The notes under the pieces were generated by a model. That model was not told the DNA's origin and made no database searches. It saw only the letters and a program-made list of their open reading frames with translations. A DNA stretch of 63,664 bases, counting the filler, from Folioceros fuciformis (Eukaryota): assembly GCA_049999805.1 (NCBI GenBank). It is 11 parts of 11 records of this genome, joined end to end, with 100 filler letters (N's around TTAATTAATTAA, not from the genome) between each part and the next. Parts side by side here need not be neighbours in the genome. Positions count along the whole stretch, not along the records: positions 11,440 to 18,372 come from JBNGIO010005250.1; positions 18,473 to 21,350 come from JBNGIO010005252.1; 9 more parts are not named here. One strand, written 5' to 3'. A program made the position numbers and the translations under genes. The stretch's first letter is position 1, and the number at the start of each line of letters is the position of its first letter. Positions 1 to 63,664 of the stretch are shown here, one piece after another.

Positions 1-614
1 GGCTGGTGGTGGGGATGAAGAGGCCGGAGGTGGAGACGAGGGATTTGGATTCGGGCCCACGACATTGGGAAGGGCTGCAGCAGAAACACACCCTCCTCTG
101 AAGCACGAGTGTCCTGAATTGCAGACGGTCGTGCAGTCACCGCAGTAGCCCGGATGGGAGTGGAGCGACACGCACACCTGCGAATTTGGTAGCGATATCT
201 CGCCTGCTGCAAATGCTGCTGCGGGGTTTCGTATGCAGCAGGTCTTGCTCAGTTGTACGCCCAAGGATCCCTCTACCTGGTCTGATATCAGAGCACACGA
301 CTGCACCTGCACATTTCTCACGCCACGCCACCAATATTTGTGAGCGCATCGAACCAAATTTCAAGCTGCTTGGAAACTCAATCACGCGGTCCCGTCATTC
401 ATGTGCGAAGCCATGACTGCAACCACTCTCCATCCTTCACGCGTACACAATATGTCAGCCCACCAGATGAAAACGTTACGGTAGCGCAGACACACAGAAT
501 TCTCACATTGCGGTCTTCTGGGCAGTTGCTGGTTAGCGACTTTTCTGCAGATGCTGGTGTCCCCACAATGAGGACCAGAAGGAAGACCAGCGACAGGCCC
601 CCGGCCATGGCCAT
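1..614 (-). CDS. Secreted STIG1-type cysteine-rich protein with Ser-Pro-rich tail; exons 614-507 and 306-<1 (3' end off window)
   Basis: Exon 1 encodes a signal peptide (MAMAGGLSLVFLLVLIVGTPASA-EKSLTSNCPEDRN). A phase-0 intron spans 506-307 (GTGAGA...TGTGCAG). Exon 2 is stop-free to base 1: VQSCALISDQ...KTCC...QVCVSLHSHPGYCGDCTTVCNSGHSCFRGGCVS...PNPNPSSPPPASSSPPPA, matching STIG1 CV..xxNCGxCxxxCxxGxxCxxGxCV spacing. Confidence 0.75.
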
Positions 615-660
615 TTTGGCCGTGTCTCACAACCGACTGGGCGGCATTCTGGGTCTCACA

Positions 661-668
661 TATATATA
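661..668 (-). promoter_or_regulatory. Candidate TATA box of the STIG1-like gene
   Basis: TATATATA about 50 nt upstream of the ATG at 614. Confidence 0.4.
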
Positions 669-833
669 CTAGGCCAGTTTGGGACTGTAGAAATCACATC
701 GCAATCCAGCACAATATTCGGTGTCTTCAAAGCCCGTGCCATTCCATTCACAAAACTGGGCATGACCTCCAGAGGCATCTCCGGCACTCAGCCACTGGCT
801 CTAGGGGCCTTGCTGAAACCGAGCCGACACTCC

Positions 834-1450
834 CACTGGGATCTCCAGGCCTGCACATCCACCTAGGCCCCTTTATTGATCATTGTATACGCTAGAAAAT
901 TAAAGCTGCGTAAATTCATGGCAAGCTGGCCCAGCCAATAGCAGGCACTACCACTGTCCGCAGGACCTCACAGGTTTTCCTTGCATCGCCCTTCTGCACG
1001 TGAAGACCGTGAACCTGGAGGGGGCTGTGTATCATAACTCCGATCAAAGCGATCGACCAGGTTCACAAAGCCAGGAGAGACGAGGAGGTCCTGCACAACA
1101 TATCTGCGTGCACATGCTGACATGCAAAAATCCTCGTCATACCGGAGTACTACGTCGTGATAAACTCAACCGAACATACACTCTCTTACACTACTTCAGC
1201 AGGCCTGGGAATCTTTGCAGCTTTGCTCTCGTGACAAGCCACATTGCACGTTTCTGCGCAGATCTTGCTGACAGGTATGAGGATCCTCTATGTTTCCAGT
1301 CCAGACCAGAGCTGCTCAAGAATCGGGACCAGCAATTTCCCTTCCGGCCTCCAAGTGTGCTGCACGACATTGGCTCCGCAAATCACTGCATGACGTCCGT
1401 CTCCCACTGCCCCCATTGGACATTTCTTTCGTCAGCATCAATCAAGTGGA
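834..1450. repeat. Upstream block of the F-box segmental duplication, copy 1 (other copies ~4402-4787 and ~7955-8698; degenerate piece ~5180-5340)
   Basis: Shared run CACTGGGATCTCCAxGCCTGCACATCCACC...ACGCTAGAAAAT...CATGGCAAxCTGGxCCAxCCAAxAGCAG...CCGAACAxAxACTCTC occurs at all three positions. Confidence 0.85.
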
Positions 1451-1587
1451 ACCTTAACACCCCGCGTCTCGTAGCTTACAGTGCAGGTTGAGTAAGCCTG
1501 TGATCCGAAATGGGCATTGTCAGCATTTCAATGCCATGGTTTGGTAGCAGATATGCTTGTGGAAGTCCTTCAAGGATTTTGCACACC

Positions 1588-1612
1588 CGATGCGATGCGA
1601 TGCGATGCGATG
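1588..1612. repeat. (CGATG)5 microsatellite
   Basis: Read directly from the sequence. Confidence 0.9.
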
Positions 1613-2067
1613 GTAGGGTCTTGGGAAGCTGGCTACTCCTTGGGCTCCTAACCGACGCTCAAGATTGCTGGTTGCTGATTGTTGAGCAGTTCCAAAAGAT
1701 GCGGATAGAGGTCGCTGGCAGTTCCTGTTAGATGCATCTTGGAGGACAGTTTGACAGTTGTGGTGGAACTGCGTCATTAGCCAGCCTACTTCTTGCACTG
1801 AAGTCAGTGCGTTCCTATGAGCCATGAGCTGCGACACGATGTGTTTGTGCTCCAAGTCCTAATGCAAGCCTGACGCAGCTTGGTCATTCCTGGTCTATCC
1901 ATAATCGACTCTGCTTTTGGTGGTGGCGACCTTTGTCTTGCCTTGCCGGTCGGTTTGGCATGTGGTGTGTGACAAGTTGATCTGCTGTATTGTGGCCCCG
2001 TAGCAATTCATTTCTTGCTGATCATGAAGGTGTGACTGGAGTTGCCTCTTGTTGACTTGCCTGCAAT

Positions 2068-2555
2068 ATGATGATGCCAATTGAGGACGAACATTACCTG
2101 GTTGGTGTATCCCCTAATCAGGGATCGACGTCTAAGAAGCGATCCTGACCCAGAAGCAACTCCCATGTGCGTCGAGGTGTGGGAGCGTGATTATCAAGCT
2201 ATGGCAGAGACTATTATGGGGTGTTTGTGTTTGGCCGCAGACCAGCAGAGAAGCCTACATGGAGTCTGTACAGAGGGGCGCTCACACCTCAAGTCCCCAA
2301 AGTTCAGGGAACAAAGCGCCTCGATGGCACTCGTTCACCATGATCAATGTTTGTTATGGGCTGACAGTGCATCTAAACACCTGGTGAAAGTAGATCACCC
2401 TATTAGGATCGATCTGAGCTTCGTTCTTGCCAAGTATCGGCCGCCACTGTACAAGTATCCTGCCTTTTCCGTCACCGGGGGATATTAGCTTTGGCGTGTC
2501 CTATTCTCTAACAATTTATGGTTAACGCCTATCACATTCAACATGGAATTAGGGC
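2068..2555 (+). pseudogene. F-box pseudogene, copy 1 (frameshifted, 3'-truncated)
   Basis: VYPLIRDRRLRSDP...VWERDYQAMAETIMGCL...LHGVCTEGRSHLKSPKF...VKVDHPIR...YRPPLYKYP is paralogous to 5822-7111. Frameshifts near the start and at ~2470; homology ends at ~2555. Confidence 0.8.
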
Positions 2556-2929
2556 ATATTTAGCCGGTCGTGGGAAATGTGCTTTATTGCCTCTCCCCTC
2601 TTGCCGACATGTTGGCCTATGATTTGGAGAAAGGTAGGCTCAGCACATAGGATGCAGCTCACCTTTATGTTTGCCACTGCAACTGCAACTTAGCTCCTTG
2701 GTCCATCTTCCCCCAAGAGCCTCCTCCTCCTCCTCCGAGTCTTTGCCCGTAGGAGCCTCCTGCTCCTCCTAGCCTTTGCCCGTAGGTGTATGTACCCTGG
2801 CATCCCCTCAATTTGGTTATCATTTCCTCGTCTTCAATTTTTCTAAACCACAACACAACAAGAGCAACGGCAGCGGCTCCTGGCTCGCGGCATTTTTTCA
2901 TGGACGTTCCGCGAGCTGCATGATGAGGC

Positions 2930-3460
2930 TGTGAGCCGCAAGCGACTTGCGGCCTTCCTCCCTGTGCGGGCTAGCAACCCTCCCTCCTCGTGTGGACTCT
3001 TGGCCGTGGGAGGCCTGGGGTGGGGCTCGCATGCACTTGAGAACTAGGCGGCGCTTGGAGAACTAGACAATTGATGTGGATGAATTGTGCTACCCTGTGC
3101 TTGCAGGATTCGATTTTGACACGTCAAGAGCTCCGATAATCATTAATCATCAAAATGCACGAATTTGTGCAGATTCAAAACGACCATATCCAGTCCAACA
3201 CGTGAGCTGCGTTCTCATATCGGTCAAGCCTTCGATCCCGGTGAAGAGAAGGTACAATGGGCTGGCCACCACCCACAACACATGCTCCCTCGCACTCAAC
3301 AACTGCCGCTCCTTCAACCTCAAGGACCACAAGCCGGACCCCCTCCACTCTTCATTGCACTACGCTCGCAATAAGAGCTGGTTCACAAGCGGCAGCATTG
3401 TTATGATGGTGATGATGACGTCGCGAGGCAAGTTGCTCCATTCAACAGCCTCCCCCATCT
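2930..3460 (-). pseudogene. F-box pseudogene of a second family
   Basis: MGEAVEWSNLPRDVIITIITMLPLVNQLLLRA*CNEEWR is an F-box motif with an in-frame TAG at 3360. The downstream part (FIHINCLVL...PGLPR) is homologous to ~7720-7940 and ~4279-4367. Confidence 0.7.
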
Positions 3461-3949
3461 TCTTCACACCATTTATTGGTGCGAGCGTCCTCACTCTCTT
3501 GCCATGGTGCAACACAAGGTCGCTGTTGAAAGACACATCAAGGTTGAAATTCCCAACTGGGTTGCAAACTCTTGCAATATCATTGTTGACTCGAGATCTC
3601 TTGCCATCACTCTTCGCATGCTCCTTCCTCGCCATCTTCTTTACACCATCCATTGGTCCTAGAGTCCTCATTCTTTTATAATCACGCAATAAGAAGGTAG
3701 TCTCGAAGGAGAGATAAGGGCTTCGATTCCAACTATCTTTTAGTTTTTGCAAAGTTTTTCTTAGACTAGAGATCTCTTACCATCACTGTGTGCATGCTAC
3801 CTCCACACCAGCTACTTCAAATTCTCCACACCCATTAAGCTACATGCTTTGCTCTTTCACCTTGGACCTCATCCTCAAAACTTCTTGTAGTGCACACAAA
3901 CTTAGATAGTCTCCCGCAACTTATAAGCACCGAATCCTATGCTCAGAAA

Positions 3950-4070
3950 GAGATGTAGGTCACAAGCCCACAAATTATAGGCAGCTAGTCATATCCTTAG
4001 AAATGTAGCTCCAAGCCCATAGCTTATAGGCAGCCAGTCTTATCCTAAAAAATATAGCTCTAAGCTTTAG
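3950..4070. repeat. Degenerate ~47-bp tandem repeat
   Basis: ATGTAGxTxxxAAGCCCAxAxxTTATAGGCAGCxAGTCxTATCCT recurs about 2.5 times. Confidence 0.6.
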
Positions 4071-5365
4071 CCTTTGGGTCCATGACTCGAAAGGCTAGGA
4101 TCATAGCTCTGCAGAATTCCCAAGAATCGTGCAAATGATCTTAAGGCTAGCGTTTGCCCCTTTCATGCAGGCTTACATTACACTTAAAGTAATTGCCCAA
4201 CGTAGACCTTTCTTAACCTCTAAGCTAAGTCTTGTTAGCACTCAGGCTATATCCCTCTCATTTGATGGATTGTCCATCAAAATGCACGAATTTAATTGTG
4301 CAGATGCAGAACGGCCATATTTGTCCATTCCAGCGCGTGAGCTGCGTTCATATTTCGATCAAGCCTTGGCTCTTGCCTTACAAGGGGCAAAAGGAGCTAA
4401 CATCACTGGGATCTCCAAGCCTGCACATCCACCGAGGCCCAGGCCTTTCTTGATCATTGTGTACGCTAGAAAATTGAAGGTACGTAAATTCATGGCAACC
4501 TGGCCCAGCCAACAGCAGACACTAGCCCTGTCCGCAGGACATCACAGGTTTTCCTCGCATCGGGATTCTGCACGTGTAGACCGTGAACCTGGAGGGGGCT
4601 TTGTATCATAACTCTGATCAAAGCTTAAGTGATCGACCAGGTTCACAAATCCAGGTAGTAGGTTAAATTTCATCGGTCACGAGGAGCTCCTGGAGCCCAT
4701 ATCTGCGTGCATATGCTGACGCCCAAAACTCCTCAGCATACCAGCTGTACTAACTCTTTCTGAACTCCACCGAACACATACTCTCTTACCCCGCCATGCC
4801 AGCATATCCTTCCGTACCTAAGCTCTCAAAAATCGGGCGTGCGTCTATCAGTTCGCTAAGGCACTGACTCAATGCAGGCATGTCCAAAACAGGCAGTTGC
4901 CCAATACTATGACATACACCAGCACCCGTTCCGACAACAGCAAGCAGTTCAGAAAGGCCAATAAGCAGCAGTGTAGGAATTCCTATGATGGGACTCCGCT
5001 TCCAGTAGGGCGGACATGTTCCCGTACAAGGAATGGAAAAAGAAACTGCACNNNNNNNNNNNNNNNNNNNNNNNNNNNNNNNNNNNNNNNNNNNNNNNNN
5101 NNNNNNNNNNNNNNNNNNNNNNNNNNNNNNNNNNNNNNNNNNNNNNNNNNNGATCTCCCTTCCCTGCAGATGCACCGGTGGCCCCTTTGTATGCACTAGA
5201 AAATCAGAGCTGAGTTGATTCGTGCCAAGCGGGCCCCGCCTGTGGCTGGCACTAGCACTGTACGCAGGACATCACACCCCTCTGGACGTGTGGACCGTGA
5301 ACTTGGGGGGAACTGGACTAGGATCACTCTGATCAAAACGACTGCGAATGTGGTACACGCCGTAC

Positions 5366-5510
5366 AGGTAGCCCTGAGCCCTAAAGCACGTTCAAGAGCC
5401 CTAAAGGTAGCCCTGATCCCTAAAGCACGGTCAAGAGCCCTAAAGGTAGCCCTGATCCCTAAAGCACGTTCAAGAACCCTAAAGGTAGCCCTGATCACCC
5501 TAATCCCTAA
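5366..5510. repeat. 39-bp tandem repeat (~3.5 copies) containing CCCTAAA motifs
   Basis: Unit AGGTAGCCCTGATCCCTAAAGCACGTTCAAGAGCCCTAA. Confidence 0.9.
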
Positions 5511-5821
5511 ACCGCGTCATAACGTCTCTAATCTGGATACAATTCAAGCTAAGCAGCTAAGCAGGTTCGCGAAGCTTCGGGTGCCTAGGGCAGCTTGGTC
5601 ATTCTCGGTACAGTACATTTGTTAGAGAATTCCGACTCTGCCTTTCTCGGATCGGACCGAGTGACCTTGTGTTGCGGGTTTGCTCGTTATCTTGGTCTTG
5701 TGTTGTTTGAGTAGTTGGTGTCCCTCCTCTCCTGCATTGTGGCCCCGGAGCAATTGATTGGTCTCCTGTTGAGCTCAGGGTGTGGCTGGAGTTTCCGCTA
5801 TTAATTGACTTGACTTGCAAT

Positions 5822-7111
5822 ATGATGATGTCGGTTGAGTTCAGTCATTACCTGGTGTATCCCCTACGCACGAATCGACATCTAAGAAGCGGACCTGGCC
5901 CAGAGACAAGCGTAAATTCACCTCCCATGGACACAGAGTTGTGGGACCGTCTCAGTCAGGAGATTGTTGACATTATGCTGGAGCATTTGCCGACAGACAA
6001 GCAGGTAACGCTGCGTACAGTCTGCACAAAGTGGCGCTCAGTGCTCAAGTCCCCAGAGCTCAGGCAAGGAAGCGCCACAAAGGCACTTTATCTCCATGGT
6101 TTATGTTTGTTATGGCCTGAATCGCAAAACCTAGTGAAGGTGGATCCTCCTCTGAGATGTGATGTAACCTGCGTTCCTACCCGGTATAGGCCACCATTAT
6201 ATCGGTATCCTACTTTAATGTTTCCACCAGCCTCCGACCATATTAGCTTTGGTGTGTACCGCCATGACAATTTATGGGTACCATTTGCAGTGTACAGTAT
6301 GGAATCAGGACTGTGTGTAGCCATTGTCAACTTGACAAAGAGTGTATGCAGGGATCTGCCTCCCCTCCGAATACAAGCACTCAGTGATCTAGCCTTTGAC
6401 GTTGGGAAGATTATTCATGAAGACCAGGATTCTTTCAGACTAACCATCCTATGTAGATATGCGAAATCAAAACTATATGTTGCAACATATTCAAGCAAAG
6501 ATGAAAGGTGGACAATGAAGAGGATCGATCTTACCGTCATTCCTGACACAAATATTGGGTTCATGATGGGCATCCAACGTCAAACTCATGATCTCTTGAA
6601 GATTAATTCTGAATTCTATATGTATGAGGATAGTTTAGTGTACTGGTCATGTGGCCGGTTTTTCATTTGTTTCAACCCAAAGAATGGACATTATATAACT
6701 CATATACATCTGCATTCTCTACTTCCATTTGATTGGTATGTTGCAGGCAGAGATGGTATGTTCTCTATTAACATCACTTACCCCCCAAATGTAACGGACA
6801 CAACTATCCAGATTTTTTTTTATTGCATGAACACGTCAATTAGTGATAGTAGTGCTGAAATTGAAGACAAAAGATATAGAAACGAAGGTCTAGTCTCACG
6901 GAAGATTGTGAGTACCTTGGCAATTCTTGTCTCAAGTGTGACTACCCAAGACTTCAATCCCCAAATACTAGGATTTTTTGATATCTATAAAGTTGACATG
7001 ATAGATGACACAATTTTAATAATTTTGCGACGCTTCTCATCTTATGATGAGTTCTTACGAATTATAGGGTATAATCTCAAAAGGAAGTTATGGCTTCATC
7101 TTCTTCATTAA
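5822..7111 (+). CDS. F-box protein (429 aa, intronless) with divergent beta-rich C-terminal region
   Basis: Intact ORF from the ATG at 5822, a start conserved in both paralogs. F-box motif LWDRLSQEIVDIMLEHLPTDKQVTLRTVCTKWRSVLKSPELR; F-box-associated-like motifs IVNLTKSVCRDLPPL, YSSKDERW and GYNLKRKLW. Confidence 0.85.
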   Translation: MMMSVEFSHYLVYPLRTNRHLRSGPGPETSVNSPPMDTELWDRLSQEIVDIMLEHLPTDKQVTLRTVCTKWRSVLKSPELRQGSATKALYLHGLCLLWPESQNLVKVDPPLRCDVTCVPTRYRPPLYRYPTLMFPPASDHISFGVYRHDNLWVPFAVYSMESGLCVAIVNLTKSVCRDLPPLRIQALSDLAFDVGKIIHEDQDSFRLTILCRYAKSKLYVATYSSKDERWTMKRIDLTVIPDTNIGFMMGIQRQTHDLLKINSEFYMYEDSLVYWSCGRFFICFNPKNGHYITHIHLHSLLPFDWYVAGRDGMFSINITYPPNVTDTTIQIFFYCMNTSISDSSAEIEDKRYRNEGLVSRKIVSTLAILVSSVTTQDFNPQILGFFDIYKVDMIDDTILIILRRFSSYDEFLRIIGYNLKRKLWLHLLH

Positions 7112-7299
7112 GCTGCCCTAAGGACAAGAGTGGTACATTATGTAATTCATCCGGATATGATTATGACTTTATGTTGTAATCAATATAATTCTTTCTGAAT
7201 AGATCTTATGGACTTTTGTTAAAGCTATGCGAGTGAGTACTTTTCATTTTTGCAATTGGCGGGAATATGCATACAATCCAGTGGGGAGGTGGAGAGTTG

Positions 7300-7950
7300 G
7301 AGCCTTCGCGGGGTTAGGGCTACCGCAACTGCCATGGCGTGAAAAAGATACTCCAATTTATGCTGGACGTGGGGAAAACAGGAGTACATATGTCGCCCTC
7401 GTCAAGACGCTTGCTGATCCCCTCTTCGTGTGACTGCAAAATTTTCAGGTTCAGGGAAGGAAAGCATGCGGATCCACACGGCTGCTCATGTCAGGCTGTT
7501 AGCATGAGCCGTTTCATCCATCAAACCTGCCGTTCCAGGTCCACATCTTCGATCTGCAAAGCACATTGGATCGCAATACTCGTGACAAAACACTGTGGAC
7601 AGCTCACATGTATGACGGATCTTACTTGCCTCAAGTGACCCCTGAAGCTGCCACCCTCTCCATTTGGTCATGATTCCGTCGCCGTTGTGTAACCAGAAGG
7701 AGAGCAATGGCAGAGGCTCACGACCGCGGGAGGCCTGGTGTGGTGATCCCATGGACTTCAGACCTAGGGAGTGCATGGAGAACCAGGCAGTTGATGTGGA
7801 TGAAAATTGCTCCCATCCGCTTGCAGATTCAACTTACGCACGCCAGGCGCTCCGAAGCCGATCATTATGCATTGAAATGCACGAATTTAGTCGTGCAGAT
7901 GCAGAACGACAATATTTATTCCAAAGCATGAGCTGTCTTCTCATTTCGGC
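7300..7950 (-). pseudogene. Remnant of the second-family (minus-strand) F-box gene, C-terminal part
   Basis: 7720-7940 is clearly homologous to 3000-3230 (GGAGGCCTGG, GGAGAACxAGxCAxTTGATGTGGATGAA, AAATGCACGAATTT). The left boundary is approximate. Confidence 0.45.
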
Positions 7951-8705
7951 TGACATCACTGGGATCTCCAGGCCTGCACATCCACCAAGGGGCCAAGGGC
8001 CCTTTCTTGATCATTGTGTACGCTAGAAAATCGAAGCTGCGTAAAGTCATGGCAAGCTGGTCCAACCAATAGCAGGCACTAGCACTGTCCGCAGGACATC
8101 ACACTGTCAGGTTTCCCTTGCATCGCCCTTCTGCACGTGTACACCTTGAACCTGGAGGGGTCTGTGTATCATAACTCTGATTAAAGCTCAAGCGATCGAC
8201 CAGATTCACAAAGCAAGGTATTCGGTTAAAGTTTATCGGTGACAAGGAGGTCCTGGAGTACATATCTGCGTGCGCAGGCCGACATGCAAAATTCCCCGAC
8301 ACACCAGGAGTACTAAGTCTTTCTGAACTCAACCGAACACATACTCTCTCACACTACTTCAGCAAGCCTGGGAATCTTAGCAGCATTGCTCGCGCTACTG
8401 CACAGTACGCACCAATACAGTAAATCAATTCAGATGAATCATTGACGAGGGCAAGCCTCCGACAGGTGACAAGCCTCATTCCACGTATCTGCGCGGATCT
8501 TGTTGACAGATACTGTACGAGGATCCTCTATGTTTCCAGACCAGACCAGACCAGAGCTGCTCGAGAATCGGGACTAGCAATGTCCCTTCCGGCCTGGCCT
8601 CCAGTATGGTGCACTACAAGGGCTCCGTAAATCACTGCATGACATCTGTCTCCCGCTGCCCCCAATTAGACATTTATTTCGCAAACATGAATCAAGAGCA
8701 ACTAA

Positions 8706-8769
8706 ATGGCCCAAGTACATGATGACATGGTGAAGAGTCCCTCACCATGTCATCATGTACTTGGGCCAT
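8706..8769. repeat. Perfect 28-bp inverted repeat (hairpin, 8-nt loop)
   Basis: ATGGCCCAAGTACATGATGACATGGTGA (8706-8733) is the exact reverse complement of 8742-8769. Confidence 0.95.
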
Positions 8770-9379
8770 CATGTCATTACAAGCAATATTTCGAGATATT
8801 GGGACTCATTTACGGCAGGAATAAACAACCCCCTTGCAATTGTCGGAAGGTTGTAGAAACCAAACCAAATTAAATGTCTCAAGGACCCAACCCCAACAAC
8901 TATAGGGTTCAGGGGTCCCGTGCCTGAGGCAACAAGTTCCCCAGTGGCTCATGGGTTCTAGAGCTCCTAGGAGCAAGTGCTTTTCTGCTCTACGCTGGAT
9001 CATCATCCGTCAGCCGGGGGCTCTACAAGGTGGCGTACCTTGCAGCGTACCACAAACCCTAAAGCACCTCAAACCACCCTGATCCCGAAACCTCGTCATA
9101 CCTCCGTCATTGGATTGTCATTCAAACCAATCTCACGTGCCTAAGGCAGCTTGGTCATTCCCGGTACACTTGTCACAGAATTTCAACGCCGCTGGTTTGC
9201 ACTCTAGCTCTAGTTGTTCGCGGCTCTGCTCTTGCTGGTGGTGACCTTTGTCTTGCCTTACGGCCTGTGGCTTGTGCTGTTTGACTAGGTGAGCCCCTGC
9301 ATTGTGGCCTCTTTATCAATTCATCTCTTCTCTTGCTGAGGGTGTGGCTGGAGTTGCCACTTTTTGACTTGCCTGCCAT

Positions 9380-10868
9380 ATGATGATGCCGGTTGAGGAC
9401 GAACATTACGTGGTGTATCCCCTATTCAGGGATCGACATCTAAGAAGCGAACCTGAACCAGAAGCAACTCCCATGTGCGTTGAGGTGTGGGAGCGTGTTT
9501 ATCAAGATATTGCAGAGACTATTATGGGGTGTTTGTCCCCAGACCAGCAGAGAAGCCTACATGGAGTCTGTACAGAGTGGCGCTCACACCTCAAGTCCCC
9601 AAAGTTCAAGGAGCAAACCACATCGAGGGCACTTGCTCACCAGGGACAATGTTTGTTAAACGCCTGGTGAAAGTAGATCATCCTATTAGGGTTGATCAGA
9701 ACTTCGTTCCTCCCACGTATCGTCCCCCATTATACCCGTATCCTGCGTTTCCGTCACCCAGGGATATTAGGTTGGGTGTGTTCGATTCTAACTGTTTATG
9801 GCTAACGCTTATCACATTTAACAGGAAATTAGGTTTTTGTTTAGCCATAGTGAACTTGACAAAGAGAATATATATTGGGTTACCTTCCCTGCCTCAAGGC
9901 CAAGTTTTCCCAGGTTCACAAGTTTCATGCAAAGTTTCCAAAGTAATGGATGTGGGCAAGTTTGTGCAAGAGGACGAAAATTATTATAGTGTATGTATCT
10001 TGCTTGAATATCATCCAATACTATCATTATGTGTTGCAACATATTCCAGCAAGGATGGAAGCTGGACTATGAATTGGCTTGATGCTACCTATACTCCCCA
10101 TGAATTGGCTTGATGCTACCTATACTCCCAACACCGATGATCTGTGGACTATAATTTTGAAACCCTATATATATGGGCATAGTTTAGTGTATATCATACA
10201 TGATGATCTTACCATGAATTTTGAAAGGTGTTGGTTTCCTCTCTTGTTTGGATGCAAGGAACAGAGAGTACATAACACAAACAAGTTTGCCTATACTTTC
10301 TTTCGATACAAGAGATAGGTGTGTGGCACATAGTCATGGTGTATTCTGTATTAGACTTGCTTATCCCTACCACTATCCTTCAGGTACCACAATGACTATT
10401 AACATTTTTTCATGGAGTGTGAATGTGTCACCTAATAAGAGTAGTGACTAAGATATAGACAAACAAGAAAGAGACGAAAAGGATAGTGGTGAGGACCAAG
10501 ACAAAAGGTGTAGTCACCTTGAAGAGAAGGATAGACAGGATACAAAACAGGACAAAGATGAAAAGGATAGACATAAGGACCAAGACGAAGAGGATAAAAT
10601 AAGGCCAGATAAAATAAGGCCAGAGATTGATAAGAATGAAGATAAAAATGATGGTGACCAAGATGATGAGAGCATGGTTCTAGTCTCAAATGTGAGTACC
10701 TACGACTTCAACCCAACGGTGCCAGGACACATTTCTATCCATGAAGTTGACATGATCCAAGATACAATACTCATCATTTTGCGACATGTAACACCTCAAG
10801 GTGAACACTTCCTACGAGTTATAGGGTACAATGTTCCAAAAAAGTTATGGCTTCAACCTATTTTTTAA
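9380..10868 (+). pseudogene. F-box pseudogene, copy 3 (full length, disrupted)
   Basis: Colinear with 5822-7111 from MMM to RVIGYNVPKKLWL. Lesions: frameshift at ~9660, a ~30-bp tandem duplication at ~10069-10130, a further frameshift, and an in-frame TAA at 10449-10451. Confidence 0.85.
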
Positions 10869-11199
10869 GCTGCCCTAAGACATGTAGGTAGTAAATCGTA
10901 TGGGTATGGTAGTGGGTTTTTATGATAACTAATATTTTCTTGTTTTTCCTTCACTTGCCCGGGTAAGAGTAGCTATGTATGTCCATACCCCACGGAAAAC
11001 AGGCATGGATAGATTGATGGATTCGAGAGACCAGAGTGGAATTCGAAGGCGTTGGCGTTCTTTTCTGGAAGGCTTTCAATTGCGTGAGCTCATCAACGGC
11101 TAATAATGAGTAGCCTTGATTCTGGCTGGTGATTTCAGCAACCACAGATGGTCTTCGGCATAAAATGCCAAAGGGAAGTGGCATCAATGACAGAGATGT

Positions 11200-11339
11200 G
11201 AACCAAGTTGCTCATACATATAGAGTTCTCACATAAGCCAGGGCCGATTGTAATGAGAACCATGAACCAAGTTGCTCATACATGTAGAGTTTTCACATAA
11301 GCCAGGGCCGATTGTAATGAGAACCATGAACCAAGTTGC
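11200..11339. repeat. 64-bp tandem repeat at the contig end
   Basis: TGAACCAAGTTGCTCATACAT...GCCAGGGCCGATTGTAATGAGAACCA occurs twice, plus the start of a third copy. Confidence 0.85.
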
Positions 11340-11439
11340 NNNNNNNNNNNNNNNNNNNNNNNNNNNNNNNNNNNNNNNNNNNNTTAATTAATTAANNNNN
11401 NNNNNNNNNNNNNNNNNNNNNNNNNNNNNNNNNNNNNNN
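11340..11439. other. Artificial contig linker N..TTAATTAATTAA..N (also 18373-18472, 21351-21450, 29921-30020, 31778-31877, 36284-36383, 44098-44197, 52748-52847, 59383-59482, 62344-62443)
   Basis: An identical 100-nt spacer with stops in all six frames occurs 10 times. Confidence 0.97.
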
Positions 11440-13630
11440 GAAGAGGAGGTAGAAGATTTCCTCCAAAAGGAAGTGGTGGGAATTTTTCAAAAACAGGTAG
11501 TTCGCAAGGAGCAGCCTCAACTGTAAAAAAGACTAAAAGGACAGGTACATGCAATTGGGTTAAGTTACCTGGTCATTGGGAGCGTGAGTGTCGCAAATAG
11601 CAAGCTAAAGTCCCTTGCAAGGAAGGATCCAATGCTGCGACACATGTGGTGGTGAAGAAACAAAACACACCAGCAGCTTTGACAGTCGGGACAAGAATGT
11701 TTTCAAGTCCACTGTTGCTTCCCACTTGTCTTTCTACCAAAGCCAATGCTAAACCTACATCAAAGTGGTATTTAGATACAGGTGCAACTGCTCACATTTG
11801 TTTTGATTGACATGCTTTCAAAACATATAGGTCAATTCCATATCAGTACGTTTACCTTAGAGATGATAGATCTCTAGTTGCACGAGGTCGAGGCACAATT
11901 GAGTTTTTAGTCCCATCTGGCATCACATTAGTGCTAAAGGATGTCTACTATGTGCCTGAGATGACTAGAAACCTTGTTTCAGTCAAGAGATTAAATGCTG
12001 ATAACAACAATCACGTTGTTTTCACTAGAACAGACTGTAAGATCGTAGATGCATTTGACCCTAGGAAAGTACTTACGTATGGATTCTCTGACCATGACCT
12101 TTATCGTCTTGATCTTCATCGAGGAATAGCTGATACTGACCAGTCACTAGCTGTTTCTTTAGCCTCTGCACAACAAGTAGCAAAGTCTAAGTTGTGGCAT
12201 GCACGTTTGGGTCACCCTCACCTGGCAAAATTGCATAAGTTGGCCGTGAGTAGCCTATATCAAGATGGCCCCATTGGACCATTGGTTGATACTCCTCTAT
12301 GTGAAGCTTGTGTATTATCTAAGAAACACCAAGCAACTTTCAAGAATAAAGCACCTTACCGTGCCTCAAATCTCCTTGAGCTTGTACATACAAACTTGTG
12401 TGGAACCTTATCTCAAGAGTCCATTGGAGGTGGGCGTTAGTTTCTAACGTTTACTGCTGACAAAAGTCATTTTGTCACCACCTATATCTTGAAGAACAAG
12501 AGTGAATGTTTTTCCTACTTTAAGAAGTACATTAAGTTTGTTGAACGCTGGACAGGCAAACAGCTCAAGGCACTTAGATCTAATAATGGCAGAGAATACA
12601 TATCTAATGAATTTCAGAACTTCTATAAGGATGAAGGCATTGGTCGTCAACTCACAGTTGTTTATACTCCATAGCAGAATGGAGTTGTAGAGTGTTCGAA
12701 TCTTACTCTGCAGGAAATGGTTTCTTCTTTGCTGCATGATGCTATGCTGCCACTCCCTTATTGGGCTGAGGCCTTGATTACTTCAACTTATCTGCGCAAT
12801 AGATTGCCAACAAGTGTAGTTGCAGATAAGACCCGTTATGAAGCCTTTACAGACAAAAAGCCATCAATACAACATTTGAGGACTTTTGGTTGCCTAGCTT
12901 ATGCCTTAATCCCTAAACAGAAGAGAGTTAAACTCTCAGATAAAGCATGTAAGCTCCTTATGTTGGGCTATACAGAAGAGATAAAAGCCTATAAGCTATA
13001 TGATGTTCCATCTAATAGAGTAATCTAGGCTCGGAGCATTACCTTTGATGAAACCAGGACTTGGGCTACAGTGGGAGCTCATCTTGTAATACCAAAATCT
13101 GATGATGTAGAGAACTCATTGGAGATTTCCCATTTTGATGTCACAGACCATGGGACTCAAAATTCGGATGTATCTCCTGCAAAGGGGGCAACACCAGCCG
13201 CTGTTACAGAGTCAGAAGATGCACCTTTGTTGACTGACTCTGACCAGCCCATTATGCAGGACTTGCATCCTCATCAAGACATATTACATGATCCCCTACT
13301 TGATAGTGAAACATCGGAGCCTGAAGAGTTGCCAGATTCTGTTGATACCATTGATGAGATTGCATCAACTCTTGTGCCAGCTCCTGAACTTGCTCATCGT
13401 TATCCCACACGAGAACAGCGACCTCCTGACTTTGATAGTGCACCTGATTTTCGTCCATCTTCTGCTCATATTCGGGCATATGCTGCTATCTCACTTGATC
13501 CTGTTGAACCACAGTCTTATGTTGAGGCGTTGAGTAGACCTGATCATCCAGATGGCAAAAGGCCATACAATTAGAATATGACTCTCTCATTGAGAATGGC
13601 ACTTGGGAGTTAGCTAAGTTACCTCATTGT
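11440..13630 (+). mobile_element. Degenerate Ty1/copia internal region (gag zinc knuckle, protease, GAG-pre-integrase, integrase, start of RT)
   Basis: CNWxKLPGHWERECR, WYLDTGATAHI, LWHARLGHP, LELVHTNLCG, LRSNNGREY, HLRTFGCLAY and EPQSYVEAL, with many stops. Same family as 54146-58445. Confidence 0.92.
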
Positions 13631-14470
13631 CAAGATTAGCTGCTCACATAATGCACAAATTTCCTCCTTGGAAAATGTGCGATTATGTGACCAAAAATTT
13701 ATCTCTGCCTGCACTATATATTTTGTTAGTTTAATCCAAAACTTAATGGGATTGTAAACGAGTCTGTTGATTTTGCAGTATGACGCAGAGACGTCGGCGA
13801 TGCCCTGATGATGTTCTCTCACAATTTGTGAGTATACATAACAGGAATCGTCCACAACAAGTTGAGCATCGAGTTAGCCGACGTTGTGCGACTTCACAAG
13901 ATCAACGTCATAGTTGGACAAATCCTCCTCCAGGCTGGATATCTCCTCTTCCAAAGAGAAGATCTCATCAACTCAACTTGGGAGAAAGGGCTCCCTCTCT
14001 ACTTCCTGAGCGTGGATCCCAACAAACATTTTCTCCAAGTCCTTGCAATACTTGCAAAAGTTATTCAAACAAGCTATTAGATCCTTTGGCAGAGTTTGAG
14101 AGGATACCCACTAACTAGAATGAGTTGGCTGAGCTTAGACTTGAAGCGCGGCGTAATAGAGTTGCCAGTTCAGATGAGACTCTTTTCTCGCAAGTCTGCA
14201 GAGGACATTTATTGCTACTGCAACATGGAGAACGACTAACAATGATGCATGATCTACTTCAGAGTGTACAAAATTCCCTCAGCCCTCACCTTGAAATTGG
14301 AGCGTGTTGAAGTGGGACTTGTCTCTGTGAGATCTCCCCAAGTCGTGACCTACTTGCCAAGTCTGGTACCTATACGCGAAGAGCCTGCAATGGCGTCACC
14401 TTGTGGGCGATCAGATCTGTAGGGGTGCCGTACGCCTTGACTCGGGATCTCTTCTTCATCCTTGGAGGGG

Positions 14471-15303
14471 GAAGTCAGAGAGAGAGAGGCTCCTATAAGA
14501 TCATGTGAGCCTGTAGGAGGAGGTAGTCATTCACTTTGGGAGTCAGTCAGTCACTTTGTGAGCTCTTGGAGGTACTCTCTTCACGAGCTCTTGTGGTCTG
14601 TTCTTGCTTGGTTTAGGACCTGCAGTGTATTGCCGGCTGTATAGTGTCTGGTAAGATCATAGGCAGCGTGTTGTATAGTGTCTGATAGGATCACAAGGTG
14701 TAATGACCAGGGTGCAAGGGCTTGCCCCTAGCTCTTGATTGTAAAGGATGTGTCTTTCTCTCGACCTGTCCACTCCTGTTCCCTGTTTGGACAAGTGTTG
14801 TAGGCTGGCCATGTTTCATGGTGTTCTGGTAAGGTTGTGGGGAGGAGATATCTGAGAGGGGAGTGTGTTCCCTTCTTTCTTTTCTTTGAGGTTAGTCTAG
14901 TGACTCTTGCCGGGTAGGAGGAGTCAGTAGGGATGTGTAGAAGGTAGTGGTGTCGTTGTTGGTTGCTGGTGTTGGTGCTGGAGTGAGAGAGTGAGTGAAG
15001 TGAGTGAGGGAAGCCGCAGGTCTCAGAGATTAAGGTCATTGTAGTGACTGGAGTAAGTTTGTGGGCATTGAGGGAGGTAGCTGACCGCTAGACAGCGAGG
15101 CTTATCCTACGCTTGATCGGAGCTGGAGGGGAGCCCTCAAATCCATCATCGAGTCGATTGAGTCCGACCCTCCATCCACAATAGCAAGGAACCTCATCGC
15201 TCCTTCGTGGGAAGGAAACCCAATGTCTCAACGACAGTGAGAAAAGTGTGTCCACTAAAGGTGGAACCCGTCGGCAATCAGTGCCTAGGGTTTTGCCTCC
15301 ACG
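14471..15303 (+). mobile_element. LTR-like dispersed repeat, copy 1 (5'-truncated)
   Basis: Highly similar to 36765-37717 and 44201-45286. Contains TATA-like CCTATAAG. All copies stop at ...GGTTTTGCCTCCAC(A/G). Confidence 0.7.
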
Positions 15304-15350
15304 TCTGAATTGGACTTCCTGCCTACAAGCAACCATACGTGCTACTTGTG

Positions 15351-15413
15351 GAAGCCAACTGCTATTTATGTCCGCCAACTGCTATTTATGTCCGCCAACT
15401 GCTATTTATGTCC
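15351..15413. repeat. 20-bp tandem repeat x3
   Basis: Unit GCCAACTGCTATTTATGTCC. Confidence 0.9.
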
Positions 15414-15649
15414 TCCGACTGGGCTCATAAGAAGTACATTGCTCCTGGCCCCAATCGCTGGATGGGGAAGTTCGCCGATCCCTCAACTTTGTCTGCACGC
15501 ATTCTCATGGAGGGCTGTAGGGCTGCACCATCGACCATTGTCAAGGCCGCAGTGGCCTTCCTGCTTAGAGCCAGACTCGAGTTGCTTTCCATCCACCTTG
15601 TTCCTGAATCTCCAACTTCTAGCCCCATCTCCTTGATCTAATCTTGAGG

Positions 15650-18180
15650 GGGCCGGTGCCCGGCGGCTGCTTGGATACTCGGCCCGGATCCTAATTGGGC
15701 CAATCACTGCCCGCCTTAGCAATCCAACCTCCACCTACGCACACTTTGCCTGATCCACTCTGGCCTGCCACAATCTGCCGGGCAGGTCAGACCACCTTCC
15801 TGCCTGCCAAAATCTAGTCGCTACCTGCCTGGCCCGGATTCGGCTACTGTTGGGCCACCTACCAACTTCCCTCGATTGCCTGCCTCCAGCCATCTGGACC
15901 ATCCGGTCCAAACTGGCGAGCTTAGCAAGCAGGCTGCCTACTCAGAGGCCGTCTGTGCCCCGCCTGCTAGGTGCGTGGGCAGATCCAGCCAGCCATCTGC
16001 TGCATCCACCCCATGATCTNNNNNNNNNNNNNNNNNNNNNNNNNNNNNNNNNNNNNNNNNNNNNNNNNNNNNNNNNNNNNNNNNNNNNNNNNNNNNNNNN
16101 NNNNNNNNNNNNNNNNNNNCCACCCCATGATCTAGCCAGCCCCCTACCTTTCGAATCTGGACAGCTGGCCAGCCACCGGATTGCCGACCCGGGCTAAGCT
16201 GCTGGTTGGGCCCTTCAGCAGCCCCTCATCAACCAGCCCGCCGCCCTTGCCTGCCTACCATCTGCCGATTTGGCCGGCCAACCAACTAGTAAGCTTGGCG
16301 CCCGAATCAGCCCACTTGACCACATGCCGGCCCCTAGATCCATTCGAGACCGTAGCGGAATCTGACTTTGGCCCACCCCGCATGTGGATCCGCCTGAAGG
16401 CTGGAACCATCTTCCGGCCCGGGCTTCACCGGTCTCGGCTTGGATCCACCAGCCAACCAATAGCCAGCCCGTCGGTTGCCTGTGACAGGCCAGATCCGCC
16501 GTCACCCTACCCCGACCAGGCCACCTGCCCAGCCGGATGGATTCGCTTCGATCTGCTTGCCTAGCTGCCCACATAGACCCGTTGCCAGGCTGCTTGTCGA
16601 TATGGCCTCCTAGCTGGCTGGATCCGCCAGCCCATCTTCCCCTTGTCAGGCCCAGCCGTGACCAGCCTGCCCAGAGGCCGCACGCCGGCCTTCCATCCTC
16701 TAGATCTGGCCAGGCAACTAGCCCACCTAGACCCCACTTAGCCGACCCCCAGCCGCCAGGCGGGTACCTGGCTCTGGTAGCGTCAGTAGGATGGCAAAGG
16801 CCTGGCCATTGGGTTCGGCTGGCTAGCCGGATTCAGGTGGCAATAGCCCGGCAGTCTGGCTAGCAGAGCCAGCCGGCTAGTCGAGGATGGGTCAGACAGG
16901 GGCTGGTTGTCGGGTCCGGCCGTCTTGCTAACCATATCTAGCCAGCCAGCAGACCAGCCAGGCAAGGCGTAGTCGGCCGGACTGGGCGCTGGAGGCTGGC
17001 TGCCAAGGCGGCTGGCCGCAGCTGCCAGGAGAGCCGCCGACTGGGGGCGGGCTATTGAAGGGCCTGGCCAGTAGGCCAGCCTGGCCTGGCCATAGGACAG
17101 GCGATAGGGTGGGTGGCCGAGCCAGCAGTGACTCGGCTCCCTGGCTAGCCGACCTGGCCGGTGGATTCAGGCTACAGGTAGGCATTGCTGTTGGGCCGGC
17201 TGCGAGTGAGGCTAGAGTGGATGCAGGCAGGCCGGGGCCACAACAAGAAGCTTGGTAGTGGCCTGGCTGCAGGAACCAAGCAGCCAAGTAGGCTGACTTC
17301 CGGCATCTGGGTAGGCTGGTTGCTTGGCCGGATCCAGATGGCAGGAGGCATGTGGCCTGACTGGCAGGCAGGCCGGCCTGCCAGTAGTCCGACCTGGCTG
17401 GGCGGCCCGAGGGCTAGCCGGCAAGGCGAGGTGTAGGGTTGTCTCACCCAGCCTCAACCAGCCGGCCGGCTCTGCTAGCCAGATTGCCGGGCTGCTGCGG
17501 CCCAGCCACCTACCCGGCCGTTTGGATCCGGCCAGGCAGCCAAACCCGACGGCCAGGCCTCTGCCATCCTGCCGCCAATGCAACCAGCCGGTCAACCCAG
17601 CTGGTCGCATCGCCAGGCTGCAGGTGGCCCGGCCACCTCCTTCCATGCCGGCTTGCCCTCCCGGATCTGGCCAGGCAGCCAGCTCACAGAGCTGCCTGCT
17701 GCTTGCCTATAGCCAGGCCACTGTTGGCCCGGCCCCAGCCCCAGGCAGGATCCACACCGCCGCTGGCTCTATCCATGACTAGCCGGCCAGTTCGACTGAT
17801 CGCACAGCCGGGCCGCCTCCTGGTTCCTGCCCTTCCCACTATCCGTGTGCAGCCGACCAGGATGCCACCTGAGCGTGACGTTGTTGCCTTGCTGCTCTGT
17901 CCAGCGCCTTAGCAAGCTTGCCTGATGCCCCGCTGCCCGCCGCGACTTGGCCTGCCAAGCCCGACAGCCTACCTACCTCCCTACCTGGAACTAGCCGAAG
18001 TTTGCAGCCGCCAATTAGCCAGCCTTTCCGAATCCACCCCAGTAGCAGGTTGGCTCACTTGCCGACCAAGATGCGGCCAAGCATGCCCAGCCGCCTGCTC
18101 GTCATGACCACGCCAACAGCCCTATTTGCAGCCACCGTGTGCTGACTCTACCTGCAGCCGCCCTACCAGGCTGTAGGCAG
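15650..18180. repeat. GC-rich cryptic satellite / low-complexity repeat (CCAGCC, GCCTGCC, GGATCC/AGATCT motifs) with an internal inverted segment
   Basis: Dense shuffled short motifs; polarity flips at ~16760-17430. Similar sequence at ~30640-31720. Confidence 0.75.
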
Positions 18181-18593
18181 AGTCACCCTAACCCCAGGAC
18201 CCGTGACTCTTTGACCACAATCACCACCCAAGCCCTAACTGTCCTACCTAGCTCAATTCCCTATCTACTTTGCTAGAGGATTCAGCCAAAATTCAAAACA
18301 AACAAGTACTACCATTTTTCTAGGAGATCTACCATGTGGACTCCACATTAGGACAAATGCATTGTTGCATAGNNNNNNNNNNNNNNNNNNNNNNNNNNNN
18401 NNNNNNNNNNNNNNNNTTAATTAATTAANNNNNNNNNNNNNNNNNNNNNNNNNNNNNNNNNNNNNNNNNNNNGAGGGTGTGACATTACTGCACGGGTGCT
18501 GTCATGGTCGCACACTGCCTGCACACACACACCACCATTGCCACCACGACTGCAACGTCATCCTTCCACTATCGTCAGCCCTTGCAGCCTCAC

Positions 18594-19384
18594 CTGATTG
18601 TGCACGGAAGGCCCTCTTATGAAGTTGCTGCTGTTCTCCCTCGGTCTTGCACGCACGAAATCTGCCTCCACTAAGTTGTGCTCAGCAGCAAAGTCAGACC
18701 GCAGTCGTTGTGGGTGTCCAAACTTCTCCACAGCCCCTCGATATACGTCGTAGATAGTTTCTGCCCTCTTGTTGTCTGCCAACACTGCCCACGTAATGTA
18801 GTGGGTGGCACCATCGATCGCTGCGTGCACCCTCATGTGGTACATGTACATCTTGTCGTAGGTTGCAGCCACAGCCACTATTAGTAGGCACCTGCACTCT
18901 GCACCGCAACCCGTTAATCAACTACAATTCTTGCCCGCACTCACAGTCCATGTGCCACATGTACATTGGCGTTCGATTTGTGTATTGCACTCGCCTGATG
19001 CGCACACTCGCTCTCATTGCCATCGCCTCCGGCTGTAATGCCCGCAGAGCAGCGTTTATTTTCCTCCTCGGCACTTTGTACCCCGCGTCCACCAACGCAA
19101 CTTTCACCACCCCCACCCCCCAGGTCACCCCGTGCCTTGTGATGGCCACACTGTCCAAGATCAACGCCGCAATTGTCTCCACTGTTAGCAGTTGCCCTGC
19201 ATATGCCCCTGTCCACCCTGGACACTTTTCAAGCCATCGCCGCAGTGTTCTGGGTGTGCAGCCAAACTCGCCAGCCAGGGCTATCAGCGTCCCTCCACTA
19301 CGCCTCTGTTGCAGCGCCATCTCCTCCAATTCATGGAGTGGCACAGGGCAACCCATTCCTCCATCACTCCCCCCGCTGCTCACA
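18594..19384 (-). mobile_element. IS3-related eukaryotic DDE transposase (IS3EU-type 'integrase core'), intron-containing, partial
   Basis: HTH (TLIALAGEFGCTPRTLRRWL), then GVGVVKVALVDAGYKVPRRKINAALRAL..RIRRVQY..PMYMWHMD, intron 18944-18863, then SYDKM..VHAAIDG..TIYDVYRGAVEKFGHPQRLRSD..E.N..FIRGPSVHNQ and a GTGAGG donor at 18593. This matches the WHxDGyDKL...IDG...yGxPxrvRsD...GxSvhNqRIE family pattern. Confidence 0.8.
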
Positions 19385-20847
19385 NNNNNNNNNNNNNNNN
19401 NNNNNNNNNNNNNNNNNNNNNNNNNNNNNNNNNNNNNNNNNNNNNNNNNNNNNNNNNNNNNNNNNNNNNNNNNNNNNNNNNNNNTCCACCCCACTGGTTT
19501 CACCTATCAAGCCCTTCCTTGCCCCTTCCTTCTCCCTCACCTCACCTTCCCACCACGTCCTTCAGCTTTCGCCGATGCAACAGCCAGTGTAATGCATCTG
19601 TGCACCTTGTATGTCTTGGTCGCCTCACAGGGTTCCCCCTTCCCTTCCACACCCGGGACTGCGTTCGCCTCCTCTTCACCACGCCGCCGTTCGCCCGCCA
19701 CTTAGACGATGATACCTTCCCACTGTCACCTGTCCTGCCCTTCTCAGGGCCCGCACTAGCAATGGCACTGCCATTGACTCCTGCCCCCTCGTGCAATCGC
19801 TTTGCGCCCGCTCCTCCTCCCCTATGCGACCGCAGTGCCACTGCTCTTGCTCCCCCGTGCGATCACACTGTCCTCGCAAGATATGCCACCTCCGATCAAA
19901 CTGCACCAGCTCCTCCTGGCCGTGCCCCTTATGGCACTGCACCCTCTGCTGGCCGCGAAGGCAAGATCCGCATACACTCGTGCCATGTGTGACAGATATG
20001 GCTTACTTGAACTGCACAAGCCTTACCCAACTGCCAGCGGCTGCATGCAAGCCACCCGTCATCGCCTCCACATCTCAGCCATCCACTTGTTAAAGCGACT
20101 GCGTTGCCTAACATTTATGACTCCTCCACCAGTTGCCTGCACTTCTCACGATAGCTCTCATTTCCTGTCGTCACCTCCATTGCACCTCCATCGCAACTCC
20201 ATTTTCGCTTGCAGGGTTGCCAATCAATGGCTAGCACACTGCACAAGGCAGATCCGCCCGTCCTCGGGTTCCCCCCACACCGCAGCCCCATCTATAGCCT
20301 CTTAATGGCAGCCATGTTGGCATCACTGGCTGCCGAGGCCCGGGGACCAAGCATGCTCCCCACAGTAGTCGTGCCCAGTAGGCGGTCACGCGTCCCATGC
20401 CAGGCTCCCTAATCAACACCCCGATCGGGCCTGGCGACCTGGTGTGTTCCTTCCACGATCTCGCCCGCCGACCTTATAGGCTCTCCGCTCGCCTCCCTTG
20501 CCACATCACGGGCTCCTCCGAGGTGATTCGCGAGTGCGCCCAGTCCCTGCGACAGCGCGGGCTCACGACCCCAGCCCTCCAACCTCTCGGCCTCCTGCGC
20601 TCCCTTGCCTAGCAAGGCGACATCCCCGTCTACCAACCCGATGCGCTGAGAGATAGCAAGGACTTGGCTCGCCGCATTTGATGGTGTCGTTGGATTGGGT
20701 GCTAATGTTGGTTTCGCATATGCAACAGGGTTATAGTGTACTACTAAGCCCACCCAATTATCACAACTCTATTAGCCCCACATCGATGCACAGGGGCACA
20801 TCCCTCGTCCCTGCCCTTTTCTTTATGGTGGCTAAGGATCCAACTCA

Positions 20848-21350
20848 CTATGGCAACCCGTACACTGCATTGTGGGCTATGGCCACCTCAATGCGCTCTT
20901 GCATGATGGCGACACACTCGTATCGAGGGAGCAACAACGTGCTCGTGCAAGTCCTAGAAGTGGGCACTTGCCCATCAGCCAGGAGAGGGACCTTCGTCAC
21001 TGTCATTGGACCCCCTTCGCTGAAATAAACCCTATCTGTGATGAATGTGTACAATTTGGCCCTTTGTGCAAAGCTCAGCCTCCTAATGGTTGTGGCGTAC
21101 ATTTCCCTGGTCTCCATCGAGCATGAATGGAAAGTAGTTGCCCTCAGAAACTCTTCGGGTCTGCACCCACGGGCACCAGAGAAGAAAAAACACACAACCT
21201 CCAAGGACATGGTGTCCACGATCGGGAGAAGGGCCCTAGAATCCAAGCTATGAAGGACGTGCCTGAAGCCCTCCGCGACCATTCCCCCAATTGGATAGCA
21301 GTTGCTGAATAGCAGGTCCTTCGTCAATTTCCCTTGCAGCGCCGCGACGT
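20848..21350 (-). CDS. HECT-domain E3 ubiquitin ligase C-terminal part (5'-partial, open to the contig end)
   Basis: LSFAQRAKLYTFITD...VPTSRTCTSTLLLPRYECVAIMQERIEVAIAHNAVYGLP* fits the HECT C-lobe consensus (ll.FvTG...lP.shTC...L.LP.Y.s.e.l.erL..Ai....gFg), with the catalytic Cys intact. Confidence 0.8.
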
Positions 21351-21450
21351 NNNNNNNNNNNNNNNNNNNNNNNNNNNNNNNNNNNNNNNNNNNNTTAATT
21401 AATTAANNNNNNNNNNNNNNNNNNNNNNNNNNNNNNNNNNNNNNNNNNNN

Positions 21451-22681
21451 CTGAATGTACTGATGTACTTTTCTGCTGAGTCTCCTTCCCGCATGCGGAG
21501 AGACCTCAGCTTGTATTGTGCAGCAACTTGTGAGATCATGTTTGCCTTCGAATATTGAAGCACAAATGAGTCCCACAACGCTTTTGCTGAAAGATTTCTT
21601 TCAACATTCTTCATCCAGTCCGATGGTATGCCCCCTAGAATGACATTCAAGGCCTGATTGTTGGCCTTTGTGTATGTAGCAGCTCCCACTGGATCTGCTG
21701 CAGGGTCAGGCGGCATCACTAATACTCCAGCTACTACATCCCACAGTTCTTTACTTTTGAGGGATATTTCCATCCGCATGGACCAGACATCGAAGTTCCC
21801 GCCGTCAAATCGGTCCTTCTCCTTGAAGTCTNNNNNNNNNNNNNNNNNNNNNNNNNNNNNNNNNNNNNNNNNNNNNNNNNNNNNNNNNNNNNNNNNNNNN
21901 NNNNNNNNNNNNNNNNNNNNNNNNNNNNNNNTATGCCCCCTAGAATGACATTCAAGGCCTGATTGTTGGCCTTTGTGTATGTAGCAGCTCCCACTGGATC
22001 TGCTGCAGGGTCAGGCGGCATCACTAATACTCCAGCTACTACATCCCACAGTTCTTTACTTTTGAGGGATATTTCCATCTGCATGGACCAGACATCGAAG
22101 TTCCCGCCGTCAAATCGGTTCTTCTCTTTGAAGTCTGAATAGCTGACAGAGAATGGGCCTGCCATTGGGACTGCAGCAGGTAAGCCTACACCACCAGCAG
22201 GTTGTCTTGGTCCTCCAGGTCCGCCAAGGGCTCCAGGTCCACTAGGTCCACCTTGTCCTCCTAATCCTCCTAGTCCTCCTGAGGCTGCCAACCAACTTGA
22301 TGTGGTAACAGGTACTCCTGAATTTGCAGCTACCTGTACAGTCTAATTTTGTCCCGGCACAAATTGTGTATTTGAACTTGTTGCATTTTCAGCATCTTCC
22401 AAGATTGATAAAATGTCCTCTTCCTGTGTTCCAAATGTGAAGGCAGGATACCCAGATGTTGTCCTCAAATTAGGAGTAGTTGGGGTCGAGGCATCCTGAT
22501 CTGAAGGATAGACCGGGCTCAGTGATGCACTAGCCGGACTATTAAGACTACTTGGCAATCTAACCCCCTCATCCAAAAGTCCACGGCTCCTCAAGGCTGC
22601 AATTGTCTCTTCGACATCCAGTCTCACTAGAATTTCAGGCCTGGGACTCCCAAGGAAGGAGGTAAAATTGGGTGACCACAT
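21451..22681 (-). mobile_element. Ty1/copia gag with long N-terminal extension (partial; part duplicated across the scaffold gap)
   Basis: RFDGGNFDVWSMQMEISLKSKELWDVV...AKALWDSF...LRSLRMREGDSAEKYI. The frame continues upstream to the ATG at 22681 through one TAG at 22343. Confidence 0.85.
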
Positions 22682-23426
22682 TAACTCATGTGCCCAACAT
22701 TGTTAGCATTTCCAATTTCACTTGTTCTACCATCTTAGCTGTTTTGGTCTGCTGCGCGTGTCGGTGAACAATGCACTCCAAACAGTTTGTGGGTTGCTGA
22801 TAAATCTGACCTACAGGTGGGACAGAAAGTGCTGACAATGCTAATTTGTTTGCAAGTAGGTGCGGTTTAAGGATCAAGAGGAACTTTGTATCGAGTGCTT
22901 GAAGGTGAGTATCTAAACTCATCAGTTGTGCTGCAATCTTAGACACAGAGTGAATTAAGACCTGAAGTTTGCTCACAACAATATTTTCTCTTTTGTGTTT
23001 CGCTTTGTGCTCTTTTGAGTATTGTGGACCCTTGTGTTGATTTTGGACGAAAGATCTTAAATGATGTCTGCCATGCCTGACCTGAACGCCATGGTGAATG
23101 CCCACAGACTCTGCAATGTTGGCACAGGACTGGACGCGGAGAAAGAGACGGCAGTTGGGTATATTTCTTGCTTGTCGCACCTGAACCCTCAAAATGTGCA
23201 ACCTCCCTGTTCTGATTGGTGACACCGAAGTTGATGGTCTGCAGGTTGCGACTGGATTGGTTCCTCCTGGGCTCTCTTCGTCTGAATTGTAGATTGTGAC
23301 TCAGACGATCGATGCAGGGCTCCATTCAAACCAACTCCCGCAAGAGCAAGAAAAACACCCGATTGCTGTCGCATCTCCGCCTCCATCAGCGCCCTGATCC
23401 CGTGCGCTTCAGCATCTGCATGCGCT

Positions 23427-23438
23427 GCTCTGATACCA
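23427..23438 (-). promoter_or_regulatory. Primer-binding site (tRNA-iMet 3' end)
   Basis: TGGTATCAGAGC on the minus strand, upstream of the gag. Confidence 0.85.
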
Positions 23439-23494
23439 AGACAAAATAGTAGGGAATCGCATCAGATTAGAATGGATTGTACATTAGCGCTCTA

Positions 23495-23700
23495 CCAGCA
23501 GTCTCTTGTGCATGCAGACTCCGACAGACACATCCTTGGTGCCTGCCAGCTGTCTCTTGTGTATGCAGACTCTGACAGACACGTCCTTGGTGCCTGCCAG
23601 CTGTCTCTTGTGTATGCAGACTTTGACAGACACGTCCTTGGTGCCTGCCAGCTGTCTCTTGTGTATACAGACTCTGAGAGACACGTCCTTGGTGCCTGCT
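23495..23700. repeat. 51-bp tandem repeat x4 (possibly within the 5' LTR)
   Basis: Unit CCAGCTGTCTCTTGTGTATGCAGACTCTGACAGACACGTCCTTGGTGCCTG. Confidence 0.9.
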
Positions 23701-24073
23701 AACCTCGTGATGGTTAGGTCGACAAATAGGTACTTAACGCTTCAAATCTCGTATCGTTTACACTTAACTAACTATGCTACTCTATAGTGCTGCTCACGGG
23801 ACGTGGAATTCTGCCAAAGATAGAACCATGGCCGGACTCATTCCCCGCCCCGACTTCGGAATTGGATGCAAGCAAACGGAGCTAGGATTGCGCGTGCATG
23901 AGTGGGAAGAGTCTGCACATAGAGGAGAGGAGAGGTGAGGAAGGAGCTTTTGCCAAGGCCGGGCCGTGGCTCCCGCTGAATCCCTGGCGCTTCCGGAGCG
24001 GCGACAGCGGATACATGCGAAATCAGGCTCCACAGCGGGCCGGTAGTGCGATCGGGCCATACCAGGAGTTTGG

Positions 24074-24634
24074 ATGGCCCGCAGGCCAAGAAAGTGGCCA
24101 CTTATCCAACGGGATGATTCCAGTGACGAGGAGGAGGCTGCGCCTGCTTCTCCAGCGCTCTCGCAACCGGAGGCTTGGTATGTACCGCATCCGTCTCCGC
24201 CGGCTGTGAAGGATGAGGAGCGGGAAAAACCTGTGCGAGTCTACGCCGACGGCATTTACGATCTCTTCCAGTTCGGGCGCGCGCACTTTCTGGAGCAGGC
24301 GAAGAAGCTGTTTTCGAAGACCTATGTGTTGGTGGGATGTTGTGGTGACGCCCTTCCTTATGCTGACACTAGCGGCACTGGCACCGGCAAGTCCATAATT
24401 GCGAGCAAAAAAGACTGGACACCGAATTCGCCACGCGAATTTGTGGTTATCCGAGATGCGCTGCTAGTGGGGCTGATGAACATTGTAGGGTGCTGGTTTG
24501 GAGCCATGCCAGTCTGCAGCGGTCTGTCAGTTGTGATTCTGGGAACAGCCAAGCTGGTGATTGTTCTGGTTCTGTGGAGCTCCCTGGCAATGTTCCCAAT
24601 CGCTCTACTCGGGGACCGGAGGCGGGAGCTCTGA
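24074..24634 (+). pseudogene. Chimeric ORF: choline-phosphate cytidylyltransferase N-terminal fragment fused to a molybdate transporter (MOT1/MOT2 family) fragment
   Basis: [38 protein letters not shown] is CCT-like, with HxGH changed to [42 protein letters not shown] is MOT-like, with the HGAGGLAGQYxFG segment deleted. Confidence 0.8.
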
Positions 24635-25455
24635 GCGGACGCCAAGATGATGACCACCCGTGATTCCCCCCCCCCCCCAACCTGAAAATGACGACAACGA
24701 GCTCTGTCATGCGTGTTATGGCGGGGCCGCACAACCGGGAGGAGTTCGTCATGCTGCAGGAGATTCTACAGGCGCGGCAGGACGTGACGAGGGACACGCT
24801 CACACGAGCGCACCGCGTGCAGCTCGAGATCCTGGTGGCTACCATTAGGAGCATCCATCGGTACGGGCGCAACCACAAGCACAGGCAGAGGCTGGCGCTA
24901 GACTTGGCACTCCGGGTGCAGATGCAAAAGCGGATTGCCCAGACTCCCTTCGCTCCGAGCGGTAACTGACGGGATGGAGCCAACCGGGTCTGCTGCTCCT
25001 GTACCTCCCGCTGCTGGACGAGCCTGCGCCGTAGACCCGCTGGTGCTATGCGAAGCAAAGGACGGGCAGGGGGATCTGCGACGATCATCGGAATCCGGGA
25101 AAGGTAAAATCAAGGAAATTGAAAGCGCTCATGAATCATATCAAGCAGTGTATGACAAAGGAGCTGGCTATCGAGCGTGTCTGGCTCGGCTACACGCAGC
25201 TTTACTGCGTTATCCTGGGCCAGGAAGACACAGCCGGGGAAATTCGGAACGAGGGAATTCCTCGGAACTTCCATCAGTGATGACAGCGCTGGTGGTGGCT
25301 CCGGCTCACTGTGGCAGGGCGAGCCATCAACGTAGCATCTTGGAAGATCTGGTGGCAAGATTTTCCGAGAGCAACCCCAGATCCCTCAGCCAACATGAGA
25401 GTGGAGAAGCGGCCTTCCTGCTCAAGACGCCATTCCTCATTAAAAGCCCGGTGCA

Positions 25456-25509
25456 CGCCGGGACTCTAAAATTAGTGTGCTACGCCGGGACTCTAAAATT
25501 AGTGTGCTA
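25456..25509. repeat. 27-bp direct tandem duplication
   Basis: ACGCCGGGACTCTAAAATTAGTGTGCT x2. Confidence 0.9.
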
Positions 25510-26005
25510 GGTGTGGTGTGTATTGTAGATGGCAATCGACATCTTGCACGGTGTTGTAGGCGTCAATAGGTAGATGTAAAGGTAAGCTGGAAGGACGCCG
25601 AGTGCCGTAGGTAGCGGTGGCCTTCTCCATAAAACGTCCCTTCGCTTTAGTTAGATATAGCTACTTCTCCCGGCTCTTTGCCACATAGAGTCCTCACGCT
25701 CAAAGGGATTGGAGGACCCCCGTTGGCTGGCATGTGTGCCACCATCTCGCAGGAGGTGGTGAGGAGGGAGCTCTGGTGGAGTTTTCCAGAAGTTGGCTAG
25801 TGCCCTACAAGTTCTCATGCCTCTCTAAGCCGAAGGGGTTAAGCCTAAGGAAGGAGTCCCTGGAGGTACATGCTAACCAACATTGGTGGCCTCAACATCG
25901 CTTGCTGGTGAAAAGAACTAGTTCATTGGTCATTCATGACAATGTAGGAACTAGGATGGAGACACATCTCTCTTCAGCGTCAAGTGGTTTCTAGCCACCT
26001 ACTTC

Positions 26006-26103
26006 AATAAATGTGTGTATTGAGAGTGACTTATAGTTGGTATTTTGAGTTAAGAATAAATGTGTGTATTGAGAGTGACTTATAGTTAGTATTTTGAGTT
26101 AAG
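26006..26103. repeat. ~50-bp tandem duplication followed by a degenerate LTR end/PBS (TTCTAGCA|TGGTATC, ~26131-26145)
   Basis: AATAAATGTGTGTATTGAGAGTGACTTATAGTT..TATTTTGAGTTAAG x2. The junction is the same as at 35454-35468. Confidence 0.6.
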
Positions 26104-29100
26104 TGGTAGAGTAGGTAAGTAGATAGCCGCTTCTAGCATGGTATCGTACTCATGGGGACGGACTCCGGGAATGCTACTACAACGGCCACAGGTGATATAG
26201 CTGCAACCATGGGACTGACAACCCCACATGGTACATGGTACTCAAGTGGTCCTTTAGTTCTCCCTCTCTCTCTCCCCCGTCTCCTCCCATCCTCCTTCTT
26301 TGCTTCCACTTCCGCTATGTCTCCTCTCCTTCCCTCTCCCCTTCTCCTTTAGTCTCCACCCTAAGTACCAGGTGTACAAAACCCTGGCTCTACAAGTGGA
26401 CATTTTGAAGGGTAGGACCATTACGTTCTGCTGGAAACCCTTGAGCGGTGGCAGCAAACCCTTTAGTTACAATTGAGAATGATTGGCATTTGGCTAGCAC
26501 TGAGAACTCATAGGGAAACGTGTTAAAGCAACAAAGGAGGTGGCCATAATCACGACAGGGCAGTAACAAAGGTGGTCTTGAACTCTAGGCCAATGAAGCA
26601 AAGAGAGCCACAACCCAATGGTGGCACTAATCCAGAAGAGGGGATAACAACAATGAAGAGGTCCACAAAATATAGTATTTCATTGTGAACTAAGGTAACA
26701 TAAAATATAATCTTTTGAACCCTTTTCACATTTAATATAATATTTTGAATGCAAGATAGAGATTAAATATTTACTTGAATCGAAGGTAGGATATATATAT
26801 ATATAGTTGAATTGAAGATAGAAATATAAAATATAATTGATTGTTACGATTTTTGTAACACTTTTTGTCATGCATCATGTAATAGTGCTTATACATGCTA
26901 TAGAGACTCTGGGAATAAGAAACTTACAGGATGCAGAAGAAGAGATTTCTATTTCATCGTTCGCTAGAGACCCGAAAATTTTGGGTGAAAGATGTTTGCA
27001 CCGATGGGAATATTGACTAGAAGATGTAAGTCTTTAGCCTACTTAGGAAAAAGGGCAATAAATGCTCACAGAATGTTGAAAGGGTTGAGGAACATCTTCT
27101 TGCTATAACAGTTTGGGACGAAAAAGGCACTCCCACCCCAAACTATGGAGGCACAAAATATTATGTCCTCGAGGTAGAGGGTGATGATTTTGCTGGCATT
27201 GTGGAGCAACAACTTAGGTCCCTAATCATAGTACATGACTAAGAGTCTGACTAGGAAGAATTGTCTTAAGATTTTGTGGAATGATATTTTGTGTCCAGGG
27301 ACACAAGCAGGTCCACATTCACCCTCTATGTCATTCTAGTCCTAGAATTTGTTACCAAGGGCATGGTTTTTGTCAAGATGTTTTAAATCTATGGGTTCTA
27401 GTCTTTCTATAATCAATTCTTAACAAACGTAATTAACTTCCAGACATGAGTCTTCCACCATGGTAGATTCAGCTACCTCAGTAGTAGCTTCGACCACCTC
27501 GGTAGTGGATTTAGCCATTGTGGTGGGTCCCATCCGCAATCTGAGAATACTAGTAGCTTCTCTTGTTTCTGCTGAGTCGAGAACCAAGTGATGAGCCAAG
27601 CCACCTGATTGAGGAGATCCGACTAGGTCTGACCCACTGTGGAAGTTAGACTCTGCAAGTCGATAATTTGGGCTGCTCTAGTGCCCATCTTCTTCCATAG
27701 CAAGTCTTCTACTCGAGCTATGATCCCTACTTCTACTCCAGCTGGACAAGCCACGGAAGTATCCCCAAAAATGTCCTTCCACTCCAGCAAGGATTTTGCC
27801 GCCAGAGCTAACTCTTCTAGCCTAGTGCTTGGTCTGCAACTAGCTCATTAACCAGTCGCACCTCATCCTCTAGCACGGCAGGGGTGTCAGTATGTTTTTT
27901 TTCCTTTTTCCTGATTCCCTTGCAGTTCCGCTGCCGCTCTCAATTTGGTGATCCGAGTCATGATCGCGGGCTCCTATACCCCTACGGTTTTCCTACCCTT
28001 CTCAGCCACACCCCATCCTGTTGCCTATGTCTTCCCCTTCCTACCCTTTGTGACCACCACTCCATCATTTGAATCCTTTGGTGCTACAAGTTCCCAACAG
28101 GTGGAGTCCTCTCCTGAGTCTTCCTTGGGTCCTTCTTCTTCAACCTTGACCTCCTTGACCGGATTCTAACTATGAAAAGCATATACAATCTCCAACTCCA
28201 TTAGACACTTGGAGTGCGCAAAAATATGAATCATGAAGGGTGAAATCAGAGATGGGTGAGGAGAGGAGGTGAGCAAGTTTGCCCTCTCCTCACATGCTCG
28301 TTCAAAAATTATCTTGTCCCAATCCAACTACATGCCTCTGACTACCTCATGGAGGAAGACCAAGAAATGGTCCACCATATGATCCAGCTTCTTATTTTGC
28401 AAGAAACACAAAATCCACTTGGCCAGGCCCATCAGCTGAGCCGACGCCAGTTGACAAACAACCCATTCGTTGTTAGCCCGCACCTTCCCAAGCTTCATAA
28501 TTGCTACCGCTGCAACCTTCAGGGTCTTCTTCCTCTAGAGGTCGATCACCATGCCTCCATCCTCAGTTTCCTTTCGCCCATACATGGTCCCAAAGAATTC
28601 CAAGCTCCAATCCTGTGGTCTCTACCTCAAATATCCTTCCTGCAACTTGGCCTTTAGGTGCTGGGCACACTCCTGCACCAGTATTAGGCTATCATAGCAC
28701 TACTTCTTCTCCATAAACTCCAAACCCAACTTCTGCACACGACCGCCAGCTCTAGTCTTCCTGTGGTCCATGTTGGGCCATTGTGCAGTAGGAATTATTG
28801 CTGTGGCTAGGGCGCCATCTTTACTCCTCACTTCCAAGCTAGTTCCCAACGGCCCCCTTGTCCTGTCCATGGATGGTTTACCCCTGCTCACCGTCACCAC
28901 TCTTCAGCCATAGGCTTCCTGCCGGGAGTGCACAGCCTTGTCATTTGATTTCCCATGCTTTGCCTCGACGAACACTAGAGCACTTCCCGCTCACCCACTG
29001 CACTCTGTCTTTGAGTCGCTCTTAGGAGCGTGCTTCCGTTGGCATCTTCCATGAGTGCAAACTTTTGTGTTGTGAGCTTCCTTCCTTCGCACAGCGGTGC

Positions 29101-29408
29101 ATGCCACTCCTCTACCTGCCACTGTGGTCACACCCAGTTGCCGAAGCTCCACTTGCCTTGGAAGTCACACGAGATTGCAGTGTTGGATGGGGTTCTTTCT
29201 CCAGTTGCGCTCCACGTTTGTGAGTGCTCCTCTGTTTACTGACTATCTAGTGTTTGCAACTAGGATTGCTATTTCCACCTGGGTTGTGCCTGTATGTTCC
29301 ATCTTCAGCCACAGTCGTGGAATGGACCACCTCCCACTACTCTGCACAATTATTGCTAAAGGAAGGACACCCCCTCCTTATATAGACAATTTTTATTTCT
29401 AAGAACCC

Positions 29409-29582
29409 CAAGGTCCAAGGACCTTCTAACCTGGACTGGCATTCATAGTTCAAGGTCCAAGGACCTTCTAGCCTGGCCTGACATTCACAATTCAAGGTCC
29501 CTTACCTTCTAGCCGGGCCTAACATTCACAGTTCAAGGTCCTTACCTTCTAGCCTAGCCTGACATTCACTGTTCAAGGTCTA
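29409..29582. repeat. ~40-44-bp tandem repeat (~4 copies)
   Basis: Variants of CAAGGTCC..ACCTTCTAGCCTGGCCTGACATTCACAGTT. Confidence 0.85.
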
Positions 29583-30020
29583 AGGACTAGTTATTTGTAA
29601 AAGAAAAAAACTAAATCCAAGGAGTGGTACTACCATAGGCCAAGGACAACTTCTAGTATACAAGGCCTTGCCATAAGCAGTTCTTGAACACTCCATCACG
29701 CAAAACGTAAGAAAACAAAAAAAAAAATTCAAACCAACAGTCTAGGGGAGGGTTATTACACATGTGGTCTTCCATAGATTTCAAGAGCTTTTGGTTTTGA
29801 GATGCCTGAATGTTTAGACCTAGGTGCGCCGGCATATTAGCGCATTGTTCTTTGGATCTACAACTTTAAGCTGTTAGAGCTTCTCCATGGCTTAAGTTAT
29901 GCAAGCTTACTTGCGTGTACNNNNNNNNNNNNNNNNNNNNNNNNNNNNNNNNNNNNNNNNNNNNTTAATTAATTAANNNNNNNNNNNNNNNNNNNNNNNN
30001 NNNNNNNNNNNNNNNNNNNN

Positions 30021-31777
30021 GCCCTAATCTAACCCTAACTATCAACCGATCCCTAGACCTAACCGCACTATAGCAAAATGATTAGAACCTCGTCTCCAAT
30101 ACCAACTACCACCTCAGCTGAACGAGGGCTCAACATCATCTTCAGCCCCCACTCCAGCACAACGGCTCTCTACTCCAGCACTCCAACACTTCAGTCCTTC
30201 ACCACCACGTCTCACTCCTGGATTTCAAACACAACAGCCCTTCACTTGCAGCGCTTGAGGTAGGGATGTGCAGACCCAGGCTGGATGGCCCCCTTGGCCC
30301 ACAGCCCTGCAGTCCGTCGTTTTGGAAACCCCTTAGGGACGTCGAGGTATCCCAACCACCCAACCAGCATGCAAGGGAGATCAGCCCTTGCGGATCTCGC
30401 AAGGGCTGATCTCCTTCGCCTTCAGGCCCCTTCCTCCATTCTATTGGCCAAGACCCCTGACCCGGCAAAACTACCCCTGCACTGCACGTTGCCCAAAGCC
30501 ATAGTTGAAGACGCTCCTCTCCTATTGCACACGTCGCTGCCATGGCCCGAATTCTTCCTTGGGCACCAGTCCCCGATTCGCACTGCTCAATTCAACACCC
30601 CTCCACAGTGCCATCGGAGCCTGCCTTTGGACCTGGCCGTCCCCGAGCGCCTGTGCCTACCTGGATTCGCCTGCAACCACCCCTGCTAGCGGATCAACCC
30701 ANNNNNNNNNNAATTCGGCCCCGACCTGCCTGCTCTGCCAACTTGGGTCATTCCAGCTACCTACTTGGACTCCAGCAGCCGGACATGTCTGGATTTTGCT
30801 CTGCCCCACCTTCAGCTGCAGCCAGGTCGGCCCCAGCCTAATCCACTAGTCCTGCCTAGGCCTGACCATCCTGGATCCACGCGCAGCTGGTCCTGGCCAC
30901 TTGCTTGCAGCCGAGTTTCTGCGCTGCTGGGGCCCCTGCCCACCCTCAGCAGCCAGGCTGCTCGCCAGCCCCTGCAAGCCGCCTGCCTACCACCTGCTTC
31001 CAGATTTGGCAGCCTCGCCTGGTTGCCTAGCCGGGCTGGGCTGCCTACTCCTTACGAGCCCCTGCTGGACAGCCCAGATCTAGCCATCTGCAGCCGCTGC
31101 AGCCTCTGACTGGCCCAGCCTCGACCAGCCGACCAGCTCTATTAGCCGACAGCTGCTGGCCTGGCCATCCTCCGGGCTGCCTGCCGGCCGGCCTAGCCTC
31201 CCAGATCTAGCCAGGCAGCCCGCCCACAGGCTCACCTGCTGTCTGCTCGCAGCTGGGGCGGGCTGGGCCGCTGGCTAGACCCCTCAACCACCACCTCCAG
31301 CTAGTAAACCCCCCTTGCCAGATCTCAACCACCAGCCTGCCTGCAGCTAGATCATGCCGAGGCCTGCCTGGCCGTCAACCTCTATCTATTTGCCTGCTCT
31401 GCTGGGTCGCCTACCTGCGCCTGGCCGTTCTGCTGCTGTAGCCAGCCTGTCGGGCTATTGCTAGGCCCTCCAGCCGCAGCCGCCGATGGCCTTGGCAACC
31501 AGCCTCCACCGGACCGCCTGCCTCCACCTCCGACCAAACCAGCCGCCCAGCCAGGCTGCCTGCTCTCTGCTTAGCCGGGCTAGGTCCATTCCTACTACCT
31601 GCTGCCTGGCCGGCCTGCTAACCTCCAGATCCAGCCCCAGCTACCTGCAAGCCGGCGACTGCCTGGGTAAAACAACTGGCTAGGCCGCTACTTGGCTTCG
31701 GGATCCCCCAGCCAGCCTGCTGGTTTTGTCTGCGGTTAGGTCTAGGGATCGGTTGATAGTTAGGGTTAGATTAGGGC
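30021..31777. repeat. Contig bounded by perfect 47-bp terminal inverted repeats, with a GC-rich satellite-like interior
   Basis: 30021-30067 GCCCTAATCTAACCCTAACTATCAACCGATCCCTAGACCTAACCGCA is the exact reverse complement of 31731-31777. Confidence 0.85.
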
Positions 31778-32449
31778 NNNNNNNNNNNNNNNNNNNNNNN
31801 NNNNNNNNNNNNNNNNNNNNNTTAATTAATTAANNNNNNNNNNNNNNNNNNNNNNNNNNNNNNNNNNNNNNNNNNNNGCTTCATGGAATACAACCATTAG
31901 GCGCAAACCGTGTTTCATCACTTGTAGCATATGTAAGTGCAAAAAAAAGGGTGATCAATTTTTGTGTGTTGGACATACCAAAAGAAGGTGTACGGTCCAA
32001 CAATGGAGACAATGCAACCAGTGCACCCAAATTCAAGTGCCTTAGATTCATGCGCCTCCTCCTCCTCCTTTACATGTTTAAACAAACCGTAGCAATGCAG
32101 CGCAAGATGGGAGAAGTAGACATGGAGCAAAAAAATTTGAATCGAGAAAGAGTGTTTCTTTTTGTAGTAAAATTGATGATTTGCATGCTCACACCCAACA
32201 TCAATTTTAGGCTCCTGAGACTCAAGGATTTCTGGTTAAGTACTCCAATACTATATCATTGCCCAATGCTTTACTAGAGGACTTGGCTCTTGACTGAGAA
32301 AGCATGATATCTTACACGAGCGAGAGGGGAATCGCTACCTCCAGATTCAAAACTCTTACAAGATTGATTGTTGAAGGCCTCACAATAGGTAGTTGCTATT
32401 ACTAGGATACGAGTAGATTAGTGTTGAACCTTGCTATACATAAACAATG

Positions 32450-33560
32450 AAGGCACCTTGTAGATGTCTACATTCATTGTAGCTCCAGGCAAGAAAAATT
32501 TCTCTCACATAGACACACATCAACATTAAAGGACAGCTAGGCACAGGTGAGAAATAATACGAAACACAATTGCTAAGGGTATGTAAGGCTTGACATCGAT
32601 TTACACTATCACTAAGCAATCATGTGAGTGAAGCATGTTATATTACAAGACGAAAACGCACTTGAGTATGTTCGTGGGCAAGTTAGTTAGGGCACATTTC
32701 AGGTTTGAGCTCATACGTAGATTGAACTGATGCAATTCTCTATAGAGTCATGCCTTCTCGTACTGCATCATAAAACAAAACATCTTGTAACATTCAGACA
32801 CTTGATTTGTTTCTTCTCTCCTCGAATCTACATAATGTTTGACCTTACTATTGTCCTACTTTTAAGTTAAGCTCTTTCCCTTCTATTGCCAAGTTGTGGC
32901 TTGTAGAAAAAATGCTTGCTAACTCGCACTCTTCATACTTGTATAAGAGAATGTGCAAAGAAAGGGTAATAGATCTAAGGCTGCACACGCAAACACAAGT
33001 TAACTTCTAGATGCAAGCACTATGACGTCAAGATTATTGCAAGAATGTGGTTTATTAGTTTCATTCTTGCATAGCATACTTTGAAGATGAGAAGCAGTCA
33101 TGTAGTGGATTCAAGTTGCTCTTTAGTTTTACCGCTTCTACCATCCAAGCTCTTGCCTTCACAATGCCCTTTTTGGAAATGGTTACAGCACCTGCCATCC
33201 AAGAGATCACTATGGGCTCCACATTCCAAAAAAATTCAAGCAAGTTTGAGTTACTTTGTGTGCATGCAAACCACACTAGATATGAGTTGCCTCTAGCTTA
33301 CTTATACCTTTGCCCTCCAGACATGTAAACTCTTTTGAATGAAGATGAGGCAGTTTGAAACTATTCTTCAGCGTGAGGATGTCATTTGCTTGTTCTTTCA
33401 GTATCTTCTCCACAGAGGTGTGAGGCTTGGATTCATTTTCACGGATAAAGATGTTGGACAAGTGAAGGCAGCCCATTTAGTATGGTATGGAGTGTCAAAA
33501 ATACATTTGTGCATGTTTCACACCAAATAGGCCGTCTTGAGAAAGTTGTAATACCCAAGT
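32450..33560 (+). pseudogene. Mutator-like (MULE) transposase remnant
   Basis: TQTQVNF*..., IQEITMGSTFQKNSSKFELL..LPLAY (first catalytic D changed to G), and FFQYLLHRGVRLGFIFTDKDVGQVKAAHLVW...IHLCMFH (TDKD and CxxH motifs), with stops and frameshifts. The left boundary is approximate. Confidence 0.72.
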
Positions 33561-34869
33561 ACATTTTGAAACCACAATTCACCGAGAACTAAGGGTTTGT
33601 CAACTTAGTTTAGACTTTGCCCTCTAGAACATTTCGCACTATAGGTGAGCGAGCGTGGGATTGAAGTGTGTAGGTCTTCAAGAGTTGTCCTCCATGCTTT
33701 GCAATGATAGTGTCCAAGAATATGCCTACAAGGTTAGACCATGTAAAGAGGGTCATGTTCTCATCCTCCACAAATATAAGTTACCAAGTCTCCCTCATAT
33801 TTAGGGTTACCCCACCTCGAATGTCGACGCACTACAAGAGCTACAGGCATGGATGGAGATTAAAGGAAGAAGCTTTACTTGAGGATCCTCAGTTGCCACC
33901 TTATGATCCAAGCTTTGGCACGAGAATAGCTTGCAGAAAGTTTAGGTATTTTCAATAATACGATTGTGGCCAAAGTCCAGCAACTGGTAGAGGTTGATAT
34001 TCAAGTAAGTAGATGGTCCGACACATATAAAGATAGTCCTAGCAAAGTTGGGCAAGCTCAGACAAACGTTTGGTTGGGTGTCCAAGACTGCTCTAGGGGT
34101 TGATGAAGATGAAGGATTCAACCAAAGCAACAGCCTCATGATCAAGCTATGTCATTTCCTTTATTGATGACAATGAATATAGGGTCAAGGGCCTGAAGTG
34201 GCTAAAAGCCATAACACATAGCATAGACGAGGGTGTTGGGTTCTAGGGTTTGAAAAGTTAAGGCACTTTTGGTTGGGCAACTTAGTTGCAATAATTGATC
34301 CACTACCTATTGTAAATAATATGTCTCTTGCAAACAACATATGAAATAAATGAGATCTATTCCCGATTTTCAGGTTTCATGGAAAATCCAAACTTTTTTT
34401 GCTTGATTTAGTATCTTGCGTTTTTTAGAAAAATTTAGAGGTGTTCACTAATTATTACCTTGGGCTTATATGGAAGTAGTCAACTGTCATACCAAAGGTT
34501 TAGGGGTGCCACAATTCCAAATTGTGTGCATATCACTATGAAGTATGCTAAATGATGAGTAACCTTGTCAAGAACATTTGTTTCCAACATATTTATATTA
34601 CCTTAAAAAGCTATGGATTTATTCTTTTGTATTCCACTCAAATGGGTGAAGTGCATAAGTGTGCCTCATATGGAATGTGGTGATTCACTGCTTCCTCCAC
34701 CTCATTTCTCTCCATCTCTTCCTTCACCTTATGAGTTAGATTATGGAGGCATTCAAGATGTTGTAACNNNNNNNNNNNNNNNNNNNNNNNNNNNNNNNNN
34801 NNNNNNNNNNNNNNNNNNNNNNNNNNNNNNNNNNNNNNNNNNNNNNNNNNNNNNNNNNNNNNNNNNNGA

Positions 34870-35473
34870 GCAAGCCCATGCTCATAAGTGTATACCATGA
34901 CCCACCTAATATGTACTTGTGCGTGTCATGATCGCGTTGGCAAGCACATGTGCGCATGATGACCAATCTGGTATGCACTTGTGCATGTGATGATTGAGTT
35001 GGTGCGCACAGCAAGTGCGTGTGATGACTAAGCTGGTGTGCACTTGTGCGTGTGCATCCTAAAATGTTGTAGCAGCATTTTAGGGCACCTATGGCTTGAC
35101 CTTCCAGTATAAAAGCGAGTCTGATGGGCTTGGATTTTGTAATGCAAATAGAAGTAGCAAAGAAAGGATATATGTCTTTCTCAAGCTCATAACCATGGTT
35201 TAAAAAGTAGAGCAAGCCTAGGGTTGGATGAAAATCCTATATTGCTCGTCGTTCTCAACTCCTAGTATGTATTACAGGGCCCAAATGTAATTGCAACGTC
35301 AATGATAATGGAAAACTGTTAGTAATAAAGGGTTATTTTAATATAACCTACCTTAGGGTTAATTAACCGTAGTTATGAAAGGACACTTTGTATTTATTGT
35401 ACTTTTTTTGATGTGAGTTTAATTAATTTTGTTATTGTGCACTATCTCTTTTCTTCTAGCATGGTATCAGAGC
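34870..35473 (+). mobile_element. 5' LTR end plus tRNA-iMet PBS of an LTR retrotransposon
   Basis: TATAAAAG at ~35108; ...TTCTAGCA ends at 35461 and is immediately followed by TGGTATCAGAGC (35462-35473). The left boundary is unknown because of a gap. Confidence 0.7.
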
Positions 35474-36764
35474 ACCGTGCATTTTTTTTTATCTTGTAGT
35501 CCTATGCCTGATTGTAGATTGTCTTTGTCTCTCTATAGTCTAGCATAGTGTGCTACTTGTAGTGCTAAAATGCAATCATGCTAGTGTAATTATCCAGGAT
35601 GACGCAGAGGAGAGGAGAACAATGTTCTCATGGCTTTAGAAAGTTTAATTATCCCTTCCAAGGTCAAAGAACAGTGAGAAGGCAGCAATCTCCTCGTCTG
35701 TTGCCTTTATTTTGCTGTACAGAGCTTCAATTTCTCTATGCTGGATGGGGCAAACGTACAACTCCTCGTGTAGATCCTACACACCAATTTAATCATAGAA
35801 TTGTTGCAGATAGTGGTGCTGGAAATTTTCGCAGGCATCTTCTACAACGCATTTTCAATAGGCTTGTTTGTCTTGATAAAGTACTTGAGAGAATTGAGGC
35901 TTTGGTGGATCGTTTGGACTTGTTACTATTAATTCTGCAAGATATTTCTGCTAGGGTTAATAGATTGAATGAATTTTCAAATCCACTTACACAATTTGCT
36001 TCTAATCAATCTATTTTTTGCTGATTTACAAGCAAATTTGAAGCCTACTCTTGGGAGTTTGGGCACTCAATCCAATTGATACTTGCATATAGCAAAGGTC
36101 ACAGTCTTTGTTGAAAGGTTGTGATGAAAGGGTGCCTGCAGCAAGCACCAGCAACTATCAAGTCTAGTTCTTTTTTGATTGGTTAGCAATTAGGGCTTCT
36201 GGCCTTTAATTTAATTTAATTTTTAAATTAGGGTAATTTTTCAATTGGAATGGGTTTCTTGCTTACCTCACATGCCTTTTCATNNNNNNNNNNNNNNNNN
36301 NNNNNNNNNNNNNNNNNNNNNNNNNNNTTAATTAATTAANNNNNNNNNNNNNNNNNNNNNNNNNNNNNNNNNNNNNNNNNNNNTTCTTCCATGGCCAAGG
36401 AACCATTTCGGCTGGAAGCTGATTCCGCTGAATAAGGTACCGTTTTCAAGCCAGGTTCTAGCTGCTGATCCCACTCCTTCCCACCTCTTCTCTATCTTTC
36501 CAATTGCTCATGCTCCTCCCCTGGAGGCTGGCTCAGCCACCAAGGGTGAACAGCTGTAGGGGAAGACTTAGCGAGCAGCCATCCAACAAGGAAGAGGCGG
36601 CGTCCGCAGATCTTTGAAGATCAGACATCCTCCNNNNNNNNNNNNNNNNNNNNNNNNNNNNNNNNNNNNNNNNNNNNNNNNNNNNNNNNNNNNNNNNNNN
36701 NNNNNNNNNNNNNNNNNNNNNNNNNNNNNNNNNCTCAGGATAGTCTAAGAGGTTGTAGATCCTT

Positions 36765-37717
36765 GTGGTGGTAGGGCCAGCTCATTGGTGGCAGGATGTG
36801 CTAGAAGTCTAAATAAGTGGCTGGTGACAGCCAGTTAGGCTATTAAAATAATATTTCTCAAGTTAGAGAGAGGTGAAGTCAGAGAGAGAGAGAGGCTCCT
36901 ATAAGATCAGGTGAGCCTGTAGAAGGAAGTAGTCATTCACTTTGGGAGTTAGTCTATCACTTCGTGAGCTCTTGGAGGTACTCTCTTCATGAGCTCTTGT
37001 GGTCTGTCCCTGCTTGGTTTAGGACCTGTAGTGTGTTGCCGGCTGTGCAACGTTTGGTAGGATCGCAAGCCGCGTGTTGCCGGTTGTACAGTGTCTTGTA
37101 GGATCACAAGGTGTAATGACCAGGGTGAAGGGGCTTGCCCCTAGCTCTTGATTGTAAAGGATGTGTCTTTCTCTCAAACTGTCCACTCTTGTTCCCTGTT
37201 TGGACAAGTGCTGTAGGCCAGCCATGTTTCATGGCGTCTGGTAAGGTTGTGGGGAGGAGATATCCGAGAGGGGAGTGTGTTCCCTTCTTTCTTTTCTTTG
37301 GGGTTAGCCTAGTGACTCTTGTCGGCTAGGAGGAGTCAATAGGGAATTGTAGAAGGTAGTGGTGTCGTTGTTAGTTGCTGGTGTTGGTGTTGGAGTGAGA
37401 GAGTGAGTGAAGTGAGTGAGGGAAGTTGCAGATCTGAGAGGTTAAGGTCGTTGTAGTGATAAGAGTGAGTTTGTGGGCACCGAGAGAGGTGCAGCTGACC
37501 GCTGGACAGCGAGGCCTGTCCTACGCCTAATCGGAGCTGGAGGGGAGCCCTCGAATCCATCATCGAGTTGATTGAGTCCGACCCTCCATCCACAACAGCA
37601 AGGAACCCCATCGCTCCTACGTGGGAACGGAACCCAATGTCTCAACAACAGTGGGATAAGTGTGGCCACTAAAGGTGGAACCCGTTGGCAATCAGTGCTC
37701 GGGGTTTTGCCTCCACA
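36765..37717 (+). mobile_element. LTR-like dispersed repeat, copy 2
   Basis: Colinear with 44201-45286; ends GGTTTTGCCTCCACA. Confidence 0.75.
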
Positions 37718-38111
37718 GAGCTCCAGCTTCGTCTATCCAATGGCAAACTTCTCACCATCAATGGCATCCTTCACGTCCCTGCCCATGACAAAAAACTTGT
37801 TATCAATCCGTAAACTAGCCACATAGCATGACCTCATCATTACCTTCTAGGTAAATCACTGCATAGTCCATCGTAGCAAGGATCCGAACCAGGTCAGTTG
37901 GAATATAAGGTAGACCACGTGGTTCTGTATTACGTGGTTGTGTTGGTTAGCCTAACTAGACCTAGTTATAGGTGTAGTTAGTTAACTGGCAAGTTAGTCA
38001 AAGGGCACACCCCTTTTTAAACTACTACTTAAGGCCTACCTTTGTATCCACCTATTCAGTTGCTAATAAATCATTTTCGATGCATCTGGTTCTGCGTTAG
38101 CAATTCTAACT

Positions 38112-38123
38112 TGGTATCAGAGC
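38112..38123 (+). promoter_or_regulatory. tRNA-iMet PBS preceded by a short LTR-like segment (~37925-38110)
   Basis: TGGTATCAGAGC, with AATAAA ~45 nt upstream. No recognisable gag follows. Confidence 0.6.
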
Positions 38124-39677
38124 TACGGATCAGATGGCCTATGTTTATTATGCCTAGAAGATTGTTTGTCCTAAAATGTCTAGGTAGCATAGTGTCTTGG
38201 GTGTGAATATGCCATCAATTTTTTTTTCTTTTAGAAGAAAACAAAAAGAACTGAGCACCTGGGGTAGTTCACCCATCTAGGTACTTATACAAGCTCAAGG
38301 CGCTTAATACTAGAGTTTTGGTAGAAGACAGGCTATCAAACCCCTTTCAACTTTCTACAATTTAAATTTGATTTCGTGCAGATATCAACAGACAGCAGCC
38401 TGTATGAATCTTCAAAATAAAGGGAGAGGCATTCTGCCTCTCCCCTACACTACGTCGCGAGCGACCTCCCAGCCTGATCATGGCTAGAAGACGGCGCCAA
38501 AATGTACGATTTCCTTGTCTTCTTGAAGCACGATTGCCTAGGCCAACTCGCCTTGGATCAACGCCAATTCCTGCTCATCGAATTGCACCAAGATGTGTGT
38601 AATCTGTGGCAGGAGAGCTCCTCCAAATGCTTTTCTTTGGCAATCTTGTTGGGGAGGATTCTGGCCGTTTTGCTTCAAATCATGACCTGATTTTTGGAGA
38701 GGACCTCCACCTTACCAAAAGGACCCTAGCACTTGGCCGAAATTGCACCCGTGCCTGCACCTGCACACCAAGATCAAGCCCAAAAGTCAATTGTCTTCAA
38801 CATGGTTTTTCAGAAGATGATTATGTCCCCGGGGCGTCTCGGAGCCTTCTGTCCCTTCATGAGGAGCAGACAATCGATAATGCTCTCCTCTCTAACCCTG
38901 TAGGACGAGGATTTGTGAGGATTTGTTCAGATTGTGGTGGATTTGCTTCTGCCCAAGAGCATGGGCAAATCGGCAAGACAGGAGCTCAATCTTGTTTGAT
39001 TACTGTGTAGGAGGAAGGCATTTTCCGGGACGCACCGTCGCCAAACCACCATCACGATTGGGCCAGGCTACAGGCGCTCAGCGAGGAGCGTGCTGCCACC
39101 ATCGCGGTCGCGGTGGAGAGCTGCGCCCAGGGCGCTCACCCTGCACGCGGGGAGGCGCATGCACCTACGAACCGGAGCGTGACCCCCGAAATGATGTTTT
39201 AACTCGTCGTTTTGTGGAGGTGGGTTTGTTTTATCCATGAACCAGTGTGAATGCATCGATTCCGAACTGGCATCGATTTTTTGTCCCATTTTGTGCCTCT
39301 TCACACTTGTTGGCACCCCTTCATGGAGATTTTCTGGCACAACAAGGAATTACCTTTGTTTTTCCTACAGCTTGGACTGGAGAAGAACTCAACCTTGCAC
39401 TCGTGAAGGTCGAGGCCGATCCTTTGCCTCCTCCTCATCACGGTTTGGCAATGCGGTGCATCCTCACCGGAAATCCATTAAAGAAATTTCTGCTTCGTCT
39501 GGAGACTCTCAAGGTTGATTCGATCCACCAACATGGCCTGCCAGACTTCTGGCTCTCTGGCAATTAGTGGCCAACGCCAACGAAGATCTTCTCCACCTGG
39601 CAACCCAAATTCAAGAATTTCAAGGGAGTGTCGATTCTGAGAGCGCTGAAGTCACCAAGCCTTCTCCTCCTCTCCTT

Positions 39678-39927
39678 TGTTGAAATAGCACCACTAGCTA
39701 GATGGATTCCACAGTATGTTACTTATGGTACACAGGATGCTACATATATAGCCTTCAGGCGGGGCAACCCTTGATAAGGTAAGCCTTAGTCTCGAGGGTG
39801 CAATATCCTGGTATATCCTTATAACACTTAGGTGGTAGATAACTACAAGTTCAATATGGAATAATCTACACTATCCTAAGTGTTGTATGCTCTTAATAAC
39901 AATTCAGTTAGAGCTTGATTTCTAACA
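39678..39927 (-). mobile_element. 3' LTR (250 bp) of the copia element
   Basis: TGTT...AACA termini, preceded on the minus strand by the polypurine tract GAGGGGGAG (39936-39928). Confidence 0.85.
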
Positions 39928-42900
39928 CTCCCCCTCAAGCTCAAGACTATTTGTAATACTCCAAGTAGTTCACGAAAGTGTAAGAACTTATCTCTACCTA
40001 GCAACTTAGTAAAGATATCTGCTACCTGGTCTTCGGTCTTCACGTGCCGAAGATCTATCTTCTCAGATAATACCACTTCCCTGATGAAATGATAATGTAC
40101 TTCTATGTGCTTCGAACGAGCATGAAACACAGGATTAGTAGGCAACCTCATGCTACTCATGTTGTCACGGTAGATTATGACCTTGCTATTCACTATATTT
40201 CCAAGATCATGTAGCAACTTCTGCAACCAAGTTGCTTCACAAGCTGCCATTGCAGCTCCTCGATACTCTACTTATGTGCTTGACAAAGCAACTGTCGGTT
40301 GTTTCTTGCTTTGCCAGCTGATCATACTACTTCCCAGACTGAATGCATATCCATTGGTTGATCTTTTGTCATACGCACAACCAGCCCAATCAGCATCTGT
40401 ATATCCTGTTAGTTCAAGATGCTTCCTATGCTCATAGAGCAATCCAAACTCACTAGTTCCTTTCACATATCTCATGATTCTTCTAATTGCATCCAAGTGT
40501 GGTTTCCTTGGGTTCTGCATGAATTGACTAATCAGTTCTCCTGCATAACTTAAGTCAGGACGTGTGATAGTCAAGTAGATCAAACTTCCGACCATCTGTC
40601 GATACATGGTCACATTTTCCAGCTCAGTTCCTACATCCATTTACAGCTTGACGCTCTGCTCCAATGGTGTATCCATCACTTTGCAATTTGCCATGCCATA
40701 CTTCTGCAGCATATCCTTAGCATATTGTTTTTGCAATAGCCAGATTCCTTGAGGTGTAGACACAACCTCAATTCCTAAGAAGCATCTAAGTTCACCAAGA
40801 TCCTTCACCTTGAACTCTTTTTGCATATTCGCCTTGACATCTGCAATACCATCTGCATCATCTCCTGTGATGATCAGGTCGTCAACATAAACGACAAGAC
40901 ACACTTGTCCTGCCTTGGTCTATTTTACAAACAGACTGTGATCTGCTTCTCCAATCACAAACCCTCGTTCCTTCAAATAACTTGTGATACGAGCATTCCA
41001 TGCTCTAGGTGCTTGTTTGAGTCCATACAATGCCTTCTTCAGTTTGCATACGTACGTTGGAAACTTAGGATGAACATAGCCTTCAGGGTGTTCCATGTAC
41101 ACTTCCTCCTGCAACTCGCCATTCAAGAAAGCATTCTTGACATCCATTTGCCATAACTTCCATCCTTTAGCTGCTGCAAATGCTATGATTGTCATCTTGG
41201 CTACTGGACTAAAGGTTTCGTCATAATCAAGACCATATTGTTGTGCATATCCCTTTGCAACCAAGTTGGCCTTGTAACGCTCCAGCGTTCCATCTGACTT
41301 GAACTTCAGCTTGTACACCCACTTAGAACCGATAGGAACCTTGCCATCAGGCAATTGAACCAAATCCCACGTTCCGTTCTCAACTAATGCTGAGTATTCT
41401 TCATCCATGGCTTGACACCTCTTATCATCTGTCACTACCTCAACAAACTTGGTTGGCTCCTTACGAGTTGTGACCCTTGTCATATACGCATAATGTTGCG
41501 CATTGTAGCTTGTATAGGTGTACCTGTCGATGGGTTTCCTAACCCTCTTAGATCTCCTTGGTCTTGGTTTAGTTTGAACCTGCCTTGCATATCGTTGCTC
41601 CTTAGCACCTGGCGTTTCCACAGACGGAATGCCAAACTCACTATCAATGCTCTCACTACCTGAGGATTTATATCCCTCATTTCCATTTTTGCTGCTTTCT
41701 ACTCTCCCCCTCACTGACATGTCTGGGTCAATGGTCTTGGGTTTACCATTCCGCAGTCTTCCAGACCATGGATTCATTGTTGGTCATCCACCATTGGTCA
41801 CATCCTCACTCTTTGTAGGAGTACTCTTAATATTACTCCCCCCCGTGGGTTCGTCATAGGGTAGTGCAACTGAGTTGCTATACCAGGAGGCTAACTCATC
41901 AAATACCACATCCCTACTTATCAGGATCTCATGTGTGGATGGCACATAACACTTATATGCCTTCCTATTTCGTGCATACCCCAGAAAAACACTCTTCACT
42001 ACTTCAGGATCCAGCTTCCTACGCTTCTCATCAGGTACATGCACATATGCAATGCACCCAAACACTTTCAAGTGCCTAATATCCGGCTTATAGCCATAGA
42101 GTCTCTCAATTGGTATAGCATCATGAATTCCTACCGTAGGAGTTCGATTCAGTACATACACTGCTGTCATCATTGCTTTCGCCCAATAATCATTAGGTAA
42201 GCACTTCTCATTCAGCATTGCCCTTGTTGTTTCCATGACTACCCTGTTCTTCCTCTCTGCAACACCATTCTACTATTGTGTGTATCTGCAAGTCTTCGTA
42301 TACCATGATCTGCAAGATACCTATCAAACTCACTTGAGACATATTCTCCCCCTCCATCTGATCTTATACAAGAAATGGAGCAGCTGAATTCATTTTCAGC
42401 ATGCTTTTTGAAGTCCTTGAAAGACTCAAACACTTCATCCTTATGCTTCAGTATGTACAGCCGCGTGTACCTGCTGAAATCATCAATGAAGGAGACATAG
42501 TAGTGGGCTCCTCCAAACGATGCATTGTGTGAAGGACCCCATACATCAGAGTGTATCAATTGCAAAGGTCTCGAGTTGTTCTGCACGTGTCGCACAAATG
42601 AAAACCTTGATTGTTTTCCAAATTGACATGCAGAACACACATGACCAAGATAAGCATACTTGAACTTGGGCAATCCTTCCACCACGCTTTTCTGTTGCAT
42701 AGATTTTAGCTTCTATATGTTCACATGCCCAATCCTCTTATGCCATATTTCAACATCACGTATGGCACCTGCGTCATTTGTAAACATTGCTGCATTTAGC
42801 TTTGGAATGGATGCATCCAGAGTGAACATCCGTGCATTCCTACTACCTTTAGCAATCAGTTTGCGCCCTTTGTCATATTCCTCAATAAAGCATCCATCTT

Positions 42901-44097
42901 TATTAAATTGAACCTGCAGATTTTGTTCAGCCATTTGTCCAATAGACAACAGGTTCTTCGTAATGGTTGGAACATGCAACACATCTTGCAGACTCTTCTG
43001 CTGACCATTCGGCATCCTAAGAGGAACAATTCCTTTGTGTTTTATGTCATATTGTGTGTCATCTCTTGTACACACATGACCATGGGGACCTACATCCATC
43101 TTGTTAAACCACTCGCCATGTGGAGTCATGTGGTTTGATGCTCCTGAATCAATGTACCATCTCTCATCATTCTGCCCATCCTGTTCAGAGAGATGTTGCA
43201 TGGCAAACAACCTATCCTGGTCATTTCCAACATTACTAGAGGAGGCATAGTTCCCATGCAGCCTTCCTTTTCCTCTCATGTCTGCTTGCTGCTTATAGCA
43301 GTCCTCAGCAATATGACCAACCTTTCCACAGTAGTAACACTCCTTGTCTCTATTGGAATGGTCATGAGATTGAAAAGAACCATCTCTTCCTCTTGTGGCT
43401 CTACTTGTGCCTCTAAAACTTCCAGATCGTCTCTGGCCTTGCGCATTTCCTCCACGCCAATTGTCTTGCTGATTCTGCGTGTTCCGAGCATCACCCCGTC
43501 CTCGGAATAAACCACGACCTTTGTGGCCTCTCCCACGCTGGTTAGAAAACAAAACAGTGTCTCTCCCTTGAGACATACCTGAACCTGTGTTCAGACCAAG
43601 CTTAACTTCCTCATGCAGCAACAAAGCAACCAATTCATCCCAACTTGGGAACTCAGCTCTCACATAGATTGATGTGTCAAAGGACTTAAATTCCTTGCCA
43701 AGTCTATTCAGAGTAATTGCAACCATGTCATCTTCCATCACACTTGCACCAATTGTAGCAAGCTGATCAGCTATGGTCTTCACCTTTGTTGTATACACGA
43801 GTATGGATATGCTACCTTGTGACAAGTTGTTGAACTGCTGCTTCAACTGGATTTTCCTAGCATGTGTGACATTCCCATAGTTCCTCATGAGTATGTCCCA
43901 TGCATCCTTTGGAGACTCACATCCCGTGATCTGTATGACCATAGCATCTGAAATACTTAAGGAGAGCCAGTGTAACACTTTACATGCTCTCTCAGTCCAA
44001 TGCTTATGAGCAGTCTTTTGCTCCTGTGATAGAGTACGATCCATCTCCGATTCACTCTCATCACCTGTGCAGAGGTCCCAATAGCCTCTACCTACTA
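39928..44097 (-). mobile_element. Ty1/copia gag-pol, nearly complete, with frameshifts and stops
   Basis: gag CYYCGKVGHIAEDC, protease WYIDSGASNHM, integrase IHSDVWG..IRSDGGGEY, RT QMDVKNAFLNG..VYVDD, RNaseH YTDADWAG..KHIEVHYHFIRE..ADIFTK, in copia order (INT before RT). Confidence 0.97.
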
Positions 44098-44197
44098 NNN
44101 NNNNNNNNNNNNNNNNNNNNNNNNNNNNNNNNNNNNNNNNNTTAATTAATTAANNNNNNNNNNNNNNNNNNNNNNNNNNNNNNNNNNNNNNNNNNNN

Positions 44198-45286
44198 GTG
44201 GTAGATCCTTGTGGTGGTAGGGCCAGGAGCTCATTGGTGGCAGGATGTGCTAGAAGTCTAAATAAGTGGTTGGTGATAGCCGGCTAGGCTAGTGGTCATA
44301 TTAAAATAATATTTCTCAAGTTAGAGAGAGGTGAAGTAAGAGAGAGAGAGAGGCTCCTATAAGATCAGGTGAGCCTGTAGGAGGAGGGAGTCATTCACTT
44401 TGGGAGTCAGTCTATCTCTTCGTGAGCTCTTGGAGGTCCTCTCTTCATGAGCTCTTGTGGTCTGTCCCTNNNNNNNNNNNNNNNNNNNNNNNNNNNNNNN
44501 NNNNNNNNNNNNNNNNNNNNNNNNNNNNNNNNNNNNNNNNNNNNNNNNNNNNNNNNNNNNNNNNNNNNNTGCCGGCTGTGCAACGTCTGGTAGGATCGCA
44601 AGCCGCGTGTTGCCGGCTGTACAGTGTCTGGTAGGATCGCGGGCAACGTGTTGCCGGTTGTATAGTGTCTGGTAGGATCACAAGGTGTAATGACCAAGGT
44701 GAAGGGGCTTGCCCCTAGCTCTTGATTGTAAAGGATGTGTCTTTCTCTCGACCTGTCCACTCTTGTTCCTTGCTTGGACAAGTGCTGTAGGCCGGCCATC
44801 TTTCATGGCGTCTGGTAAGGTTGTAGGGGGGAGATATCCAAGAAGGGAGTGTGTTCCCTTCTTTCTTTTCTTTGGGGTTAGTCTAGTGACTCTTGCCGGG
44901 TAGGAGGAGTCAGCACGGAAGTGTAGAAGGTAGTGGTGTCATTGTTAGTTGCTGGTGTTGGTGCTGGAGTGAGAGAGTGAGTGAGTGAGGGAAGTCGCAG
45001 ATCTAAGAGGTTAGGGTCGTTGTAGTGACTGGAGTGAGTTTGTGAGCACCGAGAGAGGTGCAGCTGACCGTCGGACAGCGAGGCCTGTCCTACGCCTGAT
45101 CGGAGCTGGAGGGGAGCCCTCGAATCCATCATCGAGTCGATCAAGTCCGACCCTCCATCCACAGCAGCAAGGAACCCCATCGCTCCTTCGTGGGAACGAA
45201 ACCCAATGTCTCAACGATAGTGGGATAAGTGTGGCCACTAAAGGTGGAACCCGTTGGCAATCAGAGCCTAGGGTTTTGCCTCCACA
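44198..45286 (+). mobile_element. LTR-like dispersed repeat, copy 3, with expanded internal 41-bp tandem units
   Basis: GCCGGCTGTACAGTGTCTGGTAGGATCGC.. units at 44570-44680 next to a gap. Ends ...GCCTCCACA directly against the LINE ORF2. Confidence 0.75.
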
Positions 45287-48200
45287 TCTAACCAGCAACA
45301 ACAGAATTTGGGTGCGCGCAGGCTGGACAGGTTCTATGTTCCGTCGGGCTGGCTACCACTAGTACAGTCGTACAGTATTCTTGCTGGTACGATCCTGTCG
45401 GACCATCATCCAATTAGCCTACACTTGAGGCTTGCCCCTGCCGCGGGACGACAGAGGAGGTTTATGCAAAATTACTGGATGAACACGTCCTTACTCAAAG
45501 AAAAAGGGGTGTTCGAGGAGGTCAAAAGCATTTGGTAGGGAATTGAACAGGGGGAAGAGCCTGCTGTGTCTAGATTAATAAGTGCTAACAATGCTGCGAC
45601 TAGGTTTTTGAGGAAGCAAGGGGTCCAACGTGCAAGAATGTTTTTGGAGGGAAGAACTAAGTTGGCTCCAAAGGCCCGTGAGGAGAGAGACTCCACAATC
45701 AAAGAAGAAGCCCGGAAAACAGAGGTACAATGCGATTTGGCCAAGTTAGAAGAAGGCAGGGCTAGAGGTTGGTTCAAACGGGCGAAAGTTAGGTGGGTGA
45801 AGAAAGGGGACGGTCCTGTCGAAATTCTTCTTCGGCAAGGTGGCTGCGAACCAGCACAGGATGCTCAAGGGGTGGTACATGAGTCGCTTGGTGGTTTGAA
45901 AAAGCTCATTACCCTTTTCTTTGTGGGAATTTTTTCCACCGTTGGGGAGGTGACAGGGTGGGAGCAGCTATGGTCTTCTGCGTACGGGTCACTTTCGGCT
46001 AAAGTGTCTGAAGCCCAGTAGAAGGCACCGGATAAGCCGATTACTGCAGAGGAAGTGCTCCAGGCTCTGAAGGGGATGTTGAGGAATAAATCCCCAGGTC
46101 ATAACGGTATCCCACCCGAGTTTCTGTTATGGGGGTGGGAGTTTATGGAGCCTTTGTTCATGGAGGTGGTGGACATGATATGGGAGGAAGGTAGTATGGG
46201 GAGTTGGTTTAACATGGGGGTCATCGCCTTGCTCCCTAAGCAAGACGCCAGTCTATCTATTTCCAACTGGCGCCCAATCACCTTGCTTACAACTACGTAT
46301 AAAGTCATAGCTAAGGTTTTGGCCAACCGTATCAAGCCCTTTCTAGATGATTGGATTGAGAAAGAACAATGGGGGTTCATCCAAAACAGGTGTATGTTGG
46401 ACAACCTTCTACTCTTGCGGGAAGCTAAGTATAATACGCAGGTGCAGAAGACAGCTGCAGTTTTCATCTCCCTTGATTTTTACAAGGCTTATGATTCCAT
46501 TGAGTGGCATTTCTTGTGGAGGTGCTTGCGAAGCTTTGGGTTCGGGAATAACTTCTGTAGGTGGATCGCCATTCAGTTGAAGATGTAGGGGCCAAGGTGG
46601 CCATCAATGGATCCTTTACGGAGCGCTTTGGCATTCACTGGTCGGTACGTCAGGGTTGCCCCCTTGCTCCTTTCTTATTTATTATTGTTACTGACTGCTT
46701 CCTCCGAGCAGTTAAACAAGATCAGGCTGTTGAGGGTATTCGCAACCCAGATGGATCGCAATTAAGGGTCTCTACGTTTGCATACGACACCCTTCTATTT
46801 TCCTCAGCAAAGGAGGCATCTTTGTCTGCTTTGCTTCAGCAAGGTAAGGTATTTGGGGAGTTGTCGGAATGCAAGGTCAATTGGAACAAGACCCGCATGA
46901 TGTGTCTTCATATGAACGGGGAGCTGCCTCCATGTGTTCGACACATTTGGAGGGTGACGTAGGGGCTCTCTCACAAATATCTGGGGCTTCCCTTCCATGA
47001 GGGAGACGAGAACGGTGAGATAGGGAAGTATGTATGCCTCAGATTTATTCGCAAAGCGGCGAGCCTGCAGCTGTTGGAACTTACCCTTGTAGGAAGGTTG
47101 GTGGTGATTAACCACATCCTAACGGACTCTCTATGGTATTATTTGTTCTTGTGAGCTCTTTCCAAGACAGAGGTGAAAAGGTTGCAGCAGGTGATAACTT
47201 CCTTCCTGTGGAAACGTGCGGGGGATAGCTCGACTAGGTGCTCCAAGGTGGCTTGGCAGCACATTATTCAAGCGCGCAGTATGGAGGGGCTTGGGGTGGT
47301 TGATCCGGTTGCTAAGATGAAAGTCTTGCATGCTCAGTGGGTGGTAAGGGCGGCGGATCCCGCCTACTACCCTTGGAAGAGCCTGCTAACACAATATATG
47401 GCACTCAAGTTGTCCCTAGGTGAAGCAGATCTATTGACAACATCCTTGCTGATAACCCTCTTCTGGATACGACAGAGTGCTCCCCACTCTTCAAGTCAAT
47501 CTGGAGTAGCTATTTAGAGGTCAAGAGGTGCATTATCCCTAGTAGCCCTTCACATGTCGATTATGTTCTGGGTGTTCTGGGTTACAAGGTTTCTTGAGGC
47601 TGTGGGATCAAGAGTTTCGGGCAAGGGTGTATCGGTCCCAAATTTTCGGATTGGCGTGTCGGAAAGGGGTCATCCAACTTGGTCACTTGTGGAACAAAAC
47701 AGAGGCCCGTTGGAAGGAGGTAGAGGAGGTCAAGGGTGAATTTGGTCTAGTGAATAGACATGTTAGGCTCATTTTTTCATGGCTGCAGGAGGGGTTAGAG
47801 GGTAAGGTACAACAGGTGCTAAGGCAACAACCTACTCGGGGAACCGAGGGGTGGTTTGCGTACTCCATGGATAGTAGGGGAGTCGACTCTGAGGGTGAAC
47901 ATGAGAAAGATCTAGAATTAGATAGGGCTATTTGGCTTGCGGGTACAGAGAACAATGAAGCAGGGCGGTCCTTCAAGGTCTGTTCACCAGAAGAGCTTTT
48001 GGTAGATCAGGGCAGGGATGAAGGAGATATCCGTAGAGGGGAACTAAGGGCCATCACGGTCCTCTCTAAGTCTGTTCATGCAGGGCGATGGTGCACGCAA
48101 GATGAGCGTCCTAGTAGGCCACAAACCTCGGACAAGCCAGTCGTAAGGTGTTGGTTTCGGCTAGTGGAAAATTGGGATTTGGCTTCAAGACCAAATCTCT

Positions 48201-48560
48201 ACAAACGGCCCAGGGGGCCAGGACGCAAGCCGGTAAAACCTCGATCTTTCTTCAACCTTCCAATGGCGGACCTCTTCCTCTGGATGGTACGAACGAAGAA
48301 ACTCAAGCAACGACAACCAATGGCTCCCAGGTTACAGCTCTCTGTGCAGCGACAAAAGGAGGCTATTAAGCTGCTTTGGAAGTCAGTAGGAATTCCTTCC
48401 AAGGTTAGGACAACGGTTTAATGTTTTTTTCAAGTTTGTTTGCCTAACGCGGATCGGTGGGATGAGTTGTTGGTTGCCACTGGAGCCCCAAACAAAAGCC
48501 AACACGTGTTCTTCCATTGCTGTTTTGCCCAAGAGATTTGGAGCGAGGTGGGTCGCCCTA
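45287..48560 (+). mobile_element. Non-LTR retrotransposon (L1/Tx1-like) ORF2, degenerate
   Basis: Endonuclease end RLDRFYV..SDHHPI; RT KSPGHNG, NWRPITLL, LDFYKAYDSIEW, VRQGCPLAPFLF, FAYDT, KYLGLP; KVAW..GGLGV-like motif; C-terminal HVFFHC..AQEIW. Confidence 0.92.
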
Positions 48561-48599
48561 CGTTACGGTTGCGACTGAAGTAACACTTTCCTTTTTCTT

Positions 48600-50260
48600 T
48601 CTTATACGACTAACATCCTGCGATAGCTTCTCATTCAACACCATTGATGTCTTCATTGGCTTGTAGTCTTGCATTCCAAAGCACTTAAAGACAGCCTCTA
48701 TGTATGTCCTTTCACTCAAAAAGATTATCTTATTAACCTTGTCCTTATTTCCTTTATCCTTAGAAAGTATTGAAGTTCTCTTAGATTTCTTATGTCTCTA
48801 TTATTAAGACTCTTCGAATCAATTGTAGGTGCCATAATTAATAACAAACGAACGGATGTATCTACAAATCCATGATAGCTACTATAATAGAGAGTATACG
48901 AACGGATGTTATTTTGGCAGCAAGGGAGAAAGTATTAGTGTAATAAATGACTAATACTTATGTATATCTCTTTCCCACCATCCTTGCCTTGTAATGCTCT
49001 ATGCTTCAATCGTCATTGTGTTGGATCTTGAACTCTCATTTCAATTATATGCATTTTGTTCTTTGAGAAAGAGGAGTCATCTTCTAAGTCTTGTCCTTGA
49101 TGAATAAGCTATGCTCATTATCTAGAGCTCCTCTCAACTCCTTTGCCTTTAGGCCTTCTATTGTTTCATTGAAGGTTGGTGGTTCATAGATGTCTACCAC
49201 CAAAGCCACTTCATACTCATATGCATTCATGGACTCGAGGATCTTGTGAGTGAGATTGTTGTTTCCTCTTGGATTCTCCAATCTTGCTCCTTTTCAGCAT
49301 CTTCAATGTTTCAAGTTTCTTCATCTTCTATGTTGCCATGATGCAGAGGTTGACCATGCTTTGGAGTAGGTTGAGTTTGCTTAAGAGTATGTTACTTAAG
49401 AACCAAGTCTTGAGGGTCCTTACCTAGTTGCCTCAACTTTTTAACAACAACTTGAGTTGCTCTTATTAGTTTGTTGAGTTCCACATGAAAAACTACATCT
49501 TTACTAACAATGATTTATATGGTGGAAAGTTCATACAACCTATACTCTTTTATCTTATCAAATTATCTAAGCATGATGTATTGGTTGCCTTTAGGATCCT
49601 ACGTGGTTCGATTTTGCTTCGGAACATGCGTATAAGCCATAGGACCAAAAGTCCTAAAATGTAGTCACATTAGGTTTAATACTAGACCATGCCTTCTCCG
49701 AAATCATTGTAAGCATGGCTTTTATTGTAATTCTATTTAAAATATAAATTAATATGATAACAACCTTTCCCAAAAAATGTACCTCCAACCCACTTTGAAG
49801 GATTATGCTTTTCCCATTTCTACTAGGCTTCGTAGCTTGTACTTTGCCACTTTATTTTAGTTCGACGTGTGAGGAATTGAAATAAAGTTCGACGTGTGAG
49901 GAATTGAAATAAAGTCCGACGTGTGAGGAATTGTGAGTTGTTTTCGAATGCTACACTCTTTGCAAAAGCTTTTAAATTGAGGAGAGATGTATTCTCTTCC
50001 ATTATCACTTCTCATAGTCTTTAGGTATTCTCCACGCTCGTTTTCAACTAAAGCCATCAACATCTTGAATGTGCTGAATACCTCAAATTTCTTCTTCAAG
50101 AGATGATTTAAACTCCTCCTTATAAAATCATCCACGGAGGACTAAAATGTAGTGCACTCCGCCACGGATAGGATTTTTCATTATTTCGTATGTGTTAGTA
50201 TGTACGAGCTCCAACACCTTTGTTGCTCCACGCGCTCTAATCTTAGGGAACTTTTTTATT
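48600..50260 (-). mobile_element. Highly degenerate Ty1/copia integrase-RT remnant
   Basis: MRSDNGREY, FGPMAYTHVPK, EPPTFNE, with many stops. Contains a 27-bp tandem x3 at ~49859-49933. Confidence 0.8.
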
Positions 50261-50269
50261 CAATGATTC

Positions 50270-50550
50270 GACATTACATTCGACACCTATAAGCATGTCA
50301 AATTTTTTATTGATCACAAAGATCACAATAGATGAAACTTGCTTCAGTTTGAACTTTGTCGATACATTCGACACCTATAAGCATGTCGATTTCTTTGTCG
50401 ATCACAGAAAACAAGATGGAAGAGACTTGCTTCGGTTTGAACTTTGTTGATACATTTGACACCTATAAGCATGTCGATTTCTTCATAATGAGATAGCTCT
50501 ATCATCAGCTATAGGCATGTCGATTTCTTCATAATGAGATAACTCTATCG
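50270..50550. repeat. Nested tandem repeats (ACATTCGACACCTATAAGCATGTC x3; GCATGTCGATTTCTTCATAATGAGATA x2)
   Basis: Read directly from the sequence. Confidence 0.8.
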
Positions 50551-53500
50551 TACTCGAACTTGTACGGACTCGAACACTATTCATAATACCCTAACATTTT
50601 CCCATGCCCAACATAGAAGGAACACCATACGATCCATCTTTTGAACAACTTGTGATACTTCTAAGGTCCTTCATGGAAAACCTAAGTTTTGAAACTTATG
50701 TGTAGTGTACAATGTTGGTAGAGGGTGTTGCTAAGTATCTGAACTAAATCTTCTTTACTTAAGAAAAACAAGATGGGAAACCATATGCCCATAAAGAGGA
50801 GAGACGAACCACCAAAGCTAATCGGCTCAAGCAGGGGGACTAGCTCCTAAAGTTGTGAGATTGAAACCATTTAAATTATAATAAATATAATTTTTAATAA
50901 ATAAATAATTATTATATTCAGTTGATTACCTCAATACATTCTCTTGAAATTTTTGGTAATACAAGGACTTTTTAGTTAAAAAAAATGTTCATTCATTATT
51001 CTTAACTCCTCATGTAAGGACGAGTTCCATCTAGGTGAGGAAGTAGGAAATCTTGAAGAAAGAGAAAAAAGAAATGCGATACTATTGTCAGGCTATGTTG
51101 ATTAACTAGGCTAGCTAACTAATTAACATATGTAATTAGGCTCATTATTAGATAATCAGCCAAAATTAGTTAGACATGAAACATGTGGGTTCATTTAGGG
51201 CTCGGGAGCAAGGGAGCAAGGTGTGAAGGGCAAACATGTGATGCTGGATGATGATGAACGTGAGTGATTGGGCAGCTCGTGGGCAGCTCGGGCATCATTG
51301 CGTAAGATGGCTGTGAGGTTGCGAGCATGGGTGGCATAATGCTGACAGTGTGGAGTGAGATCGAGGGCGTGACGGTTCCTTTGCAAACCCTCACCTTGTG
51401 TTTTTTGGTTGCGGGGTTGCATGACATGAGGTGCTAAGCGAAATTACGAAGCCGGGCTCACTCGAATCAAATATTGCCGAGGTGCTGGGTTCCAGTTGCA
51501 CAAGGTAGCGGACCGGGCTCTGGAGCTTATGCGTGGGATCAACGGAGCGCGAGCCGTGGATTGGGGGCATCGTAGTCTCTCACCGAGTTGGGCAAGCTAT
51601 CGCGACCTTCCACAGTGGATTTTCAGACTCGGAGCTCTTGTGGCGGTGGCGGTAAGCGGAGTGATTGCTGAAGACAGGCGTGGATTTGAGGGTCTACTGG
51701 TGTTTAGAGTTGGCTGATCTGGCTGGGCTTCGCCCGTGGGTGTTATGAAACTGGGATTGCGCTACGATGGTTCACTGTAAGCGATTTTGCCCAAACACTG
51801 GTTTTGAGTGAACCAGATACATCAGCGCTCATTGTAGTGCGACAATGTTGCTCTCGTGTGGTTTTGAATAAGGACTTCCCAGGATCTCGTTCCTCCTTGC
51901 TCATTTTCTCATTTTCCTTACAGTCACGTTCATAGCAACCTTCTCGGAGAGTGTGAGGTTAGGTTTTTCGTTCACATATGGCTGCCTAATGTCAAGGGCA
52001 CTTTTAGCTAACACTGTTTTAGCAGGACATTATTACAAAATGTACAACATAGGCCAACAAAAGGTATGCCGGAAATATTAAATGAATAGTAAGAAAAATA
52101 AGTATTTTAATACTCGTATGATTTGAAACACTCCCCCGGGTACGGAGTGTCATTTCATAAGGCTTTTGCGGAATCTGGTGTTGATTGTGTCAATCTCGGG
52201 AAGCCTTTGTTTTTGGCGCCTCTGGTTTTCTTGGATCCGAATTACAATCGGGTTCGTGCTTGCGAATAATGGGGGCATGGGTTACAAAACGGCCTGCTAG
52301 CCATGTGCTAGATTAACGGGAGGGATGACATAGATTTTGGTTAAAGCAAAACAAAGGCCGACATGTGTTCCAGATATCGCGGCCGGCCGGGTGTAGTGGA
52401 GCTGGGTGGTACGTATTGCATGTACATATGTATAAGGCATGTGTTTTCTCTCCTCTGCTTTCTTATTTTAATTTGGTTATGGAATACCTTACGTACAGTG
52501 AAAAGCTAAGAAGCCTAAGAAGGGGTACAGCAGGATATAGGATACATCACAGGAAGCGGGAAGCTTCCGGTGAGCATAGTGCGCTTCATGTGTGGACCGC
52601 GGACGGACGTGGAATCCGTTAACGGGAATATAACATATACGTTGTGTGACTGAAATAGGCATGAAGAAAATGTTGGAGACGGTTGGCCTAAAGATCCCTG
52701 CCTTGCCGCTATGGTTTGAATGTGGGTGGAGGCGATAAGAAGCAAGGNNNNNNNNNNNNNNNNNNNNNNNNNNNNNNNNNNNNNNNNNNNNTTAATTAAT
52801 TAANNNNNNNNNNNNNNNNNNNNNNNNNNNNNNNNNNNNNNNNNNNNCCAGCCGAAATGGTTCCTCGGCCATGGAAGACTGACCCTAGGGTGCTGGGGAA
52901 GGCCCTGAACTAAGAGGAAAAGAAAGCAGGTGAAAAGGAGTTGAATTGGAATTTCTGGAATTAAATCCAGGAAAATAAGGATGAAAATAGAAAAGGGAAA
53001 ATTAGGAAAATAAAAAGAAAAGAAATATGGGGATACGTATATATTAAACGTATCAGTACGTATTAAATACGTATCTAAACTGTATACAATACAAAAGGGG
53101 GGAGGTATATACGTATACGGACCGTATACGGTCNNNNNNNNNNNNNNNNNNNNNNNNNNNNNNNNNNNNNNNNNNNNNNNNNNNNNNNNNNNNNNNNNNN
53201 NNNNNNNNNNNNNNNNNNNNNNNNNNNNNNNNNAGCATCCCTCCTCACTTCAAGTCCTTTATTTGTAAGCCCTTGGGGTGTAGGATCTCTGATCTCAAGA
53301 TGTCGTCCTCAGCCACTGACTCCCCTCCTGCAAAGCGCCGCGTCTGCCATCGTAACAAGCTAGGCCGGTTTGTGAGCAAGCCGACTAGAACAGCCGCCTC
53401 CTCTTAGCAGCAAGGATAAACAAAGATACCTGCTCCTACTCCTCAAGATAACATCAGCGGGAGGCATTCGCGAGGAAGACCACGGAGCACTACCAAGGCT

Positions 53501-54145
53501 TTTCTGGATCAGCGGCGATCGTCAGATGCTTCAGCCTGTAAGACAAAGGTTGGCGCTACGTGTAAGACAGCTCCCCCTAAAGAGGGGCCTCTTTCGAGCG
53601 ATCACAGTGACAAGCTCCGCTTCAAAGCTGGTGAGTTTGCATATGTTGATTCTGACCATAGGCCTGCTGTGCCGATGAGATTTCCAGTTCCGACACACTC
53701 TAATGAAGAAACCAAGATTGTGAGCCTTGGTTCTTTTGCTATTCCTTGTACCCCTTTGTGGTATAAGTGCTCTTACACCCACCTGAAGATGGTACGAGTA
53801 AGGATAGAGCACTGCCGTGAGTATCAGCGCCATATTGTCAGCTTTTACAGTAAGTGTGCCCTGTCTACTTTTATGTCAGTATCCCCGTTGCCTTCTTCTT
53901 ACAGTTCTCCAACAAGCTCCCACTTGCCTTGCAGGATCTCAATTGCAGCTGAAGGAAGAGCACAGCCTAGAGACTGAGGAGAGAATCTCCTACATGGAGC
54001 GTAGGAAGAGAAACTCTCCAAGATCGGATGAGAGCTTCACCACTCCCTTCGAACATGATTCTGATTCCTCTGAGCCTGATTCTTTTAGCAGTCGTGCAAG
54101 TGTGCCTGTTCATAATGTGGATGAAAGCAGTGGGAGTTTGGGACT

Positions 54146-57100
54146 TTAAACTGCAAGACTGAGGAAGTCACTTGGCTTCCCCATTCCAAGATATTTCATG
54201 TGCCTCTTCTGCAGCTCCCTACCTAGGGCTTTTGTCATAATGTCTGCTGGGTTTTCAGTTGTTGGCACATACTCGAGTACAACTTGTCCACTCTTGATCA
54301 AATCTCTGATAAAGTGATATTCTACCTCAATGTGTTTTGTCCTTAAGTGATGAACAAGTTTTGTGCCAGGTTTATAGAGCCCTGACTATCTGTTTTAATC
54401 ACTGTGCAGGTAGGTAGAGGTAGTCCAAGTTCACTGAAGAGCAATTTGCACCAAGCAACTTCTTTAGAAGTGGATGCGAGGACACGGTATTCTGCTTCTA
54501 TGCTTGAGAGGGTAACTGTTGGTTGCTTATTGCTAGACCAACATATTGGTCCTCCAGCAAACATGACGATGTATCCAAAGTCTGATCTTCTACTGTCTAT
54601 ATCACCAGCATAGTCTGAATCGGTATATATGTCTAATTCAAGAGCAGCATCAGGTTTGTATTTGTAAACGATTCCATACTGCGCTGTTCCCTTTAAGTAT
54701 CAAAATACTCTTTTAACACAAGTCAAGTGCTCCTGTGCAAGGTTTTCCAAGTACTATGAAAGCACACTTGTGGAATATGCCACTTCAGGACGAGTAGTGT
54801 TTGCTACATATATAAGCTTTCCTACTGCCTTGCGGTAAGGGATAGGAAGCATTTTGTCCTTTTCAGCTTGTGTTTGTGGGCTCATGGATTTACTCAGCTT
54901 AAGTCCACTTGGTAATGGTGTGGCTGCAGGCTTCGCGTCCTTGAGTCCAAGTTGGTCTGCGCTATCAAGAAGGTATCTTGGTTGAGTGAGAGTTAAAACT
55001 CTTTTCTTTCGATCTCTCTGAATATGTGTGCCAAGGCAGCTTTGTAAAGCTCCTAAGTTTGACATCTCGAACTTCTTGGATAGGAGGCCATTAATTTTTG
55101 CGATAAAGGAGGGACTGTTACATGCGAGTATCAAGTCGTCCACATACACAGCTAGGTAACATATAGTGTCTCCAGCCCTGTAAACATACAGGCTACTGTC
55201 TGAAACACATTTGATGAAGCCTAGAGCTCGCAGCTCCTCATCTAAAACTGCATTCCATTCAAGAGCAAACTGTTTTAAACCATATAGGGTTTTGATTAGG
55301 TGAAGGACATGGTCCTCTTTTCCCTTTACTATGTAGCCCATCTGTTGTTGCATATAAATTTCAATATCCAGCTTGCCATGTAAGAAGGCTGCTTTAACGT
55401 CAAACATTTCCAACTCATAGTCATGGTGTGCTGCTACTACGCAGAGAACACGAAAACTGGCTAGCTTCACGACAAGAGCATAAGTTTCCAAATAATCTAG
55501 ACCTGGTACTTGGGAAAAGCCTCAAGCAACAAGTATGTCAAAGGTACCATTTGCTTTAACCTTGAGCTTAAATACCCATTTACATGACACCATTTTGCGT
55601 CCAGGAGGTAACTTTGCGAGTTCCTAAGTGCCATTCTTGATCAAGCTGTCATACTCAGACTGAACGGCCTTTTTCCACTCTGTAGCATCTGGCCTACTCA
55701 TGGCTTCTTCATAAGTACGAGGCTCTATAGGGTCCAGACTAATAGCATGAGCACGTGCTAAACTTGTCATGAAATCATGTGACTGATAATAATCAGGTGC
55801 ACGTCTTTCTCTTGTAGGGTATCGACATTCAGGTAGTTCAACTACATCAGCGTCATCATCACGATCCAGGACAAAAGCTGCATCATATGCGACTGCATCG
55901 TCATTTAGATCGGGTATGTCTGGTTCAGGTTGTAGCTCAACAGCAATGGGAGATTGCTGCTGCTGTTCATCAAGGTCAGCAAAGGCATGATTGTCATGCT
56001 CACCTTGATTTTCATGCTCGTCTTGATTATGCTCATCCCCCCCTACAGGAGCAATCTCCTCAGGTGTTGAGTCATCAAAGAAGGTGATGTTGGGGAGAAT
56101 GGACAAATCAAGTGCAGCACTATCATTGGAGGTGGGAGGTGCTCCCACTGGTGTCCAAACACGTTCTTTGGCAAACGTAACACTTCGTGCATAGATCACC
56201 TTGTTTTGAGGGACATCATAAAGTTTATAAGCTTTTATGCCCTCAGTGTAACCTATCATGAGGAGTTTTCTGGCTTTTGCAAATAGCTTCTTTCGGTTCT
56301 CCTTTGGAATGAAGGCATAAGCGATACAGCCAAAGGTTCGAAGATGAAGGATAGATGGTTTCCTGCCAAAAAAAGCCTCATATGGTGTTTGACCTACGAC
56401 AGCAGTTGTAGGTAATCTATTTCTTAGATAAACAGCTGTCATTAGGGCCTCAGCCCAATAGGGCAATAGTAAGGAAGCTTGATGCAGCAAGGAGGAAACC
56501 ATCTCCTGTAAAGTTAAATTCAAGCGTTCTACAATGCAATTTTGCTGTGGCGTGTACACAACGGTGAGCTGTCGCCCAATACCCTCCTCTGCACAATAGG
56601 TTTGAAATTCATTAGATGTGAATTCTCCTCCGTTATCTGAGCGGAGAGTCTTGAGTTGTTGTCCTGTCCATCTCTCAACAAATTTTAAGTAAGTTTTGAA
56701 TTGAGAGAAGGCTTCACGTTTGGCCTTCAAGATATAAGCCATGACAAACCTTGTCTTTTCATCAGTGAAGGTTAAGAAGTACTTGCCACCACCTATTGAA
56801 GGCTGTGATAATGGCCCACATATATCAGTGTGGACTAACTCAAGAACATTAGAAGCTCTATGTGGAGTCCTGTTTTTGAAGGCTGCTTGGTGACGCTTAG
56901 ACAACACACAAGCTTCACACAAGGGTAAGGTGGGAAGAGTGCCAATCTTTCCATCATAATATAGATCACTGGTAGCCACTTTTTGTAGCTTAGCTCCATG
57001 AGGATGACCTAACCTTTTGTGCCATAATATGGCTTTGTCTATTTGATGTGAAGGTGAAAGCTCACCTTGTGACATCAAATGAGACTGCACAGGAATATTA

Positions 57101-58445
57101 TGCAAGTGAAGTCGAAAGAGATCGTGGTCGGAGGATCCATATGCTAAGACCTTGCGATGATCAAAAGCATCAAGGATCTGGCACTCTGTGGGGGTAAACA
57201 GAATGTGACTATTGTTGTCTATGTTTAGTTGCCTGACAGAAATGAGGTTCCTGGTCATTCTAGGCACAGAATAAACATTGGTAAGGGATAGTTTTAGCCC
57301 CGAGGGGATAGGAAGGAACAGTGTGCCCTTTCCGGGAGATACCAATGCCCTGTCATCACCTAAATAGACAAACTGATCCTTTACTTGTTTGTAGGTTGCG
57401 AAGGCACTTCTATCAAAGCAGATATGCGCTGTTGCGCCTGTGTCGAAGTACCATTCTTGAAATGGTCTGGACTCTGCTATAGCAGATAAGCATGTGGGAA
57501 GGACTAGAGCTTGAGCAAACTCCCTTACCCTTACTGTCAGGGCAGAAGGAGAGGGTTGCTTCTTTACTATGACGTGTGTTTCAGCATTCGCATTGCCCTC
57601 CTTGCGAGGTATGCCAGCCTACTTCTTACGACACTCACTTTCCCAATGGCCGGGAATTTTGCACCAGTTGCATTTCCCGGTCTTTTTGGGTTTCTTTTGT
57701 GAGGAACCTCCCTGTGAGCTCCCTGCAACAGGTGTAGTATTTTTGCCTCTAGGGTATGGTTTGTTTCCTCTGCCCTTGTTTGAGGTGTAGAGTGCTTGCT
57801 GTTTCCCATGCTTAGGCCCACCTCTTGTGGCCTCTTCTTGAAGAAGTGCTCCCACCAACTCAGAATAGGTCTGGCAACAGACGCCAGTTTTTGAGCTTGT
57901 GCCTGTGAAGTGTTGTACGAAGTCACAAAATTTGACCAGGAGGTAGGTAATGAAAGCATCAAATAGAGTGCTAACATATCTTCCTTGATGGCTTCCTAAG
58001 TTGCTCCCTCCAACTTAGAAACAAGATGTCTGAAGGTAGCAATGTGCTTTTCTACTGAGTCACAATCTCGCATCTTGCAGAGTTGAAGGTTTTTAAGGGC
58101 TGCCATTTGACTGGTTGAATTTCCACCAGAGTAAAGCTCACGAAGTCTAGACCAGATATCTCATGTAGATATAGCTCCTGAGGTATGCCTTAACATGTCA
58201 GAGGTAAGGCCACACCGAATCATTTACATGGCTGCGTCATTTCTGACTGTCCATGCTTTGACAGTTGTTACATCATCTGTATCTAACTCGTCATCTCCGG
58301 TTGTTACATCCTAGAGTCCTCTATTCTGAAGAGCACCCTGCATCCTCATAACCCAAGTATCGTAATTCTCCCCTCCAAACCTGTCCTTTTCCTTAAACAT
58401 GTCACTGCCTATGTGCAGCTTGGGTGAAATATCTTCGTCACCCAT
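54146..58445 (-). mobile_element. Ty1/copia gag-pol, full coding span, decayed
   Basis: MGDEDISP..FKEKDRFGGENYDTW, CNWCKIPGHWESEC, WYFDTGAT, LRSDNGGEF, FDVKAAFLHG, VYVDD, ADIMTKAL...V* (stop at 54148-54146). Confidence 0.96.
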
Positions 58446-60429
58446 GTTTGTAGGATTTTACAAACACTAATGTGTGAAGTTGTAACCTGTGCTGTGCAAG
58501 TTAATCACAACAGAGTATCTAGGAATAGATGTTAGGGGATGAATGACACCTGGTTCATGAAGACATTAGCAACTACAGAACATTAACAGGGTTAAAGACC
58601 TTGTGTTGTGCTATTGTCAAATTGTTTTCTAATTTTAGATGCCTCATCTTCCAATTATTGTCTGTGTACGTGGAGTGTGATAGACTACAATTGGGTGCAT
58701 CAAACCAGTAACTTCTGTTTGTCTTATTTGTATGCCTACGTAAAACTCCAGAATTGAGCAAATTACCAAGCAGATTTGACTTTGACAAAGTCAACAATTT
58801 GAGATTTAGGTGAGAGATTTGTTCTTTCAGGTTTTGAATACCAACACTAGAATCGATTAGGTGTCGAATAACACTACTACTATGATTCCTTTTATGTGGT
58901 TTTGGTATGATTTAAGCCTGGTTAGTAACTGAGAAATCTCTGTGTCTGATGTAGCATGTGTTGTGACAAGTCCCCTATGATTAGGGTTACCACCAGAAGA
59001 ATGCTGCGATCGCACCACTTGTGGAATCGACTGTTTAAAAAGAAAGGAGCAAAAGTCAAATGTCTCTGACCAAGATAGAGAGTCTCCACTATGACATTGA
59101 AGGCCTCTCGTAGGTTTCTACAGAGATCAGGCGAATTTTGATTGCGCAACAGCCATATCGAAATATGTTAATGGATGTGCTCCACAAAATTGTGCCTGTT
59201 TTGTTTTGATTTTGCTGCCTCCTGTTGATGTTCACACCCTCAATAGGAACGCGCCAGACATTGTTTCCATCAGTGGCCATTTACGGCTAAATTTGTAGAA
59301 GCCTTTAAAATGCAAATTATATGCATTTCTGTAAGCTATTTTCTATAATTTTCAGAAATCAATATGCAAGATCTGACGGTTGNNNNNNNNNNNNNNNNNN
59401 NNNNNNNNNNNNNNNNNNNNNNNNNNTTAATTAATTAANNNNNNNNNNNNNNNNNNNNNNNNNNNNNNNNNNNNNNNNNNNNCCAACCTTTGTCTAAGGC
59501 TTTGTGGATTTGACTCGTGAGAAGGACCTAGCCTATGCGGATGACCTTATCAAGTTGGGGGATCCATATGTGACTTTCGGAATTCTTTCCTCATGTTTGC
59601 ACGTCGTCAAGGGTACCTTCTCCGGATGGTCCCTCCCTAGATCATGCAGGTTTTTGGTGATATAATTGGCCGTGGTATGTTTGAGTGTGGCGTGGGGGAC
59701 CTTGTAAGGCAACATGCGTCTCTTCCTATCTTATTGGAGGCATTGGTTTGCTAGCAATGGAGATATTGATATCAGCACCATTTTCTTGGTAGTTAGGCCC
59801 TTTCGGCTCTTATTTTGCCTTTTTGTTTTCTCATTCATGATGCTTGCATTTTGGAATCTTTTGTCCTTGGTGTTGAAGAGGCGCCCTCTTTTTGTAGATG
59901 TCTCTAACATCGGCTAGGGACTCTCTTTCTTCTATGGTTAGGATTGATATGCCTCAATTTTCATCTTTCTCGTGGTGGGAATTCAGGGGCTCCAAGCTGC
60001 CTCCCCTCTAGTCCTTGCCCCATGGTCCTCATTCTCGCGCTCGCCATTATCTCCATGCTCCACCCAGCTTGATTCCCAACTGATGTTTGCGCCATGATGC
60101 GAAAGCAACCCTCACGCTTGGTGCTACTCCTCCCATGTTGATGACTTGCCTTGTTTGGGCTTAGGGTCTAATTTGGTTTCACATCTAAACTAAGTGGCTT
60201 TCTCTAGCCTACTAGTTATTCATTCATAACGGATCTATTTCCTATAACTAGTATTTAAAGGAAATGAATCCTTGGACTATGAGCCAATCAAAATAAAGGA
60301 TATGTTTTCATGTCCTTGGTTAATGAAAATGCGTAACCAAATGTAGTTTATAAAAGCAAGCATACATCAAGCTTACATTCTTTGCATACGTACCTTAGTT
60401 CTTGTGTCTTGACGTTGGGCTGATGGCTG

Positions 60430-60720
60430 CGAGAGTCTCGACAGTTCTGGCTGTGGGATTGCCATGTCCCATGGCAGGGACAGTCCTGGCAATCCTGGTT
60501 GTGGGATTGCCATGTTCCATGGCTGGGACAGTCCCGACAGTCCTAGCTGTGGAACTACCATGTCCCATGGCGGGACAGTCCCGGCTATCCCGGCTATCCC
60601 GGCTATGGGACTGCCATGTCCCATGGCTGGGACAATCCTGGCTGTGGGACTGCCATGTCCCATGGCTGGGACAGTCCTGGCTGTGGGACTGCCATGTCCC
60701 ATGTCTGGGACGGTCTTGGC
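60430..60720. repeat. 39-bp minisatellite (~6 degenerate copies)
   Basis: Unit GGCTGTGGGACTGCCATGTCCCATGGCTGGGACAGTCCT. Confidence 0.9.
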
Positions 60721-61119
60721 AACCTCCTATCATCTTGCATGACCAGTAGTTGGAGGTCAACAAATTACTGCACGCAAGCTATGCGAGATTTCATGTTCTC
60801 GTTGGCCAAGGTGGCTGACTTTTTGTCCTTTAGGGAGTGGCTATACACTCTACCTAATGGTGTTTCTCTTTGAACTGACTTTTCTTCATCTAGGGAGATC
60901 AACAAGTTTTTATTGTTGACGTGGTTGTAACTAACCCCACATGGGTTGTATGATGGATCACTTGTCCTCAACTCTCCAGGTTGGGCGGTAGAGGGGAGTG
61001 CATCAGCCAAGGTTCACAAGTACACACCCATCCACAAGTTGGACACACCTTTNNNNNNNNNNACAAGTTGGACACACCTTTATCCCCCTTGCCATTAAGA
61101 CCCATGAGCCATGTGCAAG

Positions 61120-61210
61120 ACATTTTCCAAGTTGTTGAAGTCTTGTGCCAAGGCAGCTCACAATACATTTTCCAAGTTGTTGAAGTCTTGTGCCAAGGCA
61201 GCTCACAATA
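61120..61210. repeat. 45-bp tandem duplication
   Basis: ACATTTTCCAAGTTGTTGAAGTCTTGTGCCAAGGCAGCTCACAAT x2. Confidence 0.9.
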
Positions 61211-62098
61211 GGAAAAATGGGCTTGGTCTTCTTCTTTCATTTATTGTAGTGTTTTTTTTCGGTAGTGGGTTTTTATTGCTCTACAGTGAGTGTTGGCTAA
61301 TGCCATGTATAGGACAACAACTTTGGTGACGTCAACAATTCCAGTGGTAGATATCTAGATCCTTTCTCATCCAAAACCATGATGTTTGAGATGCTATTGG
61401 TAGCCTATAGGCTTCAGGGGTTAGCCCCTAGTGTCCCTACATATGGTTTATCTTCCTCTCTAGGTGTAGATGATTCTTCTATTTATTTTTCTGAAATAAA
61501 TATAAAATCGAAGGATCTCCAAAAGAAAAGAATACCAAATGCGATACGAGAATACAAAAAGTAAATTAGGGTCTCCAAAAGAAAGAAAAAAGAAAACCCC
61601 AACCACGCTGGCCGCGTGGGCAACTGAGGGAAACATGGAAGCTGGGCAAGTGGGCTAAGAAAGATGGGAAGGTAGCAGATATATTGTACTATGTGGTAGA
61701 ATGGAGCATTAAGTTGTATTGGACTAGATATTATATAATTCTAAAACAGATTCCACAGATAGAAAATAGAACTGTTGTCCAGCTGGTTTTAATGATTCAT
61801 GTACGTAATCGTTTTTTGTTCGTTTCCAGGCATCAATATAAACAGATAAGTGGTGTAACCAATATTTTTGTGTTCGTTTTGGGGCATCAATATAAACAGA
61901 TGAGATGGACAAGAGCGTAGACGCGCGGGATTCTTGGTGGGTGCGTGAGTCTGACGTGGGACGCGAATGCCAGTTGGGCAAAGCACGAATCCAGACTTAT
62001 GCATATCTTGCACAGAGCCCTGTCGGAAATGCGGTCTGCGGGCTCGAAAAGGAGGCAGGGGACTTGATGGATGAGATCGCCAGGCGTGCTCGATCCGG

Positions 62099-62343
62099 AT
62101 GGCGGTGGTTGTCGATGCTGGTGAAGGCAGGAAGGGGGTGGACATGGCCGGCAGCGGCAGCGGCGTGCTGGTGGTGCCGCCATTCGACTGCGCTTGGCTC
62201 ATGAGCGACGAGCTGCGTCTCGCGGACGGGGGTCGCGGCTGCGTGGCGTTCGAAGCTCGGGCGGAGAACGACGTGACGGTGGTGTTCAAGGAGCACGCCG
62301 GGTGCAAGCACTACCGCACGGACACGGGGCCCAACTACACCGT
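62099..62343 (+). CDS. 5' end of an At2g30600-like BTB/POZ domain protein (N-terminal domain only; 3'-partial)
   Basis: VVPPFDCAW..LRLADGGRGCVAFEARAENDVTVVFKEHAG..HY..D..PNYTV matches the recalled N-terminus of plant At2g30600 (VAPFECAW..GRGCVAFDAFAHNDVTVVFRE). Confidence 0.8.
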
Positions 62344-62443
62344 NNNNNNNNNNNNNNNNNNNNNNNNNNNNNNNNNNNNNNNNNNNNTTAATTAATTAAN
62401 NNNNNNNNNNNNNNNNNNNNNNNNNNNNNNNNNNNNNNNNNNN

Positions 62444-62901
62444 GGAGCTCCAATGACTGCCAATTGTTGGGAAAGACTCCTCACCTTGTCTACATGCTCA
62501 ATCACACTATCACTCTCACCCATTTGAATGGAAAAGAATCTACGCCTTAAGAACAAGCGATTCACAAGGCTCTTGTTCTCATACAAAGCCTCTAATTTCA
62601 ACCAAGCCTCTCTTGCTGATTTGCAAGTGATCACATGCATCAATTGTGCATCTTCTAAGTTGAAACAAATATTTGCAAAGGCCTTGCCTGCAAGCTCATC
62701 CCACTTGGGCTGTCTCTCCACTTCATTTGGACGCTCCTCGGTCCCCGACACAATTCCCCAAAGGCCTTTTTCAGCCAACAACATTTGCATCTTGAACTTC
62801 CACAAGTTGAAGTTGTCACCTCCAAACTTTGAGATAACTTGTAGAGTGACGGTCCCTTGGGTGTGTGGGCCCATAACCTGTTGAGATGTCACCCCCGCCA
62901 T
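62444..62901 (-). mobile_element. Ty1/copia gag (intact frame, 3'-partial)
   Basis: KFGGDNFNLWKFKMQMLLAEKGLWGIV..SAREAWLKLEALYE..RRFFSIQMGESDSVIEH. Confidence 0.93.
62866..62878 (-). promoter_or_regulatory. Half-tRNA(iMet) type primer-binding site
   Basis: GGTTATGGGCCCA immediately follows the LTR end ...TCAACA. Confidence 0.8.
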
Positions 62902-63278
62902 GCTCAAAGGAGGTTAAAACAAGTTAGTTGAAGCAAGATGCAGAATCCCAAAACTAAGAGCACTATAACAAGGCTCTTAAACTAAAATAAAAAGGAGAAT
63001 TACAAAAACAACACAATACAAGTGAAGAGGGAGTTAGACTACATATACTAAGTGGGTTCATCCCTTCTTTTATGGACCTATGGGTGGCACTCTCATTTCG
63101 TGCCCAATATGGGATAAATGACCCCAAACCCTACAATACTTCTTTTGCCTAACATAGCAAAGTCTAATAAGCTATATATATATATTAATCATAACCTTAA
63201 TCACTCTTACCACTAATTAGTACAAACTCAATAAGCTGGATTAGCACTAATTAATATCAACATTAATCATGCTTAACA
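62879..63278 (-). mobile_element. 5' LTR (400 bp) of the half-tRNA-primed copia
   Basis: TGTTAAG...TCAACA termini, internal TATATATA run, adjacent PBS. Confidence 0.75.
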
Positions 63279-63380
63279 CTNNNNNNNNNNNNNNNNNNNN
63301 NNNNNNNNNNNNNNNNNNNNNNNNNNNNNNNNNNNNNNNNNNNNNNNNNNNNNNNNNNNNNNNNNNNNNNNNNNNNNNNN

Positions 63381-63664
63381 GAACTGCTTATAAGCAGGTG
63401 TTAACCCGCGTAAGCAAACTTCGACCTTGTCGTCATCTTCCACACTGACACCAATGGATGCAAGGGATTCCACTATCTCTTTGATCTTTAAGGCATACTC
63501 ATTGATTGATAAGTTCTTCTTCATAATTGTGTTGAAGTCATTCTTCAAATGTAGTTTCCTCGCCTTCGTGTTGGTCTCATAGAGTTTGACCAACTCATCC
63601 CCTGCTTCTTTGGGCGGCTCTGCATCCTGTATGTGCCCAATCATGGTGTCATGAATGCTGATTG
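63381..63664 (-). mobile_element. Ty1/copia gag fragment (different element)
   Basis: KLYETNTKARKLHLK..SINEYALKIKEIVESLASIG..CLRGL resembles the gag at 42713-44044. Confidence 0.88.

Follow-up and report, generated by a model that had tools for sequence, protein, structure and literature searches.

A divergent HECT-domain gene lies beside an integrase-core transposase gene in a repeated scaffold of the Folioceros fuciformis assembly

The window, i.e., the whole stretch of 63,664 nucleotides from the Folioceros fuciformis assembly that was analysed, is made up of 11 small scaffolds separated by spacers of the form N44-TTAATTAATTAA-N44 (n = 10). The two genes described here occupy exactly the third of these scaffolds (18473-21350, 2878 bp, GC 0.57), which is small, repeated and unplaced in the plant assembly. 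On the minus strand the tail of a gene with a HECT domain lies upstream and a transposase gene lies downstream in the same orientation, with 1465 nt, scaffolding gap included, between the HECT stop and the start of the helix-turn-helix (HTH) frame (Table 1). Both genes are truncated by the ends of the scaffold, and transposon termini and target-site duplications are therefore outside view. No inverted repeats longer than 17 nt were found within the scaffold, and blastn against the other ten scaffolds of the window returned no similarity.

Table 1. Features of the scaffold at 18473-21350, in their order along the minus strand, with positions counted along the window.
Feature	Position	Strand	Basis or remark
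Divergent HECT-domain gene, 3′ part: 166 codons, end of N-lobe and complete C-lobe	20851..21348	-	Open frame, Pfam HECT
Predicted catalytic Cys codon TGC, within PTSRTC	20947..20949	-	Conserved column and sequence reading
Stop TAG, three residues after the YG pair (...YGLP)	20848..20850	-	Tyr at -4 from the C-terminal end
Spacer, without recognisable domain	19485..20847	.	Copies differ by deletions of 11-149 nt
100-N scaffolding gap	19385..19484	.	Separates the transposase contig from the HECT contig
Transposase exon 1: HTH (~19317-19228), then linker to WHMD	18945..19356	-	ORF; candidate ATG 19356-19354, predicted exon end
First catalytic Asp codon (WHMD)	18948-18946	-	In transposase exon 1
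Putative 67-nt intron, GTGAGT...TAG	18878..18944	-	Sequence reading
Transposase exon 2: integrase core, IDG, RSD, GPSVHNQ	18594..18877	-	Pfam rva_4
Second catalytic Asp codon (RSD)	18695-18693	-	In transposase exon 2

Starting at the scaffold end, which cuts off its 5′ part, the HECT frame stays open from 21348 to 20851. It matches Pfam HECT (PF00632) over profile positions 162-305 of 306 with 45.2 bits against a cut-off of 23.9 (E 1.2e-11), the T134-C135 columns are invariant in alignment A1 (13 sequences), and the catalytic Cys column of the family aligns with the HTC of WWP2. The AlphaFold2 model of the piece has block-mean pLDDT values of 75-96 across residues 61-160, and a Foldseek search with this model gave 103 PDB matches at E ≤ 0.001, all HECT among the matches listed, with TM-scores of 0.68-0.77 when normalised to isolated C-lobe chains. 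A profile built from the HECT and its relatives matches 77 solved HECT chains at E ≤ 0.01, the best being WWP2 (9e-17). By its profile score, predicted catalytic Cys and modelled C-lobe fold the encoded piece is a member of the HECT family; the N-lobe, i.e., the E2-binding part, and any substrate-binding region lie outside the scaffold fragment. An aromatic residue at -4 has a role in HECT enzymes, and in 11 of the 12 other rows of A1 the stop falls two residues past the aligned aromatic-Gly/Arg pair (P0005 ends otherwise). The GTGAGT that overlaps the HECT stop suggested a single spliced HECT-transposase gene; this reading was rejected because the stop sits where canonical HECT enzymes must end, at the distance found in those 11 rows.

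The transposase gene is read from two minus-strand ORFs. The first (19383 to 18922) ends in WHMD and gives weak HTH matches, both below cut-off (HTH_28, E 7e-4, 20.1 bits against 25; HTH_23, E 1.4e-3). The second (18917 to 18561) matches Pfam rva_4 (PF24764) at positions 18-103 of 194 with 48.8 bits against a cut-off of 26 (E 9.2e-13); the integrase core also matches rve (E 5.9e-5). For exon 1, a weak match to the NCBIfam IS481 transposase covers residues 27-147 (E 2.8e-5), and ISNCY and IS3 also gave weak matches. Of three candidate acceptors for the putative intron, the one taken is alone in leaving an uninterrupted frame from WHMD into the rva_4 match, and exon 2 ends at a GTGAGG donor-like site. 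Both Asp residues of the catalytic triad are present and the Glu lies beyond the scaffold end. A word-indexed search of longer proteins with the integrase piece gave no matches, while its nearest Atlas clusters are rva_4, with Eukaryota as the taxon where one is recorded.

As both Pfam scores exceed their cut-offs, and the profile and Foldseek matches of the HECT piece are themselves HECT, neither domain match is due to chance. The earlier note had reported the two domains on one strand of a single scaffold, and this observation is confirmed, down to the strings that it quoted: PTSRTC, LLLPRY, FITD and YG all occur in the HECT frame, and WHMD, IDG, RSD and GPSVHNQ in the transposase ORFs. Its interpretation is partly supported. 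It had treated the IS3EU-like integrase type as mainly described from animals and fungi rather than land plants, a premise that does not hold: a single lineage with 99% bootstrap unites IS3EU and GingerRoot (PMC10045372), and GingerRoot was first found in the lycophyte Selaginella lepidophylla and is reported in bryophytes (PMC6839031). The rva_4 match suggests that the present transposase is of the IS3EU/GingerRoot type, an assignment that comes from the profile and not from comparison with an IS3EU/GingerRoot reference sequence; a literature search for PF24764 or rva_4 found nothing relevant.

The HECT piece, in turn, has few relatives. Against 1.84 billion representatives it gave 10 weak matches at E ≤ 1e-3 and none at E ≤ 1e-10, the best having 27% identity (E 2e-6), so the earlier note's description of it as far from canonical ligases holds. 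Nine of these ten matches are small, nameless HECT-like proteins, all eight of those tested are HECT by Pfam, and no canonical plant-type ligase is among the ten. Word-indexed searches of longer proteins gave no matches with the piece itself and a single match with profile A1, a nameless HECT protein of 1983 aa (E 5.8e-6). The nine relatives looked up by cluster all come from metagenome or Logan assemblies, where the sole name is 'hypothetical protein'. A scan of metagenome contigs with A2 for loci of these relatives found nothing; a locus from the P0010 scan (L001) was treated as a false match, as its 21 matching residues lie in a 95-aa frame between two stops, which far longer frames overlap, on a high-GC, bacterial-looking contig.

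By sequence comparison, the predicted HECT protein is an orphan without close named relatives, and close similarity to canonical eukaryotic HECT ligases, as expected of an orthologue or recent copy of a host UPL, was not found in the representatives searched. It shares with the canonical enzymes (NEDD4/WWP2, HUWE1, HACE1, HECTD3 and the plant UPLs) the C-lobe fold, the T-C context of the catalytic Cys, the LP.Y motif after it and the aromatic residue at -4. However, its identity to the solved chains listed is only 16-24%, it has FITD in place of the canonical F.TG and Tyr in place of Phe at -4, and the loop after FITD is around 10 residues shorter than in WWP2, seen as an alignment gap. Its aligned relatives likewise have FIT(D/G) and an aromatic-Gly ending.

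Contigs from the public runs X1 and X2, which are of one sample, tile the whole scaffold, many as 90-99% variants, with no break between the genes. A total of 139 short contigs in X1 and 150 in X2 aligned to the 2778 non-N bases, and these fall into identity classes of ≥99, 95-99 and 90-95% as 54/45/40 and 49/49/52, respectively. All 30 bins of the scaffold were covered in X1, although summed contig depth is not copy number and the X1/X2 sample may be the assembly's own source. The very small runs X4-X6, of the same species label, contain almost none of the sampled words, and a run presumed to be RNA gave no aligned contigs, neither of which counts as evidence. Up to five variant contigs were found at one site in the HECT (21126), the transposase (18782) and the spacer (20232). 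No sites where many contigs begin or end were reported along the scaffold in X1 and X2, and this lack of a pile-up therefore argues against a repeat boundary between HECT and transposase. Together, these observations point to the whole scaffold, i.e., HECT, spacer and transposase, being one multicopy, transition-mutated repeat, which fits the earlier note's proposal of one mobile element. As in IS3EU/GingerRoot elements, several copies are present (139 to 150 variant contigs, 90-100% identity).

C>T and G>A changes account for 78 of the 178 change types in X1 (run X3 was left out of the counts, as its skew of 37 G>A to 5 C>T may reflect chemical conversion of the library). The scaffold has CpG observed/expected of 0.69 and TpG of 1.50, likened to the 0.32-0.64 of the other scaffolds in the window, and the substitution and dinucleotide patterns fit a repeat that is methylated and shares its kind of genome with those scaffolds. 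Among the 40 variant sites listed (there are 198 more), the HECT has three synonymous and five non-synonymous changes and the transposase four synonymous and eleven non-synonymous, including one stop; these listed variants show no sign of purifying selection in either gene. Among the indels listed, none falls in the HECT ORF compared with three in the transposase ORF. Joints of the spacer deletions lie at 19591, 19758 and 20586/20587, and a Pfam search of the eight ORFs in or overlapping the spacer, on both strands, gave no families.

The scaffold resembles known IS3EU/GingerRoot elements in its candidate HTH and its putative IS3/IS481-like integrase core without the HHCC zinc finger, in its multicopy state, in its occurrence in the assembly of a non-seed plant, and in carrying more than a transposase gene, as these elements greatly exceed that gene in length and frequently include additional sequence. 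GingerRoot elements span 3.9-12.9 kb, far beyond what a transposase needs (PMC6839031). The group is defined by TA..TA (rarely TG..CA) termini, inverted repeats of 30-150 bp and a 6-bp target-site duplication; the scaffold would be an internal fragment of such an element. Our leading explanation, to which we give an even chance, is that it is such a fragment of a multicopy, ageing cut-and-paste transposon of the IS3EU/GingerRoot type with the HECT as its second gene. That the HECT and the transposase belong to one multicopy, decaying transposon is probable; placing both inside one element relies on the contig tiling from one sample, because no termini, target-site duplication or second full copy are visible.

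Cargo genes have precedents in this group. In rust fungi and Tuber there are IS3EU elements with TET/JBP and alpha-kinase genes, which are thought to help them cope with host silencing, and three families have TET/JBP and transposase in the same orientation (PMC12730594). These elements are like the present scaffold in having extra enzyme genes, but their cargo is a dioxygenase or kinase rather than a HECT ligase, their hosts differ, and the boundaries of the present element would lie outside the scaffold. The words for a HECT or ubiquitin-system gene in IS3EU/GingerRoot are absent from the available text of PMC6839031, PMC11934779 and 10.1101/2021.09.26.461848, and 'ubiquitin' is absent from that of PMC12730594. 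Known transposon cargo includes demethylases and kinases. More generally, no report of a HECT gene or ubiquitin ligase carried by a transposon was found in the literature. Plant Mutator-like and CACTA transposons carry ULP1-like protease genes of the ubiquitin/SUMO system. These are alike in having an enzyme of that system as second gene, but it is a protease rather than a ligase and the transposon superfamily is another.

If the scaffold is part of one such transposon, the N-terminal helix-turn-helix of the transposase would bind the element ends, and the RNase-H-like DDE core would carry out its excision and insertion, with TA..TA termini and a 6-bp target duplication if it works as in the rest of the family. 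The second gene would lie upstream, in the same orientation and within the same repeated unit, and its product would end in a divergent, catalytically equipped HECT domain. Such a HECT protein would accept ubiquitin on its Cys from a host E2 and transfer it to a target. Its gene would be a long-standing passenger or accessory gene of the mobile lineage rather than one recently copied from a host UPL ligase. The likeliest benefit, we infer, would be ubiquitin-dependent removal or modification of a restraining host factor, or control of the element's own transposase. The present copies appear to mutate without constraint: their changes are rich in transitions, and some transposase copies have frameshifts. 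We more tentatively consider, as a possibility on the doubtful side, that a fast-evolving HECT lineage is a standing second gene of IS3EU/GingerRoot, with the small FIT(D/G)...YG HECT proteins of metagenomes as its other members, and that it marks a host restriction factor or the element's own transposase.

The rival that survives best, though we regard it as unlikely, is Pack-type capture, under which the element acquired the 3′ end of a host gene that belongs to a divergent, lineage-specific HECT family, and the HECT is a non-functional passenger. Such captures are known, as 22 of 77 intact GingerRoots of S. lepidophylla hold host gene fragments of 84-1654 bp (PMC6839031), and the three of eight listed HECT variants that are synonymous are not an excess. 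Against it, the HECT frame is open for 166 codons to a natural stop with the Cys, C-lobe core and C-terminal spacing kept, the listed indels spare it and not the transposase, and the ten matches lack a canonical plant-type ligase. Furthermore, the DDE motif is kept in only 6 of the 22 fragment-carrying GingerRoots (PMC6839031), yet a transposase is present here.

Whether the scaffold derives from a plant-associated organism (fungus, alga or protist) is separate from the question of one element, and we think such an origin rather improbable. Its GC of 57% compares with 39-52% in eight of the ten other scaffolds, to none of which it is similar, the intron is short at 67 nt, its sequence was found in public runs of one sample only, and IS3EU is common in fungi (PMC12730594). 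However, equally GC-rich stretches occur elsewhere in the window (30021-31777, 62%; 16120-18372, 64%), the CpG depletion and TpG excess resemble those of other scaffolds, S. lepidophylla genes range from 26 to 78% GC (PMC6839031), and all runs listed carry the same species label. The GC, CpG and label evidence on the source organism is not decisive. The scaffold that includes 16120-18372 also has a copia element, across a gap.

The two genes might also have no functional link, as nested repeats, as a repeat beside a gene family, or through a scaffolder misjoin across the gap. The join is a 100-N gap bridged by only two short contigs: one in X1 joins 19384 to 19485 with 29 letters on its shorter side, below the 31-letter rule, and one in X2, a deletion variant, joins 19114 to 19488 with 31 letters. 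Repeats attract false mate-pair links, and these may have joined the two contigs here. Nevertheless, the HECT contig (19485-21350) is multicopy throughout, its 1.36 kb spacer included and with contig ends nowhere piling up, and the deletion variant itself spans the join, and so we consider this explanation improbable, a little more so than a foreign source. Finally, a remnant of an integrated giant-virus-like element, with the HECT beside an integrase, is very improbable: some HECT relatives do lie on long contigs (55-217 kb) and mosses and Selaginella hold giant-virus-like inserts (PMC4083422), but scans of viral contigs with A2, P0028, P0003 and P0004, which detect close relatives only, found nothing, the nearest transposase clusters are eukaryotic where recorded, the transposase gene has a putative intron of spliceosomal type, and in PMC4083422 the moss regions are reported without integrase and the words HECT and ubiquitin are absent.

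Should the HECT be only a captured fragment, the scaffold would belong to an ordinary Pack-type element. If it is part of one transposon, the HECT would be an undescribed cargo for the IS3EU/GingerRoot group, and if the reading of a standing second gene is true, it would be the first E3 ubiquitin ligase encoded by a transposon. Once confirmed, this would mean that a mobile element brings its own means of tagging host proteins, and it would account for some of the long internal sequence of GingerRoot/IS3EU elements that still lacks an explanation and offer a starting point for studying how, in early-diverging land plants, DNA transposons overcome control by the host.

Scaffold 3 of the window, which carries a HECT gene and a transposase gene, can be read with about even confidence as an inner piece of a decaying transposon of the IS3EU/GingerRoot type, present in many copies and with a divergent HECT gene upstream of the transposase. 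Pfam matches confirmed the two domains that the earlier note had placed on the same strand of one scaffold. The HECT frame is open at one scaffold end and the transposase is cut at the other, so both genes are truncated by the scaffold ends, and no element termini were found within the 2878 bp. No domain could be recognised on either strand of the 1.36-kb spacer between the genes.

Coordinates of features in the window
Feature	Position	Strand	Remarks
Spacers, N44-TTAATTAATTAA-N44	11340-11439, 18373-18472, 21351-21450 and seven others		artificial joins, stops in every frame
Scaffold 3	18473-21350		2878 bp, 57% GC, 100-N gap 19385-19484
HECT 3' part	21348->20851	minus	166 codons; frame open from scaffold end; TAG 20848-20850
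Transposase ORF 1	19383->18922	minus	weak HTH (HTH_28 E 7e-4, below cut-off); ends WHMD
Transposase ORF 2	18917->18561	minus	Pfam rva_4 (PF24764) E 9.2e-13; rve 5.9e-5
Putative intron, GTGAGT...TAG	18944-18878	minus	67 nt; joins the two transposase ORFs; read from sequence
Catalytic Asp codons (two)	18948-18946 and 18695-18693	minus
Copia-type LTR retrotransposon genes (gag, Pol beta-barrel, integrase, SH3-like)	36384-44097, 52848-59382, 11440-13600, 62444-63664		several frame-broken
LINE-type reverse transcriptase ORFs	45500-48418		RVT_1 E 8e-20, split over several frames

The Pfam HECT match (E 1.2e-11; 45.2 bits, cut-off 23.9) covers the final 144 profile positions, i.e., the end of the N-lobe and the C-lobe. 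A profile of the HECT piece and its relatives finds 77 chains among solved HECT structures (E ≤ 0.01), the best being WWP2 (9e-17), and aligns the T-C column of the family with the catalytic HTC of WWP2. The AlphaFold2 model of the piece has a mean pLDDT of 70, with block means of 75-96 for the C-lobe half (residues 61-160), and its Foldseek search returned HECT domains throughout among the matches listed, with TM-scores of 0.68-0.77 against isolated C-lobe chains (normalised to them). Ligase function is what we infer for this gene. Canonical HECT enzymes have Phe at the fourth residue from the C-terminus, whereas the scaffold 3 protein ends in ...YGLP, with Tyr as the aromatic residue at this position.

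The HECT was also claimed to be very divergent from host UPL ligases, and this was borne out by a HMMER search of 1.84 billion representatives, which gave ten proteins (P0001-P0010) at E ≤ 1e-3, none at E ≤ 1e-10 and a best match of 27% identity; word-indexed searches of longer proteins found no match. P0002, a long repeat protein whose match spans 34 residues, was left out. All eight of the ten matches that were scanned with Pfam are HECT, and P0010, the ninth relative, aligns with the same motifs. The nine relatives, all from metagenome or Logan assemblies, are small, very divergent HECT-like proteins that share FIT(D/G) and end in an aromatic-Gly motif at the C-terminus. One of their clusters at 90% identity comprises 12 sequences, and a single member can occur on as many as 17 contigs, with lengths of 55-217 kb in some cases. 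Across a 13-row alignment of the HECT piece, these relatives and three cluster mates, L100, F103, T105, T134, C135 and P142 are invariant, FIT(D/G) is common to the rows in place of the F.TG of canonical enzymes, the loop is approximately ten residues shorter than its WWP2 counterpart, and 11 of the 12 other rows stop two residues past an aromatic-Gly/Arg pair. By sequence comparison the scaffold 3 HECT is an orphan, and its divergence, with so few and weak matches, speaks against recent copying from a canonical UPL of the host; a lineage-specific host HECT family is a possible source. Host gene fragments are reported in 22 of 77 intact GingerRoot elements (PMC6839031). Capture of a host fragment is a main rival origin for the HECT, though an unlikely one.

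Only one of three candidate acceptors for the transposase intron keeps the frame. GPSVHNQ is followed by a donor-like GTGAGG, and the catalytic Glu is absent because the scaffold stops 120 nt further on. NCBIfam gave weak IS481, ISNCY and IS3 matches only. In the Protein Atlas the integrase piece lies nearest rva_4 clusters, assigned to Eukaryota where a taxon is recorded.

The window (63,664 bases) is not a single locus, as ten spacers separate its 11 small scaffolds, and adjacency across these joins allows no biological inference. Besides an F-box ORF, the other scaffolds hold copia-type genes typical of ordinary plant repeats and a LINE-type reverse transcriptase, a content to be expected of unplaced parts of a plant assembly that are rich in repeats. 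The F-box ORF is a 466-codon open frame (5711-7108; weak F-box, E 2e-4), and akin peptide strings at 2075-2485 and 9484-10110 of the same scaffold may make this a small gene family. At 23490-23700 a unit of about 50 nt is repeated in tandem, one frame reading as the repeated peptide QLSLVYADSDRHVLGAC. Two GC-rich stretches (62-64% GC), 16120-18372 and the also C-skewed 30021-31777, have low CpG and long ORFs overlapping in several frames; in appearance they are simple or degenerate repeats, and they have no similarity to the HECT scaffold. Whether scaffold 3 derives from an associated fungus, alga or protist is separate from the one-element question, and we consider this rather improbable. Its higher GC, its short transposase intron and its lack of similarity to neighbouring scaffolds would allow such a source. 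A plant origin is compatible with the equally GC-rich stretches elsewhere in the window, with the wide GC range reported for Selaginella genes, and with the CpG depletion common to scaffold 3 (observed/expected 0.69; TpG 1.50) and the other scaffolds (0.32-0.64). A giant-virus origin of the HECT gained no support from scans of viral contigs for close relatives of its family, nor from a paper on giant-virus-like inserts in mosses (PMC4083422), in which the words HECT and ubiquitin are absent.

Two public sequencing runs with the same sample and species label (X1 and X2), which may be the assembly's own data, contain 0.71 and 0.60 of the sampled scaffold words. They gave 139 and 150 short contigs matched to scaffold 3, with 54/45/40 and 49/49/52 at ≥99, 95-99 and 90-95% identity, respectively. 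All 30 scaffold bins are covered in X1, summed contig depth not being equal to copy number. Single sites are covered by up to five variant contigs, in HECT, spacer and transposase alike, and no pile-up of contig starts or stops is reported along the scaffold, therefore all 2.9 kb behave like a single repeat with many diverged copies, and no boundary shows between the two genes. That HECT and transposase are only adjacent, or falsely joined, is the other main rival, and unlikely. One contig joins both gap sides directly, although its shorter side (29 letters) falls below the 31-letter minimum for joins, and a deletion-variant contig (19114->19488) bridges with 31 letters.

The copies of this repeat are distinguished by spacer deletions of 11-149 nt and, in the transposase ORF, by three insertions that shift the frame, with no indel listed within the HECT ORF. 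Among the 40 of 238 variant sites listed, synonymous to non-synonymous changes are 3:5 in HECT and 4:11, including one stop, in the transposase, with no sign of purifying selection in either gene. The X1 changes are transition-rich (C>T and G>A, 78 of 178 types), and this together with CpG depletion is what methylated repeats look like. A third run of the sample, X3, has 37 G>A and 5 C>T change types on 18473-21350, and most of its contigs are 90-95% alike. This run may come from a library converted by bisulfite or enzyme and, if so, could reveal the methylation state of the HECT-transposase repeat.

The earlier note's interpretation of one mobile element is partly supported, and its premise that this transposase type is mainly described from animals and fungi rather than land plants has to be corrected. 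IS3EU and GingerRoot belong to a single lineage (99% bootstrap), marked by TA..TA termini and 6-bp TSDs (PMC10045372), and GingerRoot, of 3.9-12.9 kb, was first found in the lycophyte Selaginella lepidophylla and is reported as confined, among plants, to bryophytes and lycophytes (PMC6839031). Likewise, TET/JBP genes are carried by IS3EU elements of rust fungi and Tuber, in families that also have an alpha-kinase gene (PMC12730594); the cargo here would be a HECT. A plant element of this lineage with extra coding sequence is therefore not new in kind. No ubiquitin ligase within a transposon was found in the literature searched, on which the supplementary captured-gene lists of PMC6839031 might bear: 'HECT' and 'ubiquitin' have no occurrences in PMC6839031, PMC11934779 and 10.1101/2021.09.26.461848, nor has 'ubiquitin', the sole word looked for there, in PMC12730594. 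A transposon-borne E3 ligase is an attractive idea, drawn here from a truncated fragment of 2.9 kb.
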